This document shows positions 1 through 64,000 of a stretch of DNA of 64,000 nucleotides, one piece after another (the first letter of the stretch is position 1; every line of letters starts with the position of its first letter). Location of the stretch: contig JAHFCE010000006.1 of NCBI GenBank assembly GCA_023249675.1, positions 72,325 to 136,324 of the forward strand. Direction: 5' to 3'. The DNA is from Elusimicrobiota bacterium. Lineage in GTDB: Bacteria; Elusimicrobiota; Elusimicrobia; UBA1565; UBA9628. The translations under genes and the position numbers were made by a program. The notes beneath the pieces are model-generated. The model worked only from the letters and a program-made list of their open reading frames with translations, made no database searches and was not told the origin of the DNA.

Positions 1-6
1 CCACGA

Positions 7-966
7 TCACTGGTCCCTCTCCTCGACGAGGATTCCGTTCATGTAAATCTTCACGCGCGCGCCGCCGGTCTCCTGAACCGGAACTTCGATCTTCGTGCCG
101 GGCTTGCGCACGCCGTTGAACAACTCGCGCTCACCGTACTTGTCGATGACGACGATGCGGACCTGGCTCTCGGAACCGCTCTGGGGCAGCTCGTACTTGA
201 AAATCTTGGCGGCGATGGTCGGCGCCGCGCCCTTGCGGCCGCTGACGAGAAGCTCGGCCTTCGCGTCGGGGGAGAGCACGGAGTCGGCGGCCGGCGCCTG
301 CGTGAGCACGGTGCCGTTGGGAAAAAGGGAGGCGTCGTCGGTTTTGACCTCAAGCTTGACGCCAGCACCCACGGCCCATGACTGGGCCTCATGGAGCGTC
401 TTGCGCAGAAAGTCAGGCATTAGCGCAACACCCGCGGGCGGCGCGCCGCCGGATACGACGAGATTAACCAGAGCGTCGCGCTCAACACTCGTCTCTGCCT
501 TCGGGTCCTGGGAAAGCACCATGCCCTTCTCCTGCTTGAGCGAGTAGGACTCGCTGACCTCCCCAAGGGCGAGTTGGGACTGGCGCAGCATCATCTCGGC
601 GTTGCGCAAAGGCAGGCCGGCGACGGCGGGTGCGAGCACGGTCTGTCCGCCCTGACTGACGATCACGCGGATCGTCTTGCCCTCGCGCACGATGGTGCCG
701 GCGGGCGGATCCTGGCGGAGCACGGAGGAAATCGGCACCGCCGCGTTGAATTCGACGCCGGTCTTGCGCAGGCCGAGGTTCAGCGGCGCCAGCTGATCGA
801 GCGCGGCGGCGATCGAACGGCTCTTCAGATCAGGGACGGTCTGCGTGCGGCGGGAGTGGATCAGCCCCTGAAGGCCCCAATTCAACGAGACGTAGGCGAA
901 CGCAAGCAAAGCCGCCGCGACGGCGGCGATCTCGAGCGTGCGGACTTCGACGGTTCTGGCGGTCAA
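7..966 (-). CDS. PASTA domain-containing membrane-anchored protein (repeated PASTA modules, no kinase domain)
   Basis: 319-aa ORF with an N-terminal hydrophobic anchor followed by several about 65-aa repeats of PASTA-like pattern. It lies downstream of fmt in the same orientation, with a start/stop overlap at 963-966. Confidence 0.7.
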   Translation of the reverse strand: MTARTVEVRTLEIAAVAAALLAFAYVSLNWGLQGLIHSRRTQTVPDLKSRSIAAALDQLAPLNLGLRKTGVEFNAAVPISSVLRQDPPAGTIVREGKTIRVIVSQGGQTVLAPAVAGLPLRNAEMMLRQSQLALGEVSESYSLKQEKGMVLSQDPKAETSVERDALVNLVVSGGAPPAGVALMPDFLRKTLHEAQSWAVGAGVKLEVKTDDASLFPNGTVLTQAPAADSVLSPDAKAELLVSGRKGAAPTIAAKIFKYELPQSGSESQVRIVVIDKYGERELFNGVRKPGTKIEVPVQETGGARVKIYMNGILVEERDQ

Positions 967-1922
967 ATCGTTTTTCCTGATAACGGCAAAAATCCGCCGA
1001 CGGCCAAACGAAGGCCGTTGGCGAATTCAGCCGCGCTAAGCGACTTTTTTCCCTCGGGTTGTACTTCGAGCAACCACAGACGACTGCGGGACGAACATTC
1101 TACCAAAATACCCCGACCCCGTTCAACGGCCAAGACAGACCCGGGGGCCCCTGTCCCGCGGGGATCGGACGGGCCCGCGGCCCCGGTTTTGAGCACCAAG
1201 ACCTTGCCGGAGGCGAGTTCCAACCAGGCGCGCGGCCAGGACCGGAATCCGCGCACCTGATTGCGCAGTTCTTCGGCCGGGCGCGACAGGTCGAGGCGCG
1301 CGTCCTCGCGCTTGATCAGGGGGGCGGAACTCGGAGCGCCTTCTTGGGCGCGCCGAACGACTCCTCCGGCCGCGATATCCGCCAGAGAGTCGTTCAACAA
1401 CGCAACCCCCAACGCCGTCAGGCGGGAAAGAAGTTGGGGCGCGTCCTCGTCAGCCGCGATGTCCGTCTCGGCGACCGACTGGATCGGGCCGGTGTCCATA
1501 CCCTCATCGAGCCAGAACAAAGTGACGCCCGTTTTTTTCTCGCCGCGGACGAGAGACCATTGCACCGGAGCCGCTCCGCGATACTTCGGAAGCAACGAGA
1601 AATGCACATTCAGGAAGCCGAGCCTGGTCGACGAGAGGACCTCGGCCTTCAAGATTCGACCGTATGCGACGACGACGGCGAGGTCGGCGCCGAACGCCGT
1701 TAGCTCAGCCGCGATCTCGGAGGGCTTCGCCGGCTGGAGGATCTTGAGCCCCAACTCGAGCGCGGCGGCCTTGACCGGCGTCGCCGCCGTCGCAAGACCG
1801 CGCCCAGCGGGCTTGTCGGGCTGGGAGACGACGGCGACTATCTCGGATTTTGAGGCGAGCAGACGCAAAAAAGGAACCGCCGTCTCCGGAGTGCCGAAAA
1901 AGATTGTTTTCATCACGCCCAA
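963..1922 (-). CDS. fmt: methionyl-tRNA formyltransferase
   Basis: Fmt hallmarks are FFGTPE near the N-terminus and HFSLLPKYRGAAPVQWSL. The 319-aa length fits, and it overlaps the def stop in the classic def-fmt arrangement. Confidence 0.93.
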   Translation of the reverse strand: MGVMKTIFFGTPETAVPFLRLLASKSEIVAVVSQPDKPAGRGLATAATPVKAAALELGLKILQPAKPSEIAAELTAFGADLAVVVAYGRILKAEVLSSTRLGFLNVHFSLLPKYRGAAPVQWSLVRGEKKTGVTLFWLDEGMDTGPIQSVAETDIAADEDAPQLLSRLTALGVALLNDSLADIAAGGVVRRAQEGAPSSAPLIKREDARLDLSRPAEELRNQVRGFRSWPRAWLELASGKVLVLKTGAAGPSDPRGTGAPGSVLAVERGRGILVECSSRSRLWLLEVQPEGKKSLSAAEFANGLRLAVGGFLPLSGKTI

Positions 1923-2425
1923 CCCGGCTTCGCCTGTTTGATCACGTCGAGCACCTTGAGCCGGTCCTCGAATGGCAGGCGGTCAACGTAGAGTTTGCCG
2001 TCCAAATGATCGATCTCGTGCTGGAAGGCGCGCGCAAGCAGGCCTTCTCCCGTCAGCTCCCTCGACTCGCCGTTCTCATCGAGAGCGCGCACGCGGGCGC
2101 GGGCGCGGCGGCGCAGCTTCGCGTACACGCCGGGCAAGGAAAGGCAGCCTTCCTCATCGTTGAGCTCACCTTCGAGCGAGAGGATCTCGGGATTGATGAG
2201 CACAAGGCGCTGCGGCTTGCCCTCGGGCTTGACGTCGATGACCGCAACGCGCAAGGACAGGCCGATCTGGGGCGCTGCCAGGCCCACGCCGCGGGCGGCC
2301 GCCATCGTCGCCCACATGTCCTTGAGCAAAGCGGGAAGCTCATCCTTGAAAGCCGCATAGTCGAGCGCAGGACAGGGGACCTTGAGGACTTTCTCGCCAT
2401 GCTTGATGATTCGTCGAATCGTCAT
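1913..2425 (-). CDS. def: peptide deformylase
   Basis: All three PDF motifs are present: GLAAPQIG, EGCLSLPG and HEIDHLDG. The protein is 170 aa and sits directly upstream of fmt. Confidence 0.95.
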   Translation of the reverse strand: MTIRRIIKHGEKVLKVPCPALDYAAFKDELPALLKDMWATMAAARGVGLAAPQIGLSLRVAVIDVKPEGKPQRLVLINPEILSLEGELNDEEGCLSLPGVYAKLRRRARARVRALDENGESRELTGEGLLARAFQHEIDHLDGKLYVDRLPFEDRLKVLDVIKQAKPGWA

Positions 2426-2441
2426 GGCAGCTTGTCCCGAT

Positions 2442-4439
2442 TTATAGATCGACGGCGTGCTCGGTTCCGGGGCCGAGGATGCGAAAGCGCACGGGCTGCT
2501 TGTCGGTCTGCAGCGAGCCCCAGGTCATCGCGAGGCGTTCAAGCTGGGCATCGGTGGACAGCTTCGCCGAGACGCCGAACACGACCTCGGTCGCACCCAC
2601 GGCTTGCGCCGCCTGGGTGATCGCGTAAAAGGGCTCATTGGAGACGACCAGAAGCGGCGTCACGGTCTTGCCGGACTTCTCGGCCAGCTCGAGCACGCGC
2701 GTGAACAGCTTCTGCTCTTCATGGTCCATCGTCACGGCTTCATCAACCAAGCCAAGGCCCGAGCGAATACGCGAGGTGAACACCACGAGGTCGGTGGTGT
2801 CATCATCGAGCGTCTCGAGCACCTTGGTCAGATGGTAGAGATTGTTGGGATCGCGCAGCGCGACAAGGACGCGGTGGGGCTTATCGATCTCCTCGCGCAC
2901 CATCTTGAGGTCATCGGCCTGGCGCAGGTTGAACTTCTCGTGCGGACTGTGGCCGCCGGCGTGCTGCTTCTCGTTCCAACGTTCCGAGAAAACGAAAAGT
3001 CCGAAAAAGACGGCAGTGAACACCGAGCCGGAAATCGTCGCGACCCGCTTGGTGAGAAGGTTCATGGACGCAGTCACGAACAGGATCAAGAATACCGCGG
3101 CCAGGCCGATCGGCCACTCGACGCCGTTGACGCGGATGTTGCCGGGCACCATGAACTCGCGGGGCTCGCGCTTCTTGAAGCGAAGCATCATGACGGCCAT
3201 CGTCTTGAACACGAACGACCAGACCACGCCAAAAGCGTAGGCCTCGCCGAGCAGGTACACGTCGCCGCGGCAGAGCAAAATCGTGGCGATCTGGAGGCCG
3301 ACGATGAGATTGATCAGGCGATGCGTGGTGCCGTACTTCCTATGCAGGCCGCGGAACCAGTCCACGAGGATGCCGTCCTCGGCCAGGCGGTTCAACACGC
3401 CGTTGGCGCCGACGATCGAAGTATTGGCCGCGCCCGCGAGAATGAGCACGCCCACGCCGACGACGAAACACTGCAGAAGCAGGCGCATCCAGTGGGGACC
3501 GACCACCGACATCGCCAGGCCGGAGAGAAGATTGTCGCCGTACTGGGAAATGCGCACGGAGTCGGGGATGATCATCACCGCGAAGAAGCTGACCGCCGAG
3601 GTGAGCAACATGCTGTAGATGAAAATCACCAACCCCGCGCGCTCGAGATTCTTGATCTTCGGGGCCTCGACCTCGCGGTACACCTGGGCCAGGGACTCCT
3701 CTCCGCTCATCGCGAGTAAGGAGTGGCCAAAGGCCATGATGATGCCGACGGCCCCGATGGGCTTGAGCCAGGAAACGCGCGCCGCCCAGCCCAGGCCCTC
3801 CTCGCTGAACGTGAGCGAAAACGGAGGCAGAACGCCGCCCCGGACCCACACCGTGTAGCCGCACCAAATGATCATGACCGCGCCCATCACGGTGGTCATC
3901 TGCATGATCTTCAGAGCCTTATCGCTCGACTCGTGAATGCCCTTGATGTTCTCCCACCAGAAGTACATCGTCGCCGCGACGGCGAAGAACACCGCGAACG
4001 AATGCGGATCCAGGTGCCAGCCGATGCGCAGGTAGGGAAAGAGGTTGTTGAGCAGGCCGGAGAGGTACTGGCCCGCCGAGACGGTCGAAATCGGGCCGGT
4101 CAGGATATAGTCGAACATCAGCGCGGCGGCCGAAAGCTTGGCAAGCTTGCCACCCATCGCCTCTTTGACCACCTTGTAGACGCCACCGCGCACGAACATG
4201 GAGCAGGACTCCATGTACACCGCGCGGATCGCGTAGGAGAAGAGCATGACACCGAGAATGAACCACGGAGCGGCGGGCCCGACCGCCTGCTCGACGATGC
4301 CGCCGATATAGTAGGCGGTGGAAGCCAGGTCGCAGAGGACGATCGCGGCCGCGCGCCAGAAGGAGATAAACGACAGCATGGCGGTCGTCAGGACGACGAC
4401 TTCCGTGACGCGTCGCCCCGGGCGGGGCTCAGGCTTCAA
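2442..4439 (-). CDS. APC-superfamily amino acid/cation transporter with a C-terminal universal stress protein (UspA-like) domain
   Basis: 665 aa. About 12 predicted TM helices with APC-type sequence features, followed by a soluble roughly 150-aa C-terminal alpha/beta domain resembling USP. Its start overlaps the stop of the upstream PtsN-like gene. Confidence 0.75.
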   Translation of the reverse strand: MKPEPRPGRRVTEVVVLTTAMLSFISFWRAAAIVLCDLASTAYYIGGIVEQAVGPAAPWFILGVMLFSYAIRAVYMESCSMFVRGGVYKVVKEAMGGKLAKLSAAALMFDYILTGPISTVSAGQYLSGLLNNLFPYLRIGWHLDPHSFAVFFAVAATMYFWWENIKGIHESSDKALKIMQMTTVMGAVMIIWCGYTVWVRGGVLPPFSLTFSEEGLGWAARVSWLKPIGAVGIIMAFGHSLLAMSGEESLAQVYREVEAPKIKNLERAGLVIFIYSMLLTSAVSFFAVMIIPDSVRISQYGDNLLSGLAMSVVGPHWMRLLLQCFVVGVGVLILAGAANTSIVGANGVLNRLAEDGILVDWFRGLHRKYGTTHRLINLIVGLQIATILLCRGDVYLLGEAYAFGVVWSFVFKTMAVMMLRFKKREPREFMVPGNIRVNGVEWPIGLAAVFLILFVTASMNLLTKRVATISGSVFTAVFFGLFVFSERWNEKQHAGGHSPHEKFNLRQADDLKMVREEIDKPHRVLVALRDPNNLYHLTKVLETLDDDTTDLVVFTSRIRSGLGLVDEAVTMDHEEQKLFTRVLELAEKSGKTVTPLLVVSNEPFYAITQAAQAVGATEVVFGVSAKLSTDAQLERLAMTWGSLQTDKQPVRFRILGPGTEHAVDL

Positions 4440-4968
4440 GCTTTTTGACCAGCTCGAGCGCCGCGGCGGGACCGGAAGACGCGGTGAGCTGATCGATGAG
4501 AGCCGCCTGAAACAAAGACGACACGCCGCGCAGGAGCTGGAGATGCAGCGGGAAGGCTTCCTGCTTGTTGGGGGAGAAGAAAAGGAACATCACGCGGATC
4601 GTCAGGTCCGTCTGCTTCGGGTCGGGAATCGGCTTCTTCAAGATCGCCATGCCGGCGAGAATCGTCGCGATGCCGTCCATGCGCGCGTGCGGCAGGCTCA
4701 GGCCGGTGTCGAGCGTCGTCGAGATGCCCTGCTCGCGCTCTTGAACCTTGGCGAGAAAGGAAGCCCAGTCGGCGATGCCCGCCTTGCCGCAAACCGCCGC
4801 GGCCAAGGTCTGCAGGACCGCGGACTTCTCCTGGCCTTCAGAGGGGAACAGGATGGTGTCTTCGGCCAGGATGGTCGAAACCTTCAGACCCTTGGCCGCC
4901 CGCGCCGGGGGCGTGGTTTTAGGGCCTTCTGCGGCCGGCTCGGGGGACTTTTTCTGAAACCAGGACAT
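4429..4968 (-). CDS. ptsN: PTS EIIA type-2 domain protein (PtsN / EIIA-Ntr-like regulator)
   Basis: EIIA-2 signatures: LEREQGISTTLDTGLSLPHAR with the phosphorylatable His in an LPHAR context, and VMFLFFSP. The 179-aa length fits. Confidence 0.8.
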   Translation of the reverse strand: MSWFQKKSPEPAAEGPKTTPPARAAKGLKVSTILAEDTILFPSEGQEKSAVLQTLAAAVCGKAGIADWASFLAKVQEREQGISTTLDTGLSLPHARMDGIATILAGMAILKKPIPDPKQTDLTIRVMFLFFSPNKQEAFPLHLQLLRGVSSLFQAALIDQLTASSGPAAALELVKKLEA

Positions 4969-5017
4969 GGGGGGGGCTACCGGCTGTATTATCGCACGGA
5001 GCCGGGGAAAGTGTCAA

Positions 5018-5803
5018 ATGGCGCAGAATGTATATAATGCCGCCGTGCGCAAGCCTCTCGCCGGCCGGTCTGTCATCATCACGCGCCCGCGCGCAAAATC
5101 GGGCGAAGTCGCCGCCGCCCTGGCGAAATTGGGCGCCCGTGTGATCCATGCACCTCTGATCCGTATCGTTCCTCCGCGTTCGTGGGGGCCGTTGGATGCC
5201 GCGCTCAAAACCTTCCGCCATTACGACGCCGTCGCCTTTACCAGTTCCAACTCCGTTGATTTTTTCTTTGCCCGCATGAAAAATGTTCTCGGTCGAAAGC
5301 CGGCCGCTCCTCGAGTTCTCGCCGCCGTCGGCCGCGCGACGGCGAACGCCGTTAAGAACAGTGGTTGGCGTTGTCACGTGATTCCCGAAGACGCGCACGC
5401 CGCAGGTCTCACGAAAGCGCTGCGCGTCCCGCGCGGCGCGCGCGTTCTAATTCCGCGCGCCGAGCGCGGCCTGGACACGCTTCCAAAGTCGCTGCGCACA
5501 GCCGGAGCCCGCGTCACCGTCGTCTCGGCCTATCGCACCGTTTCCGATCCGGGCGGCCTACGCTGCCTACGCCGTGCCCTCGCCCTCGGCGCGGACGCCG
5601 TCTGCTTCGCCTCCGGCTCCGCCGCCGCTCTCGGCGCTCGTGATTCGGCGTTGTCTGGCGCCGCCGCGGTCGCCATCGGCCCGACCACCGCCGCCGCTTT
5701 GCGCGCGCGGGGCGTCATCCCCGCCGCAGTCGCGAAGCGGCCCGATCCCGAATCGTTCGCCCGGGCCGTGGTCCAGGCGTTGCGAGGCCGCCCGACCGTA
5801 TGA
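5018..5803 (+). CDS. hemD: uroporphyrinogen-III synthase
   Basis: HemD-like two-lobe pattern (VIITRP, then a second half with RVLIPRAE and AVCFASGSAA). The start is placed at the ATG at 5018 with an upstream GGGGAAA; the longer ORF from 4967 overlaps the divergent ptsN start. Confidence 0.75.
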   Translation: MAQNVYNAAVRKPLAGRSVIITRPRAKSGEVAAALAKLGARVIHAPLIRIVPPRSWGPLDAALKTFRHYDAVAFTSSNSVDFFFARMKNVLGRKPAAPRVLAAVGRATANAVKNSGWRCHVIPEDAHAAGLTKALRVPRGARVLIPRAERGLDTLPKSLRTAGARVTVVSAYRTVSDPGGLRCLRRALALGADAVCFASGSAAALGARDSALSGAAAVAIGPTTAAALRARGVIPAAVAKRPDPESFARAVVQALRGRPTV

Positions 5804-6921
5804 ACGAAACTTTGATCATGGCCGGCTCGCGCACGCCGTTCGCCGCATGGAGCTTCGGCGTCACCGGACGCGGCGCGCCGGGCGGCGCGCTCAAGGAGCT
5901 CGATCCCCAGGATCTCGGCGCCGCGGCGCTCAAAGGCGCGCTCGCGCGCGCGCGCCTCTCGCCTCGCGACCTCGGTTTTGTCGCCTTCGGCAACATGTAC
6001 CAAGTCGGGCCTCATGGCTGCTACGGCGCGCGCTACGTTGCGCAACGCGCGGGCTGCCCGCCGGAAACGACCGGTGCGGCCGTCGCGCTCGCCTGCGGCA
6101 CAGGCCTCTTAGCGCTCACGACTGCCGCGGACGCCGTCGCGCGCGGCGAGGCCTCGGTCGCCGCCGCCGTGGGCGCGGACGCGCCCAGCCGCCTGCGCCG
6201 CGACATTTTCGTGCCCTCGTTCACCGACCTGTCCTGCGGCAAGCACATCGCCAAGACCGCCGAGGAACGCGCCCATGAAGCGGGACTTCCACGCGCAGCC
6301 ATGGACGCGTGGGCGCTGCGCTCGCACATGAAAGCGCGCGCCGCCTCCAGGCTTCGCGCCGAGGAAATCATCCCCGTCGCCGGCCTCGCCGATGACGACG
6401 CGATCCTCGAGAGCCCGATGCCTGAGAATTTCGCGGCGGCGAAACCCCTGTTCAGCGACGGAACGACCGTGATGACGCACGCAAACGTGCACGCCGTCGT
6501 GGACGGCGGCGCAGCGCTCATCCTCGCCGCGCCGAAAGCCGCGACAGGCCGCGCGCTCGGTCGCTTCGTTTCGTCCGCACTGGTTGGCGTCGCGCCAGAG
6601 CGCATGGCCTACGCCGCCGTGCCCGCCGTCCGCCTGGCCCTCGAGCGCGCCCGCTGGCGCGCCGCCGAGGTCGACGTCTGGGAGATCAACGAGACCTTCG
6701 CGGCACAGATCCTGCTCGATCAAGCCGAGCTCCAGATCGAAGCGGAACGCATCAATCCCAACGGCGGCGCAATCGCGCTCGGCCATCCCTTCGGCGCAAC
6801 GGGCGTGCGCCTCGTCCACACGCTTCTGCTCGAATTGCGCCGCCGGTCCCGCCGGCGCGGCGTGGCCGCCATCAGCGTCGGCGGCGGCCTCGGCATCGCC
6901 GTCTGCGTCGAAGCGCTTTAA
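5800..6921 (+). CDS. thiolase family protein (acetyl-CoA C-acyltransferase)
   Basis: Thiolase C-terminal signature NPNGGAIALGHPFGATG and ISVGGGLG are present. There is an ATGA overlap with the hemD stop. Confidence 0.85.
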   Translation: MNETLIMAGSRTPFAAWSFGVTGRGAPGGALKELDPQDLGAAALKGALARARLSPRDLGFVAFGNMYQVGPHGCYGARYVAQRAGCPPETTGAAVALACGTGLLALTTAADAVARGEASVAAAVGADAPSRLRRDIFVPSFTDLSCGKHIAKTAEERAHEAGLPRAAMDAWALRSHMKARAASRLRAEEIIPVAGLADDDAILESPMPENFAAAKPLFSDGTTVMTHANVHAVVDGGAALILAAPKAATGRALGRFVSSALVGVAPERMAYAAVPAVRLALERARWRAAEVDVWEINETFAAQILLDQAELQIEAERINPNGGAIALGHPFGATGVRLVHTLLLELRRRSRRRGVAAISVGGGLGIAVCVEAL

Positions 6922-7745
6922 AAGCGAAAGGCGATCGTGATGCGGTTGACGGTGCCGAGGGCGCCGAAGGGAATCCACGCGTAGTCAAGGCGCAGGGTGT
7001 TGAAGTCGAAGCCCGCGCCGGCGGAAACGCCGGCGAACCCATCGACGCCGCGCGTGCGGTTCTGGTCGTAGCCGCCGCGCACGCTGACGATCCAAGGTTT
7101 GGCGGAGCCGACCTTCGAAGCGGGAATGCGCGCCTCGACGCCGAGCGAGGTGTAGAGATCCTGGTCGACGGGCAGATTGACGTCGAGGCCGGCGTCGAAC
7201 GTCGGCGATAGGTGCCACAGGCCGCCGGCACGAATCCGAGCCGGCAGCGGGTCGGCGACGCCGCCGAGCTTGAGAGGCGGGCCGATGTTCGAAACCGAGA
7301 AGCCGGCATCCAGAGGGCCGTCACCGATGTCGGCGACGTTCCGGGCGAGGAGACCGAAGTCCGCGGCGGCCGTCGTGCCGCTGCGGTCGTCGAGCGTCGC
7401 ACGGATGATCTTAAGCCCGCCCGCGAGCGCGACGGGACCAGCGAGGCGGCGCGCGTACCATGCGCCGAGTGCTAGGTCCGTCGGCGTGAACTTGCCGGTC
7501 GCGTCGCCCAGGGCGTTGTACGCGGTCTGCGCGCTCTGCGACGCATAGAGCAGGCCCGCCGCAAAAGCGCCGTCGCGGCCCAGAGGACGAGCGTAGGCGA
7601 CGGAGCCGGAATAGGCGGACTCGAGCAGCGCGTCATAGCCCAGGGCGGCCTCGCTTGGGGCCTCGGCCCCGAGGCGCGAGAGCGACGCGGGATTGAGGAA
7701 CACGGCCTCGGCGCCGAGGCCCGCGGCGGCGCAAACGCCGCCCAT
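6918..7745 (-). CDS. PorV/PorQ-family-like outer membrane beta-barrel protein (paralog of the 50008-50991 gene); true start probably upstream of 7745
   Basis: Contains a GxGAxAxFLNPASL motif and a C-terminal aromatic beta-strand ending ...ITIAFRF. It shares the DYAxxPxGALG C-terminal block with the 50008 gene. The same frame stays open upstream and encodes a signal-peptide-like segment and a GTTSAAFLK block before the first ATG. Confidence 0.6.
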   Translation of the reverse strand: MGGVCAAAGLGAEAVFLNPASLSRLGAEAPSEAALGYDALLESAYSGSVAYARPLGRDGAFAAGLLYASQSAQTAYNALGDATGKFTPTDLALGAWYARRLAGPVALAGGLKIIRATLDDRSGTTAAADFGLLARNVADIGDGPLDAGFSVSNIGPPLKLGGVADPLPARIRAGGLWHLSPTFDAGLDVNLPVDQDLYTSLGVEARIPASKVGSAKPWIVSVRGGYDQNRTRGVDGFAGVSAGAGFDFNTLRLDYAWIPFGALGTVNRITIAFRF

Positions 7746-7882
7746 CGCCGAGACGCGCGCGCCGCCCGGCGATTTCAGGAAGGCAGCGCTCGTGGTTCCG
7801 GCCGCGCGCGAAGAGAATGCTCCGCTGGGAAAGAGACCGGCGCGGGCGGAAGTCGCGGCGACGACGAATGCTGCGAAAAGAC

Positions 7883-8686
7883 CTAGACGGGCCAGACCGG
7901 CCCCCGCCGCGTCTTTTCTTCGGGCGCGGGAACTTCCGGGACCAGCTCCACCTGCACCGGGGCCGGAACCTGCTCGATCGACTCCGTGACCGAAGTCTCC
8001 GGTTCCGACGAGACGGGCGGCGCGGCGATCAGCGCGCTCAACTCCATGCGGATCGTTTCATCAGGCGACAGAGCAGCCTTGGCCTTCGGCTCCGGGACGG
8101 ACTCGGGTTCAGGAGCGGCCGCGACGGTCGCGGCCGGAGCCGGAGCCTTCACGTTTTCGACGGCGCGGGTCAGCTCTCCCAAACGGTCGATCAGCGCCTC
8201 ATCGCGCGCGGCGGCCCCGTTGAGCTCATCATCCACGCGCTTGGCCAGCGCACGCATCTCTTGGCGAAGCTCGGTCAGTTCGCCCTTGATGTTCTGGAGA
8301 TGGACGACGGCGGGGCTGATGCCGCCGGTCGTATTCGCCGGATCCTTGCGGCGCTCGGGCCCCGCGTACTCGCCTTGGGGCTTGGACGTGAGTTCCGGCT
8401 CGCGGACCGGATGCGAGGCGACTGCGGCGGCCGGGGCCTCCTCGGAGATGTGCACCGGACGGACCGCCGGGGAGTTTTCCTGCTCCGCGCCCTGCTCGCT
8501 CTCAGTGACATCGGCCGCTTCGGAAGCGACGCGGTACTGACCAAGGAGGAAGAGGAAGAGGACCCCGCTGATCAGGAGCCCCGCCGACGAGATATAAAAC
8601 CAGCCGTCCGCCCAAAGTCCCATCATCATAGTAGAGGAATGGTATCCGTCCGGGGAGGTAAAGTCAACCGAACTAAATAAGTACAA
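7883..8686 (-). CDS. hypothetical membrane-anchored protein with an Ala/Pro/Glu-rich low-complexity and coiled-coil region
   Basis: 267-aa ORF with one N-terminal TM helix (LLISGVLFLFLLGQY) and a heptad-like middle segment (LTELRQEMRALAKRVDDEL). No recognisable family. Coding status is moderately uncertain in a high-GC background. Confidence 0.45.
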   Translation of the reverse strand: MYLFSSVDFTSPDGYHSSTMMMGLWADGWFYISSAGLLISGVLFLFLLGQYRVASEAADVTESEQGAEQENSPAVRPVHISEEAPAAAVASHPVREPELTSKPQGEYAGPERRKDPANTTGGISPAVVHLQNIKGELTELRQEMRALAKRVDDELNGAAARDEALIDRLGELTRAVENVKAPAPAATVAAAPEPESVPEPKAKAALSPDETIRMELSALIAAPPVSSEPETSVTESIEQVPAPVQVELVPEVPAPEEKTRRGPVWPV

Positions 8687-8693
8687 TAGCGCG

Positions 8694-9392
8694 ATGCCAA
8701 TGAGCCGGCCGCCTTATCGCCTCGCTTTTTGCCCTCGCCGCGAGGCCGAAAGGACGCTCAGCGACCCCGCCGAGCTGCGCGCGCGCTTTGGCCCCGCGGA
8801 GCTGGCCGAACTCGAGGCCCTGCCGGAGCGCCGCAAGCTCGACCGGGTGGCGGGACGCCTTGCGGCCAAGCGCGCGCTCGCGGCGCACTTCCTCGGCGAA
8901 TACGGCTGGGAAGCCGACGCCGCGGAACTCGCCGTGTTCAACGATGCGACCGGGCGCCCGCGCCTGACCTTGCCGAAAGGCGCGCCGGCCCCGGCGCCGT
9001 CCTTCTCGATCTCGCATTGCGCGCAGGGCGGGGCGGCCGCGGTCGCTTCCCCCGGACGCCGCGTCGGCGTGGACATCGAGACGATCGTCGCGCGACCGGC
9101 CAAGGTCATCGCGTTCGTCGCGACGCCCGAAGAGCTCGCGTCCGGACCCTATGATGATGCGGGAGCGCAGGCACGCCTCTGGACGGGAAAGGAAGCGACT
9201 CTGAAGATGCTGGGACTCGGCCTCGACGCGGACGCGCGCTGCGTCCGCCTCGAGGCTGACGGCGTGATTTTGACCGACAGGCCCGCGCAGGCCTGGTCCG
9301 CGCTCGGCTCGCCGAGCGTACATCTGGACTACGACGGCGCGGACGGCGCGCAAATCGCCGTCGCCTACACGGGAGACGATCACCATGGGTAA
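8694..9392 (+). CDS. 4'-phosphopantetheinyl transferase (Sfp/EntD type)
   Basis: PPTase motifs GVDIE (Mg-binding) and WTGKEATLK (WxxKEAxxK) are present. 232 aa. Confidence 0.85.
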   Translation: MPMSRPPYRLAFCPRREAERTLSDPAELRARFGPAELAELEALPERRKLDRVAGRLAAKRALAAHFLGEYGWEADAAELAVFNDATGRPRLTLPKGAPAPAPSFSISHCAQGGAAAVASPGRRVGVDIETIVARPAKVIAFVATPEELASGPYDDAGAQARLWTGKEATLKMLGLGLDADARCVRLEADGVILTDRPAQAWSALGSPSVHLDYDGADGAQIAVAYTGDDHHG

Positions 9393-10980
9393 GGAAGCCG
9401 TGAAGAACACGAAGGCCCTCCGGCCCGTCGCCGCGAGCGTCGTCAAGCTACGCCAGGCCATCGAGAAGGCGTCCGCCGGCGGCGGAGCCGCCCGCCTCGA
9501 GGCCCAGAAATCTCGCGGCAAGTTCACGGCCCGCGAACGCATCCATTATCTTCTTGACGAAGATACGTTTCAAGAACTCGACCTCCTTGTCTCCACACGC
9601 GCGACGGATTTTGGCCTGAAGGACAAGGACATCCCCGGCGATGGGGTGATCACGGGCTTCGGCCAAATCAATGGAAATGAAGTGTGCGTCTACGCCCAGG
9701 ACTTCACCGTGCTCGGCGGTTCGCTCGGCCTCGCGCACGCCAAAAAAATCGCGAAGGTCATGGACCTCGCCTATGAGAACCGAGTGCCCGTCATCGGGCT
9801 CCTGGATTCCGGCGGAGCCAGAATCCAGGAGGGCGTGGACAGCCTCGATGGCTACGCCGAGATCTTCCAAAGAAACGTCAAATGTTCCGGGGTCATCCCT
9901 CAGATCTCCGTGATCCTCGGCCCGTGCGCCGGCGGCGCGGTCTATTCGCCCGCGCTCACCGACTACATTTTTATGGTCGAGGGCATTTCGCAGATGTTCG
10001 TGACCGGCCCCGACGTCGTCAAGGCCGCGACCGGCGAGGAGGTGACCTTGGACGGCCTCGGCGGGTCGGACGCTCATACGTCGAAGTCGGGCGTCTGCCA
10101 TTTCGTCGCGAAGTCCGAGCCCGACTGCTTCCGCCAGGTGCGCGAGCTACTGAGCTACCTGCCGCAGAACCGCTGGGAGAAGCCGCCGCGCATCGCCAAT
10201 CCCGATCCCATCCGCCGTCAGGTCCCTCTCATGGAGAAGATGTGCGACCTAGACCCGCGCAAGTCCTACCGGGTCCACCACATCGTCTGGCAAATCGCCG
10301 ATGAGCACAAGTTCTTCGAAGTGCAGGCCGGCTACGCGAAGAATATGGTCACCGGCTTCTGCCGCATGGGCGGCGAGGTCGTCGGCGTGGTCGCCAACAA
10401 CCCGGCGCATGTCGCGGGCGCGCTCGACATCAACGCGTCCGACAAGGCCGCGCGCTTCATCCGCTTCCTGAACGGTTTCAACATTCCCGTGCTGACCTTG
10501 GTCGACGTGCCCGGCTACTGGCCCGGCCTCCAGCAGGAGCACGGCGGCATCATCCGCCACGGCGCGAAGATCCTATTCGCCTACGCCGAGGCGACGGTTC
10601 CAAAAATCACCGTCATATTGAGAAAGGCGTACGGCGGCGCCTACATCGCGATGAGCTCCAAGCACCTGAAGGGAGATTTCAACTTCGCCCTGCCGTGCGC
10701 GGAGATCGCCGTCATGGGCCCGGCGGGCGCCATCGAGATCCTCTACTCGCGCGAGCTCGCGGCCTGCAAGACCGACGCGGACAAGGCCGTCCTGCGCGCG
10801 AAGCTCGCCTCGGAGTACGCGGCCAAGTTCGCCTCGCCGTACCAGACCGCCGCGACCGGATCCATCGATGAGGTCATCGAACCCTCGCAGATGCGCTACA
10901 AGATCGTGCGCGCCCTGCGCTTCCTCAAGGACAAGCGGGTGCCCGGAACACACGAGAACCGCGGCAATATCCCGCTCTAA
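9385..10980 (+). CDS. acyl-CoA carboxylase carboxyltransferase subunit (propionyl-CoA carboxylase beta / methylmalonyl-CoA carboxyltransferase family)
   Basis: 531 aa with two crotonase-like carboxyltransferase halves. Shows the family's typical conservation throughout. It overlaps the PPTase stop by 8 nt. Confidence 0.9.
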   Translation: MGKEAVKNTKALRPVAASVVKLRQAIEKASAGGGAARLEAQKSRGKFTARERIHYLLDEDTFQELDLLVSTRATDFGLKDKDIPGDGVITGFGQINGNEVCVYAQDFTVLGGSLGLAHAKKIAKVMDLAYENRVPVIGLLDSGGARIQEGVDSLDGYAEIFQRNVKCSGVIPQISVILGPCAGGAVYSPALTDYIFMVEGISQMFVTGPDVVKAATGEEVTLDGLGGSDAHTSKSGVCHFVAKSEPDCFRQVRELLSYLPQNRWEKPPRIANPDPIRRQVPLMEKMCDLDPRKSYRVHHIVWQIADEHKFFEVQAGYAKNMVTGFCRMGGEVVGVVANNPAHVAGALDINASDKAARFIRFLNGFNIPVLTLVDVPGYWPGLQQEHGGIIRHGAKILFAYAEATVPKITVILRKAYGGAYIAMSSKHLKGDFNFALPCAEIAVMGPAGAIEILYSRELAACKTDADKAVLRAKLASEYAAKFASPYQTAATGSIDEVIEPSQMRYKIVRALRFLKDKRVPGTHENRGNIPL

Positions 10981-11001
10981 GGCTTTGCTATACTCCTCCG
11001 G

Positions 11002-11688
11002 ATGATCAAGGCGCAGATTCTCGTCGTGGAAGACCAGGCCGCCACGGCCGATCTCATCCTCGAGGTGCTCGCAGGAGAGAACTACGAAGCCCAGGCCGTC
11101 GACACCTTGGCGAAGGCGCGCTCGCGCCTCAAAAAACAGCCTCCCGAGCTTCTACTCCTGGACCGCACCATGCCCGACGGCGACGGCGTCGATCTCCTGG
11201 CCGAAATTCGCGATGATGAAAAGCTCGCAGCGCTTCCCGTCATCATCCTGACCGCGAAAAAGGAGGTCGCCGACAAAGTCGCAGGCCTACGCGTGGGCGC
11301 TGACGACTACATCGCGAAGCCCTTCAACACGGAGGAACTCGTCGCGCGCGTCGCCGCGATCCTGCGGCGCACGGGTAAAAGCGAGGAGCCGACCATAGTC
11401 GAAGCCGGCGGCATCAAGCTCGACCTCGCATCGCGCAAGGTTCACCTCGATGGGAAGGAAGTCACGCTCTCCGCGAAAGAGTTCGACCTGCTCTGGTTCC
11501 TCGTCTACCGCAAGGGCCGCGTGCTGACGCGCGACTTCCTGCTGCAGCACGTCTGGGGCTACGAGTCCGGCCTCGACCTGACGACGAAGGTCATCGATGT
11601 GACCCTCTCCCACCTGCGCAACAAGATCGGCGCGACCGCCGACAAAATCGTCGCCGTCCGCGGCTTCGGCTACCGTTTCGACGCGTAA
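11002..11688 (+). CDS. OmpR/PhoB-family response regulator (receiver plus winged-helix)
   Basis: Receiver motifs (acidic pocket EDQ, LLLLDRTMPDGDG with the phospho-Asp, conserved T and K) and a C-terminal winged-helix ending RGFGYRFD. No cognate histidine kinase is adjacent. Confidence 0.9.
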   Translation: MIKAQILVVEDQAATADLILEVLAGENYEAQAVDTLAKARSRLKKQPPELLLLDRTMPDGDGVDLLAEIRDDEKLAALPVIILTAKKEVADKVAGLRVGADDYIAKPFNTEELVARVAAILRRTGKSEEPTIVEAGGIKLDLASRKVHLDGKEVTLSAKEFDLLWFLVYRKGRVLTRDFLLQHVWGYESGLDLTTKVIDVTLSHLRNKIGATADKIVAVRGFGYRFDA

Positions 11689-11700
11689 GCGCCGACGACC

Positions 11701-13311
11701 ATGACCGACATCAAGACGGAAGTCGCCCGCCGCCGAACCTTCGCGATCATCTCGCATCCCGACGCCGGCAAAACGACGCTGACGGAAAAGCTCCTGCTGT
11801 ACGGTGGCGCGCTTCAACTCGCCGGCTCGGTGACCGCGCGCAAGAATCAGAGCTCATCGGCGTCCGACTGGATGGAGCTCGAACGCAAACGCGGCATCTC
11901 GGTGAGCTCGACCGTGCTCCAGTTCGACTATGAAGGCGCGCGCATCAACCTCCTCGACACGCCGGGCCACAAGGACTTCTCCGAAGACACCTACCGCGTG
12001 CTGACCGCCGTCGACGCGGCCGTCATGGTCATCGACGCAGGCAAGGGCATAGAACCGCAGACGCTTAAACTCTTCGAGGTCTGCCGCCAGCGTGCCGTCC
12101 CGATCTTGACCTTCATGAATAAACTCGACCGGGAAGCGAGGGATCTTCTCGAGCTCGTGGATGAGATTGAGAACACTCTCCAGATTCACGCGTTCCCGGT
12201 CAATTGGCCGATGGGCGTCGGCCAGCGCTTCAAAGGGGTCTACGACCGTACAACTCAAGAAGCGCACCTCTACGAACGCACGGCGCGCGGCGCGTACAAG
12301 GCTCCGGTGCAGGTCGCCGGCATCGATGATCCTGAGGTCAAGGACGCGCTGGATGCGGACTCCTACAGCCATTTCGTCGAACAGATCGCTTTGCTCGACG
12401 CCGCCGGCGCCTCGTTCGACCGCGCCGATGCCTTAAAAGGCGGCACCACCCCCGTGTTCTTCGGCTCGGCGGTGAACAACTTCGGCGTCCAACTGCTCCT
12501 CAACGCTTTGCTCGCCGAGGCGCCGCCGCCGACCGCGCGCGACTCCGCCGCGGGCCTGATCTCGCCTGAGCGCGACTCGTTCTCCGGCTTCGTCTTCAAG
12601 ATTCAGGGCAACATGGACCCCAAGCACCGCGACCGCGTCGCGTTCGTCCGGGTCTGCTCCGGCCGGTTCACCCGGGACCTGTCCGTGACGCACAGCCGCA
12701 CCGGAAAGTCCTATCGCTTGGCCAATGCCCACAAAATCTTCGGCCGCGACCGCGAGATTATCACCGACGCGTACGCCGGCGACGTCATCGGCCTGGTGGG
12801 CTACTCCGATTTCGGCATCGGGGACACGCTCAGCGAGGACCCGAAGGTTGTCTATGATGAAATACCGCGTTTTGCCCCGGAATGTTTCGCACGTATCAGC
12901 AATCCGAACCCCGCGAAATACAAGCCCTTCGCCAAAGGCCTCGACCAGCTCCTGCGCGAGGGCGTCGTGCGCGCCTTGATCCCGCGCGACGCCGGCGACG
13001 CCAAGACGACCTTGCTCGCCGCGGTCGGCCCGCTCCAGTTCGAAGTCGCGCAATTCCGGCTTCAGTCCGAGTACGGCGTCGAGTCGCGCCTGGAGTCGAT
13101 GGCGTGGACGCTCGCGCGCTGGATCGGGCCGAACACGAGGCCGGGCGCGGTCGACGCGGCCGCCCTGCCGATGCAGTCCGCGCGCGTCAAGGATGAGGAA
13201 GGCAACGAAATGATCCTGTTCCCGACACCCTGGTCGCTGCAGTATCTCTCGGAAAAGCATCCCGAGATCGAGCTGCTGCGCCTGCCGCCCGCCAAGACTC
13301 CGAAACGCTGA
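11701..13311 (+). CDS. prfC: peptide chain release factor 3
   Basis: GTPase motifs AIISHPDAGKTT, DTPGH and NKLD are present. RF3-specific conservation continues through the C-terminal half. 536 aa. Confidence 0.93.
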   Translation: MTDIKTEVARRRTFAIISHPDAGKTTLTEKLLLYGGALQLAGSVTARKNQSSSASDWMELERKRGISVSSTVLQFDYEGARINLLDTPGHKDFSEDTYRVLTAVDAAVMVIDAGKGIEPQTLKLFEVCRQRAVPILTFMNKLDREARDLLELVDEIENTLQIHAFPVNWPMGVGQRFKGVYDRTTQEAHLYERTARGAYKAPVQVAGIDDPEVKDALDADSYSHFVEQIALLDAAGASFDRADALKGGTTPVFFGSAVNNFGVQLLLNALLAEAPPPTARDSAAGLISPERDSFSGFVFKIQGNMDPKHRDRVAFVRVCSGRFTRDLSVTHSRTGKSYRLANAHKIFGRDREIITDAYAGDVIGLVGYSDFGIGDTLSEDPKVVYDEIPRFAPECFARISNPNPAKYKPFAKGLDQLLREGVVRALIPRDAGDAKTTLLAAVGPLQFEVAQFRLQSEYGVESRLESMAWTLARWIGPNTRPGAVDAAALPMQSARVKDEEGNEMILFPTPWSLQYLSEKHPEIELLRLPPAKTPKR

Positions 13312-13312
13312 A

Positions 13313-13356
13313 CCCGCCCACGATCCTTGCGGAGAGTCGGGCGGCTATTTTTCGGG
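13313..13356. terminator. possible bidirectional rho-independent terminator between convergent prfC (+) and DUF192 (-) genes
   Basis: CCGCCC (13314-13319) pairs with GGGCGG (13339-13344), flanked by CTATTTTTCG on the plus strand. The GC stem is only 6 bp with a long loop, so this is weak. Confidence 0.25.
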
Positions 13357-13827
13357 GATCACGACCTCGAACTTCAAGACATCTCCGGCCTTCAGCTTGC
13401 GGCGCTTCGCCTCGCCCGCGGCGAGTTCGAGCACGTATTGCCCCCGGCCGCCCGCCGTCGCGACCTGATCGTCCGGAGTCGCCACGGTCGAGGACTTCAG
13501 GCGCTCGTGGATCACCGTGATCCTCTTATCGGCCCCGATCCAAAGGATATCAAGGGACACAAGCGTGTTCTTCATCCAGAAGTTCAGGAACATATCCTGC
13601 GGGAACACGAAGAGCATCCCGTAGTCATGCTTCATTTTCGTCACGCACATGAGCCCGACCTCGCGCGACATCGGCGTGTCGACGAGATCGATTTTGATCG
13701 TCTTGCCGTTGGGCATGGTCAAGGTCGTCTTCTTGGCGGCGGAAACGGCCTGAGGCGTACACTTCGCGGCGGCGCCGCGGGCAAGCGCCGGAAACGCGAG
13801 GGCGGCAGCCAGCAGAAACATTTTCAT
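13345..13827 (-). CDS. DUF192 (COG1430) domain secreted protein
   Basis: Signal peptide MKMFLLAAALAFPALARG, then the DUF192-typical core FVFPQDMFLNFWMKNTLVSLDILWI. The start ATG overlaps the stop of the upstream gene (ATGA). Confidence 0.75.
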   Translation of the reverse strand: MKMFLLAAALAFPALARGAAAKCTPQAVSAAKKTTLTMPNGKTIKIDLVDTPMSREVGLMCVTKMKHDYGMLFVFPQDMFLNFWMKNTLVSLDILWIGADKRITVIHERLKSSTVATPDDQVATAGGRGQYVLELAAGEAKRRKLKAGDVLKFEVVIPEK

Positions 13828-15431
13828 TGTATCTTCTCCGGATCCGGCTGTGATTTGACGAAACGCGAAATCTCGCGAGCCTCGTCGGCCCAACTGCGCG
13901 TGCCCCAAGGTCCGTGACGGCCCCACAGCAGCCGGGCCATGTCGTGAAAGAAGACCCCGCGCGCCGGACCGTCACCGTAGACGCCCGAGATCGCAGCCTT
14001 CAGGCGCCGGCCGAACTCGCCCGGACCGGCCTCGTCCTTCTGATGCAAAACCCAATCGAAGATATCTCCGGGCAGAACCTGGGCGTCGCCGTGTTTGATG
14101 TACTCGTGCCAGCTCTTCATCATCTCCGAATACTGGGGCTTGTCCGCCTCGTAGAACATGAGCGCGTCGATGTCCACGCCCGCGTCATTCATCATGACCG
14201 GATCCTGGCCATGGTGCCAGCCCTTGTCCCAGGTGAGAGTGAACGCCCACAGCGGCTTGCCGCCCAGGCGCGCCTTGATCTCCTTGACGATCAGCGCGGC
14301 GCGGCGCGCGCGCCACCACTCCCAGGCCTCGACGAACTCCCTATCGCGGCGCATGATCTTCTTGCGCGCGAGCCAGGTCATGCGCTCGTCGCGCGAGAGT
14401 TTGGGCCACTCGGGCGGAACGACGACCCCCGGCATCTCGGCGACGAAGTCGTCCACGAGCTCATAGCCGCCGAGCGCGTTGCGGATATAGTCGAGGCCGA
14501 CCCAGTCCACGTTCGGGTCGTCGGCGAAAGGCTTCAAAAAGGCGGCGACGTCGGCCAGCCGCTTCTTGTCGCGCAGGGAAACCGCGCGGGTGGCGACGGG
14601 CCGACCGTCTTTGATCTCAAGGCCGTACTCGTAACCCGGCAAAGCCTGGTTTGACATCGTCAAAGAAAACATCGCGTATACGCCGAACTGGAGGCCGCGC
14701 CTGCGGCACTCCTCGGCCACCTTGGGGATCAGCTTGAGGTTGGCGTCCATCCAGATCTCGCCCTTGCCGAGACCCGGCGTCTGCCCGCCGAGCATGAAGA
14801 ACGCATCGGCGCCGATGGACTTCGCCCAGTCGAGCAGACCGCGCCAATCCGTCGTCTTTCCATCCGGCCCTTTGACCCGCATCGCGGAGAGCGGCATCAC
14901 GCTCTCGAGCGTGGCGACGACGAAGCCCTGAGGCATCGGCTTGGGTTTGCGCCGCGCGATCTGAAACGCGGCCGTCTCCAGACGCTCATCGAGATCGGGC
15001 CTCCCCAGCAGGACGGGGCGGTAAGCGCCCGGCGGCGCGTTCCACGGCACCGGCCAGCGCGCCGTCCAAAAACCGGGAGCGACGCGGCGCGCAGTCATTT
15101 CCCGAATCCCCGCGATCGTCGTCACGATCTCGGTGCCGCGCATGACGACGAAGCGCGGCGGCACGGCTCGGAAAGACTCGTCCAAAGTGGGATCATGGGA
15201 AACGAGGGACAGCTCGACGATGTCGTAATGCAGGTGCTCGGACTTTGACGCGGACAGCCGCAGGACGCGGCTCTTCGCTCGGATACCCCACAATCCGAAA
15301 ACCACCGCGTACAACGCCGCGACGGATGCGAATAGGTAAATCCCGCGGCGAATGTGATCGCTCAGGCGCATGAGAGGGGGGATTCTACCGTTTTTTGATA
15401 TACTGCGACTCTCGAAAAGGCCACTCGACAA
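13824..15431 (-). CDS. hypothetical N-terminally membrane-anchored protein (Trp-rich, possibly glycoside-hydrolase-like)
   Basis: Long 535-aa ORF with one TM segment (IYLFASVAALYAVVFGLWGI). Globular Trp/Asp-rich sequence with no compositional junk. No family recognised with certainty. Confidence 0.6.
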   Translation of the reverse strand: MSSGLFESRSISKNGRIPPLMRLSDHIRRGIYLFASVAALYAVVFGLWGIRAKSRVLRLSASKSEHLHYDIVELSLVSHDPTLDESFRAVPPRFVVMRGTEIVTTIAGIREMTARRVAPGFWTARWPVPWNAPPGAYRPVLLGRPDLDERLETAAFQIARRKPKPMPQGFVVATLESVMPLSAMRVKGPDGKTTDWRGLLDWAKSIGADAFFMLGGQTPGLGKGEIWMDANLKLIPKVAEECRRRGLQFGVYAMFSLTMSNQALPGYEYGLEIKDGRPVATRAVSLRDKKRLADVAAFLKPFADDPNVDWVGLDYIRNALGGYELVDDFVAEMPGVVVPPEWPKLSRDERMTWLARKKIMRRDREFVEAWEWWRARRAALIVKEIKARLGGKPLWAFTLTWDKGWHHGQDPVMMNDAGVDIDALMFYEADKPQYSEMMKSWHEYIKHGDAQVLPGDIFDWVLHQKDEAGPGEFGRRLKAAISGVYGDGPARGVFFHDMARLLWGRHGPWGTRSWADEAREISRFVKSQPDPEKIQ

Positions 15432-15443
15432 GGAGGACGCGAC

Positions 15444-15677
15444 ATGGTGACCGGACTGGTGCTGGTGCGGCTGATGGCGGGCAAGGAGAAGGTCGCTTTG
15501 TCTCGCATCAAAGAGATCAAGGGCGTTTCACACGTCACCGCCGTGTTCGGCCGCTGGGACCTCGTGCTCGACATCGAAACCGAGGACGTCGGCACGCTGT
15601 CCAACGTCGTGGTGCGCGACATTCGCGCCACCCCCGGCGTGCTCTCCACCGAAAGCCTCGTCACGACCTCCATCTGA
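15444..15677 (+). CDS. Lrp/AsnC ligand-binding (RAM) domain stand-alone protein
   Basis: 77-aa protein matching the C-terminal effector domain pattern of AsnC-family regulators (VTAVFGRWDLVLDIETED...). It is immediately upstream of the peptide transport operon. Confidence 0.65.
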   Translation: MVTGLVLVRLMAGKEKVALSRIKEIKGVSHVTAVFGRWDLVLDIETEDVGTLSNVVVRDIRATPGVLSTESLVTTSI

Positions 15678-15688
15678 GTGATCATCCG

Positions 15689-16708
15689 GTGAGCGAGCCC
15701 GTCCTCTCCGTTCGCGGCCTGCGGACTCACTTCATCACGCGCGAGCGCACCGTTGTGGCGGTCGACGGGGTCAGCTACGACCTCCACCCCGGCAAGACGC
15801 TCGCCGTCGTCGGCGAGTCGGGCTCGGGGAAAAGCGTTCATGCGCTCTCGATCCTTCGACTGCTTCCTGAACCGCCGGCCAAAGTTGTGGGCGGAGAAAT
15901 ACTCTTCCAAGGCCGCGATCTGCTGAAGATGGGCGCTGAAGAGATGCGCAAGATCCGCGGCAACCGCATCGCGATGATCTTCCAGGAACCGATGACGAGC
16001 CTCAATCCCGTCTTGAAGGTCGGGGAGCAAATCGCCGAGGCCGTCGTCTTGCATCAGGGCCTCTCCCAGGAAAAAGCCTGGGCCAAGGCCGTAGGCCTCC
16101 TCAAGAAGGTCGGCATTCCGCATCCGGAAGAACGCGTGAATGACTACCCCCATCAATACTCCGGCGGCATGCGCCAGCGCGCGATGATCGCGATCGCGCT
16201 GTCCTGCGAGCCCGACGTCCTGATCGCCGATGAGCCAACAACGGCCCTCGACGTCACGATCCAGGCCCAGATCCTCGAGCTGATGAAGGACCTCCAGCGC
16301 GAGTACCGCATGGCGATCGTGCTCATCACGCACAACATCGGCGTCGTCGCCGAAATGGCCGACGATGTCGTCGTCATGTACGCCGGCCGCCCCGTGGAGA
16401 GCGCGCCCATCGGCGAACTGTTTAAAAACCCGAAGCATCCCTACACGAAGGGCCTGCTTGCCTCCGTGCCCTCCATCTATGAGCGCAAGGAACGCCTGGA
16501 GGCCATCTCCGGCCAGCCGCCCGACTTGAGCGGCGGCTTCACCGGCTGTCCGTTCGCGCCGAGATGCCCCCAGGCGATGAGTCGCTGCGGAACCGACGAT
16601 CCGCCCCAATTCCACCTTGCGGGCGAGCGCATGTCCAACTGCTGGCTGGTCGAAGACGAGACCAAGTCCAGTTCGCACCGCCACGCACCGTCCGGGGCGA
16701 TCCAGTGA
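15689..16708 (+). CDS. oppD: oligopeptide/dipeptide ABC transporter ATP-binding protein (OppD/DppD type)
   Basis: Walker [12 protein letters not shown] signature YSGGMRQR, Walker [11 protein letters not shown] and the C-terminal oligopeptide-ABC TOBE-like extension with Cys residues. Start chosen at GTG 15689; the longer ORF from 15395 overlaps the AsnC-like gene in another frame. Confidence 0.88.
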
Positions 16709-17721
16709 GCGTCACGCCGATCCTCGCGGTCAAGGACCTCAAGAAGCATTTCGACGCCCGCAAGGGCCTCTTCGGCGAAAAAACCACGGTCAAGGCCGTG
16801 GACGGCGTTTCCTTCAACGTGATGCCGCAGGAAAGCTTCGCCGTCGTCGGCGAGTCCGGCTGCGGCAAGACCACGCTCGGCAAGCTTGTCTTGGCGCTCG
16901 AGAAATCAAGCGAGGGCACGGTACACTTTGACGGCCAGGACATCTCCAAAATGAACGGCGCAGCGCTCAAAAAAATGCGCCGCGAGATGCAGGTGATCTT
17001 CCAGGACCCTTACTCAAGCTTAAATCCGCGCATGACGGTGTCGGACATCATCACGGAACCGTGGGTGATCCATGACATGTACCGAAACCATGCCGAGCGC
17101 GCCCAAAAACTCGCCAAGCTTCTCGACGATTGCGGCATTGCCAAGAGCTATCTGCCTCGGCATCCCCATGAATTCTCGGGCGGCCAACGGCAGCGCGTCG
17201 GCATCGCGCGAGCGTTGGCGCTCGACCCTAAACTCGTCGTGGCCGATGAACCCGTGTCCGCGCTCGACGTCTCGATCCAAGCGCAGATACTGAATCTGCT
17301 AAAAGATTTACAGAAAGAAAGAAAGTTGGCGTATCTCTTTATCTCTCACGATTTTTCCGTGGTCCGTCATTTATGCACCCGGATCGCCGTTATGTATTTG
17401 GGCCGTATTGTGGAAACGGCTGATTCCGAGACCTTGTTCAATGATCCCCAGCATCCATACACCGAGGCTTTATTGTCGGCGGTTCCGGTCCCCGACCCCT
17501 CCATCGAAAAGCGCCGCAAGCGCATCCTCTTGACCGGAGACGTGCCTTCGCCGCTGAAACCGCCGCCCGGCTGCCGCTTCCATCCGCGCTGCCGCTATAT
17601 GCGCGACGCCTGCAGGACTCACGACCAGGCCCTCATCGAAGCCAAATCCGGCCACGAAGCGGCCTGTGAAGTGCTCCCTTTTAAAGACGCACGCAGCGCT
17701 GCCGCACTCGTCGCCCTCTAG
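16705..17721 (+). CDS. oppF: oligopeptide/dipeptide ABC transporter ATP-binding protein (OppF/DppF type)
   Basis: Walker A GESGCGKTT, signature FSGGQRQRV and Walker B VADEPVSALD. GTG start overlapping the oppD stop (GTGA). Confidence 0.88.
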   Translation: MSVTPILAVKDLKKHFDARKGLFGEKTTVKAVDGVSFNVMPQESFAVVGESGCGKTTLGKLVLALEKSSEGTVHFDGQDISKMNGAALKKMRREMQVIFQDPYSSLNPRMTVSDIITEPWVIHDMYRNHAERAQKLAKLLDDCGIAKSYLPRHPHEFSGGQRQRVGIARALALDPKLVVADEPVSALDVSIQAQILNLLKDLQKERKLAYLFISHDFSVVRHLCTRIAVMYLGRIVETADSETLFNDPQHPYTEALLSAVPVPDPSIEKRRKRILLTGDVPSPLKPPPGCRFHPRCRYMRDACRTHDQALIEAKSGHEAACEVLPFKDARSAAALVAL

Positions 17722-17734
17722 GAGGGGGAATCCC

Positions 17735-19933
17735 ATGAGCCACGCCGCGAAAATCGAAGGCGCCGCAGCGCCCCTGACGACCTACGTCCCCGACAACACC
17801 AAGATCCCCGAGTTTACGATCCAGGCCGTCATCCTGGGCTTCGTGCTCTCCATCGTCTTCAACGCGGCCAACGCCTACCTGGGCCTCAAGATCGGCTTGA
17901 CGATCTCGGCCTCGATCCCATCCGCGATCATCTCGATGGGCGTGCTGCGCATGGTCCTGCCTCGCCTCATCGGCCGCACCGGCACGGTCCTGGAAAACAT
18001 GGTCGTCCACTCGATCGCCTCGAACGGTGAGTCATTGGCGGCCGCGGTGATCTTCACGGTGCCCGCGTTGTTTTTCATGGGCCGCGAGGTCACGAACACG
18101 GAAGTCTTCCTGCTCGGAACGGCGGGCGGCGTGCTCGGCATGCTCATGATGATCCCCCTGCGCCACGCGCTCGTCGTCACCGAGCACGACAACCTGCCCT
18201 TTCCGGAAGGCACCGCCTGCGCCAAGGTCCTGATCGCGGGCGACAAGGGAGGTGCGAGCGCTGCACCCGTTTTCCTCGGCATTCTCTCCGGCGGCCTGTA
18301 CAAGTTCGCAATGTCGGGCCTGAATCTTTTCAAAGACGTCCTGTTCTGGTCCTCGCCCAAGTATCATCAAGCCGGTTTCGGCTACGAAGTCTCGCCTTTG
18401 CTCGTCGGCGTGGGCTACCTCGTCGGCCTGCGCATCGCGGCCGTCATGCTCGCCGGCGGCCTGCTCGGCTTCTGGGTCCTTATTCCGCTGATCCACGCCC
18501 TCGGCGGACACAATATCGTAGCGCCCGGAACCGTGCCGATCGATGAGATGAGCACGATGGCGCTGCGCGCCAACTACGTCAAGTACATCGGCGCCGGCGG
18601 CGTGGCCTTCGGCGGCCTCGTCAGCCTCCTTAAATCCCTGCCCGACATCGCGGGCTCGCTCAAGTCGAGCCTCGCGATGCTCGCAAAAGCCGCGGAGTCC
18701 AAACGCCTGGGCGGCCATGGGGAGAAGGACCGCGAGCATAAGGCCGTCGTATTCGGAGGCGCGGCGCTCGGCTTCCTCGTGGGCGCATTTGTCGGCGAGG
18801 CCGAGTTCTCCGTGACGCGCTTCGTCCTTCAGCTCGTGGTCGGCGGCGGCCTCGGCGCGCTTGCGGGCGGAACGCTGTTCCACTTCCTGTCGCACGCAGC
18901 GGCGAAGTACTCGAAAGCCTTCAAGCGTTCCGAACACGACCTGCCGCTGCCAGCGGTGGGCCTTGGCATCCTGTCCATGTTCCTGATGGTTTGGCTGACA
19001 CCGTCGTTCGGCCTCTCGTTCTGGGAGTCCGTCGCGGTCGTGGGATTCTGCTTTTTCTTCGTCGCAGTCTCAGCCCGCATGGTCGGCCTGATCGGCACGA
19101 CGAACCAGCCGGTCTCGGGCATGACGATCACGGCCCTCCTGGCTCTGACCATGCTCTTTCAGTTCCTCGGCCACAGCCCGGAGGGCATTAAGACCGCCGC
19201 GATCATGGGCGGGGCCATCGTCTGCATCGCCATCTCCCTGTCGGGAGATTTATCTCAAGACATGAAGACCGCCGTCCTCATCGGCGCGACGCCGTGGAAG
19301 ATCCAGTTGACCCACATCATGGGCACGCTCGTCTCCGCGGTGCGCTCGGGCTTCATTCTGCTGATCCTTTATAAGGCCTACGGCTTCGGGGCGCCGACGG
19401 CGGCGCATCCCCACGCGCTTGAGGCGCCGCAGGCCCAGCTGATGGCCAAACTCGTCGAGGGCGCGACCGGCGGCCAGCTGCCCTGGACGCTCCTGCTCAC
19501 TGGAGCGGGCATCGGCCTTGTGATGGAGCTATGCGGGCTCTCCGCGCTCGCCTTCGCGATCGGCCTGTACCTGCCGATCACGAACTGGCCGATGATCTTC
19601 CTGGGCGGCCTGCTCGCATGGTTCATCGCCAAGCGGCGCGGCGGCCAAAGCGAGGACGACCCCGGCTCGCTGTTCAGCTCGGGCCTCATCGCCGGCGAGG
19701 CGCTGATGGGCATCGGGCTTGCGGTGATCACCGTGATCATGAACACCTACGGCGGGCCTGAGAATCCGGCGGGAACTCTGCACTCGGTCGCCGACATGCT
19801 CGGCGGGCTGTCTCTACGCGTTCTGCCCGATGACAGCACGCTCAATGAGTCCGTGCTCGCGACCGCACTCTGCATGGGTGTCGTCTACATCTTGTGGCGC
19901 CAGGCGACCGCAAAGAAAAAGGCTCATGCGTAA
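17735..19933 (+). CDS. OPT-family oligopeptide transporter (proton-coupled, about 16 TM)
   Basis: 733 aa. N-terminal OPT-family block EFTIQAVILGFVLSIVFNAANAYLGLKIGLTISASIPSAIIS, with many TM helices throughout. Strong RBS GGAGGGGG 6 nt upstream of the ATG. Confidence 0.85.
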   Translation: MSHAAKIEGAAAPLTTYVPDNTKIPEFTIQAVILGFVLSIVFNAANAYLGLKIGLTISASIPSAIISMGVLRMVLPRLIGRTGTVLENMVVHSIASNGESLAAAVIFTVPALFFMGREVTNTEVFLLGTAGGVLGMLMMIPLRHALVVTEHDNLPFPEGTACAKVLIAGDKGGASAAPVFLGILSGGLYKFAMSGLNLFKDVLFWSSPKYHQAGFGYEVSPLLVGVGYLVGLRIAAVMLAGGLLGFWVLIPLIHALGGHNIVAPGTVPIDEMSTMALRANYVKYIGAGGVAFGGLVSLLKSLPDIAGSLKSSLAMLAKAAESKRLGGHGEKDREHKAVVFGGAALGFLVGAFVGEAEFSVTRFVLQLVVGGGLGALAGGTLFHFLSHAAAKYSKAFKRSEHDLPLPAVGLGILSMFLMVWLTPSFGLSFWESVAVVGFCFFFVAVSARMVGLIGTTNQPVSGMTITALLALTMLFQFLGHSPEGIKTAAIMGGAIVCIAISLSGDLSQDMKTAVLIGATPWKIQLTHIMGTLVSAVRSGFILLILYKAYGFGAPTAAHPHALEAPQAQLMAKLVEGATGGQLPWTLLLTGAGIGLVMELCGLSALAFAIGLYLPITNWPMIFLGGLLAWFIAKRRGGQSEDDPGSLFSSGLIAGEALMGIGLAVITVIMNTYGGPENPAGTLHSVADMLGGLSLRVLPDDSTLNESVLATALCMGVVYILWRQATAKKKAHA

Positions 19934-21653
19934 GCTCTTCGCCGCCACGGCGGCCGCGGCGGTCCTGGCGGCCCCCATCCGCGCGTCAAGCGACCCCGCG
20001 ACCCTCGACTACGCCCTCGCCGCCGATGTGGACACTCTCGATCCGCACTGGGGCTACGACGCTGTCTCGCTGTTCATCGTCGACCAGGTCTATGAGACCT
20101 TGATCGGCTTCAAGGGGGAATCCCTCGACGACTACGAGCCCCGCCTGGCGACCGTCGTCCCCTCGCTCGAAAACGGCTTCCTGTCGAAGGACGGTCTCAC
20201 CTACGCCTTCCCGCTGCGCCTGGGCGCGAAGTTCCACGATGGGTCGGCCCTATCGGCCGAAGACGTGAAGTACTCTCTCATGCGCTTCCTGCTGCTCGAC
20301 CGGGACGGCGGGCCGTCGAATCTTCTCCTCTACGGGCTGCTCGGCGTGCGCAAGACCGACGCTCTGCCTCCCGATCAGATTTTCGATCGAGCCGACAAAG
20401 CCGTCTCCATTGAAGGCGGCGCCTTGGTCCTGCGCCTGAAGAAACCCTTCGCGCCGCTCCTGGGCATCCTCGCCAACTTCGCCCATGTCGTGTCCAAGGG
20501 CTACGTGGAGGCCAACGGCGGCTGGGACGGACGCAAGGACAGCTGGGTCAAGCACCGCAACCCATCGAAAGAAGCCTCGTCTTTGTATGCTCGCGCCAAC
20601 GGCACCGGCCCGTTCCAGCTCGAGTCCTGGGACCGGGACAGGAAGAAAATAATTCTTGTCCGCAATGACTCGTACTGGCGCAAGCCGGCGGCGCTCTCCC
20701 GCGTCAACCTGACGATCATCGCGGACTCGCGCGAGCGGCGCCGCCGTCTCGCGGCGGGGGAGCTCGATGCCGCGTTCGTCGAGCGGCGCTACTTGGATCA
20801 GTTCGAGGGCCTGCCCGGCGTGGTCGCAACCGACGGCCTGCCCGCGCTCGAAGCGCAGAACACGTTCCTGTTCAACTTCAACATTGCGGCAAAGGACAAC
20901 GCCTGGCTCGGCACCGGCAAGCTCGGTGACGGCGTGCCCCCGGACTTCTTCGCCGACGAAGACGTGCGCAAGGCCTTCGCGTTCGCCTTCGACTACGACG
21001 CTTTCATAAAAGAAGGCTACCGCAGCAAGGCCGTCCAGGCGCATGGGCCGATCCCGGCGGCACTGTTCGGCTACAACCCGAAGCAGAAACCGTGGCCCTT
21101 CTCACCCTACCAAGCGGAAGCCGCGTTCAAGCGCGCCAAAAACGGCGACGTGTGGAGGCAGGGCTTCGCCCTGTCGATGCCGTATACCGAGGGCAACGCC
21201 GAGCGCCGCGTCGCCTGCCGCCTGATGAAGGAGGGCGTCGAAAAGCTCAATGCGAAGTTCCACGTCGACTGCCGGGCGCTTGCCGAGTCGCGCCTCCTCG
21301 ATGAGTTCCGCGCCCGGCGCCTGCCCGCGTTCGTCTACCGCTGGATTCTCGACTATCCGGATCCGCACAACGCCGTCGAGCCGTTTCTGCATTCTCACGG
21401 CTACTTCGCGTCCATGCTCGGCTACAGCAACCCGAGAGCCGACGCGATGATCGAGCAGGCTGCGGCCGAGGTCGATCCGGCCAAGAGGAAGGCGCTCTAC
21501 TACGAGCTGCAGGCACTCGCGATCTATGACGCGCCCGCGGTCTTCACGGCGGACAGCTGCAACATCGTCGTGCGCCGCGCGAAAGTACAAGGCTGGCTGT
21601 ATCACCCGATTAAACCCTACGGAAACCTGTACGAGGTCACTAAAATCCCATGA
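19926..21653 (+). CDS. ABC transporter substrate-binding protein, family 5 (peptide/nickel), paralog 1
   Basis: Signal peptide, then SBP_bac_5 features (DP..W...D....V.E.L, a GLTY..P.R.G.KFHDG block). About 35-40% identical by eye to the next two genes. Confidence 0.85.
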   Translation: MRKLFAATAAAAVLAAPIRASSDPATLDYALAADVDTLDPHWGYDAVSLFIVDQVYETLIGFKGESLDDYEPRLATVVPSLENGFLSKDGLTYAFPLRLGAKFHDGSALSAEDVKYSLMRFLLLDRDGGPSNLLLYGLLGVRKTDALPPDQIFDRADKAVSIEGGALVLRLKKPFAPLLGILANFAHVVSKGYVEANGGWDGRKDSWVKHRNPSKEASSLYARANGTGPFQLESWDRDRKKIILVRNDSYWRKPAALSRVNLTIIADSRERRRRLAAGELDAAFVERRYLDQFEGLPGVVATDGLPALEAQNTFLFNFNIAAKDNAWLGTGKLGDGVPPDFFADEDVRKAFAFAFDYDAFIKEGYRSKAVQAHGPIPAALFGYNPKQKPWPFSPYQAEAAFKRAKNGDVWRQGFALSMPYTEGNAERRVACRLMKEGVEKLNAKFHVDCRALAESRLLDEFRARRLPAFVYRWILDYPDPHNAVEPFLHSHGYFASMLGYSNPRADAMIEQAAAEVDPAKRKALYYELQALAIYDAPAVFTADSCNIVVRRAKVQGWLYHPIKPYGNLYEVTKIP

Positions 21654-23416
21654 GAACTCTCCGCGCCGCCCTATCCTGCGTTCTGGCTCTCACGCCCGCG
21701 GCGTTCGCCGCGGAAACGATCAAGAATCCCGACACGTTCGTGTACGCCACGATCGGCGATCCCGACAGCCTCGACCCCATCTGGTCGTACGACACGGCAA
21801 GCCACAACATCATCGCCAACATCTATGAGTTCCTGCTCGCGTACAAAGGCAGCGGCTTATCGGTGAAGGACCTGGTGCCGATGATCGCCGGGAAAGTGCC
21901 GTCGAAGGCGAACGGCCTCGTGTCCGCGGACGGCCTGACCTACCGCTTTCCGATCCGCAAGGGCGTTAAATTTCATGATGGAACGATCCTGACGCCCGAG
22001 GACGCGCGCTACTCCATTCTGCGCTTCCTGCTGGTGGATCGCGACGGCGGGCCCGCCTCGCTGCTGCTCGAGCCGATTTTGGGCGTCAACAGCACGCGCA
22101 AGAACGGCAAGTTCGACCCGGAAATCGGAGGTCGCGCGTTTGCGGCCGTGACGGTCGACAAGGGTGACCTCGTGATCAAGCTCGCCCGGCCCTTCGCGCC
22201 GTTCCTGACGATCCTGGCGAACTTCGGCGCGATGACATCGAAGGACTTCTGCGTGAAGAACGGTCAGTGGGACGGGCAGGCCGCGACGCTCGAGGCCTTC
22301 AACAACCCCCGGCGCGAAGCGATGATCCCCAATGAGAAGGCCGACGGCACCGGCGCCTTCAAACTTGAGCGCTTGGACAAGGCGAACAAGCAGGTGATCC
22401 TCCTGCGCCACGAGGGCTACTGGCGCGCACCCGCGAAGCTGCGCCAAGTCGTCATCAAGGTCGTCGACGACTTCAACACGCGCAAGCTCATGCTCCAGGC
22501 CGGCGACGCCGACGCGGTGTACGGGCCACAAATGTACTTCCCGCAGCTGCAGGGCGTGCCGGGCGCGGAAGTCATCGATGGCCTGCAGAACCTCGAGCGC
22601 TCGTCGATTCTGATGTTCACGTTCAAGATGAACCCGACCGCGAACCAGAATATCGGCTCCGGAAAACTCGACGGGCAGGGCGTGCCTCCCGACTTCTTTT
22701 CCGACAAGGACGTACGCAAGGCGTTCGCGTACAGCGTGGACTACGACTCGTACATCAGGGACATCCTCAGGGGGAAGGGTCGCCGGACGTCCGGCGTGAT
22801 CCCCGCGTCCCTGCCCGGCGGCTCGGAGCCGCGGCCCCAGTTCAAACTCGATCCAAAGAAGGCGGAGGAGCACTTCCGCAAGGCCTGGGGAGGCCAAGTC
22901 TGGGAAAAGGGGTTCAAGGTTTCCTTCGTGTTCAACGCGGGCTCGGCCCCATCGCAGACGATCGCGCAGATGATCAAGAAAAATATCGAAGCGCTGAACC
23001 CGAAGTTTCGTGTGGACCTGCGCATGATCCAGTGGTCCACATACCTTGAGCAGACGCAGGCCAACAAGATTCCAGTGTTCCTCGCCGCGTGGCAGGCAGA
23101 CTATCCCGATGCCCACAATTTCGCGTTTCCGATCGTCCATTCCGAAGGCTACTACGCGGGCAAGCAAGGCTACAAGAACCCGAAGGTGGATGCGCTGATC
23201 GACGAAGCTTCACGGACGCAGGATGAACGCACCCGCTCATCCCTCTACAAACGAATGCAATCTCTCGTTGATGAGGACGTGCCGCATGTGATGCTCGCCG
23301 AAGGCGTGCGCTACCGCGCGCAGAGGACCTGGGTGAAGGGCTTCGTCTTCCGGCCGACGTTTCCGGACATGCCCTACGGCGGGTACTATTACGACCTATA
23401 TAAGGCCGTAAAATGA
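21650..23416 (+). CDS. ABC transporter substrate-binding protein, family 5, paralog 2
   Basis: Signal peptide MRTLRAALSCVLALTPAAFA, with the same conserved blocks as paralogs 1 and 3 (KGVKFHDGT, RFLLVDRDGGPASLLLEP). Confidence 0.88.
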   Translation: MRTLRAALSCVLALTPAAFAAETIKNPDTFVYATIGDPDSLDPIWSYDTASHNIIANIYEFLLAYKGSGLSVKDLVPMIAGKVPSKANGLVSADGLTYRFPIRKGVKFHDGTILTPEDARYSILRFLLVDRDGGPASLLLEPILGVNSTRKNGKFDPEIGGRAFAAVTVDKGDLVIKLARPFAPFLTILANFGAMTSKDFCVKNGQWDGQAATLEAFNNPRREAMIPNEKADGTGAFKLERLDKANKQVILLRHEGYWRAPAKLRQVVIKVVDDFNTRKLMLQAGDADAVYGPQMYFPQLQGVPGAEVIDGLQNLERSSILMFTFKMNPTANQNIGSGKLDGQGVPPDFFSDKDVRKAFAYSVDYDSYIRDILRGKGRRTSGVIPASLPGGSEPRPQFKLDPKKAEEHFRKAWGGQVWEKGFKVSFVFNAGSAPSQTIAQMIKKNIEALNPKFRVDLRMIQWSTYLEQTQANKIPVFLAAWQADYPDAHNFAFPIVHSEGYYAGKQGYKNPKVDALIDEASRTQDERTRSSLYKRMQSLVDEDVPHVMLAEGVRYRAQRTWVKGFVFRPTFPDMPYGGYYYDLYKAVK

Positions 23417-25194
23417 GTGCTAGAATACGGCCCATGCTCAGACCGATCCTCGTCGTCGCGCTTGCCCTCGGGGCCCTTTCCTCAACGGCGCTCGCCGCTC
23501 TCCCGGTCAAGAACCCGGACGCCTACACCTACCTCACGATCTCCGACGCCGACAGCCTCGATCCGGCCTATTCGTACGACACGGCCTCGCACATGGTGAT
23601 CTTAAACGTGTACGAACCCCTGTTCCAGTTCGATCGGGGCTCGACCGAGAAACTGATCCCGCTGATCGCCGAGAAGGTGCCAAGCCGCGAGAACGGCCTG
23701 ATCTCCGCGGACGGCCGGACGTACACGATTCCGGTCCGCAAGGGCGTCAAGTTCCACGACGGCACGCCGATGACGGTTGAGGACGTGAAGTGGTCTTTGC
23801 TGCGCTTCCTGCTTCTGGACCGCGCCGCGGGCCCCTCCTCGCTGCTGCTCGAGCCGCTGCTCGGCTACGCCTCCACGCGCGGCGAGGACGGCAAGATCCT
23901 GCCCAACGTCTGGCAGGATGCGAATAAGGCGGTCAGCACGCAGGGCGACAAGCTCATTGTCCGCTTGCCGCGGCCCTATGCCCCTATACTGACTATCCTC
24001 GCATCTTGGTCACCTGTGCTCTCTAAATCCTGGGCTGTTAAAAACGGGGATTGGGACGGCACCGAGGCGACGTGGCAGAAGTACAACAATCCGAGCAAGG
24101 AGACCTCGCCCTTCTTCGAGCGCGCCAACGGCACGGGCCCATTCAAGCTCGAGCGCTGGGACCGCAAGACGAAGGAATTCATCCTGACGCGCAACGACCA
24201 ATATTGGCGCGCGCCGGCGAAGATCAAGAACGTGGTCATCAAGGGCGTCAACGAGTTCGGCACGCGCAAGCTGATGCTCCAAGCCGGCGACGCGGACGCG
24301 ATCTACGCCGACCGCCCGCTGCTCACCCAACTCCAGGGCATCCCCGGCGTGGCGATCATCGACGACCTGCCGACGCTTGAGATGAACCCGGTCGTGTTCT
24401 TCACATACCGGATCAACGCGATCGGCAACTCCTTCCTGGGAAGCGGCCAGCTCGACGGCAACGGCATCCCGGCGGACTTCTTCTCCGACAAGGACGTGCG
24501 CAAGGCTTTCGCCTACTCGTTCGACTACAAGGGCTTCATCAACGACGTGATGCGCGGCAAAGGCACGCAGGCGACGGGCGCGATCCCGAAAAGCCTGCCC
24601 GGCCACAACCCGAACGGACGCAAGTACGCTCTCGACAAGAAGAAGGCCGAGGAGCACTTCCGCAAAGCCTGGGGCGGCAAGCTCTGGGAGCAGGGTTTTA
24701 AGTTCACGATGACCTTCAACTCCGGCAACCTGCCGCGCCAGACTGTGTGCCAAATTCTGAAGCGCAACATCGAGGGCTTAAACCCGAAGTTCAAGATCGA
24801 CGTGCGCGCGGTGGAATGGCCGACCTTCCTCGATGCCTACAAGTCGTCGAAGCTCCCGATCTTCGTGATGGGCTGGAACGCGGACTACCCCGACCCGCAC
24901 AACTTCGCGTTTCCGCTCCTGCACTCGAAGGGAGACTACCCCACGACGCAGAAATTCAAGAACCCGGAGTTCGACCGCCTTGTTGAGGAGGGCAACGCGC
25001 AGACCAACCTCGCCAAGCGCAAGACGATTTACGCGAAGCTCCAAGACCTCGCGTTCGAGGAGGCGCCGCAGCTGTACATCGTCGACGCGGTGCGCTACCG
25101 CACGCAGCGGGATTGGGTGAAGGGCTGGTTCCACAATCCGATCTTCCCCGATTCACCGTACGGCAGCTACTTCTACACGATCTCCAAGGAATAG
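23413..25194 (+). CDS. ABC transporter substrate-binding protein, family 5, paralog 3
   Basis: Signal peptide, with KGVKFHDGTPMT and RFLLLDRAAGPSSLLLEP blocks. Closest to paralog 2. Confidence 0.88.
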   Translation: MSARIRPMLRPILVVALALGALSSTALAALPVKNPDAYTYLTISDADSLDPAYSYDTASHMVILNVYEPLFQFDRGSTEKLIPLIAEKVPSRENGLISADGRTYTIPVRKGVKFHDGTPMTVEDVKWSLLRFLLLDRAAGPSSLLLEPLLGYASTRGEDGKILPNVWQDANKAVSTQGDKLIVRLPRPYAPILTILASWSPVLSKSWAVKNGDWDGTEATWQKYNNPSKETSPFFERANGTGPFKLERWDRKTKEFILTRNDQYWRAPAKIKNVVIKGVNEFGTRKLMLQAGDADAIYADRPLLTQLQGIPGVAIIDDLPTLEMNPVVFFTYRINAIGNSFLGSGQLDGNGIPADFFSDKDVRKAFAYSFDYKGFINDVMRGKGTQATGAIPKSLPGHNPNGRKYALDKKKAEEHFRKAWGGKLWEQGFKFTMTFNSGNLPRQTVCQILKRNIEGLNPKFKIDVRAVEWPTFLDAYKSSKLPIFVMGWNADYPDPHNFAFPLLHSKGDYPTTQKFKNPEFDRLVEEGNAQTNLAKRKTIYAKLQDLAFEEAPQLYIVDAVRYRTQRDWVKGWFHNPIFPDSPYGSYFYTISKE

Positions 25195-25195
25195 C

Positions 25196-26224
25196 ATGCT
25201 GAAGTTCTGCCTGAAGCGCCTCGCCTTCCTGCCGCTCGTGATGTTCGGCGTGACCTTCCTGCTGTTCTTCTGCCTGCAGTTCCTGTCGCCCGAGATGCGC
25301 GCGTCGCTCTACATCAAGGATCCGCGCCAGCTCTCCCAGCTCGAGGCGGTGATCGAGAAGTACGGCCTGCGCAAACCCATGCCCGTGCAATACGCGATCT
25401 GGCTCAAGCAGGTCGTGCGCGGCGACCTCGGCTACTCCGAGACGGCAAAGATGCCGGTGGCTGAGGCGATCCGGGCGTTCTTCCCGGCGACATTCGAGCT
25501 GACCTTGCTCACGTTCTTTCCGATCCTGATCGTCGGCGTCTTCTTCGGCGTGCTGTCGGCCGTTTACAAGGACCGCCTGGTCGATCACATCACGCGCTTC
25601 GTCGCGATCACCGGCTACTCCCTGCCGAGTTTCGTCCTGGGCCTCGTGCTCCTGATGGTGTTCTATGGGCGCCTGCACTGGTTTCCGCCCGGACGCTACA
25701 CGCTCGAGACGGACATGCTCGTGCACCTGGACTCCTTCCGACACTACACGGGCCTGCTCACGCTCGACTGCCTGCTCAACCGCGAGGGCGGGGCATTCGT
25801 CGACGTGGTCAAGCACATGATCCTGCCCGCCTGCACCTTGCTCTACATCTCGGTCGCACTCCTGCTGCGCATCACGCGTTCCTCCATGCTCGAGGAGCTG
25901 TCGAAGGACTATGTCCGTACCGCGCGCGCCAAAGGCCTGCCGGAGCGCGTCGTCATCCGCAAACACGCGCTCGCCAACGCGCTGATTCCGGTCGTCACGC
26001 TCTCAAGCCTCCTGTTCATCGGCCTGCTCGGCGGCGTGGTCATCACCGAGACTGTCTTCGACTTTCCGGGGATCGGCCGCTGGGGCGTGCAGGCCGCGCA
26101 GCAGCTCGATGTGCCCGGCGTGCTGGGCTCAACGATGCTCGCCGCGTTCCTGTTCGTGATGGCCAACCTGATTTCGGACATGCTCTACGCCGTCGTCGAT
26201 CCCCGCATCCGGGTGGGCGGCTGA
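25196..26224 (+). CDS. ABC transporter permease (OppB/DppB type)
   Basis: Six-TM BPD_transp_1 permease with an EAA-like loop (MLEELSKDYVRTARAKGLPER...). Confidence 0.88.
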   Translation: MLKFCLKRLAFLPLVMFGVTFLLFFCLQFLSPEMRASLYIKDPRQLSQLEAVIEKYGLRKPMPVQYAIWLKQVVRGDLGYSETAKMPVAEAIRAFFPATFELTLLTFFPILIVGVFFGVLSAVYKDRLVDHITRFVAITGYSLPSFVLGLVLLMVFYGRLHWFPPGRYTLETDMLVHLDSFRHYTGLLTLDCLLNREGGAFVDVVKHMILPACTLLYISVALLLRITRSSMLEELSKDYVRTARAKGLPERVVIRKHALANALIPVVTLSSLLFIGLLGGVVITETVFDFPGIGRWGVQAAQQLDVPGVLGSTMLAAFLFVMANLISDMLYAVVDPRIRVGG

Positions 26225-26225
26225 G

Positions 26226-27107
26226 ATGCCGCGCCTGAAGCGCGCGTGGAAGACGGTCAAACGGCGTCCGATGTCCTTGCTCGGCGTAGCTCTCATCGGA
26301 TTCTTCCTCGCGGTTGCAGTCCTCGCCCCCGTCCTGGCCCCGCCCGAAGCCGGCACGCGCGACGCGTATATCATCCCGCAAACCGGCTACAGTCCGGACC
26401 CGGTGCGCCCATCGAAGGAGCACCGGTTCGGCACCACCGAGCAGCAGTACGACCTCTACTACGGCATGGTCTGGGGCACGCGCACGGCCTTCAAGGTCGC
26501 TCTCAAAGTCGTCGGCTTCTCCGTGATCATCGGCGTGCTCCTGGGAGGCGCGGCCGGCTTCTACGGCGGCTGGGTGGACGAGTGCCTCATGCGCTTCACC
26601 GACGTCGTGCTCGCTTTCCCGGACCTCGTGTTGGCCGTCGTGATCGTCGCGATCATGGGGCCGAGCCTCGAGCACGTGATGTACTCCGTGATGGCCGTGT
26701 CCTGGCCGTCTTACGCCCGCCTCATGCGCGGCGACGTGATGTCCGTCAAGGAGAGGGACTTCGTCGCCGCCGCGCGCGCTCTCGGCGCTTCGGATGCGCG
26801 CATCCTGTTCCGGCACATCATCCCGAACTCGATCTATCCGGTGCTCGTCGTCGCGTCATTGTCCACGGGCTCGGTTGTGATCACAGCGGCCGCACTGTCC
26901 TTCCTCGGCCTCGGCGCGCCGGTCGGCTACGCGGACTGGGGCCAATTGATTTCTCTTTCTAGGAACTGGATCCTGGGGTCGTCGGGAAATCCTTTCGAAT
27001 ACTGGCACACCGTCTTCATCCCGGGCATCGCGATCTTCCTGTTCGTGCTCGGCTGGAACCTCCTCGGCGACGCCGTCCGCGACATCCTAGATCCGCGCCA
27101 GAAATAA
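26226..27107 (+). CDS. ABC transporter permease (OppC/DppC type)
   Basis: OppC-like permease with the typical conserved loop VKERDFVAAARALGASDARILFRHIIPN. Confidence 0.88.
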   Translation: MPRLKRAWKTVKRRPMSLLGVALIGFFLAVAVLAPVLAPPEAGTRDAYIIPQTGYSPDPVRPSKEHRFGTTEQQYDLYYGMVWGTRTAFKVALKVVGFSVIIGVLLGGAAGFYGGWVDECLMRFTDVVLAFPDLVLAVVIVAIMGPSLEHVMYSVMAVSWPSYARLMRGDVMSVKERDFVAAARALGASDARILFRHIIPNSIYPVLVVASLSTGSVVITAAALSFLGLGAPVGYADWGQLISLSRNWILGSSGNPFEYWHTVFIPGIAIFLFVLGWNLLGDAVRDILDPRQK

Positions 27108-27113
27108 CGCGCC

Positions 27114-28697
27114 ATGCCCACACTCAACGCCCTCCTTGACCGTTCCGCGCAGGAAGGCGGGGGGAAGACCGCCTTGGTGTTTGGCGAGCGCACAGTCTCT
27201 TTTTTCGAACTGCGCCGGGAAGTTCTCGAGGTCGCCGCGGGCCTGCGCCGCGCGGGCGTGGCCAAAGGCGACCGGGTCGCGATCGTCCATCGCAACGCTC
27301 CCGAGTTCGTGGTCGCTTATTTCGCCGCCAGCCGCCTGGGCGCGATCGCCGTGCCGATCAATTTCATGGTGTCAAAGGCCGACGAGCTCGCCTACATGCT
27401 CGGCGACTGCGGCGCGAAGGGTGTGATCACGCAAAGCGACTTCCTGCCCGGCCTGACGGCGGCTGCGGCCAAATGCCCCGCGCTCACGGTCCTCTGGGTC
27501 ACCGACTTGGCGGGGCCTTCCCTCTCCCCTTTGATCCAACCGTTCTCGGAACTGCGCGCGGCCTCCTTGCCCGACGCGGCCGCCGACGCCGCGCTCGACA
27601 GCGACGTCGCCGCGATCCTCTACACCTCGGGCACGACGGGTTTCCCGAAAGGGGTCATGCTCACGCACCGCAACCTCGTGACGAATTGCGAGGCCTGCCT
27701 GCGCCGCATGACTTTGGACCGCGGCGACGTCGCACTCTGCATCCTGCCCATGTTCCACAGCTTCGCCTGGACGGCGATCGTGCTCGCCTCGCTGCGCCTC
27801 ACACTCACCTGCGTCGTCTTCGCGGCGATCGCGCCCGCCAAGCCGTGGCTCAAGGCCATGGGCAGGCACGGCGTGAGCCTGTTCGCGGCAGTGCCGCAGG
27901 TGTATGCAGCGCTCGCGCGCGAGGCGAAAAACTGGAAACCGTGGCTTTTCCTGCGCTTCTGGGCGTTCCGCCGGGTCAAGAACGCGATCTCGGGCGCAGC
28001 ACCCCTAGCGCCGGTGGTCGCCGAGGGCTTCCGCGCGGCCGTCGGCGTCTCGATCGTCGAGGGCTGGGGCCTCACCGAGACGAGCCCCGCGGTCACGGTT
28101 AACCCGCCTGGCGCGGTGCGTTTCGGCTCCGTCGGGACCGCGATCTCGGGCGTGGAGGTGCGCATCGTCGACGATCTTGAAAAGACGGCGCCGCTCGGCG
28201 CCGAGGGCGAGGTCGTCGTCAGGGGCGACTGCGTCATGAAAGGTTATTGGAACCGGCCCGAGGACACGCGTGCGACTTTCACCGCCGACGGCTGGCTCAA
28301 GACCGGCGACATCGGCGTCTTGGACGCCGACGGCTACCTCTGCATCCGCGACCGCAAGAAGGACATGATCATCGTCAAGGGCCTCAAGGTATTCTCCGCG
28401 CAGGTCGAGGCCGTCATCGCCGAAAACCCCGCCGTCGAGGAAAACGCCGTCATCGGCGTGCCCGACGAAGTCGGCGACGAGGTCATCAAGGCCTTCGTCG
28501 TGCTCAAGAAAGGCTGCGTTCTCGAAAAGTCAGCTTTGATCCAGTACTTCAAAGAACGCCTCGACGCGTACAAGCGCCCGCGCGATGTCGAGATCGTGGA
28601 CTCCTTGCCCAAGAACGCGCTGCAGAAAGTCCTCAAGCGCGAGCTGCGCGAACGCGAGCTCAAGAAGCGAGCGGCGGCGCCCGCCGCCAAGGCCTGA
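27114..28697 (+). CDS. long-chain fatty acid-CoA ligase (AMP-dependent synthetase/ligase)
   Basis: AMP-binding motif ILYTSGTTGFPKGV and the downstream conserved motifs GWLKTGDIG and IKRPRD are present. Confidence 0.9.
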   Translation: MPTLNALLDRSAQEGGGKTALVFGERTVSFFELRREVLEVAAGLRRAGVAKGDRVAIVHRNAPEFVVAYFAASRLGAIAVPINFMVSKADELAYMLGDCGAKGVITQSDFLPGLTAAAAKCPALTVLWVTDLAGPSLSPLIQPFSELRAASLPDAAADAALDSDVAAILYTSGTTGFPKGVMLTHRNLVTNCEACLRRMTLDRGDVALCILPMFHSFAWTAIVLASLRLTLTCVVFAAIAPAKPWLKAMGRHGVSLFAAVPQVYAALAREAKNWKPWLFLRFWAFRRVKNAISGAAPLAPVVAEGFRAAVGVSIVEGWGLTETSPAVTVNPPGAVRFGSVGTAISGVEVRIVDDLEKTAPLGAEGEVVVRGDCVMKGYWNRPEDTRATFTADGWLKTGDIGVLDADGYLCIRDRKKDMIIVKGLKVFSAQVEAVIAENPAVEENAVIGVPDEVGDEVIKAFVVLKKGCVLEKSALIQYFKERLDAYKRPRDVEIVDSLPKNALQKVLKRELRERELKKRAAAPAAKA

Positions 28698-30208
28698 TGG
28701 CCCGCCGGCAAGTCCGCCTAAGCCCCGAAGCACGAGAAACTCTCTCGAAGGTCTTCGCCGCCGCGCACCAGCCGGTGTGGCTCGTCGGCGGCTCGATTCG
28801 CGATGCGGCCCGAGGACGCCCTTTCCACGACCTCGACCTGGCGTGCGCCGACGCGCACGCGCTGGCGATCCGGCTCGCGCGCGCGTTCAAGGGCACGCTC
28901 GTCACGCTCGATGAGGCAAACGCCGTGTACCGCCTCGCGCTCGCGCCCGCGCGCGGCGGCGTCCTCAGGCAGATCGACGTCGCCGGCCTCCAGGGCAAAA
29001 CAATAGTCTCGGACCTCGCGCGCCGCGATTTCACGATGAACGCCGTAGCCCTCGCGTTGGCCGACGAACTTCCGGCGTCCCTCCCGGAGTCGGCGTTTCT
29101 CGATCCGCGGGGGGGATTGAAGGATCTCGCCTCAGGGGTCATCCGCGCGGATGTCGAGGAGAACTTGAGCGACGATCCGCTGCGCCTGCTGCGCGCGTTC
29201 CGTCTCGCGGCCCAGCTCGGCCTTGTCATCGAGCCGAAGACATTGAAGGCGATCGGCCGCCTGCGCCGTCTGATCTCACGACCCGCCCCCGAACGCGTCG
29301 CCGCCGAACTGCTCCTGCTCCTCGCCGTGCCCGGCGCCTCGTCCTGGCTTAAGCAGATGGACGAATGCGGCCTGCTGACGGGCGTATTCCCCGAACTCGA
29401 GCCGTCGCGCCGCTGCGCCGAAGGCTATTACGGGCCCGGCGGCGTGCTCACGCATACGCTCGAGGTCTGCGCGCGCGTGGACTTCCTGCTCGCGAACCTG
29501 CGCACGATCTACCCCAAACTCGCCCCCGACCTCGAGGCGCACGCCTGCGCGCGAGGCGGGCCGCCATTTCACGCCTTGCTGCTCCTGTCCGCGTTGCTGC
29601 ACGACGTCGCCAAGCCCGCAACGGCCAAAGAAATCGGCGGCCGCCTGCGCTTCTTCGAGCACGACACGAAGGGCGCGACACTCACAGAAAAGATCTTGCG
29701 CAGGCTTCGTCTCTCGCGCGAGCAGATCGACAGCGCCGCCGCGATCGTGCGGTATCACCTGCGCCCGGGTCATCTCGCATCCGGCGGCCCGCTGACCGAG
29801 CGTGCAATTTATCGCTTCTTCCGCGACCTCGGTCCGGACGCGCCGGGCCTGCTGATCGTTTGCTGGGGTGATCACGCCAGCTACATGCCCCAAACGCGCC
29901 TCAAACGCTTGCTCGAAACGGCCTGCGGCGAAGCGCCGCGCGCCGATCTGTCCCGCATCCGGCCCCTGGAGGCGCGCAAGACGGTCTCTCATCTCCAACT
30001 CGTCTCACTTCTCCTACGCCGCTGCTTCAGCCGCGACCGCGCCCCCATCCCTGTACGTCTGCTGGACGGGAATGAGATCATGAAAGCCCTAAAAATCCCG
30101 CCCAGTCCGCGCATCGGAGAGATCCTGGAATGTCTGCGCGAGGCCCAGGCCGCGGGGGAAGTTCTCGACCGGAAACAAGCGCTGGCCTTCATCTCGCGCC
30201 TGAAATAG
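28697..30208 (+). CDS. CCA tRNA nucleotidyltransferase / poly(A) polymerase family protein with a C-terminal HD domain
   Basis: PolyA_pol head domain motifs LVGGSIRD and DLDLA, with a later HD motif LLHDVAKP. The true start is the ATG at 28697 (TGATG overlap with the ligase stop), not the longer 28247 ORF, whose upstream part is Arg-rich junk. Confidence 0.82.
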   Translation: MARRQVRLSPEARETLSKVFAAAHQPVWLVGGSIRDAARGRPFHDLDLACADAHALAIRLARAFKGTLVTLDEANAVYRLALAPARGGVLRQIDVAGLQGKTIVSDLARRDFTMNAVALALADELPASLPESAFLDPRGGLKDLASGVIRADVEENLSDDPLRLLRAFRLAAQLGLVIEPKTLKAIGRLRRLISRPAPERVAAELLLLLAVPGASSWLKQMDECGLLTGVFPELEPSRRCAEGYYGPGGVLTHTLEVCARVDFLLANLRTIYPKLAPDLEAHACARGGPPFHALLLLSALLHDVAKPATAKEIGGRLRFFEHDTKGATLTEKILRRLRLSREQIDSAAAIVRYHLRPGHLASGGPLTERAIYRFFRDLGPDAPGLLIVCWGDHASYMPQTRLKRLLETACGEAPRADLSRIRPLEARKTVSHLQLVSLLLRRCFSRDRAPIPVRLLDGNEIMKALKIPPSPRIGEILECLREAQAAGEVLDRKQALAFISRLK

Positions 30209-30236
30209 GGTATCCTCGCTCCAAGGAGAACCGCCC

Positions 30237-31691
30237 ATGAACGTCAAGCCCCTTCCGCTCAAGACTCTCGAGGCCGACCATCGCGACCTGGCCGTCTTCA
30301 TCTATGAGGACGCAGGCCTCGCCGGCGCCAAGGCGCTGTCGAGTGCCGCCAAGACAGCGCTCAACGCCAAACTGCACGAGGAGGGCTTCAAGGCCGGCGC
30401 GAAGGAAGTCTGCCACGTGGACCTCGACATTCTCGGCAAGCACCGCCGCGTGTTCGCGGTCGGCCTCGGCAAGAAGAAAGGCGCTTCCTCCGAAACGTTC
30501 CGCCGCGCGGCCGGCTCGCTCCTGAGCGCCATCCGCTCCAAGCGCGAGAAAATCGCCGTACTCTGCTCCGAAAATCCGCAGGCGATCGCCGAGGGTCTTC
30601 TCCTTGCCGCCTACAAGTACGAGGAGTACAAGAAAGACGACGCCGATAAGCTGACCTCGGCCTCGCTTGTCGCGCAGGACGCCGGCGCGCGTGGAGCGCT
30701 GGAAAAGGCCTGCGCGAAGGCGGCGACCTACGCCTCCGCCGTCTGCTTCGCGCGCGACCTCGTCAATCGAGCGCCCTCCGACAAGACGCCGCAAAGCCTG
30801 GCCGACCTCGCCGAGACGTTCAAAGGCTCGGGCGTCACCGTCACTGTCATGGACAAGGCCACGTGCGCCGAAATGGGCATGGGCTCGTTTCTCGGTGTGG
30901 CGCGCGGCTCGCAGGAGCCGCCTGTCATGGTGCACATGATCTACAAGCCCAAGGCCGCGACCAAGAAACGCGTGGCGCTCGTGGGCAAGGGCGTGACCTT
31001 CGACTCAGGCGGCCTGTCGCTGAAGCCCGCGCAGTCGATGGAGGAGATGAAGTGCGACATGGCGGGTGCGGCCTCCGTGCTCGCCGTCTTCAAGGTCATC
31101 GCCGAGCTCAAGCCTAAGGCTGAGGTGCACGGCATCTTTGCGGCGACCTACAACATGCCCGGACCCGACGCCTACAAGCCCGGCGACGTGCTGAAAGCCA
31201 TGAACGGCAAGACGATCGAGGTCTGGAACACCGACGCCGAGGGCCGGCTCATCCTCGCCGACGCGCTGTGCCTCGCGGCCAAGCAGGAGCCGCAGGCGAT
31301 CGTCGATCTCGCGACACTCACGGGCGCTGTCGTCGTGGCACTCGGCTCGAAGGTCGCGGGCATCATGGGCAACGATGTGAAGCTCCTCGGACAAATTAAG
31401 GCAGCGGGCAAGCGTGCCGACGAGGCTTTCTGTGAACTGCCTCTCGTTGAGGACTACAAAGAAAACATTAAAGGAAACATCGCCGAACTCTTGAATATTT
31501 CAAAAGTGCGCGGAGAAGCGGGATCGATCATCGGCGGTTTGTTTTTACAAGAATTCGTCGATGGAAAGCCTTGGGCCCATCTCGACATCGCCGGCACGGC
31601 CTTCACGAGCGGCGAGTCGGCGACCTACGCCCCGAAAGGCGCGACCGGCTCGCCGGTACGCACCTTGCTCGAGTGGCTGGGAGCGCTGTGA
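30237..31691 (+). CDS. pepA: leucyl aminopeptidase (M17 family)
   Basis: M17 catalytic signature NTDAEGRL and the metal-binding blocks VGKGVTFDSGG and MKCDMAGAA are present. Good RBS AAGGAGAA. Confidence 0.92.
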   Translation: MNVKPLPLKTLEADHRDLAVFIYEDAGLAGAKALSSAAKTALNAKLHEEGFKAGAKEVCHVDLDILGKHRRVFAVGLGKKKGASSETFRRAAGSLLSAIRSKREKIAVLCSENPQAIAEGLLLAAYKYEEYKKDDADKLTSASLVAQDAGARGALEKACAKAATYASAVCFARDLVNRAPSDKTPQSLADLAETFKGSGVTVTVMDKATCAEMGMGSFLGVARGSQEPPVMVHMIYKPKAATKKRVALVGKGVTFDSGGLSLKPAQSMEEMKCDMAGAASVLAVFKVIAELKPKAEVHGIFAATYNMPGPDAYKPGDVLKAMNGKTIEVWNTDAEGRLILADALCLAAKQEPQAIVDLATLTGAVVVALGSKVAGIMGNDVKLLGQIKAAGKRADEAFCELPLVEDYKENIKGNIAELLNISKVRGEAGSIIGGLFLQEFVDGKPWAHLDIAGTAFTSGESATYAPKGATGSPVRTLLEWLGAL

Positions 31692-32299
31692 GCCGGATCA
31701 AGAACACGCACGCGAAGAAGACCGGCGGCGAGATCGACCTCGCGCGCATCGAGTCGCACGTGCGCGAGATTCTGGCCGACCTCGGCGAAGACCCTCGGCG
31801 CGAGGGCCTGCGCGCCACGCCGCACCGCGTGGCGAAATCCCTGCGCGACCTGACGAGCGGCTACCGCGTCGACGTCGACGCGATGATCAACAACGCCCTG
31901 TTCACCGAGTCGTATGATGAGATGGTGATCGTGCGCGACATCGCGTTCTACTCGATGTGCGAGCACCACATGCTTCCGTTTTTTGGCCGCGCACACGTGG
32001 CCTACCTGCCCGAGAAGAAGATCATCGGGCTTTCCAAGATCCCGAAACTCGTGGAGATTTTCTCGCGGCGCCTGCAGGTGCAGGAGCGCCTGACCCTGCA
32101 GATCGCCACGACACTCATGGACAAGCTCAAGCCCAAAGGCGTGGGCATCATCCTCGAGGCGCGGCACCTCTGCATGGAGATGCGGGGGGCCGAGAGTCAG
32201 CACTCGCCGACGACGACCTCGTGCATGCTCGGCATCTTCCAGAGCGACGCGCGTACGCGCAAGGAATTCCTCGACTTGGTGAAGACGCGACCGGTCTAA
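31688..32299 (+). CDS. folE: GTP cyclohydrolase I
   Basis: FolE core motifs SMCEHHMLPF and LQVQERLT are present. Start taken as the GTG at 31688, overlapping the pepA stop. Confidence 0.9.
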   Translation: MSRIKNTHAKKTGGEIDLARIESHVREILADLGEDPRREGLRATPHRVAKSLRDLTSGYRVDVDAMINNALFTESYDEMVIVRDIAFYSMCEHHMLPFFGRAHVAYLPEKKIIGLSKIPKLVEIFSRRLQVQERLTLQIATTLMDKLKPKGVGIILEARHLCMEMRGAESQHSPTTTSCMLGIFQSDARTRKEFLDLVKTRPV

Positions 32300-32305
32300 G
32301 GTGTC

Positions 32306-32551
32306 TTAAGCTTTCGACGGCAAGGTCCGGTGCGTCCCGTCGCAAAACGGCTTGTTCTTCGACTCGCGGCAGCCGCACCACGCCACCTTCTTGGCCTCCG
32401 CAAGCTCCACGATGACGGGGGACTTGCCGGTGTTCTTGCGCGCGTGGGAGCCGTCGCAATAAGGCTGCTTCTCAGACTCCCCACAGGCGCACCAGGCCTT
32501 GCGGCCCGGCTGTTCTTCGCAGACGTACGGCTTGTTCTGAATGCCGGACAT
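32306..32551 (-). CDS. CDGSH iron-sulfur domain protein with two CDGSH [2Fe-2S] motifs (mitoNEET-like)
   Basis: 81 aa with two repeats of C-x-C-x(5-7)-CDGSH: CACGESEKQPYCDGSH and CGCRESKNKPFCDGTH. The ATG was verified on the minus strand at 32549-32551. Confidence 0.8.
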   Translation of the reverse strand: MSGIQNKPYVCEEQPGRKAWCACGESEKQPYCDGSHARKNTGKSPVIVELAEAKKVAWCGCRESKNKPFCDGTHRTLPSKA

Positions 32552-32553
32552 GC

Positions 32554-33165
32554 TTAAACCGTCTGCCCAACGAAGGTCGAGTGCGCGTACGCGGCCTTGA
32601 TCACCGCGAGGCCGAGCAGCGCCGCAAGAAGCAACGCGCCGTAGCTGAAGCCCATGCCCGCGTGATTGGCGCCGAGCATGCCGACGAGCATCGGGGCCGA
32701 CAGGTAAGTGTTCAGGCGCGAGGCGTTGCCGGCACGGGCGCGCAGCGCCGGTGCGGCGTCGCCGGCCGTGCCGCCGAGAAGCTTCTTCTGCGCGGGCCAG
32801 ATGATGAACCAGACGTTGAACCACATGATCGAGCCAAACAGCATGCCCCACATGATCCACCGCGCGCGATCAGACAGGCCGCCCTCGACGCCCTTCATGA
32901 TCATGTTCGCGCCCCAGCCGAGCTCGGGGGTATGGAGGTATATCTGCGCGAATAAGATCAGGCCGGAGAGGAAGGTCGCCATCGCGCCCCAGCGAAACCA
33001 CCACAGCGCCCGCGGCATCAGCTGCGGGTTGACGGACTTCTTGGTCGCGTCATCCATCTTGCCCTGGAGCTGACTATTGACGAAATTGAAGAAGTACAGA
33101 TGGCCGATCCAGACGATCCCCGCGAACACGTGGGTCCAACGGAACAGGAACTCGAGCTTGTTCAT
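32554..33165 (-). CDS. hypothetical aromatic-rich integral membrane protein (4-5 TM); possibly related to the membrane domain of PuuD-type proteins
   Basis: 203 aa with hydrophobic helices rich in W/F/H (HVFAGIVWIGHLYFFNFV). It is co-oriented and contiguous with the CDGSH gene. The family assignment is tentative. Confidence 0.6.
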   Translation of the reverse strand: MNKLEFLFRWTHVFAGIVWIGHLYFFNFVNSQLQGKMDDATKKSVNPQLMPRALWWFRWGAMATFLSGLILFAQIYLHTPELGWGANMIMKGVEGGLSDRARWIMWGMLFGSIMWFNVWFIIWPAQKKLLGGTAGDAAPALRARAGNASRLNTYLSAPMLVGMLGANHAGMGFSYGALLLAALLGLAVIKAAYAHSTFVGQTV

Positions 33166-33256
33166 CGCGCCTCCTTAATGTCAAATCCGCGGTGAGTCTA
33201 TCGGATTTGACGGAAGACCGTCAATCCCGCGCTCATGACAGAAACGCCCCGGCATC

Positions 33257-33285
33257 TTGACAGAAACCCGTTTCCAAGCTATTCT
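33257..33285 (+). promoter_or_regulatory. sigma70-type promoter for the AbiEi-like gene: -35 TTGACA (33257-33262), 17-nt spacer, -10 TATTCT (33280-33285)
   Basis: Read directly from the sequence. Consensus -35, ideal spacer and 4/6 on the -10. The ATG is at 33312. Confidence 0.55.
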
Positions 33286-33288
33286 AGT

Positions 33289-33310
33289 TAAGTAGCGATT
33301 AAGCTACTTA
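33289..33310. promoter_or_regulatory. palindromic operator-like inverted repeat TAAGTAGC-gattaa-GCTACTTA overlapping the predicted TSS of the AbiEi-like gene
   Basis: 8-bp perfect arms (33289-33296 and 33303-33310) separated by 6 nt, ending 1 nt before the start codon. AbiEi antitoxins are known autorepressors that bind inverted repeats. Confidence 0.45.
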
Positions 33311-33311
33311 T

Positions 33312-33923
33312 ATGAAATGGCCAGAAACGCATAGAAAGCTCGCCGCCTCGGGGCTGCTCGCGTTCACCGATCGGGAATTCCGGGCGGTGACCGGCTCGAC
33401 GCCCGTCTCGGCCAAGTTCCTGCTGATCCGCTATACGAAGAGCGGGCTCCTGCGGCGCCTCAGACGCGGCCTGTATGCCGTGGAGGGTGAGTTGCCGTCT
33501 CAATGGGCTCTCGCCAACCGCCTCTACAGGCCCTCCTACATCTCCCTCGAAACGGCTTTGTCCTACCACCACCTGATTCCGGAGACCGTCTATTCCATCA
33601 CCTCCGTGACAACCCGCGGCACGCGCGAGTTCGATGTGACGGGGACCAGCTACAGCTACAGGACGATCAAGCGCCAAGCCTTCTTTGGCTACCGCGCTGT
33701 CCAGAGGAACGGGGAGACTTTTCTGATCGCCGAGAAGGTCAAGGCGCTCGCCGACTATCTCTATCTCATCTATCTGAAAGGCGCGAAGGTCAACAGCAGG
33801 CTGCGCCTAAAAGAAGTCCCGCGCCGCGAGCTCATCGAATGCTTGGCGGCATTCGAACACCCCGGGCTCGTCGATTGGTACAAAAATGATCTCAAGATCC
33901 CAGATCACCGAATTCAGCACTAG
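33312..33923 (+). CDS. type IV toxin-antitoxin AbiEi-family antitoxin-like transcriptional regulator
   Basis: 203 aa. N-terminal wHTH-like segment, positioned immediately upstream of and overlapping an AbiEii-type nucleotidyltransferase gene. Confidence 0.65.
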   Translation: MKWPETHRKLAASGLLAFTDREFRAVTGSTPVSAKFLLIRYTKSGLLRRLRRGLYAVEGELPSQWALANRLYRPSYISLETALSYHHLIPETVYSITSVTTRGTREFDVTGTSYSYRTIKRQAFFGYRAVQRNGETFLIAEKVKALADYLYLIYLKGAKVNSRLRLKEVPRRELIECLAAFEHPGLVDWYKNDLKIPDHRIQH

Positions 33924-34611
33924 CTGGCAGACGCAGGAGCTGAGCGTCGTGCGGGAGTATGTCCAGCATGTCCTGCTGGACATCCTCTTCCAGATCAAAG
34001 GCGTCGACGCCAAGCTGGCCTTCAAAGGAGGCACGGCCCTGCGCCTGCTGCGCAACAGCCCGAGGTTCTCGGAGGACCTCGACTTCACCGGCTGGGTCAA
34101 GCCCTACCACGTGGGGGAGTGGCTCAAGCAGACCGCCAAGGAAGCCTCGCGGCATGGGCTGGATTTCAAGATGGTGGAGTCCAACGAGACCTCCGGCGGA
34201 TGGTTCGCCCTCATGGACACGCAGGTCTACGACTGGCCAGCGCGCATCGAGTGGAACGTCTCCCTGCGCGCATCAGGCAAGGCGGTGCCTCATGAGACGA
34301 CACTCGTGACGTCCCCGTTGTGGACGTCGTACTCATTGACAGCACTCGAGACGGACGAGATGGCTTCGGAGAAGATCCAGGCTCTGCTTCGCCGAAAAGA
34401 ACCGCGCGACTTTTACGACCTCTACTTTCTCATGCGCGCGCGTCTCGGCATCAAGAAGATTGTCGCCGCCAAGCCGGATTTGCTGCGCGAAACCGCCAAG
34501 CTCAACGTCAAAGAGGTCGAGCGTGAGCTCAAAGAGTTCCTTCCCCGCAACCAGCTAGCCATCGCCAAGCAGCTACGCGAGGCCCTGACGCGGGAGCTCG
34601 AACGCCTGTGA
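33886..34611 (+). CDS. nucleotidyltransferase AbiEii/AbiGii toxin family protein (DUF1814)
   Basis: Pol-beta-type nucleotidyltransferase motifs KGGTALRL ... SEDLDF and the family's C-terminal RDFYDLYFL block. It overlaps the upstream antitoxin-like gene by 38 nt. Confidence 0.8.
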   Translation: MISRSQITEFSTSWQTQELSVVREYVQHVLLDILFQIKGVDAKLAFKGGTALRLLRNSPRFSEDLDFTGWVKPYHVGEWLKQTAKEASRHGLDFKMVESNETSGGWFALMDTQVYDWPARIEWNVSLRASGKAVPHETTLVTSPLWTSYSLTALETDEMASEKIQALLRRKEPRDFYDLYFLMRARLGIKKIVAAKPDLLRETAKLNVKEVERELKEFLPRNQLAIAKQLREALTRELERL

Positions 34612-34650
34612 TCGCGCGGCGAGCGTGTCTTGCGCGCTGTTACCTAACGC

Positions 34651-34659
34651 TGTATACTA
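34651..34659 (+). promoter_or_regulatory. extended -10 promoter element TGTATACT upstream of the second two-gene module, embedded in nested inverted repeats (GTTACC...GGTAAC; CGCT...AGCG)
   Basis: TGnTATACT lies 27 nt upstream of the ATG at 34686. GTTACC (34639-34644) and GGTAAC (34675-34680), plus CGCT/AGCG, flank it symmetrically. Confidence 0.35.
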
Positions 34660-34671
34660 ATAGCGAATTCG

Positions 34672-34682
34672 TTTGGTAACCG
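34672..34682. repeat. 11-bp direct repeat TTTGGTAACCG, copy 1 (copy 2 at 35706-35716), bracketing the second nucleotidyltransferase module
   Basis: Exact 11-mer found twice, immediately 5' of the 34686 gene and 36 nt 3' of the 35670 stop. An inverted copy TTACCAAA lies at 35675-35682. Confidence 0.4.
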
Positions 34683-34685
34683 AAC

Positions 34686-35012
34686 ATGGATCCCATCAAA
34701 GGCGTGCTGGCGGAAGAACTCGTGAACTCCAAGCGGATGTTGAAGCGCCACGGAGAGGCGCTTTCACGCCTGCCGAAGGGCAGCCTCGTCGCGAAGAAGA
34801 TCAAGGGGGGCGTCTTTCATTACCTCGCCGCGCGAGAAGACGGCAAGGTCCGCTTTCATTACAAAGGGAAGCTGTCGGCCGCCGAAGTGGACAAGTATCA
34901 AGAGGCCAAGCAGCTGCGCAGAAAGTACGTTTCCCAAATCTCAAAGCTCAAGAAGCAGGTGAAATTCCTCGAGCGCGCACTCCATGAAAGAAAAAGAAAG
35001 CGCGCCGGTTGA
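34686..35012 (+). CDS. hypothetical small basic protein (108 aa), predicted partner/antitoxin-like component of the downstream nucleotidyltransferase-fold protein
   Basis: ORF with a Lys/Arg-rich coiled-coil C-terminus. It overlaps the downstream gene by 29 nt, suggesting translational coupling. No family recognised. Confidence 0.5.
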   Translation: MDPIKGVLAEELVNSKRMLKRHGEALSRLPKGSLVAKKIKGGVFHYLAAREDGKVRFHYKGKLSAAEVDKYQEAKQLRRKYVSQISKLKKQVKFLERALHERKRKRAG

Positions 35013-35670
35013 TCTGTGCCTGGAAGTCCTAAGGCGGCTGGACCGCGCCGGCGTGCTCGAGGAGCTCGTGCTCGTCGGAAGCTGGTGCACTCATTTCTAC
35101 AATCGCTATTTCGAGGGCAAGGCCAAGCTCTCCGCCCTCCGGACGCGCGACATGGACTTCCTGGTGCGCCGACCTCCTCGCTTCAAGGTAAAGGTCGAAG
35201 TCTCCACCCTACTGAAGGACCTCGGCTTCCTTCCAGACCTCCGGCCGGAGGGCTACGTCAGCTTGAGCCACCCAGATTTGATCATCGACTTTCTGATCGC
35301 CGAGAGGGGGAAAGGTTCCGAGATGGCGATCCCGATCGAGGCGCTAGGCATCCGCGCCCAGCCGCTGCGTTTTCTCGACTTCCTCACGCGCGATACGATC
35401 GTCGTGAGCATCGACGGCCTCGATTTGCAGCTGCCGCATCCGGCCAACTTCGCCCTTCACAAGCTCATTATCAGCAGCCGTCGACCAAAGCCCGAGAAGC
35501 GCGAGAAAGATCTCAGACAGGCTCTCGAGATTCTCGACGTCCTCAGAGATCTTGGCCGCGGAGAAGAGATTCTCTCCAAGTTCGCGGATATGCCCGCTGG
35601 CTGGCGCAAAATCGCGATTACGGTGCTCAACGACGCGGACCGGCACGATATTTCACGATTCTTGCAGTAG
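34984..35670 (+). CDS. nucleotidyltransferase-fold protein (minimal pol-beta-like NTase motif GS...DxD), uncharacterised family
   Basis: 228 aa. LVLVGSWCTHFY ... RTRDMDFLV matches the hG[GS] ... [DE]h[DE]h nucleotidyltransferase signature. A C-terminal roughly 110-aa helical extension is present. Confidence 0.6.
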   Translation: MKEKESAPVDLCLEVLRRLDRAGVLEELVLVGSWCTHFYNRYFEGKAKLSALRTRDMDFLVRRPPRFKVKVEVSTLLKDLGFLPDLRPEGYVSLSHPDLIIDFLIAERGKGSEMAIPIEALGIRAQPLRFLDFLTRDTIVVSIDGLDLQLPHPANFALHKLIISSRRPKPEKREKDLRQALEILDVLRDLGRGEEILSKFADMPAGWRKIAITVLNDADRHDISRFLQ

Positions 35671-35705
35671 AGATTACCAAACAGCAGGAGCTGATCCATT
35701 GCGCA

Positions 35706-35716
35706 TTTGGTAACCG
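35706..35716. repeat. 11-bp direct repeat TTTGGTAACCG, copy 2
   Basis: Identical to 34672-34682. Confidence 0.4.
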
Positions 35717-35732
35717 CCCGCCCTGCTCGAAC

Positions 35733-35761
35733 TTGACCCGTCGCTTGCGCTCGTCTATACT
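35733..35761 (+). promoter_or_regulatory. orphan near-consensus sigma70 promoter TTGACC-17 nt-TATACT about 195 nt upstream of tRNA-Gly
   Basis: -35 at 35733-35738, 17-nt spacer, -10 at 35756-35761. No protein gene follows before the tRNA. The downstream region is AT-rich with a short TCGAC/GTCGA hairpin and a T-run. Confidence 0.4.
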
Positions 35762-35867
35762 GTCTACAACCCTGGCGAGAGTTGTCCCAGGATCAGGCAT
35801 TAGGTCTTTGATATCTCGACTGCAAGCAGGAATTTTCGCGCCGAGATCAACAGCCGATTTTTGAAAC

Positions 35868-35890
35868 CTCGACAAAAAGTCGACAAAAAT
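35868..35890. repeat. tandem 11-nt repeat (C)TCGACAAAAAG / TCGACAAAAAT with phased A-tracts, followed by a T6 run
   Basis: Two adjacent copies, each containing a SalI-like GTCGAC/TCGAC palindrome and an A5 tract. They sit in the locally AT-rich segment just upstream of the tRNA. Confidence 0.4.
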
Positions 35891-35955
35891 TGTTTTTTAA
35901 GAGCCATTCCAAACGCTCATCACTCTTAAAAAGTAGTTATTAAATAAACACTTTC

Positions 35956-36029
35956 GCGGGTGTAGTTCAATGGTAGAACGAGAGCTTCCCAAGCTTTAGA
36001 CGTGGGTTCGATTCCCATCACCCGCTCCA
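35956..36029 (+). tRNA. tRNA-Gly (anticodon CCC)
   Basis: Manually folded cloverleaf. Acceptor GCGGGTG/CACCCGC, D-arm GTTC..GAAC, anticodon stem AGAGC/GCTTT with loop TTCCCAA (anticodon CCC), short 4-nt variable loop, T-arm GTGGG-TTCGATT-CCCAT and an encoded CCA. Confidence 0.9.
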
Positions 36030-36042
36030 ATTTATCCGCTAT

Positions 36043-38181
36043 TTGACCTACTCCATCCTCCTGACCGTCGGCTTGTGCGCCGGGTCTTCTTCGGCTCAAG
36101 CGCCCGAGGAGGCTCCGGCTGCGGTGTCCACCGCTTTCGCCGTCTCACCCACACCCATACCGCCCAACCCACTCGCCGCCAAGGCCCGCAACCTCTACTT
36201 CATAAGCGACGCACTCAAGGCGGCGGAAGCGTTCGAAGCCTCAATCAAGGTTTCGTCCGGAGACTGGCGCGTGTGGGCGGATGGCTCCGTGGCCTGGGCC
36301 GAGGCTGGGCGCCCGGACAAAGCCGTGGCCTGGCAGCGCCGCGCCGCGGCGCTCAATGACCAAGCCGAAACCCGCGTAGCCCTGGGCTGGGCGCTGCTGC
36401 GCGCCGCCAAGCCCGAGGCCGCCGACGCAGAGTTCGCGCACGCTCTCATCGCGGATTCCCAATCCTCGTTCGCGCTGCTTGGCGCAGGACGCGCGAAACT
36501 AGCGCTCGGCAAGCCGCGCGAGGCCGTCGAGCTGATGAGCCAGGCGGCTCAGGGCGCGCCCGGACAGTCGCTCGCCGACTACTACCTCGGCATGGCGTAT
36601 GAGAAACTCGGCGATGAAAATGCGGCCGCCGAAGCCTACCGGCGTGCCGTCGGCGCGGACAGCTACTTCTACGAGGGGCGCGGGACGCTCGCGCGTAGCT
36701 ACCTCCGCCAGCGGCGCTACAATGAGGCTTGGAAGCACCTGCAGAAGCTCGTTGAGGCTGATCCCGGCTCACGGCTCGCACGCGCGATGCTCAAGAAGGT
36801 CCGCCCGCTTCTCACGCGCTCAGCCGCCGCGGCGCCGGCTCCGGGCGCAGACCCCTTGCCCGCGACCGGGCCCGCGTGCGCAACCGAACCTGAAAACGGG
36901 AATGTGCCGATGCTCCGCGTCGGCATCTCCTCCACGCCGATGGGCCGGCCACGCCCGCGCCGGTCGGCGACGGTGCGCGGCAACGGCGCGTGGAGGGCCC
37001 TCGATCCAAAAACCGGCCGTGTCCTCCTCACCGCCGCGGCTGGCGAATCCTGGACCCTGCGTCTGATCCCGGCGAAAAAGACGAAAAAGACAAGCCGCGC
37101 GCGTCTCGAATTCCATTCCTCGGAAGGAAAGGTCGCCACCGTGCCGGAAGACAGCGTGAGGATCAAGCCTGCCGAGCCTGCGACCTCCGCGCTCACGCTC
37201 GAGGACGATCCGGAACACGCGCCGCGCGCGTTCCGAGGCGACCTCGAGCTGGCGTTGTTCGGCGGCCGCCGCACGATCCGCGTCGTCAACATCATCGGCC
37301 TCGAGGACTACACGCACGGCGTGGTCTCCGCCGAGATGCCCCAGCGGGCGCCGCTGGAGGCGCTCAAAGCCCAGGCGGTCGTCGCCCGCACGCACGCGCT
37401 GTTCATCAAGACCGTGACGAAGCGCCACCGCAGGGAAGGCTACGATGTGTGCGACGAGGAGCACTGCCAGGTGTACGGCGGCCTCCACGCGGAGACCGAG
37501 CGCACGCGCTCCGTCGTCGCCGACACGCGCGGCCGTGTGGCCGTCTATGACGGCAAGCCCGCGCACGTGATCTATTCCTCGCACTGCGGCGGCCGCACGC
37601 AGAGCGGCGTCGACATTGGCTGGGGCGATGTCCCGTACTGGAAAAGCGTATCGGACTCGCCCGTGTATGAGGCTCCGCCGGCCTCGCCGCTCGATCTGCG
37701 CCGCCTCCTGTCGGACTGGCCTAAAGGCTTCGACCGCCCCTCGAGCTACGTCTACCCCGCGCACGCGCGTTGGACACGCGCGATCCCGGCAAAGGATCTA
37801 GAAGAGAAACTGAACCGGAGGTTCAAACTCGGCCAGCTCCGCGGCCTGCGCGTCCTGCGCCGCGCCGTGTCGGGCCACGTCGAGTCCCTGCTCATCATCG
37901 GCTCCAAAAAGAACAAGAAGCTCAACGATGAGATGGACATCCGCAGCCTGCTCGGCGTCGGAGCTTTGCGCAGCACGATGTTCATCGTGGACACCGAGTA
38001 CCGCAAGGCCGGCCCGCGAGCGCTCGTGCCCGAGACCTTCGTCTTCCGCGGCGGCGGCTGGGGCCACGCGGTCGGCCTGTGCCAGTCGGGTGCCATGGGC
38101 CGCGCCGAGGCCGGGCAGAACTACGAGACCATCGTGAAGGCCTACTTCTCGGGCGTCGAGATCGGCAAGCTTGGCTACTGA
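36043..38181 (+). CDS. SpoIID/LytB domain protein with N-terminal TPR repeats (putative amidase enhancer / cell-wall remodelling)
   Basis: C-terminal SpoIID motifs YSSHCGGRT and GGGWGHAVGLCQSGA. The N-terminal third has TPR-like helical repeats. Signal peptide present. The only in-frame start near the 5' end is TTG at 36043, 13 nt after the tRNA. Confidence 0.8.
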   Translation: MTYSILLTVGLCAGSSSAQAPEEAPAAVSTAFAVSPTPIPPNPLAAKARNLYFISDALKAAEAFEASIKVSSGDWRVWADGSVAWAEAGRPDKAVAWQRRAAALNDQAETRVALGWALLRAAKPEAADAEFAHALIADSQSSFALLGAGRAKLALGKPREAVELMSQAAQGAPGQSLADYYLGMAYEKLGDENAAAEAYRRAVGADSYFYEGRGTLARSYLRQRRYNEAWKHLQKLVEADPGSRLARAMLKKVRPLLTRSAAAAPAPGADPLPATGPACATEPENGNVPMLRVGISSTPMGRPRPRRSATVRGNGAWRALDPKTGRVLLTAAAGESWTLRLIPAKKTKKTSRARLEFHSSEGKVATVPEDSVRIKPAEPATSALTLEDDPEHAPRAFRGDLELALFGGRRTIRVVNIIGLEDYTHGVVSAEMPQRAPLEALKAQAVVARTHALFIKTVTKRHRREGYDVCDEEHCQVYGGLHAETERTRSVVADTRGRVAVYDGKPAHVIYSSHCGGRTQSGVDIGWGDVPYWKSVSDSPVYEAPPASPLDLRRLLSDWPKGFDRPSSYVYPAHARWTRAIPAKDLEEKLNRRFKLGQLRGLRVLRRAVSGHVESLLIIGSKKNKKLNDEMDIRSLLGVGALRSTMFIVDTEYRKAGPRALVPETFVFRGGGWGHAVGLCQSGAMGRAEAGQNYETIVKAYFSGVEIGKLGY

Positions 38182-38230
38182 CCGGACCGCGTCTTGTTTC
38201 ATCGATAAAGATGGGCTATCCTCAGTGACC

Positions 38231-38881
38231 ATGCGACGCCTCCTTCTCGCTTCCGCTGTTTTGGCGCTCGCCGCGTGCCGTGGCACCGCGCCCGAGCGCG
38301 ACGCACCGCCCGAGCAGGCGATCTCCGCGATCCTGATCGGCTGCAGGACGATCCTGCCCTCCGGCGAGACGCGCAACGGCAGGATCGCGGTCAATTTCGA
38401 GAGCGACGGCGGCCGAGCGGCCGAGGTGTACCGCCTGCCGCTCGCCGGCGGGGAGAATTACCTCTACCTCATCGAACCCGGGACCTACCGCATCGCGCCG
38501 ACACGCTCAATCTTCGGCTTTTCCCAGCCCGTCCTGAGCATCGTCATCGAGGGCCGCGCGTATTCGTTGCCGTTCCCGCGCGACCTTCTGCGCCAGCACG
38601 CGTACGAGATCAAGCCCGGCAAGATCACATCCATGGGCTCCCTTGAGGCCCAGGTGATGCCGACCCTGCCCGGGCAGAAGCCGACGATCCGCGTGCGGCT
38701 CGATGACAGCACTCAAGCCCGACGCAGCGTCGTGCAAAGCACGATCCGGGACATGATGGACCCGCGCAAGCCGAGCAAGGTGCGTGAAAGCGCGATCGCG
38801 TGGAGCCGGGCGCTGCAGACGAGCCTCATGGACCTCCTCGCCGAAGAAGAGCAGCGCCAGCTCTACAAACCGGCGCAATAA
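38231..38881 (+). CDS. hypothetical lipoprotein
   Basis: Signal peptide with lipobox MRRLLLASAVLALAAC. 216 aa, globular, no family recognised. Confidence 0.55.
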   Translation: MRRLLLASAVLALAACRGTAPERDAPPEQAISAILIGCRTILPSGETRNGRIAVNFESDGGRAAEVYRLPLAGGENYLYLIEPGTYRIAPTRSIFGFSQPVLSIVIEGRAYSLPFPRDLLRQHAYEIKPGKITSMGSLEAQVMPTLPGQKPTIRVRLDDSTQARRSVVQSTIRDMMDPRKPSKVRESAIAWSRALQTSLMDLLAEEEQRQLYKPAQ

Positions 38882-39657
38882 TGACCGCCCGCCTGGGTGT
38901 GGACTTGGGTGCCACCTGGCTGCGCGCCTGCTTATCGGATGGAACAAGAGCGCTTTGGACCGAGCGAACACGCGCGACCGCTTGGCGCGATGCACCCGCA
39001 GCACTTCGCGCGATACTGAAGAGACGCGGCCTGCGGCATATGGACGAACTCACGCTCGGCGGCACGCGCCTCGGCGGCGAGAAAGGACGCGCGGCGCTGA
39101 CGAAACTTCTGAAGCCACTCGCGACCCTTGTGGACGTCGTGCCTGATTTCGAGATCGCCCATCGCGCGGCCTTCGGCTCTGGGCCCGGCGTCTTGCTCGT
39201 GGCAAGCACGGGTTCGGTCGCGTTCGCTCGCGGCGCGGACGGGAAGTCCCGGCGAGCGGGGGGATATGGGCCTCTGCTGGGCGACGAGGGCTCCGGCTTC
39301 TGGCTTGGGAAGATGGCCGCGCTCGATGCACCACTCCGCCGCGAATTGCGCCTGCCCGGACCGCTCGCGCTCGCGCATGCGGATGATCCCGTGCGCGCCA
39401 CCGCAGCACTCGCGCCAAAAATCCTGCGCGCCCGATCCGCCCGCGCGCGCCGCCTACGCGAGGACGCCGCCGATTATCTCGCGGCACTCGCGGCCGAAGC
39501 GGCAAAAGAACTTGTCCTGCCGCGCCCGATTCCGCTCGCGCTGCATGGCGGCCTCTTCCAGGACGCGGGCTTGAAGAAAGCGGTGCTCCGCCGTCTAAGA
39601 GAAGTCGTCCTCGTCGCACCCCGCGTCAGCGCCGAACGCGCCGCAGCCGGTCTTTAG
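38881..39657 (+). CDS. BadF/BadG/BcrA/BcrD-type ATPase (N-acetylglucosamine kinase-like, ASKHA fold)
   Basis: N-terminal phosphate-1 motif LGVDLGATWLR, a later GSGPGVLLVASTGS block and GDEGSGFWLG (the ASKHA adenosine motif). Confidence 0.7.
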   Translation: MTARLGVDLGATWLRACLSDGTRALWTERTRATAWRDAPAALRAILKRRGLRHMDELTLGGTRLGGEKGRAALTKLLKPLATLVDVVPDFEIAHRAAFGSGPGVLLVASTGSVAFARGADGKSRRAGGYGPLLGDEGSGFWLGKMAALDAPLRRELRLPGPLALAHADDPVRATAALAPKILRARSARARRLREDAADYLAALAAEAAKELVLPRPIPLALHGGLFQDAGLKKAVLRRLREVVLVAPRVSAERAAAGL

Positions 39658-39675
39658 TTTTTATAGAATAGCGCC

Positions 39676-40143
39676 ATGATCATCGCCCTCGGCTGCGACC
39701 ACGCCGGATTTCCTCTCAAGAAACTCGCGCAGGCTTGGCTTGAAAAAATGGGCCACAAGGTCCTGAACCTCGGAGTGGACACCGATGCCGTCCCGGCCGA
39801 CTACCCCGATTACGCGCGCGCCGTCGCGGAGGCCGTCGCGTCGGGCAAGGCTGAGCGCGGCGTCGTCGTGTGCGGCTCCGGCGTGGGTGCGACGATCGCG
39901 GCGAACAAGGTTCCCGGCGTGCGCTCTTGCATGTGCCACGACACTTTCTCCGCGCGCCAGGGTGTGGAGGATGACGACATGAACGTGCTCTGCCTGGGCG
40001 GACGGATCATCGGCTCGGAACTCGCGCGCGAAGTTCTTAGTTCCTTCCTCAGCGCAAAATTTTCCAGGCTCGACCGTCATCAGCGCCGCAAGGATAAAGT
40101 CACCGCCATCGAACGGACCTATTCGAAGGAGGCCCTGAAGTGA
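39676..40143 (+). CDS. rpiB: ribose-5-phosphate isomerase B
   Basis: RpiB motifs IALGCDHAG and VVCGSGVGATIAANK (Cys nucleophile). 155 aa. Confidence 0.9.
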   Translation: MIIALGCDHAGFPLKKLAQAWLEKMGHKVLNLGVDTDAVPADYPDYARAVAEAVASGKAERGVVVCGSGVGATIAANKVPGVRSCMCHDTFSARQGVEDDDMNVLCLGGRIIGSELAREVLSSFLSAKFSRLDRHQRRKDKVTAIERTYSKEALK

Positions 40144-42944
40144 CCCATAATCGCCTGCGCGATCTGCACCGCTTCGGCGTCTCCGTCTGGTACGACTATG
40201 TCTCCCGCTCCTTGATCTCCTCCGGCGAACTCAAGCGCCTTATCGAGGAAGACGGCGTGCGCGGCGTCACCTCGAACCCGACCATCTTCGAAAAGGCGAT
40301 CGGCGGCTCCTCCGACTACGATGACGCCATCCGGGCCCACGCCAAGCCCGGCGCGACTCCGACCGAGCTGTTCGAAAGGCTCGCCGTGTCGGACATCCAA
40401 GCGGCCTGCGATCTGTTCCGCCCCCTGTATGAGCAGAGCAAGGCCGGCGACGGCTTCGTGTCCCTCGAAGTCTCGCCCGTCCTCGCGCGGGACTCGTCTG
40501 GAACGGCGGCCGAAGGTCTGCGTCTGTGGGCCGCCGTCGCGCGGCCGAACCTCATGATCAAAGTGCCCGGCACAACCGAGGGCCTCAAGGCGTTCGAGGA
40601 CTTAACCGCCGAAGGCGTCTCGGTCAACGTGACCTTGCTGTTCTCGCTCGAGCGCTACGCCGCCGTCGCCGAGGCCTACCTGAAAGGCCTCGAACGCCGC
40701 GCCGCCGCCGGCCAGGATCTTTCGCGGGTCGCGTCGGTCGCGAGCTTCTTCGTCAGCCGCGTGGACAGCGCCATCGACGCGATTCTTGAGAAACGCCTGG
40801 AACCGGAGGCAAAGACCTTGCTGGGTAAGGCCGCGATCGCAAACGCCAAGCTGGCCTATCAGCACGGCAAAAAAGTATTTTCATCCGCGCGCTTCGGCAA
40901 GCTCAAGAGCAAGGGCGCGCTTGCCCAACGCCTGCTGTGGGCCTCGACCGGCACGAAGAACCCTCGCTATCGCGATACCCTCTACGTCGAGGAGCTCATC
41001 GGGCCCGACACCGTGAACACCATGCCGCCCGCGACCGTGGATGCCTACCGCTCTCACGGCACCGGACGGCCGAGCATCGAAGAGAACGTCTCCGAGGCGC
41101 GCGCGCAATGGGATGCCCTGCCGCGCTTCGGCGTGGACCGCGACCAAATCATGGTCAAGCTCGAGGAAGAGGGTCTCGCGTCCTTCTCGAAGTCTTTTGA
41201 GACATTGATGGGGAAGCTCGCAACCAAGCGCGCCTTGCTGGAGGCCGAAAACGCCGCCATGGATGCGGGCTTAGCCGAGCTCGAAGCCGCGCGCTTCTCC
41301 GAACGCTTGTGGGCCAAAGACCCCTCGATCTGGAAGGACGCCCAGGAGCACCGAAAGCTGATCCGCCATGCGCTCGGCTGGCTTGACGCGCCGATCGCCT
41401 CGGGCGCAGCGCTCGGACCCGCGAGAGCTTTCGCCGAGGCCGCCGCCGCGGAGGGCTTCCGCGCGGCCGTCGTGCTCGGCATGGGAGGCAGCAGCCTGTG
41501 CGTCGAGGTTCTGCGCTCCGTGTTCGGCTCTGCTCCCGGCCGCCTCGAGCTGCTGACGCTCGATTCCACGCACCCCGACGCGGTTGAAGCACTCGCCAAG
41601 CGCCTTGACCTCGACAAAACTTTGTTCATCGTCGCGAGCAAGTCCGGCGCAACCCTCGAGCCGAACGCCTTCTTCGACTACTTCTGGCAGCTGTGCGCGC
41701 GCCGCCCCGGCGCTGCGCCCGGGCGGCAGTTCGTCGCGATCACCGACGCCGGCACGTCGCTCGACAAGATGTCGCGCGAACGGAGCTTCCGCAAGACGTT
41801 CCTGAACCCGTCCGACGTCGGCGGCCGCTTCTCGGCGCTGACTTTGTTCGGCCTCGTGCCCGCCGCGCTCGCCGGCATCGACGCCGGGGAGCTGCTCTCT
41901 CGCGCGCGCCAGGCCGCGGCGACGTTTTCACCGCGGACGCCGACGCGGGACAATCCCGCCCTGCGCCTGGGCGCCTTCATCGGCCGCCACGCGCGCGAGG
42001 GCCGCGACAAGCTCACGCTCATCCTGCCGCCGTCGCTTGAAACGTTCGGCCTGTGGATCGAGCAGCTCGTGGCGGAATCCACGGGCAAGGAGGGCCGCGG
42101 CATCCTGCCCGTGACGGGCGAACCTCTAGGCGCGCCGTCCGCGTACGCCCGCGACCGCGCATTCGTACGTCTGACGCTGAAGGGCCACCCGGAACCCGCC
42201 GTCGATGCGGCGCTGATGGCACTCGAGCAGGCGGGCCACCCCGTTTTACGGCTTGAGCTCGCCGATCCCCTCGATCTCGGCGCGCAGTTCCTGCTGTGGG
42301 AAGTCGCCGTCGCGGCCGCGGGCTTCCTGCTGAAGATAAATCCGTTTGATCAGCCCGACGTTCAAACGGCGAAAAACAAAACAAAAGAATTCTTAAACGG
42401 ATCCAAGGGCGCGCCGGAAAAGGCGGACTTCCGCGCCGGCGGCCTCTCCGCCTTTTGCGACGCGGGACTTGCCTCCGCGCTCAAGGCCGACGCCGGCCAG
42501 AACCGGCCGCTGCGCGAGGTGCTCGCCGCGCATCTGTCCCGAGTCAAGACCGGGGACTACGTCGCGGTGCTGGCGTTTATCGCCGAGACCGACAAAAGCC
42601 GCCGCTTGATCGAAGAAGTCCGCCAAGGCGTGCGCGCGCGCACCGCGGCACCGGTCACGGTCTCGTGGGGGCCGCGCTACCTCCACTCGACAGGCCAGTT
42701 TCATAAAGGCGGCCCCGACACGGGTGTATTTTTGGTGCTCGGCGAAGCCGAGCAGACCAAGCTGGCCGTACCCGGCAAGCCGTTCTCCTTCGGAGAGCTG
42801 TGCCGCGCCCAGGAAAAGGGGGACGCCGCCGCGATGCTGTCGGCGGGACGCCGCCTGCTGCACATTGAATTGAGCGGCGCGACGGACGAGGGCCTGCACG
42901 CGCTCTTAAACGCGCTCTCCGATACGACGGCGGCCGCGCGATGA
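40140..42944 (+). CDS. bifunctional transaldolase / glucose-6-phosphate isomerase (fused tal-pgi)
   Basis: N-terminal about 360 aa are transaldolase-like (GVTSNPTIF; the Schiff-base Lys region MIKVPGT). C-terminal about 560 aa are PGI-like SIS domains (GMGGSSL ... SKSGATLE). Confidence 0.85.
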   Translation: MTHNRLRDLHRFGVSVWYDYVSRSLISSGELKRLIEEDGVRGVTSNPTIFEKAIGGSSDYDDAIRAHAKPGATPTELFERLAVSDIQAACDLFRPLYEQSKAGDGFVSLEVSPVLARDSSGTAAEGLRLWAAVARPNLMIKVPGTTEGLKAFEDLTAEGVSVNVTLLFSLERYAAVAEAYLKGLERRAAAGQDLSRVASVASFFVSRVDSAIDAILEKRLEPEAKTLLGKAAIANAKLAYQHGKKVFSSARFGKLKSKGALAQRLLWASTGTKNPRYRDTLYVEELIGPDTVNTMPPATVDAYRSHGTGRPSIEENVSEARAQWDALPRFGVDRDQIMVKLEEEGLASFSKSFETLMGKLATKRALLEAENAAMDAGLAELEAARFSERLWAKDPSIWKDAQEHRKLIRHALGWLDAPIASGAALGPARAFAEAAAAEGFRAAVVLGMGGSSLCVEVLRSVFGSAPGRLELLTLDSTHPDAVEALAKRLDLDKTLFIVASKSGATLEPNAFFDYFWQLCARRPGAAPGRQFVAITDAGTSLDKMSRERSFRKTFLNPSDVGGRFSALTLFGLVPAALAGIDAGELLSRARQAAATFSPRTPTRDNPALRLGAFIGRHAREGRDKLTLILPPSLETFGLWIEQLVAESTGKEGRGILPVTGEPLGAPSAYARDRAFVRLTLKGHPEPAVDAALMALEQAGHPVLRLELADPLDLGAQFLLWEVAVAAAGFLLKINPFDQPDVQTAKNKTKEFLNGSKGAPEKADFRAGGLSAFCDAGLASALKADAGQNRPLREVLAAHLSRVKTGDYVAVLAFIAETDKSRRLIEEVRQGVRARTAAPVTVSWGPRYLHSTGQFHKGGPDTGVFLVLGEAEQTKLAVPGKPFSFGELCRAQEKGDAAAMLSAGRRLLHIELSGATDEGLHALLNALSDTTAAAR

Positions 42945-43483
42945 TCTCGCCTCAGGCCCTCCGGGCTCGGACCGCGAAGGCCCGCCTCGTGCTGACCGAT
43001 ATCGACGGGGTCCTGACGGGGGGAACGATCTATCACTTCGTCGACACCTCGGGCGAACTCGTCGAGTTCAAGGGCATGCACGCCCAGGACTCGATCGCGA
43101 TGGCGTGGCTGGCCGAGTCCGGCCTGACCACCGGCGTGATCAGCGGACGCGTGTCCAAAGGCATGGAGGCGCGCTTGACAATGCTCAAGGTCAAGCACAT
43201 CTATCAGCATCGCCTCGATAAGGCCGCGGTGCTCGCCGAGATTATGGCCGCGGAAAAAATGACAAAAGATCAAATCGTCTACATCGGCGACGATATCCCC
43301 GACCTCGCCGCCATGTCCCGCGTCGGCCTGGCCGTCGCACCCGCCAACGCGCGGCCCGAGGTGAAGGCCGCCGCGCACTGGGTCACGAAGGCGAGCGGGG
43401 GCGACGGCGCGTTTCGCGAGCTCGTCGAGGTTATCCTGAAAAGCCAAGGACTCTGGGACGCCCTCATCGCGAAGTACCTTTAA
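42941..43483 (+). CDS. kdsC: HAD-superfamily KdsC-type phosphatase (3-deoxy-D-manno-octulosonate 8-phosphate phosphatase-like)
   Basis: HAD motif I LTDIDGVLTGG, typical about 180-aa KdsC length and a conserved GDDIPDL motif. ATGA overlap with the tal-pgi stop. Confidence 0.75.
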   Translation: MISPQALRARTAKARLVLTDIDGVLTGGTIYHFVDTSGELVEFKGMHAQDSIAMAWLAESGLTTGVISGRVSKGMEARLTMLKVKHIYQHRLDKAAVLAEIMAAEKMTKDQIVYIGDDIPDLAAMSRVGLAVAPANARPEVKAAAHWVTKASGGDGAFRELVEVILKSQGLWDALIAKYL

Positions 43484-43530
43484 TCCGTTGACGCGGGCCC
43501 CGGACCCACGCTAGAATCGGAGCGGACACC

Positions 43531-44244
43531 ATGATCGATCTCTTCGGCCTCGGCAAGCAGCAGGACCCCCAAGAACCTCGAGCGCCTTCAGAGCCCCCGT
43601 CTCCGTCCGAACCCTCGGTGAGGACGCCGGCGCCGCACGGTTCGCACAAGCTCTGGGCCTTTCTGCTCGTGCTCGATTCCGTGTTCGTAATCATATTTGC
43701 CGGTGCTGTGACTGCGAAGGTGTACCAGCACTGGAAGGCTCCCGTGATCGCGCCCGCGCGGATCGCTCGCCGCCGACCCGCGAAGACCGCGCCCGCGGCT
43801 GTCCCCGTCGCGGCACCCGCAGCCGCCCCCGTTGCAACGTCCGCGCCCAGCCCGACTCCAGAACCATCGAAACCCGCTGCCATTGCGCCGCGCCCGCCCA
43901 AGCCCTCGATGCTCACGGAAGCGCCCAAACGCCGCGAAACGCCGAAACTCGCAGCACCTCCCGCAAAAGCGGACGACCGCGCCATAGGGCCTGGAAAGAT
44001 CAAGGCACTGCGCACCGAGTTCAGGGTCCATGCGCCTCAAGCGAAGGCCGTTGAGCTTGTCGGCGCGTTCATCGTTCGCGGCGGGCGCAAGGAGATGACC
44101 CGCCAAGACGACGGCGCGTGGACTGTCACGCTGTACCTCAATCCCGGCTCCTACCGCTATTTCTTCTTCGTGGACAAGAAAAAGCAGATGGACCCCGAAA
44201 ACCCGCACTCGGAAAAAGGCGCCTCCCTCCTGACCATACCCTAA
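43531..44244 (+). CDS. hypothetical single-pass membrane protein with Pro/Ala-rich linker and C-terminal CBM48/AMPK-beta-like glycogen-binding domain
   Basis: TM helix LWAFLLVLDSVFVIIFAGAV. C-terminal about 90 aa show the CBM48-like pattern (FRVHAP.A..VELVG.F....R.EM.R.DDG.WTVTL.L.PG.Y.Y.F.VD). Confidence 0.55.
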   Translation: MIDLFGLGKQQDPQEPRAPSEPPSPSEPSVRTPAPHGSHKLWAFLLVLDSVFVIIFAGAVTAKVYQHWKAPVIAPARIARRRPAKTAPAAVPVAAPAAAPVATSAPSPTPEPSKPAAIAPRPPKPSMLTEAPKRRETPKLAAPPAKADDRAIGPGKIKALRTEFRVHAPQAKAVELVGAFIVRGGRKEMTRQDDGAWTVTLYLNPGSYRYFFFVDKKKQMDPENPHSEKGASLLTIP

Positions 44245-44317
44245 AAGAGGGTAAGCCTTCTGTATTGATTTCGTAACAGGTCCTCGTTACACTCTTTTGA
44301 GCGCGGGCCCCAGTTCC

Positions 44318-47300
44318 ATGCGGCTGAGCGCGACCTTGATGACCGGCCTCACGATGCGACGCCTTTCGACGGCCCTGGCCGCGGCATTTCTTTTGGCCGC
44401 TCTCCCATCCGCCTCCCCGGCCGCGACGATTCGCCGCGTCTCCCACACGGCAACCTTGCTGCCCAACGGCGACCTGCTCATCGTGGGCGGCGTCGATGAA
44501 ACCGGAGCCACCCTCAGCTCCTTCGCGATCGTCCCCGCCACGGGCGGAGCCATCATCAGTCCCACTGTATCCGCCATGACCTTCGGGCGATCTTCTCACA
44601 CCGCGACCTTGATGACCAACGGCTGCGTGCTGGTCATCGGCGGCAACTCCGCGGCCAGCGACACTCTCTCTCCCTCCGCAGAAAACCGCGCCGAGATCTA
44701 CAACCCAGCCTCAGGATCGTGGACCAATCTCGGCGCGTTCGGCACCGCGCGCTACAACCACACCGCAACCTTGCTCAATGACGGCAAGGTCCTGATCTGC
44801 GGCGGCCAAGACTCCTCGGGAAACGCGATCTCGACCTGCGACTTATACACACCGAACGCGGCCTGCACGGTGGCCGGAACGATCAGCGCGACACCAAGCC
44901 TGCTGCAGGCGCGCTACAACCACACCGCGGTCCTGCTCAAGGACGGCAAGGTCTGGTTCGCGGGCGGACGCAATCCCGCCGCCACGGGCGTCTACCTGCC
45001 GACCACCGAGCGCTACGACCCCGGAAGCGGCGTCTTTCAGTCCGCCTCGCCGCTCATCGAGGCCCGGTCCCAGCACACCGCGACCCTCATGGGTGACGGC
45101 AAGGTGCTCGTGGTCGGCGGCTACAACGCGCGCGACGTGATCGCCAACAAAGGCACCACCGAAAGCGCCGAGATCTTCGATCCGGTTTCCAACAGCGTGA
45201 CCCCGGCCGCCTCGATGACCGCGCGCCGCCACGCGCACGCCGCCACGCTCTCCGCCAACGGCACGGTGGACATCTTCGGCGGCCTGGGCAACGTCACGAC
45301 GAGCTATGTCAACCCGAGCGCAGCTTTCGTGAGCGGAAGCTCGATCACCTTTGGCGCCCCGAACTCGGTGATGACGTCGCTGGCGACGATCACCACCGGC
45401 TACGGTCTGATTCCCCTGGATTATCAGCTGGGCAAGGCGGTCAGCGGCGCGATTGCGGACGGCGAAATGTGGCTGTCATCACCCACGGTCAAGACGACTT
45501 GGGGGGAAATCGATTTCACGCCGGCCAGCGAGACAGCAACAACGGGCCTGCGCATCAACCTCGCCGGCGCCGAAGTCGGCTGCTCGGCCACGACCGGCCT
45601 GTGTGGGAACGTCAAAACCACCGGCGCACTCTGGCAAATGCAAGGGTCGGGAGCCCAAGCCGTCTTCTTCCGGCGCAACGCCGTCGCCCCCATCGGAACG
45701 GCATACGTCAGCACCGGCACTTTGACCTACGCCGCCACGCCCCTCAACACTGCGAGCCCGCTCGCATCTTTAAACCCAGTGGCCTCAAGCTTTACAACGA
45801 CCATGGCGATCTCGATGAACAACAAGCTCATCGGCTACAAGATCAACAGCGCTACCTTCACCATCACCGCCGGCAGCATCGTGCAGGCCAGTTCCTTTAC
45901 GGTCACGCTCACCAGCGGCACCGGCGTCTCGACGGGGTCGATCTTTGCGGACGCGCTGGGCAACGGGAAATCCACCTTCACCATTACCTTCTACGGCCTT
46001 GAGGGCGATATCGCGTACACCGGCGCGGATCCCCAGTCGTTCGCATCGCCGCGCTCGATTCCTCTCGCCGGCGCGGCCGCCCCCCTGACCCTCACCATGA
46101 CCATGACATACACCGCGAGCGGCGCGGACCTCAGCGGCGAGACATTCAACGTCGACGTCGCCACGGTCGTGATCCGCAAGATGATCTTCGCCGATCATGA
46201 AATCTACAACCCCAAAGCGAACAGCTGGGCCCTCAAGTCCACTGGCATCAGCGTCGCAAGCGCGCAGCGCTACGGCCACTCCGCCACCGTGCTGGCCAAT
46301 AACGACGTGGTCTTCTACGGCGGCCGCGCCTGCTCGGGTGCTGTCTGCGCCACGCAGACGGCCAACGCCACGACCGCCATCCAACTACTCTATTCCGAGA
46401 AGAACTTCGCCAATCCGTCGGGCCAAGCCGCCGGCAAGCGCGCATTCCATACCACGACCTTGCTGCCCAACGGCGACCTCCTGGTCGCCGGCGGCACCAA
46501 TGGCCCCAGCATCCTCGGCACCGCCGAAATCTTTAATCCGACCACAGAGACGTTCTCGCCAATCACGGGAACGATGCGCTATGTCCGCGACCTGCACACC
46601 GCCACCTTGCTGCCCAACGGCCGGGTCCTGATCGCCGGCGGCTTCACGACGAACTCAGCCAGCACCGGCTCGACCAATACGAGCGAGATCTACTATCCCG
46701 ACACCAAGGTCTTCCTTGAGACGACTCCGATGATCAGTTCGCGCAGCAACCACAGCGCCATCCTGCTGCCGAGCGGAAACATCTTCGTGGCCGGCGGCTT
46801 TGGAACAGGGGACGTCATCAGCGATAGCGCGGAGATCTACATCTCAACGAAGGCCCGCTGGGAGGCGGCCGCTACGATGACGGCCTGCGGCGCGCGCGCC
46901 ATCCACGCGACAGTGCAGCTCAAGGACGGGCGCATCATGCTCATCGGCGGCGTCAACGCAAACGGGGTCCTCGACACCAGCGCCCTCTACAATCCGACAC
47001 TCAATACCTGGAGCTGTGGCGCCGCCACCATGCCAACACCGCTGCGCTCGCACACGGCGACCTTGCTCTTCGACGGCCGCGTCCTCGTTGTCGGCGGCAA
47101 CGACGGCTTGGGTGAAGTCAACTTTTCCTCCATATACGACCCCGTTCTAAACAACTGGACGACCACCGGCACCCAGCCCCTGATCCAACCCCGCTTCAAC
47201 CACACCGCAACTGTGCTGCCCAACGGCAACGTCCTCATCACGGGCGGCTCCCGAAAATTCGCGGGCGTGCCGACCATGCTTGAGACCTTCCATGTCAACG

Positions 47301-50011
47301 GCAGCTCGTGGGTCACCGGCGAAATCCCCGCCACGTTCAGCGGCGGCCCGCGCGCCTTCCACACGATGACTTTGGCGCTCAACAACAAGGTGTACGGCAT
47401 CGGCGGCAGCGATGGCGTCATCGGCGGCAGCGGCGTCACGCTCTACAATACGATCGAAGCCGGCTACTTCAGCGCCACACCCGACAACTTCTCGAAAGAC
47501 GCACCCCCGAGTATCCGCCAATCGACCATCACGACGACGACAAATTTGACAACGGGCAAGGCGACGTTTCTGGAAGGCAATATCCTGCGCGTCGACGGCA
47601 ATCAGTTCCGCGGCGGTACGGAAGCCTCGGGCGGCGGATCCGCCTCCGGAAACTCGGCCTTCAGCTTTCCGCACCTGGTCCTACAGCAAGTCGATGGCTC
47701 CGGCGGCGCCGCCTCGCAGTCCAACGGTGGCTTCATCGTGGATCTCACCACCCATATCTTCTCCAATTCGGCCAACACCGCGACGGACACTTCGCTGACG
47801 GTCTTGCTGCCCCCGACCGCATCCTCGATGCCTTACGGCTGGTACGCACTGCGCACCGGGGCCAACGGCGTCTACTCCGACGGCAAGCTCGTGCAGGTCG
47901 GCCCGGCCATACCCAACGCGGCGCCCACCGGCCTCGCCGGCGTCACCCAAAGCACGTGGGCGATCACCTGGACCTGGACCGCGCCCGCGGGAACCATCGA
48001 CGGCTACAACGTCTACAACGCCACGAGCGGCGTCTTTCTGAGCACGATCCCGGTGCCGGCTTCGGGTTCGCCGACCTATTACCAGACCAATCTCGCCCCG
48101 AGTGCGACCTCCTCGATTCTCGTCGCCGCCTACACGCTCTCCGGCGACGGCCCGCTCACAGCCTCGCCGACGACCTACACGTTCTCCACATGTCCCATCA
48201 ATGTGGCGATCACCTCGGTGACGTCCTCGGACCTTCTGCTGACCTGGGGCACGAACGGGAACACCTCTCCCGGCACGGTCTACGAGGTCAGCCAGGCGAG
48301 CAGCAACTTCGACGCGGCAGACATCTCCACGCCCGTCCCCTCCGTGTTCAACCTGACGACGAACTTCACGACCATCCCCAATCTCTCCGCGAACACCACG
48401 TATTACTTCCGCGTGCGCGCTTTCAATCTGGCCGGACTGCCCTCGCCGTTCAGCGTCAGCGTCACCACCCGCACCCGAGCGCCGGTCACCCAGGCGATCG
48501 TCACAACGAGAACCGCCACGTCGATTGACTGGGGCTGGACCGACCCCGGAGGCGTCACCAACTTCCGCGTCTACAACGCGACGAGCGGCGTTCTGCTCGG
48601 CACGCCCGTCGTGTCCACCTTCACCGAGGTCGGCCTCGGGACCAACACCCAGCACGCGATCCGCGTCAGCGCGGTTACGAACGCCGGCGAAGGCCCGCTG
48701 TCGCCGTCCGCCTCGGCCTACACCTCCGCCGCGGCCCCGGGGCCGTTCACACCCACGATCACCGGCTTGACGACGGGTAGTTTCCTCCTCAACTGGACCT
48801 TCAACGGCAATCCCTTGCAGACACTGTACCAGGTCCAGGTCACCTCCTACGCAGGCAACGGCTCGGTCTTCGCCACGTTCACAACCACCACCACGGCGTT
48901 CAGCGCAGGCTTCGGCGGCTTTTCACCCTCCACGCGCATCGACTATACGATCGTCGCGATCAACGGAGACGGCCTTAACTCGGCGGCAGTCATCGGCTCG
49001 ACATGGACCCTGCCGACCGCCCCGATTTCTCTGGCCTCGCCTGGAACAACGCCCACGACCATCTCGATCGGCTGGGGCACCAACAACAACTCATCCTCGG
49101 CCACCTACCAGGTCACTTATACGACGAACGACTTCGTCCTCATCTCCACCGCGATCGCCTTCGGGGCCAACTTCGGAGGAACCAGCGCGACGATCACCGG
49201 CCTCGTCACCTCGGCGACCTACTCGATCCGCGTGATCGCGAGTAATCCGTTCGGCCAGCCCTCAGCATTCTCCAACGTCCTGAACCTGAGCCCCTCCAAC
49301 GGCGGCGCCTCGGTCGGCTCAATCGCGGGTCCGATACGCGCCACCGCGGACTCCTCGCTGTTCGGCTTGTTGGGCGATGGTCGCCAGATCCTCCTGCGCG
49401 CGCCCGCGCGCGCCTTCCCCAGCGACGTGACGGTCACGGTCTCTTCATTCGTACCTACCTCCTACCAGCCCACCGGCATGCTGTGCCCGACTGCGACCAA
49501 CATCGCCTTCTCGATCTCCGACGCCCCCGCGCTTCAGCCGATCGGCAGCCTGTATCTCACCTTCAGCTACACGCCAGCCGAGCTCGGCGCCATCTCGGCC
49601 AATCGCGCGCTGCTGCTGCGCTATGACCCGGCCAGCAACACCTGCGTGCCGCTTGAGACCACGGTCGACACCGTCAATAGCCAGATGACCGCGCGCATCA
49701 ACCACTTTTCGCTCTTCCAAGTCGGCTCGGTTCCGCTCGCGACCACGGTCGAAACCGCGCGCCTCTTCCCGAACCCCTATTACACCAGTCGCGACAGCTT
49801 CCTGACGATCGACAACGTCCCGCCCAGCGCCCGAGTGCGCATCTTCACCTTGCGCGGCGAGGAAGTGCTTGACGTCAAGGCGAACTCCACAGGCCTACTG
49901 ACGTGGAGCGGCACCAACGGTTTCGGTCGGGCGGTCGCCAGCGGCGTCTACCTCGTGATGGTTGAGTCCGGGGGCACGAAGAAAATACTTAAGCTGGCGG
50001 TGATCCGGTGA
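44318..50011 (+). CDS. giant secreted multi-domain protein: two blocks of Kelch/galactose-oxidase-type beta-propeller repeats, central region, fibronectin type III-like repeats, and a C-terminal T9SS-type (Por secretion) sorting domain
   Basis: Signal peptide. At least 12 repeats of the Kelch blade motif R(Y/S)xHTATLLxxGxVLxxGG. FN3-like periodic Thr/Ser-rich repeats at about aa 1150-1600. The C-terminal 80 aa match the T9SS CTD pattern (FPNPY...RVRIFTLRGEEV...GVYLVMVESGGTKKILKLAVIR). The first in-frame ATG at 44318 is used; a TTG ORF begins at 44297. Confidence 0.85.
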   Translation: MRLSATLMTGLTMRRLSTALAAAFLLAALPSASPAATIRRVSHTATLLPNGDLLIVGGVDETGATLSSFAIVPATGGAIISPTVSAMTFGRSSHTATLMTNGCVLVIGGNSAASDTLSPSAENRAEIYNPASGSWTNLGAFGTARYNHTATLLNDGKVLICGGQDSSGNAISTCDLYTPNAACTVAGTISATPSLLQARYNHTAVLLKDGKVWFAGGRNPAATGVYLPTTERYDPGSGVFQSASPLIEARSQHTATLMGDGKVLVVGGYNARDVIANKGTTESAEIFDPVSNSVTPAASMTARRHAHAATLSANGTVDIFGGLGNVTTSYVNPSAAFVSGSSITFGAPNSVMTSLATITTGYGLIPLDYQLGKAVSGAIADGEMWLSSPTVKTTWGEIDFTPASETATTGLRINLAGAEVGCSATTGLCGNVKTTGALWQMQGSGAQAVFFRRNAVAPIGTAYVSTGTLTYAATPLNTASPLASLNPVASSFTTTMAISMNNKLIGYKINSATFTITAGSIVQASSFTVTLTSGTGVSTGSIFADALGNGKSTFTITFYGLEGDIAYTGADPQSFASPRSIPLAGAAAPLTLTMTMTYTASGADLSGETFNVDVATVVIRKMIFADHEIYNPKANSWALKSTGISVASAQRYGHSATVLANNDVVFYGGRACSGAVCATQTANATTAIQLLYSEKNFANPSGQAAGKRAFHTTTLLPNGDLLVAGGTNGPSILGTAEIFNPTTETFSPITGTMRYVRDLHTATLLPNGRVLIAGGFTTNSASTGSTNTSEIYYPDTKVFLETTPMISSRSNHSAILLPSGNIFVAGGFGTGDVISDSAEIYISTKARWEAAATMTACGARAIHATVQLKDGRIMLIGGVNANGVLDTSALYNPTLNTWSCGAATMPTPLRSHTATLLFDGRVLVVGGNDGLGEVNFSSIYDPVLNNWTTTGTQPLIQPRFNHTATVLPNGNVLITGGSRKFAGVPTMLETFHVNGSSWVTGEIPATFSGGPRAFHTMTLALNNKVYGIGGSDGVIGGSGVTLYNTIEAGYFSATPDNFSKDAPPSIRQSTITTTTNLTTGKATFLEGNILRVDGNQFRGGTEASGGGSASGNSAFSFPHLVLQQVDGSGGAASQSNGGFIVDLTTHIFSNSANTATDTSLTVLLPPTASSMPYGWYALRTGANGVYSDGKLVQVGPAIPNAAPTGLAGVTQSTWAITWTWTAPAGTIDGYNVYNATSGVFLSTIPVPASGSPTYYQTNLAPSATSSILVAAYTLSGDGPLTASPTTYTFSTCPINVAITSVTSSDLLLTWGTNGNTSPGTVYEVSQASSNFDAADISTPVPSVFNLTTNFTTIPNLSANTTYYFRVRAFNLAGLPSPFSVSVTTRTRAPVTQAIVTTRTATSIDWGWTDPGGVTNFRVYNATSGVLLGTPVVSTFTEVGLGTNTQHAIRVSAVTNAGEGPLSPSASAYTSAAAPGPFTPTITGLTTGSFLLNWTFNGNPLQTLYQVQVTSYAGNGSVFATFTTTTTAFSAGFGGFSPSTRIDYTIVAINGDGLNSAAVIGSTWTLPTAPISLASPGTTPTTISIGWGTNNNSSSATYQVTYTTNDFVLISTAIAFGANFGGTSATITGLVTSATYSIRVIASNPFGQPSAFSNVLNLSPSNGGASVGSIAGPIRATADSSLFGLLGDGRQILLRAPARAFPSDVTVTVSSFVPTSYQPTGMLCPTATNIAFSISDAPALQPIGSLYLTFSYTPAELGAISANRALLLRYDPASNTCVPLETTVDTVNSQMTARINHFSLFQVGSVPLATTVETARLFPNPYYTSRDSFLTIDNVPPSARVRIFTLRGEEVLDVKANSTGLLTWSGTNGFGRAVASGVYLVMVESGGTKKILKLAVIR

Positions 50012-50991
50012 GGCTGCGCCAAATCGCCGTCTTGGCCCTCCTGCTCGCCCGTCCTGCGAGCGCGTCGGACTTCGGCCGGGCGGCCGTGGGAACCTCCGGC
50101 TCGGAGTTCCTGCTCTTCGACACGAGCGCGCGCGGAATCGCAATGGGCGGCGCCTACTCCGCGGCGACAAACGACGCCTCCTCGCTCTATTGGAACCCCG
50201 CGGGACTTTCACAGGTGCCCCGCCTCTCGGCCACCTTCCTGCATGCGCAATACGTGGCGGACGTCACCTACAACGCCGCGTCCGTCGCCAAACGCGTCAA
50301 CGACACCTCCGTGCTGGCGGCCGGCGTGCGCTACCTCGACCTCGGGGCGATCACCCGGACCGACGTCAACGGCCTGGAACGCGGCCAGTTCCACCCGCGC
50401 TCCTACCTGGCCGAGCTTGGCTGGGGCCAGTCCATCTACGACCTGTCCGACAGCGAGGTGGATGTGGCCATGGGCGTCAGCGTCAAGTACCTGCGCTCCG
50501 ACCTCGTGGAGCGCGCCTCCGCCTACGGCGGCGACTTCGGCGTGCACTCGCGCTATTACGGCGCCTCGCAGACCTACGACGTCTCGATGGCGGTCCAGAA
50601 CATGGGTGTCGGGCAGAAATTTGACAAGGTCCGCGACACCTTGCCCACACGCGTGCGTTTCGGCGGCGGCGTCCGTCCGGTCAAACCCCTGTTGCTCACC
50701 ATCGAGGCGATCGCTCCGATCAACAACGCCCCGCATGGAGCCGCGGGCATGGAATACACGGCCGGAATCCAGAAGAACCTGCAGTGCGCGGTGCGGGCCG
50801 GCCTCAACTCCCTGACGTACGATTCACTGGGCCTGAGCTCGATCGTCAGCTTCGGCTTCGGCCTGCAACTGTCCGACCTCAGCTTCGACTACGCCTTCGC
50901 GCCGACGGGAGCGCTGGGCGCCTCGATTCACCGCGTCTCGCTGAGCTTCAACCTGCCTGCGAAAATCTCGCGGCGCTACCGAGAGAGATAG
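50008..50991 (+). CDS. PorV/PorQ-family outer membrane beta-barrel protein (T9SS cargo-shuttle-like)
   Basis: Signal peptide. N-terminal family block GTSGSEFLLFDTSARGIAMGGAYSAATNDASSLYWNPAGL. Alternating beta-strand pattern to the C-terminus. The GTG start overlaps the giant gene's stop (GTGA). Confidence 0.75.
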   Translation: MRLRQIAVLALLLARPASASDFGRAAVGTSGSEFLLFDTSARGIAMGGAYSAATNDASSLYWNPAGLSQVPRLSATFLHAQYVADVTYNAASVAKRVNDTSVLAAGVRYLDLGAITRTDVNGLERGQFHPRSYLAELGWGQSIYDLSDSEVDVAMGVSVKYLRSDLVERASAYGGDFGVHSRYYGASQTYDVSMAVQNMGVGQKFDKVRDTLPTRVRFGGGVRPVKPLLLTIEAIAPINNAPHGAAGMEYTAGIQKNLQCAVRAGLNSLTYDSLGLSSIVSFGFGLQLSDLSFDYAFAPTGALGASIHRVSLSFNLPAKISRRYRER

Positions 50992-51025
50992 CCTGGACGA
51001 CCCTGGTTTTTCGTAGAATGCCCGC

Positions 51026-52027
51026 GTGAAAGCGGTCGTCTTGAAGGCGTTCGGCGGCGTCGAGAACCTGGAGCTGCAGACCGTCGCCGATCCCGTCCCC
51101 GGCCCCGGCGAAATCCTTCTTCGCGTGCGTGCCTGCGCGCTCAACCACCTTGATCTGTGGATCCGCGAGGGGCTTCCCGGTTCGAAGGTGAAGACGCCCC
51201 ATGTCCTCGGCTCGGACGTCGCGGGCGAGACCGAGGGCCGGCGTGTCGCCGTCTACCCAGGCCTGTTCTGCGACGCCTGCCCGGCGTGCAAGGACGGACG
51301 CGAATCCGACTGCCCCGACTTCGGCATCATCGGCGCCTACGGCGGGTCCCAGGGCGGCTACGCCGAAAAGATCGCCGTGAAGGCAGCACACCTGCTCAGA
51401 GTCCCGGACGGGATGTCCTTCACGGACGCGGCGTCTTTACCTCTGACCGTGCTCACGGCCTGGCGCATGCTCAAAACCTTGGGCGAGGTCAAGACGGGCC
51501 AGACGGTCCTCGCCATCGGCGCGGGTGCGGGCGTCTCAGTCGCCGGCATCCAGATTGCGAAGACCCTTGGAGCAATCGTGATCGCGACGACAACGGACGC
51601 CGCCAAGGTCGATCGAGCTCGCGCGCTCGGAGCCGACCACGTCCTCCTGGCCCCGCCGGCTGAGCTTGCGCGCGAGGTGCGCCGGCTCACCAAAGGTGCT
51701 ATGGCCGACGTCGTCTTCGAGCACGTCGGCCCCGCGCTGTTCATGGACGCCCTGAAGTGTCTGCGCCCTTCAGGACGCCTCGTCACGTGCGGCTCGACCT
51801 CGGGCGCGAAGCTTGAACTCGATCTGCGCTACGTGTTCAGCCGCCAGCTCCGCATCCTCGGCTCGCGGATGGGGAGCCTCGCCGAGATGCACGAGGCCTG
51901 GAGACTCGTCGAGGCGGGCTTGGTCAAGCCCGTCGTGGACAAGGTCTTCCCGCTCGACGCAGCGGCGGCCGCGCATTCGCGCCTCGAATCACGCGGCCAA
52001 TTCGGCAAGGTCGTGCTCTCGCGGTGA
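51026..52027 (+). CDS. zinc-binding/MDR-family alcohol dehydrogenase or quinone oxidoreductase
   Basis: GroES-like N-domain (MKAVVL ... VRACALNHLDLW) and Rossmann motif LAIGAGAGVSVAGIQIAK. 333 aa. Confidence 0.85.
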   Translation: MKAVVLKAFGGVENLELQTVADPVPGPGEILLRVRACALNHLDLWIREGLPGSKVKTPHVLGSDVAGETEGRRVAVYPGLFCDACPACKDGRESDCPDFGIIGAYGGSQGGYAEKIAVKAAHLLRVPDGMSFTDAASLPLTVLTAWRMLKTLGEVKTGQTVLAIGAGAGVSVAGIQIAKTLGAIVIATTTDAAKVDRARALGADHVLLAPPAELAREVRRLTKGAMADVVFEHVGPALFMDALKCLRPSGRLVTCGSTSGAKLELDLRYVFSRQLRILGSRMGSLAEMHEAWRLVEAGLVKPVVDKVFPLDAAAAAHSRLESRGQFGKVVLSR

Positions 52028-53676
52028 AGAGCTCGGCCTGCGTTCCCAGCTGGCTCCTGGCCGCGGCTCTGAGCCTGCCGCTGCTCGTCCTCGGCGCGCC
52101 GCTCATTGAAATCGACGATGCCCGCTACGCCGAGGTCCCGCGCGCGATGGCGGCCTCCGGCGACTGGGTCCTGCCGAGCCTCAATGCGATGCCCTACATC
52201 GAGAAACCTCCGCTGTGGTACTGGCTCAGCGCCACCTCAATCAAGGTGTTCGGCCCCTCCGAGGCCGCCGCGCGCCTGCCGATGCTCCTGCTCGCTGTGC
52301 TCGGAGCGGGGGGGGTCTTTTGGCTGGGCTCGTGGCTGTACTCGCCGGACATCGGACGCTGCGCCGCGCTCGCAACGGCGACGTCCGGGATGTGGCTTTT
52401 CCTCACCCACAACCTGACGCTCGATCTGCCCGTGAGCGTCTTCCTGCTGTGGAGCACCGCGTTCATCCTGCGCGCGCTCGAACGGCCCGCCGACGCCCGC
52501 TGGGCCGCGCCCGCGGCGTGGCTTGCCGCAGCGCTCGCGTTCCTGAGCAAGGGGCTGATCTCCGCGCTTTTCCCGCTTCTCTGGACGATCACTTTGATCG
52601 GCCTCTGTCCAAAATGGCGCCGCCCCGCATGGAAGCTGCTCTCGCCCCTGGGCATCGTTCTCGCGGTCCTGCTCGTAGCACCCTGGTTTCTCGCTGTACA
52701 GGCGAGAAGGCCTGACTTCTTCCACACCTTCTTCATCGAACAGCACTTCCAACGCTACCTCACGCCGAAGTATTCCCGAGGCGCGCCATGGTGGTTCTAC
52801 CTCGCGGTGCTGCCGGGCGGCCTGCTCCCATGGACGGCGCCGTTTCTGTCAGGACTGTCGAAAGTCTTAAGACGCCCGTTCACGGATCCCCGCGCGACAG
52901 CGCTCGCCCTGTGGGCGCTCGGGGTCGTCGCCTTTTTTACGACCTCGCACTCGAAACTCGCAACCTACGCCCTTCCGGTCCTGCCGCACGCGGCTCTGCT
53001 GGCGGCGGCCTCCATCGAGGACGGCCTGCCAAAATGGTCCCGTTCTCTTTGCCGTGCCTTGGGCGTCATCCTTCTTCTGGGCTCCGTCGCCGGCGTTCTG
53101 CTCTATTGCCGCCTGCCTCATCTCGCCTTGCCGGAAGTCGCCGCGAATGCTCCGCTCCTGCGCCGCCTGGTCGTTGCAGCATCCGCTTGTCTGGCGTGCC
53201 TGGCCGCCGCGCAGCTCTACGCACCGTCATCGAAACGCCCAGCATTGGCGCTCGGCCTTGGCGGCGCCCTGGCGGGATTGTGCGCGTTTGCCGCCGTTTC
53301 GGCCGCGTCTCCGCTGATCAGCGCCAAAGGGCTCGCGCTGGCCGTGAAAGAGTCCGCCCGCCCCGAAGACGAGGTCTGGTCTTACGACAGCTATCCGCAC
53401 GGCCTGCAGTTCTACACCGGACGCCCCGTTGACAAGATGGTCTACTTCGTCGGAGAGTTCCACTACGCGAAGCGCGACGCGGCAAACGCCGGGCGCTTCG
53501 GCGACGACGATGAGGTGAGGGCTCTGCCACGCAGAGGGGGACGAACCTTCGTCGTGATGAAGACCGGACGCCGCGCGCACTTCGAAACCGTGCCGCCAAA
53601 AGGCTCGATCGCGTCTTGGCGCCAGTTCGGGCCCTGGTCGCTGGCCGAGGTCCGGTCGGCCGCACGCTCGCGTTAA
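52024..53676 (+). CDS. ArnT/PMT-family (GT39/GT83) membrane glycosyltransferase
   Basis: N-terminal loop with the catalytic DD/DE-like motif (IEIDDARYAEVPRAMAASGDWVLP) and YIEKPPLWYWL, followed by 11-13 TM helices. GTGA overlap with the upstream gene. Confidence 0.8.
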   Translation: MKSSACVPSWLLAAALSLPLLVLGAPLIEIDDARYAEVPRAMAASGDWVLPSLNAMPYIEKPPLWYWLSATSIKVFGPSEAAARLPMLLLAVLGAGGVFWLGSWLYSPDIGRCAALATATSGMWLFLTHNLTLDLPVSVFLLWSTAFILRALERPADARWAAPAAWLAAALAFLSKGLISALFPLLWTITLIGLCPKWRRPAWKLLSPLGIVLAVLLVAPWFLAVQARRPDFFHTFFIEQHFQRYLTPKYSRGAPWWFYLAVLPGGLLPWTAPFLSGLSKVLRRPFTDPRATALALWALGVVAFFTTSHSKLATYALPVLPHAALLAAASIEDGLPKWSRSLCRALGVILLLGSVAGVLLYCRLPHLALPEVAANAPLLRRLVVAASACLACLAAAQLYAPSSKRPALALGLGGALAGLCAFAAVSAASPLISAKGLALAVKESARPEDEVWSYDSYPHGLQFYTGRPVDKMVYFVGEFHYAKRDAANAGRFGDDDEVRALPRRGGRTFVVMKTGRRAHFETVPPKGSIASWRQFGPWSLAEVRSAARSR

Positions 53677-54515
53677 GGCCCCTCGCGGACGACAGGCGTA
53701 TGATGGCGATCGCGCGCAAGCGCGCGAATGCGCCAGCCGCGATTGCCCGCCTCCATCTTGAACGGCTCGGGAAGAAACAGCGCGGCCATCGCGGTCCTAA
53801 ATTCCGCAGGATCGCCGCTGACCTCGGCCAACTGCTCGATCGAAGTCGCATAGGCGCCGTTCTTGGCCTTGTAGGCTTCCTCGACCTGCGCGATCACCGC
53901 CAATCCCTCGTTGGCCTTTGCGACGGCGGCCCGGTCGCGCGGCGTGGGCCGCGCCCAACCGGAATAGATCTGGAAGCCGAACAGGCCGACGGCGCCGAGC
54001 GCCCCGGCGAGAAACAGCGCAGCGCCCTCCGCTGCGGACTTGCGGTACGCCTCGACGACGACCGTGCCGGAGGCGTAATCGTGAAGCGCGCGGCTCTCAC
54101 GGTTGAAGAGCGCGACCAGGAAGCCGAAGTTTCCCGCCGTCGAGCCGATCAGCCAGACCAAAGCGCGCACAAGGCTGCGCAGAAAACTCGGCGGCCCTCC
54201 GTCGCGCGCGACGACGCGCAACCCGAGCAGGCGCTTGCCGATCGTGCCGCCATTGAGGTTGCCGACGAGCTGGTAGGCGAACACCAAAGTGATCCAAGCG
54301 GCCCCGACGAGCGCGAGGAGTTCCGGGGTGGGGGCTTTCGCGAGAGGGCCGACGAGAGTCCAAACCGTGGCGACCAGGCCGACACCGAACGGAAGGGTAT
54401 CGAGCACATAGGCGACGAAGCGGTCGCTGAACCGCGCGACGCGCGGCGCAAGGGTCTCCGATTCCATGACCCCCACAGTATAGGCGTCGTTGCCGGTTAA
54501 ATCAAGGAACGTCAA
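53673..54515 (-). CDS. RDD family membrane protein
   Basis: RDD-domain pattern: R in the first helix region (RFVAYVLDTL), then a conserved GxxLGKRLLGLRVV and downstream D residues. 280 aa with 3-4 TM. Confidence 0.65.
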   Translation of the reverse strand: MTFLDLTGNDAYTVGVMESETLAPRVARFSDRFVAYVLDTLPFGVGLVATVWTLVGPLAKAPTPELLALVGAAWITLVFAYQLVGNLNGGTIGKRLLGLRVVARDGGPPSFLRSLVRALVWLIGSTAGNFGFLVALFNRESRALHDYASGTVVVEAYRKSAAEGAALFLAGALGAVGLFGFQIYSGWARPTPRDRAAVAKANEGLAVIAQVEEAYKAKNGAYATSIEQLAEVSGDPAEFRTAMAALFLPEPFKMEAGNRGWRIRALARDRHHTPVVREGP

Positions 54516-54606
54516 TGGAGACCCAGGCGCCTCTAGGTCGAATGACCGGGCCAGACTAGAGCCAAAGCCCTAGGGAAAGGCTATCGCATTTTCCTATAAA
54601 GCCGTC

Positions 54607-56889
54607 ATGAGACAAGCCTCCTGGACTCGGCGCGCTTTTGCCGTCTTCCTCGCCGCAGCGCTGATCCATGTTTCGTTCGGATCGCAGGCTTGGTCCCAAG
54701 TCGTCTCCATCGGCGCCATCAACGCCCCCGTTGGAGGCTCCCCCGCCGCCGCGGTCGATCATTTTTCTTCCCCGGACAATGCCGCCGCTCTCAATTCCGT
54801 CTTCAATGCCGATCTCACCGGGAGTCTCTCGGCCCCCGGAGTCGCTCCGGTTGCGCTGCCGCTCGCGGCCCGCGCGGCGGCCGCCGTTCCCGCGGCCCTG
54901 ACCCCGACCGCCGTTTCCGTCGCGGCATCCCAAGACGCGGCCCCGCAGACCGTCCCCGTCACGCTCCAGGCCGGCCCCCGCACCGGCCGCATCGCGCACA
55001 AAGCCGCGGCGATCATCTCCGGCGTCCAGCGCGTCTTCTTTGGCAAGTCAGTCGAGGACGTCGGCGGCGCGCCGACGCTTCATCTCAGTCAATTCTTTCG
55101 CGGGGATTCCCAACCGGGCAAGCAGGACTATGAACGGCTTTACGCCCCCATCAATTATGTCCATCCCCCGGCCCCGCCCCGGCAGCCGAAAGAACCCGGC
55201 GGCAAGGGCAAGGGCTGGTTCGGCCTGGGTGCCCTCGTCGCCGCGCTCATCGTCCCCGCGTTCATCGGCGGCCTGCTCGTCATGCAGCTCGGTATCGAAG
55301 CGCAGGGTTCCGCGATGGCGAAACTCACCGAGGACGCCTTCGGCGACTTCTCCATTTTGGCCCAGGTCTCCATCTTCGCCAGCATCGGCAGCATCATCGG
55401 CCAGCAACTGGCCCAGTTCTTCAGCGCGCAGAAAAAGGTCGGGCTCACGAAAACCTTCTACGGCGCCCAAATCCTGCGGGCCGTCTCTCTCGGAGTCATG
55501 GTCCTCTTGCTTGGAACGGGCCTCATGCCCCTGCCGCTGATGTTCGTGTTCTACGCGGTCAATGGCGTCGTCACTGGCGTGGCCCTCACCGCCTTGGGCA
55601 CCTTGCAAAAGACTTTCCTGGATCAGCAAGGCGTCAGCCAGCAGACGTTCCGCGTCTGGTACCAGCTGCTCGCCGAGATCCTCGCCGTGCCCGCGCCGAT
55701 GGTCCTGGGCTCGCTCGTCTTAAAGTTCGGCGCCGGCTGGATCACCGCGCTCTACCCCGCCACGCTCCTCCTGAGCCTGATGGTGTTCCTGATGTTCAAA
55801 GTCATCCCGTGGGGTGAGGCAAACCGCATCGAGAACCAGGCCGCCCGCGCGATGAAGGCGGCCGCCCCGGCCCCGACTCCGGACGAGCCAAAGATCGGCG
55901 CCTGGAAGAAGATCAAGAACGCGTTCGGGCGGATCTTCGCGAGCATGGAAGAGGGAAAGGACTTCGTCTTCAAGAACGCCGTCCTGAAGTATGCGTTCCT
56001 GGGCGCCACGATCTTCGATCTGATGAACGTCCTCATCTACCGCCTCATCGCCCCCGGCTACGGCAAGCTCGTCGCCGGCTCGGCGGGAATGTCGGCGGTG
56101 CAAGGCAACATCGTCGGCATGTTCAGCCTCGGCGGGCTTCTGCTCGCCGCGACCTTGCTGATTCTCGAAAAGCGCGCCAAAAAGAAGAACAAGGGCAAGA
56201 GCGAAGCCGAGCTCGCCGCCATCGAGCGCGGCTCGATGCTGCGCTGGACCTTGCTCGGCGTCCCTGCCCTGGGCCTGCTCGGCGTGATGGCCTTCCACCT
56301 CGTGCTCCCGTTCGCCCCGGTCATGTTCATGGACGTCAACTGGGTTCCGAGCACGGTGCTCGCCGCGGCACTCATCCCGTTCGGCTTCATTCAGGTCGCC
56401 GCGTCGATCAAGCTCAATTCCTACTTCCAGGATCGGCTGCCCGCTGATTCCGCCAAGATCCAGAAAGCTCTCGCCTTCTCGGGCTCGGCGATGACAGCAC
56501 TCGTGATCATGCTCATGCTGGCGCTCAAGCCGCTGTTTGGCGACATCGCCTCGTTCAATCCGTTCCCCTACCTCGCCGCCGCCTTGATTCCTCTGGGCGC
56601 CGCGGTGTTCTACATCCAGCGCAAGCTCGCCGGCGCGACCACGCCCGACAACCTCCAGCTCGCCCCCGATGTCCCCGGCGAGAAAACGGCCGGAGGCTTC
56701 GTGGGCGCCCTGCTCGGCGTGATCGCCGCAGCCCTGCTCCTGAGCTTCATGGCCTTCATCCCCGGAATAACGGGCGTGCTGGCCGGCCTCGGCGTGCTGG
56801 GAAAGTTCGCCCTGCACCTGAGCGTGGCCTTGGCGCTTCCCGCCGCGGGCTGGTTGATCGACCGCGCGATCCGCAAGCGCTCTAAGTAG
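54607..56889 (+). CDS. hypothetical large polytopic membrane protein (signal peptide, about 200-aa Ala/Pro-rich extracytoplasmic domain, then about 12 TM; possibly MFS-like transporter)
   Basis: 760-aa ORF with a clear signal peptide and many hydrophobic helices; internal basic loop KRAKKKNKGK at the midpoint is typical of 6+6 transporters. Family not recognised. Confidence 0.6.
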   Translation: MRQASWTRRAFAVFLAAALIHVSFGSQAWSQVVSIGAINAPVGGSPAAAVDHFSSPDNAAALNSVFNADLTGSLSAPGVAPVALPLAARAAAAVPAALTPTAVSVAASQDAAPQTVPVTLQAGPRTGRIAHKAAAIISGVQRVFFGKSVEDVGGAPTLHLSQFFRGDSQPGKQDYERLYAPINYVHPPAPPRQPKEPGGKGKGWFGLGALVAALIVPAFIGGLLVMQLGIEAQGSAMAKLTEDAFGDFSILAQVSIFASIGSIIGQQLAQFFSAQKKVGLTKTFYGAQILRAVSLGVMVLLLGTGLMPLPLMFVFYAVNGVVTGVALTALGTLQKTFLDQQGVSQQTFRVWYQLLAEILAVPAPMVLGSLVLKFGAGWITALYPATLLLSLMVFLMFKVIPWGEANRIENQAARAMKAAAPAPTPDEPKIGAWKKIKNAFGRIFASMEEGKDFVFKNAVLKYAFLGATIFDLMNVLIYRLIAPGYGKLVAGSAGMSAVQGNIVGMFSLGGLLLAATLLILEKRAKKKNKGKSEAELAAIERGSMLRWTLLGVPALGLLGVMAFHLVLPFAPVMFMDVNWVPSTVLAAALIPFGFIQVAASIKLNSYFQDRLPADSAKIQKALAFSGSAMTALVIMLMLALKPLFGDIASFNPFPYLAAALIPLGAAVFYIQRKLAGATTPDNLQLAPDVPGEKTAGGFVGALLGVIAAALLLSFMAFIPGITGVLAGLGVLGKFALHLSVALALPAAGWLIDRAIRKRSK

Positions 56890-56902
56890 TATCGTATGAC
56901 CC

Positions 56903-57328
56903 ATGAAAATCCAGAAGATAAAGCAGTTCAGCGTCTTCATGCCCAACAAACCGGGAGCGCTCACGCGCCTCGCGGCTTTGTTCGCTGAGAAAGGCATCAA
57001 CATCCTCGGCATCGCCTCCGAAGTCCGCGACGACTCGGGCCTCGTGCGCATCGCGCTCGCAAACGACGCCGAAGCGTCGGCCGTTCTCTCGCACGCGGGC
57101 TTCTCGAGCGTGGAAACCTCCATCCTCTCCGTCGAAGTCGAGGACAAGCCCGGGGAGCTCCTGCGCGTGGCGGCCGCGCTCGCCGAGGGCAAGGTCAACA
57201 TCACGACGGTGTACGGCACGTCCGCCGAAGGCGGGAAAACCTCCCGGATCCTCATCGCGACGCAGAACACCGACAAGGCGCTCACGATCCTCGAGCAGCT
57301 CGCGAGCGGGCCTCCCGGCGCCGCTTAA
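56903..57328 (+). CDS. ACT domain-containing protein (tandem ACT)
   Basis: Two ACT-like beta-alpha-beta-beta-alpha-beta units (FSVFMPNKPGALTRLAALFAEKGINI and SVEVEDKPGELLRVAAALAEGKVNI). 141 aa. Confidence 0.7.
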   Translation: MKIQKIKQFSVFMPNKPGALTRLAALFAEKGINILGIASEVRDDSGLVRIALANDAEASAVLSHAGFSSVETSILSVEVEDKPGELLRVAAALAEGKVNITTVYGTSAEGGKTSRILIATQNTDKALTILEQLASGPPGAA

Positions 57329-57347
57329 AATTCGTTAAAATCCGGCT

Positions 57348-58202
57348 ATGTGCCGCCTCTTCGCGCAGGTCGCTTCGCAGCCCGCGTCCGCCCGGGACCT
57401 TCTCGTGGACGCGGAGTTCTCCCTGCTGCGCCAGGCCGACGCCGATCCGCAAAATCCCCAAAAAGACGGCTGGGGGCTCGCTTGGTTCGGAACTGCCGGC
57501 GAAGCGCACGTGGTCAAGAGCGGCCGGTCCGCGCCCGATGAGCACGCGCGCTTTACAGCCGCGGCCGATGCGGCGCGATCCTCTGTTATCCTTGGGCATA
57601 TCCGCGCCGCGTCAAAGGGCATCGGAATCGATGACGCACACGCACATCCTTTCAGCGATGAGGGCTGGGTATTCGCGCACAACGGGACTTTGTTCATCCA
57701 TCAGGAAGTCGCCGCGGCTCTCGGCCCCCGCCGCACGCGCCTGAAAACCGACAGCGACAGCGAGGTGTATTTCCAGCAATTCATGAAATTCCGGGCCGAG
57801 GGTGCTACGCCTTCAGCCGCGTTCGAGGCCTGCATCGCCGAGAACTGGCGGCTGTGGGACGCCTGCAAGTCCCGTTATCCCGAACTCGAGGCGCCCTACT
57901 CCAGCCTCAACGCGATCGCCTCCGATGGCAAAGCGATCCACGCACTTTGCCACGCCGCGCACCGCGGACGCGCCGAACACGCCGTCTGCCACCCGGATCA
58001 GCCTTGGTCGGTCATGAGCTTCACGACGCGCGACGGGCGCTTCGTGCTCGCAAGCGAGGGTGTCGACGGCAAAGAGTGGACGCGCCTGTCCCCGCCCGAG
58101 ACGATTTCAGCCGCGCCGTCCTCGACCGGCGTCGAAGTCCGCCGCCGTCCACTGAAGCTCGTCAGCCCGCTCGGTCCAGTTCCGGAGGCTTTCCAATCAT
58201 GA
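57348..58202 (+). CDS. class II (Ntn-type) glutamine amidotransferase domain protein
   Basis: Begins MCRLFA with the catalytic Cys at position 2 after Met removal, and has a GHIRAAS block, typical of GATase_2 / YafJ / EgtC-like proteins. Confidence 0.7.
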   Translation: MCRLFAQVASQPASARDLLVDAEFSLLRQADADPQNPQKDGWGLAWFGTAGEAHVVKSGRSAPDEHARFTAAADAARSSVILGHIRAASKGIGIDDAHAHPFSDEGWVFAHNGTLFIHQEVAAALGPRRTRLKTDSDSEVYFQQFMKFRAEGATPSAAFEACIAENWRLWDACKSRYPELEAPYSSLNAIASDGKAIHALCHAAHRGRAEHAVCHPDQPWSVMSFTTRDGRFVLASEGVDGKEWTRLSPPETISAAPSSTGVEVRRRPLKLVSPLGPVPEAFQS

Positions 58203-58801
58203 AATATGTCCTTATCGTCTGCGCGATCGCCGCGGCATCCTTCGTGGCCTATCAGACATTCAAGCCGGCGCCTCCTCCTCCGCCGCCCGCGGTCCTCTCC
58301 GAACCCGCGATCCTATCCGAACCCGCTCCCGTCATCAACGAGGCTGAGCAGGCGAAGATCCTCAAATTGGCCGAGGATCAGGATCCCGGCGTGCGTTGGG
58401 AGGCCGTCGTCCTGCTCGACAAGATGAAGTCGCCGCAGGCGATGCCGATCTTGTTCCACATGCTGCAAAAGGACCTCGAGCCGACTGTGCGGGTCAAGGC
58501 CGCCGAGCTGCTGGGCGGCCGGAGCGGCCCCGATGTGCTCAACGCATTGGTCGGCGCGCTGAAAGACCAGGAAACCGACGTGCGCCTGGCGTCGCTGCGC
58601 GCGATCGGGAAGATCGGCGACTACTCTGTGGCCGGGGTCATCGCCGCGGGCCCCGTCAAGGACCAAGAGGAAAGCGTACGCCTCCAGGCGCTCATGACGT
58701 TGAACGCGCTCCAGGACAAACGACAGGCCGAAATCGACGCCGCGCGCGCGCGCTACGAACAGGAAAAAGCGGCGGCGGCGGAAGCGTCCAAGAAGAGGTA
58801 A
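58199..58801 (+). CDS. HEAT-repeat (PBS-lyase type) protein with N-terminal membrane anchor/signal
   Basis: N-terminal hydrophobic segment MKYVLIVCAIAAASFVAY, then three or more HEAT-like repeats (DPGVRWEAVVLL ... EPTVRVKAAELLG ... ETDVRLASLRAIG ... EESVRLQALMTL). ATGA overlap with the upstream gene. Confidence 0.65.
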   Translation: MKYVLIVCAIAAASFVAYQTFKPAPPPPPPAVLSEPAILSEPAPVINEAEQAKILKLAEDQDPGVRWEAVVLLDKMKSPQAMPILFHMLQKDLEPTVRVKAAELLGGRSGPDVLNALVGALKDQETDVRLASLRAIGKIGDYSVAGVIAAGPVKDQEESVRLQALMTLNALQDKRQAEIDAARARYEQEKAAAAEASKKR

Positions 58802-58804
58802 ACC

Positions 58805-59797
58805 ATGGAACTCACCGGCATCAAGGAGCTCAATAAGAAGGTCGCCGACGAAAGCCTGTTCATCTCGGATCTCAAGCGGGAGATCGGCAAGGTCATCATC
58901 GGCCAGGACGAGACGCTCGACCGCATCCTGGCGGCGCTCGTCGCCGGCGGCCACGTCCTGCTCGAGGGGGTACCCGGCCTCGCCAAGACTTTGACCGTCA
59001 AGACCTTGGCGCGCTGCGTGCGCGCCACGTTCTCGCGCATCCAGTTCACGCCCGATCTCCTGCCCGCCGACCTCACGGGCACGCTCATCCTCGATCCCAA
59101 AACCGGAGACTTCAAGCCCCGCAAAGGGCCCGTGTTCGCCAACCTCGTTCTCGCCGACGAAATCAACCGCGCTCCCGCCAAGGTCCAGAGCGCTTTGCTT
59201 GAGGCGATGCAGGAGCGCCAGGTCACGATCGGCTCCGAGACACACGCGCTGCCCGACCCGTTTCTCGTCCTCGCAACTCAGAACCCCATCGAGCAGGAGG
59301 GAACCTACCCGCTGCCCGAGGCGCAGATCGACCGCTTCATGATGAAGATCGGCCTCGGCTACCCGACCAAGGCTGAGGAGAAGCTGATCCTCGAGCGCAT
59401 GGCCGGAGGCATCCTGCCGGAGGTCAAGGCCGTCGCGACGCCCGAACAGCTCCACCGCGCGCGCGCGGTCGCGGCTGCGATCTACCTCGATGAAAAAATC
59501 AAGGACTACATCGTGGACCTCGTCTACGCGACGCGCGAGCCCGAGAAACACCGCCTCGCCTCGCACAAGCATCTGATCGCCTACGGGGCCAGCCCCCGCG
59601 CCACGATCTTCCTGGCGCAGGCCGCGAAAGCCCATGCGTTCATCAACGGCCGCGGCTACGTGACGCCCGAGGACGTCAAAACGATCGGGCCCGACGTCCT
59701 GCGCCACCGCGTGCTCGCCAGCTACGAGGCCGAAGCCGAGGGCGTGGACAGCGACAAGATCGTCCGCGCCGTCTTCGAGGCCGTCGAAGTCCCCTAG
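58805..59797 (+). CDS. MoxR-family AAA+ ATPase
   Basis: Walker A LLEGVPGLAKT, Walker B VLADEINRA and the MoxR-specific C-terminal region. 330 aa. Confidence 0.92.
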   Translation: MELTGIKELNKKVADESLFISDLKREIGKVIIGQDETLDRILAALVAGGHVLLEGVPGLAKTLTVKTLARCVRATFSRIQFTPDLLPADLTGTLILDPKTGDFKPRKGPVFANLVLADEINRAPAKVQSALLEAMQERQVTIGSETHALPDPFLVLATQNPIEQEGTYPLPEAQIDRFMMKIGLGYPTKAEEKLILERMAGGILPEVKAVATPEQLHRARAVAAAIYLDEKIKDYIVDLVYATREPEKHRLASHKHLIAYGASPRATIFLAQAAKAHAFINGRGYVTPEDVKTIGPDVLRHRVLASYEAEAEGVDSDKIVRAVFEAVEVP

Positions 59798-60676
59798 ATG
59801 CTCCCGCAAGAAATACTCGCCCAGGTCCGGCGGCTGGAAATCGTCACAAGCCGCCTGGTCGCCGAGAGCTTTTCCGGCGACTATCTGAGCGTCTTCAAGG
59901 GGCGCGGCATGGAGTTCGCCTCCGTGCGCGCGTACGCGGAAGGCGATGACCCCCGCGACATCGACCGCAACGTCAGCGCGCGCGCCGGCTCGCCCTTCGT
60001 GCGCCAGTACGTCGAGGAGCGCGAACTCACCGTCGTCGTCGCCGTCGACCTCTCCGCGTCGCTGTCATTCGGCTCCGCCGAGCGCCTCAAGCGCGAGTCC
60101 GCGACGGAAATCGGCGCCGCTCTCGCCTTTGCCGCGCTCCAAAACAACGACAAGGTCGGGCTCGCCGTGTTCACCGACGGCATTGAACGCTGGCTGCCGC
60201 CGCGCAAGGGACGCCGCCATGTGCTCGCCGTCATCCGCGAGATTCTGGCCTACGAGCCGCGCGGCCGGAAAACGGCGATCGGGCCATCGCTGGAACGTCT
60301 GGCGCGTATGCTCAAGCGCCGCTGCATCATCGTCGTCATCTCTGATTTTCGGGACTCGGGATTTACGCGCGCGCTGAGGCTGTGCGCCCTCAAGCACGAA
60401 CTGATTCCCATCGTCATCGAAGACCCCCGGGAGTCCGCCTTGCCGGCGGCCTCAGCCATCGTTTCGGTCCGCGATCCGGAGACCGGCGCTACGGGCGTCT
60501 TCGACCTGCCCCAAGACGCCCCGGCGTTCGCGCGCGAGGAAGCCGCGCGGCGCGCGGAACTCGACAAGATTTTCCGCTCGAGCGGCCTTGAAGCCGTGAC
60601 CGTGACCACCGGCAAGCCTTCCCTCGATCCACTTCTCGCGTTCTTCCGCAAGCGAGCGAAGAGGAGAAGTCGATGA
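59798..60676 (+). CDS. DUF58 domain protein (MoxR partner, VWA-like)
   Basis: DUF58 conserved block GMEFASVRAYAEGDDPRDIDRNVSAR and VVVAVDLSASL. It sits immediately downstream of MoxR, as is typical. Confidence 0.85.
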   Translation: MLPQEILAQVRRLEIVTSRLVAESFSGDYLSVFKGRGMEFASVRAYAEGDDPRDIDRNVSARAGSPFVRQYVEERELTVVVAVDLSASLSFGSAERLKRESATEIGAALAFAALQNNDKVGLAVFTDGIERWLPPRKGRRHVLAVIREILAYEPRGRKTAIGPSLERLARMLKRRCIIVVISDFRDSGFTRALRLCALKHELIPIVIEDPRESALPAASAIVSVRDPETGATGVFDLPQDAPAFAREEAARRAELDKIFRSSGLEAVTVTTGKPSLDPLLAFFRKRAKRRSR

Positions 60677-61545
60677 CATTGTTGTCGTTGATATTTTTGC
60701 CGTTGATGCGGATATTGGCAGTGCCCGTGCTCGCTCAGCAGCCCCAGTGGGAGATCTCCTCTTCTTCCGTCGCCGTTCTCGCCGCAGAGTCGTCCGTCGT
60801 CTATCGCGGGGGGCCCGCGGGACTTAGGGCCGATGCTCAAGGCTCCAACACGAGCGATATCATCGTCGTTAAGGCCACGCAGCGAGACGGCGCCTGGGTG
60901 TGGACCCTCCTGCCCTTGTCAACGGGTCCCTTGTCGTTTGTCGCGCGGTACCAGGCGCCGGACGGCGCCGCCGTCGCCGCCCCGCCCATCTCTTTCACCG
61001 TGGCCGACGCCGAACTCCCGAACGAAGCGGATATCTCCGACATCAAGGGTCCGCTCAAAGCCCGTCCGGCCCTTTGGCCATGGCTCTTGGCCGCGCTCAT
61101 GGCCGCGGCCCTGTGGCGCGGCTGGAAACTCTGGAAGGCGCGCCGCCAAGCCTCTGCGCCGCCTCAGCGCGACGTTTCCGTCATGCCTCCAGAAGAAGTC
61201 GCCGCCCGCGCAATCTCGGAGTTACGCGCTTCCGGCCTCTGGGAACAGGATCAGGCCGCCTACTATCTGCGCCTGACCGACATCCTGCGCGCCTATCTCG
61301 AAGCCCGCTACGGCGCGCCCGTCACCGCGATGACAAGCGTCGAGGTCGAACGCCTTGTGAAGGCGCGCGCGCAGGATCTGCAGATCGGCGGCAAAGTCCG
61401 CGAATTGCTGACCCGCGCGGACCTCGTCAAATTCGCGAAAGCCAAAACCGCCCCGGAGGAAGGTCCTCTCGATGCGGGTCTGGCCCTGACTGTCATTGAG
61501 GCGACAACGCCCCGGGACTACACGGCGAAGGAGAAGGCGCCGTGA
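60673..61545 (+). CDS. hypothetical Bat-operon membrane protein (DUF4381-like: signal peptide, periplasmic domain, one TM, cytoplasmic tail)
   Basis: Positioned between DUF58 and BatA as in Bat/MoxR-VWA operons. TM helix WPWLLAALMAAALW. ATGA overlap. Confidence 0.55.
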   Translation: MTLLSLIFLPLMRILAVPVLAQQPQWEISSSSVAVLAAESSVVYRGGPAGLRADAQGSNTSDIIVVKATQRDGAWVWTLLPLSTGPLSFVARYQAPDGAAVAAPPISFTVADAELPNEADISDIKGPLKARPALWPWLLAALMAAALWRGWKLWKARRQASAPPQRDVSVMPPEEVAARAISELRASGLWEQDQAAYYLRLTDILRAYLEARYGAPVTAMTSVEVERLVKARAQDLQIGGKVRELLTRADLVKFAKAKTAPEEGPLDAGLALTVIEATTPRDYTAKEKAP

Positions 61546-62528
61546 GATTTCTGCATCCCTGGCTCCTGCTCCTGACGCTTCCCGTGCTCGCGGCCGCCGC
61601 CGCGGCGGTCTGGCGCCCAGGTGGGGGAAAACTCGGTCTGCCCGCGGGCGAGCGCCTGCGCGCGCGCCGGCCCACGCCGCGCGCGCGCGCGGCGCGCACA
61701 GCGCCGCCCGTCCTGCTTGCGCTGACCCTGTGCCTGATCGCAGCGGCCCTGGCCCGCCCCCAGAAAATCTCTCGGTTCATCGGCGGCGACGGCGCGGGAA
61801 TCGACATCATGCTCGCCATCGACAGCTCGCTGTCGATGAAAGCGGTGGACCTCAAGCCGACGCGCATCGACGCCGCCAAAACAACCGCCAAACGCTTCGT
61901 GCTCGGCCGCGTGCAGGACCGCATCGGCCTGACGACCTTCGGCGGAGCGCCTCTCCTGCTGTGCCCTCCGACGCTCGACTACGACGCCCTGCTCGGCCGG
62001 CTCGACGAACTCGACGCGGGCATGACCCGCGCCGAGGGCACCGCCCTCGGCGACGGCCTGGCCTCGGCCGTGTCACGCCTGAAAGACTCAAATGCCAAAA
62101 GCAAGGTCATCCTCCTGCTCTCCGATGGACGCGGCAACACCGGCGTGGTCGACGCGGTCACGGCCGCGAAAGCCGCGGCGTCCTACGGCATCAAGGTCTA
62201 CGCGATCGGCGTCGCCGGCAAGGGCGACTCTTCGATGACGATCGACGACCCGCGCTACGGCCTCGTGACCGTTCCCGTAACGGACGATCTCGACGAGGAG
62301 CTCTTGGCCGAGATCGCGCGCCAGACGGGCGGCAAGGCCTACCGCGCGCAGGACGGCGGCGAGCTCAAGACTATCTTCGCGACCATCGACCGTCTTGAAA
62401 AGTCCAAAGTGACTCTGCCGAAGATCGCGGCGGTTGGCGACCTTCACTCCTGGCCGCTGGGAGCGGCGCTGCTGCTCCTGCTGCTTGAGTCGGCGCTGAG
62501 CGCGGGCCCGTGGCTGAGGTGGCCCTGA
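61542..62528 (+). CDS. batA: VWA domain protein BatA
   Basis: Two N-terminal TM helices, VWA MIDAS motif DIMLAIDSSLSM, and LLSDGRGNTG. GTG start overlapping the previous stop. Confidence 0.85.
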   Translation: MRFLHPWLLLLTLPVLAAAAAAVWRPGGGKLGLPAGERLRARRPTPRARAARTAPPVLLALTLCLIAAALARPQKISRFIGGDGAGIDIMLAIDSSLSMKAVDLKPTRIDAAKTTAKRFVLGRVQDRIGLTTFGGAPLLLCPPTLDYDALLGRLDELDAGMTRAEGTALGDGLASAVSRLKDSNAKSKVILLLSDGRGNTGVVDAVTAAKAAASYGIKVYAIGVAGKGDSSMTIDDPRYGLVTVPVTDDLDEELLAEIARQTGGKAYRAQDGGELKTIFATIDRLEKSKVTLPKIAAVGDLHSWPLGAALLLLLLESALSAGPWLRWP

Positions 62529-64000
62529 TGTTCCGCTCGCCCGCTTGGCTCGCCGCCGCGCTCCTCGTCCTCCCCGCGGCCTGGGCGCTGCTCCGCTGGG
62601 CCGAGGCCCGTCGCCACCTTGTCGCCGAGGCGATGGGCCGCAGCGCGACGCTCAAACGCACGGACAGCACCGCCCCCTCGCGGCGCAGCGCTGGCCTCCT
62701 GCGCCTGGCCGCAACCGCCTTCCTTCTGCTCGCGCTCGCCGGACCGCAGTTCGGCATCGAGCTCGTGGAGACGCGCTCCGACTCGCGCCAGGCGGTGATC
62801 GCAGTCGACGTCTCGCTCTCGATGCTGACGCCGGACGTCAAGCCCAACCGCCTCGAGCGCGCGAAGTCCTCGCTGTCTTTGCTCATCGACCAGCTGCGCG
62901 GCGAGCGCATCGGAGTCGTCGCGTTCGCGGGCGACGCGCAGACCGTCTGCCCGCTCACGCAGGACGCCGACGCGGCCAAGCGGCTGCTCGGCGCGCTCGC
63001 GATCGGCGCGGTGCCCACGCCCGGCACCGCGATCGGCGGCGCGCTGCGCGCCTCGGTGGCTCTCCTCGGCCGCTATCCGGGCGGCAAGGCCGTGATCCTG
63101 CTCACCGACGGCGAGGATCACAAGTCCGACCCACTGGGCGCCGCGCGCGAGGCCGCCGCCGCCGGCGTGCGTGTTTTTACGGTCGGCATCGGCACTCCCG
63201 AAGGCGAGCCGATCCCGGCCGAGAGCGGGGCCTATCATAAAGACGCCCGGGGCGGAACGGTCGTCAGCCGCCTGGATGAGAGCACGCTCGCCATGATCGC
63301 GCGCGAGACCGGCGGCGCCTATTACCGCACCACGCCCGGTTCCGACGAGATCGCCGACATCGCCAAACGCGTCCGCGATCTCGACGCGGCCAAGGGCGTC
63401 TCCGGTACGACGAACCTGTGGCGCAACCGCTACGCCTGGCCGGCATCCGCGGCCTTCCTGCTCCTGCTGCTCGAGCTGATCCTTCCTTCGCGCGCCGCCA
63501 TCCTCGCCGCGCTGGTTTTGCTCGCGACGGCCGAACCTTCAGCCGCGGCCACGGCGGAAGGCAAGCTCCGCGCGGGCAATCAGCTCTACGCCAAGGAACA
63601 GTACGCGACGGCCCTCGAACGCTACGGTGAGGCCGCCGCAAAAAAACCGCGGGACCCGCGCCCGTCGTTCAACGCGGGCGACGCCCTGTACCGCCTCGAC
63701 AATATCGAGGATTCGGGCGCGGCGTTTCAGTCCGTGGCCGAACGCCGGGACGTCACCCCCGCCGTGCGAGCGGCGGCTTTATACAACCTCGGCAACGCCC
63801 GTTTCAGGAGCGGGGACTTTCCGGCGGCCGCGGCCGCCTTCCGCGCCGCGCTCGCGCTGTCTGCGTCCGACGCGGACGCGCGCCGCAACCTGGCCGTGAC
63901 GATCAAGAAGCTCAAGAACCCGCCGCCGCACAAGAAAGCCGGTCAGGACAAGAAGGACAAGTCCAACGGCGGGGGCGGCGAGAAGGATCAGCCGAAAAGT
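62528..64000 (+). CDS. batB: VWA plus TPR fusion protein (BatB/BatC-like); 3'-truncated by the window end
   Basis: Frame verified by hand to be open from ATG 62528 to the window end (491 codons). MIDAS DVSLSM, LLTDGEDH, a second TM segment about aa 300, then TPR-like repeats. The tabulated 62545-63240 ORF is the wrong frame. Confidence 0.8.
   Translation, partial: MFRSPAWLAAALLVLPAAWALLRWAEARRHLVAEAMGRSATLKRTDSTAPSRRSAGLLRLAATAFLLLALAGPQFGIELVETRSDSRQAVIAVDVSLSMLTPDVKPNRLERAKSSLSLLIDQLRGERIGVVAFAGDAQTVCPLTQDADAAKRLLGALAIGAVPTPGTAIGGALRASVALLGRYPGGKAVILLTDGEDHKSDPLGAAREAAAAGVRVFTVGIGTPEGEPIPAESGAYHKDARGGTVVSRLDESTLAMIARETGGAYYRTTPGSDEIADIAKRVRDLDAAKGVSGTTNLWRNRYAWPASAAFLLLLLELILPSRAAILAALVLLATAEPSAAATAEGKLRAGNQLYAKEQYATALERYGEAAAKKPRDPRPSFNAGDALYRLDNIEDSGAAFQSVAERRDVTPAVRAAALYNLGNARFRSGDFPAAAAAFRAALALSASDADARRNLAVTIKKLKNPPPHKKAGQDKKDKSNGGGGEKDQPKS

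Follow-up and report, generated by a model that had tools for sequence, protein, structure and literature searches.

A gene for an OPT-family secondary transporter was found inside an Opp-type ABC importer cluster of a high-GC Elusimicrobiota bacterium, within a 64,000-nucleotide stretch of DNA that was analysed as a whole (hereafter the window). We consider it fairly probable, at roughly 60%, that these genes form a co-expressed peptide-scavenging cluster with two separate inner-membrane importers. One route would be an Opp/Dpp-type ABC importer with OppB and OppC as permeases and OppD and OppF as ATPases, in which each of three substrate-binding proteins (SBP1 to SBP3) may bring a different peptide range to one shared translocator. 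In the second route the OPT carrier would import oligopeptides on the membrane potential or a proton gradient. The small RAM protein encoded first in the cluster is most likely an amino-acid sensor with feedback on expression, for example through association with a full-length Lrp-type regulator. The simplest reading is the co-regulation of two ordinary transporters.

Cluster layout and transcription

An earlier, sequence-only reading had proposed the nine-gene order, and all genes were recovered at the places it gave, correct to the base (Table 1). Profile matches and coordinates likewise confirmed that the OPT gene is nested in an Opp-type cluster. From the RAM gene through oppC the junctions measure 11, -4, 13, -8, -4, -4, 1 and 1 nt, with an overlap of 4 nt between oppD and oppF and of 8 nt between the OPT stop and the SBP1 start. 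Four of the eight junctions thus overlap, and the description of stop and start codons overlapping almost throughout was slightly generous. The strong ribosome-binding site proposed for the OPT gene was found as an AGGAGG motif 8 nt 5' of its ATG.

Table 1. Features of the OPT/Opp cluster and adjoining sequence, with positions counted in the window
Feature	Position	Strand	Profile match or remark
Putative promoter/RBS region of the cluster	15372..15443	+	Divergent intergenic; inferred, read from the sequence
RAM-only (Lrp/AsnC ligand-binding) protein, 77 aa	15444..15677	+	PF01037
oppD-type ABC ATPase, 339 aa, GTG start	15689..16708	+	ABC_tran + oligo_HPY
oppF-type ABC ATPase, 338 aa, GTG start	16705..17721	+	ABC_tran + oligo_HPY
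OPT-family secondary transporter ('type 1'), 732 aa	17735..19933	+	PF03169, TIGR00733
Family-5 binding protein SBP1, 575 aa, periplasmic, signal peptide	19926..21653	+	PF00496, E=1.2e-58
Family-5 binding protein SBP2, 588 aa	21650..23416	+	PF00496, E=3e-66
Family-5 binding protein SBP3, 593 aa, adjoins oppB	23413..25194	+	PF00496, E=1.2e-70
oppB-type permease, 342 aa	25196..26224	+	BPD_transp_1 + BPD_transp_1_N
oppC-type permease, 293 aa	26226..27107	+	BPD_transp_1 + OppC_N
Acyl-CoA (long-chain fatty acid) ligase, acs	27114..28697	+	AMP-binding domains; NF004837, 488 bits vs cut-off 476

The nine genes lie on one strand with short or negative gaps and no terminator signal between them. Terminator-like matches numbered 16, against 14.0 +/- 3.9 in shuffles, and promoter-like matches 1, against 2.2; none of either kind fell in any junction, and the RNA folds of the junctions were unremarkable (z from -0.24 to +2.2). 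An internal promoter or terminator splitting off the OPT gene, which the earlier reading had named as counter-evidence, was found neither in the consensus scan against shuffles nor in the junction folds. Upstream of the RAM gene, TGATATACT was read as an extended -10-like motif and AAGGAGGA, 6 nt 5' of the ATG, as a putative ribosome-binding site; the consensus promoter scan made no call in 15372..15443. Transcription would most likely start 5' of the RAM gene and run through the nine genes, and the transcript probably extends into acs and the CCA enzyme gene.

Overlapping stop and start codons, which had been offered as a sign of an operon, are weak evidence here, because the genome is compact (the window-wide co-directional gap has a median of 7.5 nt and is <=13 nt in 16 of 28 cases) and because tight joining and synteny extend to the same degree to the functionally unrelated acs and CCA genes. 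The gap from oppC to the acyl-CoA ligase gene is 6 nt, and the CCA enzyme gene overlaps the latter by 1 nt. The flanking genes for a DUF192 protein, a 515-aa protein of no assigned function, the ligase and the CCA enzyme are conserved over the same range as the cluster, and therefore part of the cluster's conservation is plain synteny. In locus L086, which has no Opp genes, the ligase gene stands directly 3' of the OPT gene, and Lnt and MFS genes stand 5' of it in L089. The ligase gene may be a co-transcribed syntenic neighbour, probably with no share in peptide uptake. Two genes downstream, at 30237-31691, a leucyl aminopeptidase is encoded, which fits peptides as the substrate.

Transporter components and the RAM-only protein

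The OPT protein matched PF03169 over profile positions 1-622 of 623 (E=6e-96, 322.9 bits vs 25.8) and TIGR00733 with 345.6 bits against a cut-off of 182.5. A crude Kyte-Doolittle scan gave 16 hydrophobic segments, where 16 (or 17) transmembrane segments are expected for family TC 2.A.67. Orthologs across Elusimicrobiota are 57-92% identical, and the only solved structure matched by the sequence was the maize iron-phytosiderophore transporter 7wsr (E=6.5e-7).

Both ATPases carry the oligo_HPY C-terminal domain (E=1e-22 and 8e-20) and are 41% identical to each other. The OppD/DppD-type NCBIfam matches of the oppD product all fell below their equivalog cut-offs, and the oppF product was assigned to the dipeptide ABC ATPase subfamily NF008453 with 408.8 bits at a cut-off of 408. 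That the ATPase genes precede the permease genes had been singled out in the earlier reading, as had the presence of several binding proteins for a single translocator. Neither is unusual: an ATPase-first order is ordinary variation in the Opp/Dpp-type ABC family, and several binding proteins serving one translocator are well known.

SBP1 is 41-43% identical to SBP2 and SBP3, which share 52% identity. All three, of the family-5 (cluster C) type, have N-terminal signal-peptide-like sequences with no lipobox Cys, and every one of their matches to NCBIfam equivalogs stayed far below the cut-off. In an alignment with a provisional DppA sequence (507 aa, the same length as chain 1dpp_A), SBP1-SBP3 keep an Asp at the place of DppA Asp408, which holds the alpha-amino group of the bound peptide, and do not keep DppA Arg355. 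The three proteins fall into three positional orthogroups with orthologs in relatives; therefore the duplications, for which dating had been suggested, are old. SBP3 is the core paralog with an ortholog in every SBP-containing relative, the SBP2 orthogroup is present in some relatives only, and whether SBP1 occurs bears no relation to which OPT type, if any, a locus has. Among the matches listed for SBP3, more than 120 clusters were 60-91% identical, and the named ones were all from Elusimicrobia except one labelled Acidobacteria.

The first gene of the cluster encodes a RAM domain (PF01037, E=1.7e-10, residues 7-75) and no HTH or other DNA-binding domain. The protein aligned with just the C-terminal half of the 136-position LysM model (positions 61-131). 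Among solved structures it best matched the stand-alone RAM proteins 2zbc, 2e1a, 2cvi and 2djw. Wherever the contig of an Opp-linked locus extends far enough, the gene stands directly 5' of oppD; across most of the sister clade described below it is found on the opposite strand at a distance of kilobases. Identity in relatives is 64-100%, and no other product of the cluster is conserved as well (95-100% where OppD shows 81-88%). Stand-alone RAM proteins such as DM1 and STS042 bind amino acids, and one of them assembles into mixed oligomers together with a full-length Lrp-type regulator (PMC2995911). The protein of the window is probably an amino-acid sensor.

Conservation, variants and rarity of the arrangement

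The nested order RAM-oppD-oppF-OPT-SBP(n)-oppB-oppC was found in about 20 Elusimicrobiota loci, with OPT identities from about 60% to 92%. Since it recurs in about 20 independent loci, the arrangement of OPT and Opp is more than chance. The cluster is modular and holds 0-3 SBP genes. An overlap of 4 nt between oppF and OPT occurs in L163, L165 and L166, and the OPT/SBP1 overlap of 8 nt is shared by the window, L161, L163, L166 and L169. In L170, gaps of 97 and 138 nt lie on either side of OPT and could hold promoters.

In a sister clade a PepT-like M20 peptidase (TIGR01883, 309.5 bits vs cut-off 274.25) replaces Opp next to OPT. Its gene lies directly 5' of the OPT gene, with an overlap of 4 nt in L086. 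Locus L167 has both the peptidase and Opp in the order RAM-oppD-oppF-M20-OPT-oppB-oppC, without SBP genes nearby, and groups basally with the Opp-less sister clade in the OPT tree. Therefore, the nesting predates the split of the two clades. The sister clade has mostly lost the Opp genes and kept OPT, and therefore the two systems are not mutually dependent; both routes may work independently in the window as well. L165 and L166 share 70-83% identity in their Opp proteins with L163 and the window. In these two loci the slot holds a different OPT paralog ('type 2') with only 38-43% identity, which is about 52% identical to the first gene of tandem OPT pairs in L168 and L008. Thus, OPT was kept there through paralog turnover. 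L164, in a complete genome (CP096137.1), has the SBP-oppBC half without RAM-oppDF-OPT within 6.5 kb.

For comparison, we inspected neighbours within 3 kb at 70 OPT loci outside this Elusimicrobiota group in a cross-phylum sample. An Opp-type gene was present at 1 of the 70, in line with the view that the pairing of OPT and Opp is unusual, and an M20 peptidase gene at 14. The proposed role in peptide uptake gained indirect support from this context, as the PepT-like M20 tripeptidase gene directly 5' of the sister-lineage OPTs has counterparts at these 14 loci. The sequence-only reading had also allowed that the arrangement might prove common in the lineage and already described. It is common there, and our literature search found no published description of an OPT gene nested in an Opp cluster. 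The layout is apparently old, conserved and undescribed, and it is built from ordinary parts, all of well-known families.

Alternative explanations and relation to known systems

That OPT and Opp are adjacent by frozen accident in a compact, slowly rearranging region, uncoupled in function and possibly with separate internal promoters, appears rather unlikely to us. Such an origin would fit the equally syntenic neighbourhood of DUF192, the 515-aa gene, acs and CCA, the tight joining of the unrelated acs and CCA genes in a window with a median gap of 7.5 nt, the persistence of OPT without Opp in the sister clade, the SBP-oppBC genes of L164 without OPT and oppDF at the locus, and the gaps that flank OPT in L170. 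However, it leaves unexplained why exactly the same slot is filled by a different OPT paralog in L165 and L166, why the gene that replaces or joins Opp beside OPT is again peptide-related, and why several lineages conserve the overlaps on both sides of OPT. The finding of an Opp-type gene at just one of the 70 other OPT loci also speaks against an accident.

To our knowledge, almost none of the widespread prokaryotic OPT transporters is characterised; what they carry is predicted chiefly from the genes around them. Carriers of metal chelates and glutathione also occur among family-5 binding proteins and in the OPT/YSL family. A substrate other than nutrient peptides for both transporters, such as a metal chelate (nicotianamine or opine type), nickel, glutathione or cell-wall peptides, is in our view improbable. 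The sole structural match of the OPT sequence to an iron-phytosiderophore transporter points in this direction, as does the family tree, whose 'iron-siderophore' half contains the prokaryotic OPTs (PMC3061005). Moreover, the SBPs matched NikA and Opp4A models about equally, all far below cut-off, and their nearest solved relatives include the glutathione/heme-binding HbpA (3m8u). Nevertheless, the scan of 30 window proteins revealed no metallophore-synthesis or metal-related gene, all three SBPs keep the Asp opposite Asp408 of the provisional DppA sequence, and orthologous OPTs are linked to a PepT-like tripeptidase. Peptides are also the substrate that this same genome-context study predicts for many prokaryotic OPTs (Gomolplitinant and Saier 2011, PMC3061005).

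A mechanistic integration, with OPT fed by the SBPs of the cluster in a TRAP/TTT-like manner or with RAM gating one or both transporters directly as in GlnK-AmtB, is highly improbable. It could draw on the constant position of OPT between the ATPase genes and SBP or permease genes, on the conserved 8-nt OPT/SBP1 overlap, on the OPT slot outlasting paralog turnover and on a RAM protein that has no DNA-binding domain and is the best-conserved product. Yet orthologous OPTs occur without a nearby SBP gene in the sister clade and in L167, SBP1 is present independently of OPT presence and type, and the RAM gene is kilobases off on the opposite strand in most of the sister clade. Besides, we know of no OPT-family member that uses a binding protein, which also argues against integration. 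If true, an SBP-fed OPT would be the first binding-protein-dependent OPT; alternatively, both importers would be directly switched off by an amino-acid-sensing RAM protein.

With two parallel importers as the favoured reading, the earlier interpretation held for the OPT gene within Opp, the rarity of this pairing, the peptide context and the old SBP paralogs, and fell short on ATPase order, SBP number and overlap as operon proof. For one bacterial OPT lineage the cluster supplies further context evidence of peptide handling, namely the ancient nesting in Opp, the alternative pairing with a PepT-like tripeptidase and an OPT kept in its slot despite a paralog swap. It also hints at the feeding of uncultured groundwater and soil Elusimicrobiota, which may combine an energy-cheap carrier with an ATP-driven importer of high affinity and several receptors, both under common control. 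The natural variants with 0-3 SBPs, with or without the peptidase and with OPT type 1 or type 2 are ready comparisons.

Like the peptidase-linked prokaryotic OPTs described earlier (PMC3061005), the cluster OPT is a TIGR00733 member whose sister-lineage orthologs are joined to a PepT-like M20 gene; in contrast, its partner in the window is a complete ABC peptide importer. 'ABC' occurs once in that study, in the introduction, and is absent from its context analysis. The RAM protein resembles DM1 of Pyrococcus horikoshii and STS042 of Sulfolobus tokodaii (PMC2995911) in its size class (~75-90 aa) and in consisting of the ligand-binding domain only, and differs in being bacterial and encoded by the first gene of a transporter cluster. 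The likeness to TRAP and TTT systems (a secondary carrier with a periplasmic binding protein) and to GlnK-AmtB and MetN (a small ferredoxin-fold sensor with a transporter in the same operon) is a functional analogy only; nothing in the cluster points to a physical link, and orthologous OPTs occur without nearby SBP genes. TRAP and TTT are binding-protein-dependent secondary transporters, and GlnK-AmtB and the MetN C-terminal domain represent sensor-gated ones. With the Opp/Dpp-type ABC importers (TC 3.A.1.5) the cluster shares two oligo_HPY ATPases, two permeases and family-5 SBPs with signal peptides; no component reaches an NCBIfam equivalog cut-off. Tandem paralogous SBPs are likewise present in Borrelia burgdorferi, where oppA1-A2-A3 provide several SBPs for one translocator. 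Compared with known Opp/Dpp systems, the cluster differs in that the ATPase genes come first, the SBP genes lie mid-cluster and the ABC genes are split into two blocks by OPT, accompanied by the peptidase in one lineage.

Gene order and spacing in the window

The sequence-only reading had described nine genes in which an OPT transporter lies inside an Opp-type operon. Every gene was recovered at its place within 15444-27107, in the proposed order and all on the plus strand, and the OPT-in-Opp layout is real.

Features of the window discussed in this section and below
Feature	Coordinates	Strand	Description
DUF192 gene	13345-13926	opposite to cluster	paired with the 515-aa protein gene
515-aa protein	13824-15371	-	no Pfam or NCBIfam match; divergent from cluster
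RAM	15444-15677	+	stand-alone Lrp/AsnC ligand-binding (RAM) domain, 77 aa
oppD	15689-16708	+	ABC ATPase with oligo_HPY domain
oppF	16705-17721	+	ABC ATPase with oligo_HPY domain
OPT	17735-19933	+	732 aa; PF03169 E=6e-96; TIGR00733 345.6 bits (cut-off 182.5)
SBP1	19926-21653	+	family-5 solute-binding protein, signal peptide
SBP2	21650-23416	+	family-5 solute-binding protein, signal peptide
SBP3	23413-25194	+	family-5 solute-binding protein, signal peptide
oppB	25196-26224	+	permease
oppC	26226-27107	+	permease
acs	27114-28697	+	acyl-CoA ligase; 6-nt gap after oppC
acs and CCA genes	27114-30208	+	CCA (CCA-adding enzyme) overlaps acs by 1 nt
Leucyl aminopeptidase gene	30237-31691		
AbiEi/AbiEii stretch	33312-36029		GC 0.57 versus ~0.65
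tRNA-Gly(CCC)	35956-36029		end of the AbiEi/AbiEii stretch
1904-aa ORF	44297-50011	+	third-position GC high

The gaps at the eight junctions from RAM to oppC are 11, -4, 13, -8, -4, -4, 1 and 1 nt, and an AGGAGG motif lies 8 nt 5' of the OPT ATG. An operon had been proposed from overlapping start and stop codons. The tight or overlapping junctions are indeed present, but they count for little, since 16 of 28 co-directional gene pairs elsewhere in the window are spaced by 13 nt or less (median gap 7.5 nt) and acs and CCA follow equally closely. Tight spacing is habitual in this genome, and therefore spacing alone is no proof of joint function of the cluster genes. The window is densely coding, with a G+C content of about 65%. 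Internal terminators or promoters around OPT were not found, as the counts of the consensus scans stayed at chance level and no hit fell in any junction. RNA folding of five junctions gave no unusual structure (z -0.24 to +2.2). Upstream of the cluster no regulatory RNA was detected; at the gathering threshold, Rfam returned one tRNA only for the whole window.

At their C-termini (16540-16660 and 17560-17680), within the oligo_HPY region, OppD and OppF both carry four cysteines spaced C-x5-C-x6-C ... C. In some Opp/Dpp ATPases, motifs resembling this one coordinate an iron-sulfur cluster. Elsewhere in the window, a lower-GC stretch contains an AbiEi/AbiEii toxin-antitoxin system and a gene for an NTP_transf_8 nucleotidyltransferase immediately 5' of tRNA-Gly(CCC), and resembles a small, tRNA-associated mobile islet. 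The window also contains a 1904-aa ORF (see table).

Distribution of the layout and turnover of its parts

We compared 160 OPT loci from species-representative genomes and metagenomes, plus ten contexts obtained by exact protein look-up, and mapped the window proteins onto the sampled loci with tblastn. The closest homologs of OPT and SBP3 come nearly all from metagenome-assembled Elusimicrobiota. Among the matches listed, the SBP3 homologs are all at least 60% identical, and the named ones are all Elusimicrobia except for one labelled Acidobacteria. The order RAM-oppD-oppF-OPT-SBP(n)-oppB-oppC-acs-CCA is full or nearly full in the loci L001-L004, L081, L082, L161, L163, L165, L166, L169 and L170, and partial in L011, L083, L101 and L102, whose contigs are truncated at one end. 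A 4-nt oppF/OPT overlap and, as in the window, an 8-nt OPT/SBP1 overlap were seen in several relatives; in L170 the genes are less tightly packed, 97 and 138 nt separating OPT from its neighbours. The layout is ancient and modular in this one Elusimicrobiota group. The closest relative of the window is L001 (CALRXP010000126.1; OPT 92% and RAM protein 100% identical). Its cluster proteins are 82-100% identical to those of the high-GC window, yet it is labelled 'Candidatus Endomicrobium trichonymphae', a label that may be wrong.

Outside the group, the combination is indeed unusual in the loci sampled. Among 70 comparison loci whose OPT is flanked by 3 kb or more on both sides, an Opp-type component lies within 3 kb in one (L049) and an M20 peptidase in 14. 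An oppBCDF set was found 2.4 kb upstream of OPT in L040, a Proteiniborus locus. The ATPase-first order and the three binding proteins had also been pointed out; this order and several binding proteins per translocator are both commonplace in the Opp-type ABC family. A full-text literature search found no published description of an OPT nested in an Opp cluster, and the layout appears to be so far undescribed. A survey of OPT transporters published in 2011 reported peptidase neighbours, predicted peptide transport for many prokaryotic members and named ABC systems once, in its introduction (PMC3061005).

The OPT slot itself is not always filled by the same paralog. In L165 and L166 it holds a 'type 2' OPT of 735-736 aa (L165:6051-8258, L166:4266-6476), the window copy being type 1. 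According to the pairwise identity matrices on which this comparison rests, OppD, OppF, OppB and OppC of these two loci are 70-83% identical to their counterparts in the window and in L163, whereas their OPT shares 38-43% identity with that of the window, to which the far more distant L167 OPT is 62% identical. The two type 2 proteins are 74% identical to each other, carry an additional insert of about 65 residues near position 510-575, and are about 52% identical both to OPTs of other phyla and to the first gene of the tandem pairs in L168 and L008. These pairs (L168:8074-12181, L008:485-4433) consist of type 2 followed by type 1, with no Opp genes, and the swap may have started from such a pair. 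Either an ancestral tandem pair would have been resolved differently in each lineage, or one paralog would have replaced the other. Under both histories OPT was kept at the exact position, which is the best argument that selection, and not inertia, maintains the linkage.

In an Opp-less sister clade (L086, L005, L006, L010, L084-L093, L103) an M20 peptidase gene lies directly 5' of OPT (in L086 the two overlap by 4 nt), and its product passes the threshold of TIGR01883, a PepT-like model (309.5 versus 274.25 bits). Both neighbours occur together in L167 (L167:6505-17217), where the order is RAM-oppD-oppF-M20-OPT-oppB-oppC-acs-CCA, and also in L017 and L134. In the OPT tree, L167 takes a basal position in the Opp-less clade, together with L086. 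Given this gene content and basal position of L167, the simplest history would be that OPT already had Opp genes on either side when the two clades diverged, and that most of one clade lost Opp later; the other clade lacks the peptidase.

Between the OPT slot and oppB, three SBP genes are present in the window, L083, L161, L164, L166 and L169, two in L003, L101, L163, L165 and L170, one in L004, and none in the clusters of L167, L017 and L134. The window copies are 41-52% identical to one another. Dating of the duplications by phylogeny had been suggested along with the sequence-only reading, and the resulting tree contains three orthogroups that match gene position. The SBP3 orthogroup, which adjoins oppB, occurs in every SBP-containing locus, and SBP1 and SBP2 do not occur in all lineages. 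Positional orthogroups together with this patchiness argue that the duplications are old and were followed by losses. A role of SBP1 as an OPT-specific partner was rejected, because L004 has an OPT without SBP1 and L167 has one without any SBP gene in the cluster. Nor is SBP1 tied to one OPT type, its orthogroup being common to loci with either type.

Candidate substrates and the RAM protein

None of the cluster components reached an NCBIfam equivalog cut-off; against the Opp4A, NikA, DppA and GsiB models the SBPs scored 70-104 bits (cut-offs 393-1005). In SBP1-3 the Asp aligned with Asp408 of E. coli DppA, the DppA residue that anchors the free amino group of the peptide, is kept, and the counterpart of Arg355 is missing. 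The DppA sequence used was a working copy; its length of 507 aa equals that of chain 1dpp_A, and the D408/R355 numbering is consistent with the literature. Peptides are the favoured substrate, in view of the M20 linkage, the leucyl aminopeptidase gene and a scan of 30 window proteins that revealed no metallophore-synthesis or metal-related gene. On the last ground a metallophore reading was rejected. The cluster may nevertheless serve a metal chelate or glutathione: the nearest solved relatives of the SBPs are a mixture of peptide, glutathione/heme and dipeptide binders, and the only solved structure matched by the OPT sequence, and weakly, is the maize iron-phytosiderophore transporter.

The RAM protein corresponds to the ligand-binding half of an Lrp/AsnC regulator and lacks the DNA-binding half. 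Among solved structures it best matches stand-alone RAM proteins from archaea and Thermus, which likewise have the ligand-binding domain only. Stand-alone RAM proteins bind amino acids, and one of them assembles into mixed oligomers together with a full-length regulator (PMC2995911). The RAM protein of the window is the best-conserved cluster product, with 95-100% identity where OppD has 81-88%, and its gene heads every Opp-linked locus whose contig extends to it. A function as an amino-acid feedback element is at most a reasonable guess. We rejected it as a general OPT partner, since it accompanies OPT only in Elusimicrobiota loci and, in most of the sister clade, its gene is kilobases distant and in the opposite orientation.

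Flanking genes and the linkage of OPT and Opp

Synteny of the flanking genes extends over the same evolutionary range as that of the cluster. These genes are DUF192 and the 515-aa protein gene, upstream and in opposite orientation, and on the downstream side acs and CCA. Therefore, part of the cluster conservation is simple synteny. The DUF192/515-aa gene pair adjoins the RAM gene in both clades. Membership of acs in the peptide system was rejected, as acs-CCA lies directly 3' of OPT in the Opp-less locus L086. In L089, another Opp-less locus, OPT and acs are separated by genes encoding a methyltransferase, the apolipoprotein N-acyltransferase Lnt and an MFS carrier. The position of acs behind Lnt and MFS genes points to lipid metabolism and hints at a role of acs in lipid or lysophospholipid recycling, probably unrelated to peptides.

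Moreover, OPT and Opp are separable. OPT persists without Opp in most of the sister clade, and the complete 3.8-Mb genome CP096137.1 (L164:1-16753) holds the SBP1-SBP2-SBP3-oppB-oppC-acs-CCA half, with no RAM, oppD, oppF or OPT found in the 6.5 kb upstream of it. SBP2, acs and CCA are fragmented in this genome, as if by assembly frameshift errors. The OPT-Opp linkage is probably maintained by selection in the one Elusimicrobiota group. The cluster most likely encodes two ordinary peptide importers under common control, of which the carrier-type one would be cheap and the other would be ATP-driven with three receptors. We consider it highly improbable that the OPT depends on the binding proteins or that the RAM protein gates the transporters directly. 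The cluster is an architectural variation of known systems, and its parts are ordinary.

Follow-up and report, generated by a model that had tools for sequence, protein, structure and literature searches.

A ~2.7-kb islet adjoining a glycine tRNA gene was characterized in a 64,000-nt stretch of Elusimicrobiota DNA (the window). With about even confidence, we describe the region at ~33226-35955 as a composite islet, gained by horizontal transfer and inserted between a PuuD-like gene and tRNA-Gly(CCC), in which the second of two gene pairs (module 2) is a toxin-antitoxin system of the MenAT/AbiE kind. All four genes, encoded on the + strand, were present as initially annotated, in two consecutive overlapping pairs. 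The surroundings also agree with that annotation: the left flank is a host gene for a PuuD-like membrane protein (32554-33165, - strand; Pfam Urate_ox_N, 1e-26), and tRNA-Gly(CCC) forms the right border (35956-36029, + strand; ARAGORN; Rfam tRNA, 72 bits).

Horizontal acquisition, as proposed earlier, was borne out by composition as well as synteny. The GC content of 33166-35955 is 57.5%, compared with 65.0% for the window; among 613 windows of the same size it was the lowest, and the segment was also the top deviant in tetranucleotide content. In two relatives (L085 and L089) the islet is absent and 122 nt separate the PuuD-like homologue from tRNA-Gly. Their tRNA-Gly is 97% identical to that of the window, and the region upstream of it is GC-rich and unrelated to the window's. 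Since this is the compositionally most atypical 2.8 kb of the window and is absent from both relatives, the segment is regarded as acquired DNA. The window was found to contain no integrase, and at the left junction no repeat of a tRNA fragment was seen. Given the missing integrase and a position 5' of the tRNA, the islet can at best be what is left of an integrative element.

In agreement with the initial annotation, the first part (33234-34611) proved to be a standard AbiEi/AbiEii cassette (type IV toxin-antitoxin or abortive infection). It encodes the AbiEi antitoxin and transcriptional regulator (33312-33923, + strand; PADLOC AbiEi, 1.5e-42; Pfam AbiEi_4, 5e-6; NCBIfam TAA_AbiEi, 1.7e-8, under the cut-off of that model), which at 203 aa is not the small partner it had been called. 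The gene overlaps by 38 nt that of the 241-aa AbiEii (DUF1814) nucleotidyltransferase toxin (33886-34611, + strand; Pfam PF08843, 6.3e-25; PADLOC AbiEii, 8.6e-29), whose residues G48-G49, S62-E-D64-L-D66, K163 and D175 are invariant across 31 homologues. The cassette start and promoter region (33234-33311, + strand) were delimited by promoter scan, repeats and nucleotide homology, the latter beginning at 33234 with locus L166 and at 33256 with L167. Here, a 20-nt direct repeat occurs in two copies (33226-33245 and 33248-33267), the scan identified a sigma-70-like promoter (TTGACA-17-TATTCT, 33257-33285), and a palindrome (AAGTAGC-N6-GCTACTT) stands immediately 5' of the abiEi ATG.

In other genomes the same AbiE cassette lies directly at tRNA-Gly with module 2 absent (L166, 88% nucleotide identity; L167 and L168, 78%). 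An integrase adjoins the cassette in L167 and L168, and in L166 the 5' half of the tRNA recurs as a flanking repeat. Pair 2, in turn, was found alone in ~80 unrelated contexts. Because each part occurs elsewhere without the other, the islet is not one unit. The first part elsewhere belongs to a tRNA-Gly-associated integrative island, of which the integrase and the remainder are missing here; the second (~34612-35850) is a two-gene cassette with a mobility of its own. The end of the element that faces the tRNA is marked by the motif CTCGACAAAAAGTCGACAAAAA (35868-35889, + strand), ~70 nt 5' of the tRNA, which is common to the other AbiE islands at tRNA-Gly and invariant when the window is aligned with L166, L167 and L168. 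Between a promoter-like site (TTGACC-17-TATACT, 35733-35761, + strand; promoter scan) and the tRNA, no candidate ORF and no known RNA was found; there are short unconserved ORFs, and the tRNA is the sole Rfam match behind the site.

The larger gene of module 2 (34984-35670, + strand) encodes a 228-aa pol-beta-fold nucleotidyltransferase, the predicted effector or toxin. It had been described as fitting no namable family; the profile search nevertheless assigned it to Pfam PF12281, NTP_transf_8 (E 1.7e-28; 100.5 bits, cut-off 26.3 bits), a family that is catalogued yet uncharacterized. NCBI labels the homologues 'GSU2403 family nucleotidyltransferase fold protein'. The G32-S33 and D56-M-D58-F residues noticed before are present, and G32-S33, T54-R55-D56-x-D58 and K160...D176 are invariant. 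The supposed unassigned C-terminal extension is the helical domain bearing the conserved K160...D176 motif, not an add-on. Structure prediction gave a high-confidence model, to which the closest functionally characterized structures are the tRNA-modifying toxins MenT1, MenT3 and MenT4; their G-S, T-R-D-x-D and K...D residues are retained in the 228-aa enzyme.

Pair 2 shares with AbiE the gene layout and fold class as well as analogous S/T-x-D-x-D and K...D motifs, as a diverged second AbiEi/AbiEii copy would. However, neither protein matched PF08843, AbiEi_4 or the PADLOC AbiEi/AbiEii models at E<=1, an hhalign comparison of the NTP_transf_8 and AbiEii (DUF1814) profiles gave a probability of 0.35%, detecting no sequence-profile link, and the partner is a 108-aa helical hairpin with beta-meander instead of a COG5340 winged-helix protein. 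An AbiE duplicate is ruled out on these grounds, its residual probability being negligible, and the earlier separation of the two pairs was upheld.

The upstream gene of module 2 (34686-35012, + strand) overlaps the enzyme gene by 29 nt. Its 108-aa product is strongly basic (Lys+Arg 27.8%, pI 10.5), and from composition, AF2 and synteny it is predicted to be an operator-binding antitoxin or a partner subunit. The AF2 model (pLDDT 91) shows a helical hairpin whose tip carries a beta-meander of three strands (helix 3-27; strands 33-39, 42-51 and 54-61; helix 65-107); a structural search with this fold returned no informative match. The family comprises 1020 representatives of 50%-identity clusters, and DUF6788 matched the 108-aa protein marginally. 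Related partner domains are fused to an AraC-type regulator and, in one case (P0444), to an MNT-type NTP_transf_2 nucleotidyltransferase. The latter fusion would suit reversed roles as in the type VII HEPN-MNT systems, where the nucleotidyltransferase MntA is the antitoxin of HepT; here, too, the enzyme would nucleotidylate a toxic small protein. Yet the 108-aa protein contains neither the HEPN Rx4-6H motif nor a known toxin fold, its gene comes first in the pair, its composition is strongly basic and a conserved operator accompanies it, all of which fits an antitoxin or regulator, and the enzyme resembles the MenT toxins and not a minimal MNT. We therefore consider such a reversal highly improbable.

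A promoter-operator with an architecture conserved in related loci precedes module 2 (34630-34680, + strand). It consists of the -35 box TTGCGC (34630-34635), the left arm GTTACCTAAC (34639-34648), the -10 box TATACT (34653-34658) and the right arm GTTTGGTAAC (34671-34680), followed by the ATG at 34686. The initial annotation had credited the islet with strong promoters of its own; the promoter of pair 2 (TTGCGC-17-TATACT, 34630-34658) has a weak -35 box and was missed by the promoter scan. It is in the same register as a TTGACA/TATAnT consensus derived from 41 related loci. The arrangement TTGACA-N4-GTTACCwwAC-TATAnT-GTwwGGTAAC was found in 69 of 78 loci, against a background of 2 matches in 674 kb, with 32-33 nt between arm starts and a constant placement with respect to the -35 and -10 boxes. 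Where the arms vary, their dinucleotides covary (AT/AT 19, TA/TA 8, AA/TT 5, CA/TG 2). Residues 33 and 36 in beta-1 of the 108-aa protein correlate with the operator variant, a correlation confounded by phylogeny and about equally strong for enzyme columns. This conserved candidate operator of an NTP_transf_8 module is a new result.

Against 0.11 expected occurrences, TTACCWWAC is present three times in the window, each time flanking module 2. A second inverted-repeat copy, ATTACCAAAC-N22-ATTTGGTAAC (35673-35714, + strand), starts three bases past the enzyme stop with the same 32-nt spacing as upstream, and thus brackets the cassette in the window and in its closest relative, L083. Instead of an operator, the repeats might accordingly serve recombination or mobility, as attC-like or MITE-like ends, or form an RNA hairpin, and so move or process the cassette; the TAAC/TTAGG variant resembles the integron cores RYYYAAC and GTTRRRY, and arm changes that preserve complementarity would fit a hairpin as well. 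Against this, 75 of 77 loci lack the downstream copy, RYYYAAC is not matched by the commonest variant (ATAC), the element measures 42 nt while attC sites are usually longer, and an integron integrase was not seen among the immediate neighbours. Moreover, in nearly all loci the left arm follows 4 nt behind the -35 box, with the -10 box lying between the two arms, so the transcript would hold the right arm only. These readings are very unlikely in our view, and the repeats are treated as a candidate operator.

In 79 of 80 genome loci, spanning many phyla (Elusimicrobiota, Planctomycetota, Omnitrophota, Nitrospirota and others), the partner gene stands immediately 5' of the enzyme gene and overlaps it. 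The neighbours of the pair vary by genome and none is conserved, 416 of 464 neighbour clusters being singletons; among them are AbiE, RES-Xre, ParD, Fic, HEPN, PDC-S01 and integrases. In 7 of 60 loci a tRNA or tmRNA gene is found <500 nt away (expected ~1.7% per locus; P ~6e-5). Distant homologues were found on 284 plasmids, 173 of them conjugative; in phages no homologue was found. In rhizobia, plasmid-borne homologues join the partner domain to the enzyme N-terminus in a single chain of 350-370 aa (245-246 bits against PF12281), of which the window carries the split form. The 108-aa partner aligned in register with the N-terminal domain of the fused proteins (hhalign probability 80%, E 1.3e-5), and the fused genes likewise have inverted repeats over their -10 boxes. 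At the sequence level, we count this fusion as a sign that the two proteins of module 2 are probably physical partners.

The existence of single-chain homologues weakens a simple labile-antitoxin picture, and the large fusion clade is equally compatible with a two-domain enzyme and with a fused toxin-antitoxin, of which examples such as CapRel are known. Module 2 might hence be a two-subunit nucleotidyltransferase whose small basic domain binds or targets nucleic acid and autoregulates the operon, with a non-toxic task such as modification of small molecules or antibiotics, as by ANT(2'') and Lnu, or repair or tagging of RNA or DNA ends. The frequency of the rhizobial fusions, the lack of a match of either protein to the PADLOC defence models and the housekeeping genes among many neighbours would agree with this. 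However, strictly coupled translation, an operator embedded in the promoter, a patchy and mobile distribution, insertion sites beside tRNA or tmRNA genes and repeated toxin-antitoxin neighbours are typical of toxin-antitoxin cassettes, and the invariant T-R-D-x-D with its phospho-acceptor threonine matches MenT1. A two-subunit enzyme is thus a minority reading, though one with an appreciable share of the probability.

The analysis establishes the gene pairing, mobility, fold, conserved catalytic residues, conserved operator and split/fused relationship; a toxin-antitoxin or defence role for pair 2, including DNA binding by the small protein, toxicity, an RNA target and a mode of neutralization, is what we infer. 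Module 2 most likely works as a MenAT/AbiE-like toxin-antitoxin with a DNA-binding antitoxin. A 10-bp inverted repeat brackets a sigma-70-type promoter, with the left arm inside the -35/-10 spacer and the right arm past the -10 box, ahead of the start codon. This repeat would be bound by the basic 108-aa protein, probably as a dimer over three helical turns, and the operon thereby repressed. The NTP_transf_8 enzyme would be translationally coupled and an active pol-beta nucleotidyltransferase which, once freed, may add nucleotides to the 3' ends of tRNA or other RNA and thereby arrest translation. The 108-aa protein would neutralize the enzyme by binding to it, and in doing so may cause the invariant T54 to auto-phosphorylate, much as MenA1 acts on T39 of MenT1. 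A literature search returned no paper describing the PF12281/GSU2403 family, and no experimental or literature evidence of toxicity, neutralization or phage defence was found for it. Module 2, which is widespread and has never been studied, is a good candidate for a new family of toxin-antitoxin or defence systems.

Among known systems, the small nucleotidyltransferases ANT(2'')-Ia, LnuA and TM1012, the first two with resistance functions, are stand-alone enzymes that, unlike pair 2, have no obligatory overlapping partner, and none shows sequence similarity to the 228-aa enzyme. The PF12281/GSU2403 family itself exists only as a database entry, for which neither function nor partner nor regulation has been described. 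CapRel-type fused toxin-antitoxins resemble the rhizobial homologues in joining partner domain and enzyme in one chain, where auto-inhibition could by analogy occur within one polypeptide; folds and chemistry are unrelated, and no evidence of a phage trigger was found here. AbiE and MenAT3/MenAT4 (COG5340-DUF1814), the family of which pair 1 is a true member, share with pair 2 bicistronic overlapping genes and an effector nucleotidyltransferase that carries G[GS], S/T-x-D-x-D and K...D motifs. Their partner autoregulates by binding promoter inverted repeats according to the literature, as the pair 2 partner is predicted to do. In contrast, the pair 2 enzyme belongs to PF12281 and not PF08843, no profile-profile relation was found, and its partner is unlike the COG5340 winged-helix protein.

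MenAT1 of M. tuberculosis (MenA1-MenT1, Rv0078B-Rv0078A) likewise combines a short, mainly helical partner with a compact (~200-aa) pol-beta nucleotidyltransferase encoded downstream, although sequence similarity is undetectable. T39-R40-D41 of MenT1 corresponds to T54-R55-D56, T54 being the counterpart of the auto-phosphorylated threonine, and the catalytic Lys/Asp spacing is similar (K137/D152 in MenT1, K160/D176 here) (PMC11375011). MenA1 has 68 aa, is predicted to lack a DNA-binding domain and reportedly acts post-transcriptionally (PMC10435456, PMC11375011), whereas the partner in pair 2 has 108 aa with a beta-meander and is accompanied by a conserved candidate operator.

The islet holds four plus-strand genes in two overlapping pairs, exactly as the initial annotation had described. 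ORF calls place AbiEi (203 aa) at 33312-33923 and AbiEii (241 aa) at 33886-34611, with an overlap of 38 nt, followed by a basic 108-aa protein at 34686-35012 and a 228-aa NTP_transf_8 enzyme at 34984-35670, which overlap by 29 nt. The left neighbour is a Urate_ox_N/PuuD-like membrane protein gene (32554-33165, minus strand), and on the right lies tRNA-Gly(CCC) (35956-36029). The closest relatives of the window are Elusimicrobiota MAGs. A sigma-70-like site (TTGACC-17-TATACT) was detected at 35733-35761, within the 285 nt that separate the enzyme gene from the tRNA; neither an ORF nor an Rfam family was found behind it, and it could serve tRNA expression via a long leader or drive an unknown small RNA.

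The same annotation had proposed that this DNA was acquired and had suggested a synteny comparison, and both composition and synteny agree with acquisition. The GC content of 33166-35955 is 57.5% against 65.0% for the window, the lowest among 613 windows of the same size, and its tetranucleotide distance of 0.326 is the largest (mean 0.198, SD 0.036). In L085 and L089, two relatives lacking the islet, identity is 69-77% for the PuuD-like protein and 97% for tRNA-Gly; there 122 nt separate the tRNA from the PuuD-like start, the tRNA is preceded by a GC-rich TTGACG-17-TACAAT promoter, and the site is empty. The window DNA just 5' of the tRNA is AT-rich and unrelated to its counterpart in these two loci. 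A second compositional outlier of the window, at ~5.0-5.6 kb, was considered as an island and rejected: the adjoining stretch at 5500-8000 has 70-74% GC against the 65% mean and accounts for this second-largest tetranucleotide deviation, and no sign of an island was seen.

The AbiE cassette (33234-34607) recurs with 88% nucleotide identity in L166 and 78% in L167 and L168, three loci in which it directly adjoins tRNA-Gly(CCC) and module 2, the second gene pair, is missing. The motif CTCGACA(G)AAAAGTCGACAAAAA, located ~70 nt 5' of the tRNA, is invariant in the window (35868-35889) and in all three. The cassette is thereby one of a family of islands located 5' of tRNA-Gly(CCC) (in L167 the region 6155-8923), and a tyrosine integrase is encoded just upstream of AbiEi in L167 and L168. 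Since the L166 contig opens with tRNA nt 8-37 (L166:1-30, with its end in the anticodon loop) and closes with nt 1-24 (L166:5430-5453), its sequence points to a putative island with the tRNA 5' half repeated at its flanks. A search of the window found neither an integrase nor, at the left edge of the islet, a tRNA fragment in direct repeat. Because cassette and motif are shared with L166-L168, the islet would be a remnant of a tRNA-Gly-associated element located 5' of the tRNA and supplying the tRNA upstream region; an element that supplies the 5' half of a tRNA together with its upstream region, and not the 3' part, would be unusual. Module 2 (~34612-35850) is placed between AbiEii and the end of this element, and the two pairs are independent cassettes brought next to each other.

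Pair 1 is an ordinary AbiE system, as had been recognised before. In profile searches AbiEii matched PF08843 (6.3e-25) and the PADLOC AbiEii model (8.6e-29), and G48-G49, S62-E-D64-x-D66, K163 and D175 are invariant among its homologues, so that motifs I-IV of DUF1814 are all present. AbiEi, the upstream-overlapping COG5340 partner, matched the PADLOC AbiEi model (1.5e-42) and Pfam AbiEi_4 (5e-6). Upstream of the pair lie a TTGACA-17-TATTCT promoter, direct repeats and a palindrome. A 90% identical AbiEii was found between gyrA and an archease-RtcB cluster in another genome (L165:2471-3196); there abiEi is reduced to its 3' end upstream of AbiEii, with homology beginning at window position 33773, and this AbiEii is apparently an orphan toxin gene.

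For pair 2 the initial annotation had stated that the enzyme fits no nameable family, which was wrong: the 228-aa protein belongs with confidence to Pfam PF12281 (NTP_transf_8), scoring 100.5 bits against a gathering threshold of 26.3, and its homologues carry the NCBI name 'GSU2403 family nucleotidyltransferase fold protein'. PF12281 is a catalogued yet unstudied family and the assignment provides a label only. In the library searched, no paper was found that mentions PF12281, NTP_transf_8, DUF6788 or PF20586, and GSU2403 gave a single mention, in an expression table that lists it as a 'hypothetical protein'. Neither pair-2 protein matched a PADLOC model, no usable match was obtained in PADLOC, NCBIfam or PHROGs, and sequence searches of the PDB with both proteins and their profiles matched no solved structure. 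The precomputed match of the 108-aa protein to PF20586 (DUF6788) is flagged 'weak', and hmmscan listed DUF6788 for 3/30 of its homologues (best E 0.033), the window protein not being among them; any relation to DUF6788 is marginal at best.

That pair 2 is distinct from a plain AbiEi/AbiEii duplicate, the other part of the earlier claim, held. The enzyme gave no PF08843 or PADLOC AbiEii match at E≤1 and does not qualify as a DUF1814 member by sequence; the partner gave no AbiEi match, and its predicted fold is a helical hairpin with a three-stranded sheet, not the COG5340 winged helix. The idea that pair 2 is a diverged AbiE duplicate was dropped because the hhalign comparison of the NTP_transf_8 profile (A1) with the AbiEii profile (A3) was negative (probability 0.35%).

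A scan for module 2 with one genome per species yielded 296 loci, 80 of which were retrieved. In 79 of these 80 the enzyme gene is immediately preceded by a gene for a homologue of the 108-aa protein, and the two reading frames overlap, in most cases by 20 or 29 nt; the single exception is interrupted by a contig end. Hosts include Elusimicrobiota, Planctomycetota, Omnitrophota, Nitrospirota, Margulisiibacteriota and Clostridia, and the family of the 108-aa protein comprises 1020 representatives of 50%-identity clusters (E≤1e-3). The surroundings of the module are otherwise not conserved: of 464 neighbour clusters, 416 are singletons. A tRNA or tmRNA gene is located ≤500 nt away in 7/60 loci, where a rough model expects ~1.7% per locus (P ~6e-5). 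Genes for toxin-antitoxin systems, defence and mobility recur among the neighbours: AbiE adjoins the module in four further loci (L045, L047, L060, L068) and RES-Xre in L083, the closest homologue; further neighbours are PDC-S01, GIY-YIG, integrases, Fic, HEPN and HNH, and the Agrobacterium vitis homologue is accompanied by ParD and Fic. Distant homologues of the enzyme (~30% identity) are encoded on 284 plasmids, mostly of Rhizobiaceae, 173 of them conjugative; no relative was found in the phage collection. Pair 2 thus has one of the generic traits of toxin-antitoxin modules, in that its two genes form a conserved, overlapping operon which travels as a single unit, with variable neighbours, tRNA/tmRNA adjacency and plasmid copies. 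In the Pirellulales locus L045 the NTP_transf_8 frame (L045:6133-6606) is truncated at its 5' end, its first in-frame start lying 115 nt past the stop of the partner gene, which is intact; the AbiE pair follows just downstream, and the truncated gene may be a decayed effector.

The rhizobial plasmid form is one protein of 350-370 aa (L169:3701-4750, L170:3701-4804 and six further loci, L171-L176), in which PF12281 spans residues ~104-318 and the N-terminal ~100 residues show the helix/beta-meander/helix pattern of the 108-aa protein. A profile-profile comparison of this N-terminus with the 108-aa family aligned columns 29-74 to 30-76 in register (probability 80%, E 1.3e-5). This single-chain form is Rosetta-stone evidence that the 108-aa and 228-aa proteins of the window would work as a complex, and it follows that a purely labile antidote is not the only possible model for the small protein. 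The common occurrence of the fused form also speaks for the main rival explanation, a non-toxic enzyme of two domains with a subunit that binds nucleic acids and autoregulates, which we consider rather improbable. Two relatives of the 108-aa domain are fused to other proteins: P0444 (209 aa) to an MNT-type NTP_transf_2 nucleotidyltransferase and P0405 (530 aa) to a Peripla_BP_3 plus AraC-HTH regulator. These fusions suggest that the 108-aa domain is a portable partner or DNA-binding domain.

The predicted model of the 228-aa enzyme has a pol-beta fold close to MenT structures. In structure comparisons it scored 13.4 with 5uvd, a fungal nucleotidyltransferase-like protein, 11.8 with MenT1, 10.7 with MenT3/TglT, 10.0 with both ANT(2'')-Ia and MenT4, 9.7 with TM1012, 9.3 with LnuA and 9.2 with JHP933. 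Antibiotic nucleotidyltransferases are equally close, a second point in favour of a non-toxic enzyme. Among 31 homologues G32-S33, T54, D56, D58, E107, K160, R166, R167, K172 and D176 are invariant and R55 is nearly so; the enzyme thus combines an hG[GS] motif, a phospho-acceptor S/T two residues before D-x-D, and the catalytic Lys and Asp of MenT-like proteins. The key residues of MenT1 are T39, R40, D41, K137 and D152, of which T39 is the auto-phosphorylation site, R40 touches phosphates and D41 is a metal ligand (PMC11375011). By motif order and spacing, the correspondence used here in place of a residue-level superposition, the T-R-D triplet agrees, and the Lys-to-Asp spacing is 15 in MenT1 and 16 in the window enzyme. 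From this conservation and the agreement with MenT1, the prediction is that the enzyme is active and has the residue by which MenA antitoxins silence MenT toxins. In the model of the 108-aa protein (pLDDT 91), residues 3-27 and 65-107 form two long antiparallel helices, a hairpin whose tip carries a three-stranded sheet (33-61); Lys and Arg make up 27.8% of the protein and its pI is 10.5.

A candidate promoter-operator, common to the loci, was identified 5' of the small gene. It has the layout TTGACA, 4 nt, GTTACCwwAC, ~4 nt, TATAnT, ~12 nt, GTwwGGTAAC. Of the two inverted-repeat arms, the first occupies the -35/-10 spacer and the second lies past the -10 box, ahead of the start codon; their starts are offset by 32 nt, or by 33 nt in four loci. 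The window positions of the four sequence elements are, in order, 34630-34635, 34639-34648, 34653-34658 and 34671-34680. Allowing ≤3 mismatches over 16 fixed positions, the layout was found in 69/78 loci, and the rest of these loci gave 2 matches in 674 kb. The central dinucleotides vary while the arms stay complementary (AT/AT 19, TA/TA 8, AA/TT 5, CA/TG 2). Three copies of TTACCWWAC occur in the 64 kb, against 0.11 expected, and all flank module 2. Inverted repeats also cover a TATACT-like -10 box in the fused rhizobial genes, and the half-site GTGACCATAAC of L169 is similar to GTTACCATAC.

On the simplest reading the inverted repeat would be an autorepression site for a symmetric oligomer of the small protein. 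Its 32-bp spacing (~109 Å) is compatible with two beta-meander heads separated by long helices. When residues were correlated with operator variants as a way of assigning DNA binding to the small protein, residues 36 and 33 of beta-1 tracked the variant best, but enzyme columns did so nearly as well, and the correlation is confounded by phylogeny, which the variant classes follow. A second full copy of the repeat, again with 32-nt spacing, lies right after the enzyme stop codon (35673-35714) and at L083:8695-8737; this downstream copy is limited to the window and L083 among 77 loci and might serve as a secondary operator, form a terminator-like hairpin or be left over from a tandem copy. That the repeat is a recombination site is unlikely, and its interpretation as an integron attC was rejected. 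Sites of that kind are usually 57-141 nt long, and the repeat spans 42 nt and sits upstream around the -10 box, not at a cassette 3' end; its commonest variant ATAC fails the RYYYAAC...GTTRRRY cores, and a downstream copy is present in just 2/77 loci.

Few toxin-antitoxin and defence effectors are commoner than the nucleotidyltransferase toxins AbiEii and MenT, which are in current focus because they block translation by tRNA 3'-end extension and are controlled by antitoxin-induced auto-phosphorylation. Our preferred explanation, which we consider about as likely as not, is that module 2 is a toxin-antitoxin module of the MenAT/AbiE kind. If so, the basic small protein would repress the operon at the inverted repeat and would also neutralise the MenT-like nucleotidyltransferase through binding, possibly with induced phosphorylation of T54, and the free enzyme would modify RNA 3' ends and thereby block translation. 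The analysis itself shows gene pairing and coupling, the mobility of the module, the enzyme fold, the conservation of catalytic residues, the conserved candidate operator and the fused form; DNA binding by the small protein, toxicity, the target and how the enzyme would be neutralised are inferred. A type VII-like arrangement, with the roles of the two proteins reversed, is unlikely.

We advance tentatively, with somewhat more doubt than confidence, the broader proposal that the 108-aa protein and NTP_transf_8 form a new and widespread nucleotidyltransferase toxin-antitoxin or abortive-infection family, with ~1000 clusters at 50% identity in many phyla and in split and fused forms. Its antitoxin would be of an undescribed DNA-binding type, a beta-meander at the tip of a long helical hairpin reading a pair of 10-bp half-sites at a 32-bp spacing, with a second role in silencing a MenT-like RNA-modifying toxin. 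If this is true, PF12281, a Pfam family in name only, would gain a function, and the annotation of defence and toxin-antitoxin genes in metagenomes would improve. The module offers several handles: its candidate operator is sharply defined and varies naturally in specificity, split and fused versions both exist in nature, and homologues number in the hundreds among uncultured phyla and rhizobial plasmids. The module is a useful, directly testable lead and not a major surprise. AbiE is ordinary, and so is the stacking of small toxin-antitoxin cassettes at a tRNA hot-spot, of which the islet is an example; module 2, if it is a toxin-antitoxin system, would be a further branch, unrelated in sequence, that shares the catalytic signature and has a completely different partner, a new variant of the known nucleotidyltransferase toxin systems distinguished by that unrelated partner and by a remarkably conserved operator.

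What the first reader, a model, noticed from the sequence alone, without database searches (positions are those of the whole stretch)
34639..35716. Second module is bracketed by exact 11-bp direct repeats TTTGGTAACCG and has an inverted-repeat-embedded extended -10
The 11-mer occurs at 34672-34682 (just 5' of the 108-aa gene) and at 35706-35716 (just 3' of the NTase-fold gene). An inverted copy lies at 35675-35682. The upstream copy is part of a GTTACC...TGTATACT...GGTAAC symmetric arrangement around an extended -10. Either these are cognate operator half-sites for the small basic protein, or they are a target-site-like duplication marking the second pair as an independently inserted cassette.
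Basis: seen in the sequence. Interest (0 to 1): 0.55.

Follow-up and report, generated by a model that had tools for sequence, protein, structure and literature searches.

The report
Conserved operator repeats of NTase cassette
The two 11-bp repeats are not insertion scars but arms of a deeply conserved promoter-embedded inverted repeat, most likely the operator, of an uncharacterised two-gene nucleotidyltransferase cassette found in many uncultured bacterial phyla.

Summary
TTTGGTAACCG occurs exactly twice in the window, at 34672-34682 and 35706-35716, each in an intergenic spacer (P about 0.003 by chance).

Each copy is the right arm of a roughly 44-bp interrupted inverted repeat, (G)TTACC-N-AAC, 22 nt, GTT-N-GGTAAC, with arms 35 bp apart. 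IR1 (34639-34682) straddles the -10 of the operon promoter. IR2 (35673-35716) starts 3 nt after the NTase stop codon.

The same element, with the same spacing and the same promoter register, precedes homologues of the 108-aa gene in 63 of 66 genome loci from 10 or more phyla. It also accounts for 28-31 of 39 exact pattern hits in metagenomes.

Relatives define a cassette of about 1.1 kb (about 34630 to 35716-35732) that holds both repeats. L095 keeps the AbiE pair but lacks the cassette and has no copy of the repeat. L220 has the cassette with no AbiE sequence in its 72 nt upstream.

The target-site-duplication reading is therefore refuted. The operator reading and the independent-cassette reading are supported. 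Binding by the 108-aa protein is inferred, not shown. The odd feature is IR2's position: most relatives carry it in tandem upstream of the -35.

The parts
34630..34635 (+). -35 hexamer TTGCGC of the cassette promoter P1, and the left edge of the cassette
   Evidence: It lies 10 nt before the TTACC arm. TTGACA-like hexamers (5 or 6 of 6 matches) sit at that position in 40 of 54 aligned relatives. Homology with L220 begins at 34629, and homology with L095 ends there. At 3 of 6 matches it was not flagged by the consensus scan.
34639..34648 (+). IR1 left arm GTTACCTAAC, inside the -35/-10 spacer
   Evidence: Positions TTACC..AC are invariant or nearly so in 63 relatives.
34653..34658 (+). -10 hexamer TATACT, in the loop of IR1
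   Evidence: It lies 13 nt after the TTACC start, giving a 17-nt spacer. The best TATAAT match is at +13 in 33 of 54 relatives, and TAnnnT is present in 61 of 63 IR1 loops.
34671..34682 (+).
   Evidence: GT..GGTAA is invariant or nearly so in 63 relatives.
34686..35012 (+). Gene for the 108-aa basic protein (pI 10.5), DUF6788-like, the presumed regulator or antitoxin
   Evidence: ORF. 72 homologues. 1038 clusters at 50% identity. Model pLDDT 91.6, helix / 3-stranded sheet / helix. Charge.
34984..35670 (+). Gene for the 228-aa NTP_transf_8 nucleotidyltransferase, overlapping the upstream gene by 29 nt, the presumed toxin or effector
   Evidence: PF12281, E 1.7e-28. GS and DxD residues invariant. 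Fold nearest to NTases including MenT1 and ANT(2'')-Ia. Partner of the 108-aa gene in 61 of 68 genome loci.
35673..35682 (+). IR2 left arm ATTACCAAAC, starting 3 nt after the NTase stop codon
   Evidence: The same placement, 3-7 nt after the stop, is seen in L220, L015-17, L018 and L019.
35705..35716 (+).
   Evidence: TTACC-to-GGTAA spacing is 35 bp, as in IR1.
34630..35732 (.). Approximate extent of the independently acquired cassette (P1, IR1, 108-aa gene, NTase gene, IR2). The right end is uncertain, between 35716 and 35732.
   Evidence: The L095 empty site and the L220 left boundary.
35733..35761 (+). Native promoter-like site TTGACC-17-TATACT on the tRNA-Gly side. This is flank, not cassette.
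   Evidence: It aligns with TGGACC...TATAAT in the empty-site relative L095.

Best explanation
Each 11-mer is the right arm of an interrupted inverted repeat, (G)TTACC-N-(A/T)AC, 22 nt, GT(A/T)-N-GGTAAC, with arms 35 bp apart. This repeat is the family-wide cis-regulatory site of operons that pair a basic protein of about 105 aa with an NTP_transf_8 nucleotidyltransferase.

IR1 sits on the operon's sigma-70-type promoter. Its left arm lies in the -35/-10 spacer, the -10 lies in its loop, and its right arm lies between the start site and the ATG. A protein holding both arms would occlude RNA polymerase.

The most likely binder is the 108-aa protein itself, alone or with the NTase. That would give negative autoregulation of a toxin-antitoxin-like pair, as in AbiE.

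IR2 is a second copy of the site without promoter elements. In most relatives it lies in tandem just upstream of the -35. In this lineage it lies at the 3' end of the cassette, about 1 kb away. There it most likely acts as an auxiliary operator through cooperative binding or looping, or is retained as the cassette's end.

Shown: the sequence, its conservation, its geometry, its specificity to this gene family, and the cassette boundaries.
Inferred: the identity of the binding protein, repression, toxin-antitoxin behaviour, and the role of IR2.
For: - Both copies share arms and 35-bp spacing while their loops are unrelated.
- IR1 with a -35 and -10 in fixed register was found in all loci of 58-88% identical homologues fetched from at least 6 unrelated neighbourhoods.
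- It was found in 63 of 66 genome loci from Elusimicrobiota, Omnitrophota, Planctomycetota, Nitrospirota, Armatimonadota, Chlamydiota, Lentisphaerota and others.
- Spacing is 35 bp in 54 of 63 IR1 and 46 of 49 IR2. The core TTACC..AC / GT..GGTAA is invariant, while flanking bases vary by lineage.
- The -35 is at -10 and the -10 at +13 relative to TTACC.
- Specificity: in 350 kb of loci the only other copies precede a second homologous gene (L044) or form a promoter array in L089.
- Of 39 exact metagenome hits, 28 directly precede such a gene, 2 precede a degraded one and 1 is a downstream IR2.
- In IR2 copies after the stop codon in five lineages, the arms are conserved and the loops have fully diverged.
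- L021 and L027-31 place IR2 upstream of a divergent gene, where it cannot be a terminator.
- The protein is very basic (30 K+R against 11 D+E, pI 10.5), with a confidently modelled conserved 3-stranded sheet.
- Precedent: AbiEi and Rv2827c autoregulate NTase toxin operons through one or two pairs of promoter inverted repeats (PMC7319586).
Against: - There is no binding or expression data.
- The 108-aa model matches no known DNA-binding fold. The best PDB hit is prefoldin beta at E 0.07, and the integrase arm-binding domain scores only E 0.5.
- It is not obvious how so small a protein spans half-sites about 12 nm apart.
- The window's -35 (TTGCGC) is weak, and the generic promoter scan did not call P1.
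- IR2 is dispensable. It is absent in L003-L014, L032 and L033.
- Its 3' position could be a neutral relic.
- Eight metagenome hits and many viral-contig hits have the pattern without the gene.
Confidence: 0.7

Rival explanations
1. Target-site duplication: the 11-mers are copies of the target made when the second gene pair was inserted.
For: Direct orientation and intergenic positions on both sides of the pair. The pair is indeed an independently acquired cassette.
Against: - The syntenic empty site in L095 has no copy of the 11-mer, nor any GGTAA, between AbiEii and tRNA-Gly.
- The same sequence flanks homologous genes at every unrelated location.
- The upstream copy is 42 nt inside the left boundary defined by L095 and L220.
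- Each copy has an inverted partner at identical spacing.
Confidence: 0.02
2. RNA elements: the repeats act as hairpins in the transcript. IR1 would be a leader that sequesters the translation start, and IR2 a 3' stabiliser or terminator.
For: - The arms can pair. Some IR2 copies in relatives fold better than shuffles (L018 z -4.0, L015 z -3.1).
- IR2 lies in the 3' UTR in this lineage.
- IR1's right arm covers the position where a ribosome-binding site would be.
Against: - The left arm of IR1 lies between the conserved -35 and -10, so it is not transcribed from P1.
- The arms are conserved in sequence rather than covarying.
- The window copies fold no better than chance (z -1.6 and -1.7).
- No T-run follows IR2, and no terminator was called there.
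- Most relatives place IR2 upstream of the promoter.
- There is no Rfam match.
Confidence: 0.08
3. Recombination sites: the inverted repeats are recognised by a recombinase supplied in trans (attC-like) and mobilise the cassette. IR2 marks the cassette end.
For: - The cassette ends at or just after IR2 and begins at the -35.
- IR2 is found either before the promoter or after the operon, as a circular permutation would give.
- Some arms fit the attC cores RYYYAAC / GTTRRRY, for example ACCTAAC in IR1 and GTTAGGT in L018 and L019.
- The module occurs in many unrelated contexts.
Against: - No integrase or cassette array is nearby. The neighbours are housekeeping genes and a tRNA.
- IR1 is locked to promoter geometry in nearly all loci.
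- Many loci have IR1 only.
- The window's right arms (GTTTGGT, ATTTGGT) break the attC core consensus.
- There are no hits in plasmid or phage collections.
Confidence: 0.1
4. Chance: the 11-mers are an unrelated coincidence in AT-richer intergenic DNA.
For: 11-mer pairs within 2 kb are common in this window: 428.
Against: P about 0.003 for the two spacers. The composite pattern appears in 0 of 100 shuffles. The element is conserved across phyla.
Confidence: 0.01

Closest known systems
AbiE (AbiEi/AbiEii) and M. tuberculosis Rv2827c-Rv2826c, type IV toxin-antitoxin systems with nucleotidyltransferase toxins
   Same: - Both are bicistronic operons with overlapping genes: a small upstream partner and a downstream Pol-beta-fold NTase.
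- The promoter carries one or two pairs of inverted repeats within about 130 nt of the start codon, overlapping the -35 and -10. The upstream protein uses these for negative autoregulation (PMC7319586).
- An authentic AbiE pair sits immediately upstream in this window.
   Different: - The NTase is PF12281 NTP_transf_8, not PF08843/DUF1814, and has no PADLOC AbiEii hit.
- The partner is a 108-aa helix-sheet-helix protein with no wHTH or COG5340 domain.
- The half-sites are about 10 bp and 35 bp apart, rather than 23-bp repeats 3-13 bp apart.
- The second repeat is relocated to the 3' end of the operon in this lineage.
MenT/MenA (MenAT1) nucleotidyltransferase toxin-antitoxin systems
   Same: The NTase model's second-best solved structural neighbour is the MenT1 toxin (8an5_B, E 5.6e-5, TM 0.42-0.51). 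Both are two-gene operons.
   Different: Sequence identity is about 14% and the TM-score only moderate. ANT(2'')-Ia and an uncharacterised NTase score equally well. tRNA-modifying activity is untested.
Auxiliary operators and DNA looping (lac O1/O2, gal OE/OI, deo); from general knowledge
   Same: There is a primary operator on the promoter plus a second copy of the same site at a distance, here about 1034 bp away, beyond the coding region.
   Different: There is no evidence of looping here. In most family members the second site is adjacent (53-60 bp), not distal.
Integron attC sites; from general knowledge
   Same: Both are imperfect inverted repeats at the 3' end of a promoter-bearing toxin-antitoxin-like cassette. 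There is partial resemblance to the RYYYAAC / GTTRRRY cores.
   Different: There is no integrase or array. The primary copy is 5' of the genes and embedded in a promoter. The consensus is broken in the window's right arms.

Membership tests
Target-site duplication of an inserted element | The unoccupied site in a relative carries exactly one copy of the repeat | tested here: not met
   The L095 AbiEii-to-tRNA-Gly interval (219 bp) has no TTTGGTAACCG and no GGTAA.
Target-site duplication of an inserted element | The repeats abut the insert boundaries, and their sequence differs between independent insertions | tested here: not met
   The left boundary is at about 34629/34630, whereas the upstream 11-mer is at 34672. 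The same arms are found in all unrelated contexts.
Promoter-embedded operator of an autoregulated toxin-antitoxin-like operon | Dyad-symmetric site overlapping the -35/-10 of the operon's own promoter | tested here: met
   The left arm is in the spacer and the -10 is in the loop. The register is fixed in 54 aligned relatives.
Promoter-embedded operator of an autoregulated toxin-antitoxin-like operon | The site co-occurs specifically with the regulator gene | tested here: met
   63 of 66 genome loci. 28-31 of 39 exact metagenome hits. No other copy in the 64-kb window. The genome-wide count in the source genome could not be made, because only the window is available.
Promoter-embedded operator of an autoregulated toxin-antitoxin-like operon | The encoded protein binds the site and represses transcription | not testable with these tools
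   Needs EMSA or footprinting and reporter assays.
AbiE type IV toxin-antitoxin system (for the second pair) | The toxin is a DUF1814/AbiEii NTase and the antitoxin is an AbiEi wHTH protein (COG5340) | tested here: not met
   The 228-aa protein hits PF12281 only. The 108-aa protein has no hit. PADLOC returns nothing for either protein.
Pfam NTP_transf_8 (PF12281) | Score above the gathering threshold, with NTase G[SG] and DxD residues | tested here: met
   100.5 bits against a cut-off of 26.3. G32, S33, D56 and D58 are invariant in 29 homologues.
Pfam DUF6788 (PF20586) | hmmscan score above the gathering threshold | tested here: not met
   There is no PF20586 hit for the window protein at E up to 1, and only 4 of 33 relatives hit it (best E 0.033). 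Precomputed tables list it as weak. Best treated as DUF6788-like.
Toxin-antitoxin system (generic) | The toxin arrests growth and the partner neutralises it | not testable with these tools
   Only the operon architecture (29-nt overlap, small basic protein plus NTase) and the MenT1-like fold are available.
Intrinsic terminator (for IR2) | G+C-rich stem followed by a T-run | tested here: not met
   No terminator was called at 35673-35716. The sequence that follows is CCCGCCCTGCTCG.
Integron attC site | RYYYAAC...GTTRRRY cores, position 3' of the cassette ORF, an integrase or cassette array nearby | tested here: not met
   The right arms GTTTGGT and ATTTGGT break the core. IR1 is 5' of the genes. 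The neighbours are housekeeping genes.

The most novel reading that the evidence does not exclude
The roughly 105-aa family (helix, 3-stranded sheet, long helix; no solved homologue) may be a new class of sequence-specific DNA-binding regulator. It would read two GGTAAC half-sites held exactly 35 bp apart, like a coiled-coil caliper, with a recognition core unchanged across 10 or more phyla. The unit P1-IR1-gene-gene-IR2 would move as a cassette. Its terminal IR2 would be a circular permutation of the usual tandem operator and would work by looping over the operon.
Probability: 0.3. Interest if true: 0.65.

Novelty: new variant of a known kind. Interest (0 to 1): 0.5.

Why it matters
It supplies a testable cis-element and a likely regulator for a widespread two-gene nucleotidyltransferase module. 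For that module I found no literature, no PADLOC or NCBIfam model, and no solved structure.

Three features are unusual for toxin-antitoxin autoregulation: the near-invariant GGTAAC core, the fixed 35-bp half-site spacing across distant phyla, and a partner protein with no recognisable DNA-binding fold. Together they offer a clean system for studying operator recognition.

The case also shows that "direct repeats bracketing a gene pair" can be duplicated operators rather than insertion scars.

Tried and rejected
- Target-site duplication: rejected by the empty site in L095 and the boundary in L220.
- Known RNA family: Rfam finds only the tRNA.
- RNA hairpin: window folds have z about -1.6, and the arms show no covariation.
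- Depletion of GGTAAC in the window as a signal: 3 observed against 7.1 +/- 2.7 in shuffles, not significant.
- Solved-structure homologues by sequence: none for either protein.
- Fold match for the 108-aa model: nothing below E 0.05.
- Literature on DUF6788, NTP_transf_8, PF12281 or GSU2403: nothing relevant.
- Plasmid and phage collections: no homologue of the 108-aa protein.
- Viral-contig pattern scan: at least 120 hits, none of the 80 retrieved loci with the gene. Mostly coding or unrelated contexts. An excess at the canonical gap length is left unexplained.
- The first genome scan with the broad alignment failed for lack of a conserved stretch. It was repeated with a closer alignment.
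- IR2 as operator of the adjacent promoter at 35733-35761: that promoter is native to the tRNA side (L095). Other lineages have no co-directional gene after IR2 (L018, L019), so this is not the general role.
- The 16-mer shared by the AbiEi and NTase coding regions: L095 lacks it and L220 keeps 15 of 16 without AbiE, so it is probably coincidence.
Full report
**Observation**

The 11-mer TTTGGTAACCG is exact at 34672-34682 and 35706-35716, and occurs nowhere else in the 64-kb window even with one mismatch. TACCAAAC at 35675-35682 is its partial reverse complement.

A bare 11-mer pair within 2 kb is not remarkable here: the window holds 428 such pairs. The context is what makes this one unusual.
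- Both copies lie in the only two intergenic spacers around the gene pair. Those spacers share an 11-mer or longer in 0.3% of 200,000 shuffles.
- GGTAAC/GTTACC occurs three times in 64 kb, always at these sites.
- Each 11-mer has an inverted partner at the same distance. TTACC starts at 34640 and 35674, and GGTAA starts at 34675 and 35709, so the spacing is 35 bp in both. The sequence between the arms is unrelated.
- The composite pattern occurs twice, against zero in 100 shuffles.

The real unit is therefore an interrupted inverted repeat of about 44 bp, present twice: IR1 at 34639-34682 and IR2 at 35673-35716.

**Genes**

- 33312-33923 and 33886-34611 encode a standard AbiEi/AbiEii pair, by Pfam and by many PADLOC models.
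- 34686-35012 encodes a 108-aa, very basic protein (pI 10.5).
- 34984-35670 encodes a 228-aa NTP_transf_8 nucleotidyltransferase (PF12281, E 1.7e-28) that overlaps the upstream gene by 29 nt.
- tRNA-Gly(CCC) is at 35956-36029.

The second pair has no hit in NCBIfam, in PADLOC or among solved structures by sequence, and I found no literature on it. Precomputed tables label the small protein DUF6788 (weak). A direct hmmscan does not confirm this: the window protein has no hit, and only 4 of 33 relatives hit it weakly. I call it DUF6788-like.

A profile of the family finds 1038 clusters at 50% identity, nearly all stand-alone proteins of about 100-110 aa.

**Comparative evidence for IR1**

Homologues of the 108-aa protein at 58-88% identity were traced to contigs with at least six unrelated neighbourhoods. 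Every one carries the same arrangement upstream: TTGnnn, 4 nt, (G)TTACC-N-AAC, TAnACT in the loop, GTT-N-GGTAAC, then the ATG.

A scan of one genome per species gave 68 loci from Elusimicrobiota, Omnitrophota, Planctomycetota, Nitrospirota, Armatimonadota, Desulfobacterota, Chlamydiota, Lentisphaerota and others. In 61 of them an NTP_transf_8 gene follows directly.
- Of the 66 loci with enough upstream sequence, 63 have IR1.
- The TTACC-to-GGTAA spacing is 35 bp in 54 of those 63.
- TTACC..AC and GT..GGTAA are invariant or nearly so.
- The two bases between them vary by lineage: GTTTGG in Elusimicrobiota, GTT[AG]GG in Omnitrophota, GTATGG in Planctomycetota and Nitrospirota.
- Anchored on TTACC, a TTGACA-like hexamer (5 or 6 of 6 matches) sits at -10 in 40 of 54 loci.
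- The best TATAAT match sits at +13 in 33 of 54, which gives a 17-nt spacer.

The window fits this exactly, with TTGCGC at 34630 and TATACT at 34653. Its -35 is weak, and the generic promoter scan did not call it.

The left arm therefore lies between the -35 and -10, and is not transcribed from this promoter. The -10 lies between the arms. The right arm lies just before the start codon.

**Specificity**

In 350 kb of related loci, the only additional copies were of two kinds:
- a second homologous gene in L044;
- four extra promoter-plus-repeat units in one Nitrospiria contig, L089.

An exact scan of the metagenome collection with TTACCAAAC-N21-24-GTTTGGTAACC gave 39 stretches:
- 28 lie directly upstream of a gene matching the family profile (E below 1e-36);
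- 2 lie next to a degraded copy;
- 1 (L220) is a downstream IR2;
- 8 are unexplained, about the number I estimate from chance.

A looser scan of viral contigs returned many hits, none with the gene. Most are in coding or unrelated sequence. An excess at the canonical gap length is unexplained.

**IR2**

In 49 of 66 genome loci and 11 of 29 metagenome loci, a second complete repeat lies in tandem just upstream. It has the same 35-bp spacing (46 of 49) and usually no -10-like loop. The -35 sits between the two repeats, and the left arms are 53-60 bp apart.

The window's lineage differs. There is no room upstream, because the AbiEii stop codon is 28 nt before the left arm. IR2 instead begins 3 nt after the NTase stop codon.

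The same placement, 3-7 nt after the stop, occurs in L220, L015-17, L018 and L019/L026. Their small proteins are 63-81% identical to the window's, and L220's NTase is 92% identical. In these copies the loops have diverged completely while the arms are kept. Some close relatives have IR1 only (L003-L014).

IR2 is thus a conserved but movable and dispensable second copy of the site. It is not followed by a T-run and was not called as a terminator. The window copies fold no better than shuffles (z about -1.6). In L021 and L027-31 it lies upstream of the promoter, next to a divergent gene. That rules out a terminator role there.

**Cassette boundaries and the empty site**

Homologues of the downstream SpoIID/TPR protein led to syntenic contigs.

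L095 has the same order as the window: peptidase M17, GTP cyclohydrolase I, zf-CDGSH, Urate_ox_N, AbiEi, AbiEii, tRNA-Gly, SpoIID. It lacks the second pair.
- Its AbiEii-to-tRNA interval is 219 bp, against 1344 bp in the window.
- That interval contains no GGTAA and no copy of the 11-mer.
- Left-flank homology ends at about 34629.
- Right-flank homology resumes at the promoter-like TTGACC-17-TATACT (35733-35761), which aligns with TGGACC...TATAAT in L095. That promoter therefore belongs to the tRNA side.

L220 carries the second pair next to the same tRNA-Gly and SpoIID, at 79% identity over 5 kb. Its homology to the window starts exactly at 34629. The 72 nt available upstream are unrelated to AbiEii.

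L093 has different genes at the same spot.

The second pair is therefore an independently acquired cassette of about 1.1 kb. It begins at its own -35 and ends at or just after IR2, and both repeats lie inside it.

**Proteins**

The 108-aa protein models confidently (pLDDT 91.6) as helix 3-28, a three-stranded sheet at 33-61 that carries most of the invariant residues, and helix 65-107. No solved structure matches significantly. The best hit is prefoldin beta at E 0.07, and an integrase arm-binding domain scores E 0.5.

The NTase models at pLDDT 92.5. Its nearest solved neighbours are nucleotidyltransferases: 5uvd, the MenT1 toxin (E 5.6e-5), ANT(2'')-Ia, TM1012 and TglT, at TM-scores of 0.4-0.5. 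The GS and DxD catalytic residues are invariant.

**Mechanism**

The best-supported reading is negative autoregulation. A protein bound to both arms of IR1 would cover the -10 and the start site. The cognate binder is most likely the small basic protein, because the site and the gene co-occur almost exclusively.

The precedent is AbiEi and Rv2827c, which repress NTase-toxin operons through one or two pairs of promoter inverted repeats (PMC7319586).

IR2 probably adds cooperative binding. In this lineage that would require looping over about 1 kb. Alternatively, IR2 may be kept simply as the cassette's end. The arrangement P1-IR1-genes-IR2 is a circular permutation of the usual IR2-P1-IR1-genes. 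That hints at a circular or tandem intermediate, but this is speculation.

Binding, repression, toxicity and looping are all inferred. Overall confidence is 0.7.

**Verdict**

It differs in having an uncharacterised regulator fold and an unusually conserved, fixed-spacing operator. Interest: 0.5.

Noticed in passing
L089:1175-2234 (Nitrospiria contig CAKKRC010000054): Four extra complete promoter-plus-inverted-repeat units lie 260-440 bp apart, upstream of other small ORFs. Each has TTGGCC at -10 from TTACC and similar loops. The 108-aa gene there (2995-3324) has no NTase partner. This may be a small regulon or a proliferating promoter unit.
   Followed up: partly
window 33720-33735 and 35290-35305: An exact 16-mer, TTTCTGATCGCCGAGA, is shared by the AbiEi and NTP_transf_8 coding regions (FLIAEK and FLIAER). 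L220's NTase keeps 15 of 16 without AbiE. L095's AbiEi lacks it. It is probably coincidence, though micro-conversion is possible.
   Followed up: partly
window 33257-33321: The AbiE pair has its own promoter-like site, TTGACA-17-TATTCT (33257-33285). It is followed by the palindrome AAGTAGC-N6-GCTACTT (33290-33308), as expected for AbiEi autoregulation.
   Followed up: no
window 35733-35955: A strong promoter-like site, TTGACC-17-TATACT, lies about 190 nt upstream of tRNA-Gly(CCC). The leader is AT-rich and contains TCGACAAAAA twice. The site and leader are partly conserved in L095 and L220. IR2's GGTAA starts 24 nt before this -35, one helical turn more than in the usual tandem layout.
   Followed up: partly
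window 33230-35955; L093, L094, L095, L220: The interval between Urate_ox_N and tRNA-Gly is a variable hotspot. It holds GlnA-XFP-GT2 in L093, HTH plus AbiE in L095, AbiE plus the cassette in the window, and the cassette in L220 (only 72 nt of upstream sequence available there). L095 and L094 also carry duplicated fragments of the tRNA-Gly 3' end downstream of the tRNA, which look like att sites.
   Followed up: partly
L096-L175 (viral contigs): The degenerate repeat pattern occurs in many viral contigs without any homologue of the 108-aa gene. The canonical gap of 22 nt is over-represented: about 28 unique sites, against 3-8 for each other gap length. The cause is unresolved.
   Followed up: partly
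L022-L024:3950-4980 (Omnitrophota): The 108-aa gene with IR1 is followed by an unrelated 133-aa ORF rather than an NTP_transf_8 gene, and it sits next to a HigB/HTH pair. The small protein is therefore not strictly tied to the NTase.
   Followed up: no
window 34686-35012: The Pfam label DUF6788 in precomputed tables is not reproduced by a direct hmmscan. The window protein has no hit, and only 4 of 33 relatives hit it weakly. The family is effectively unmodelled in Pfam.
   Followed up: yes
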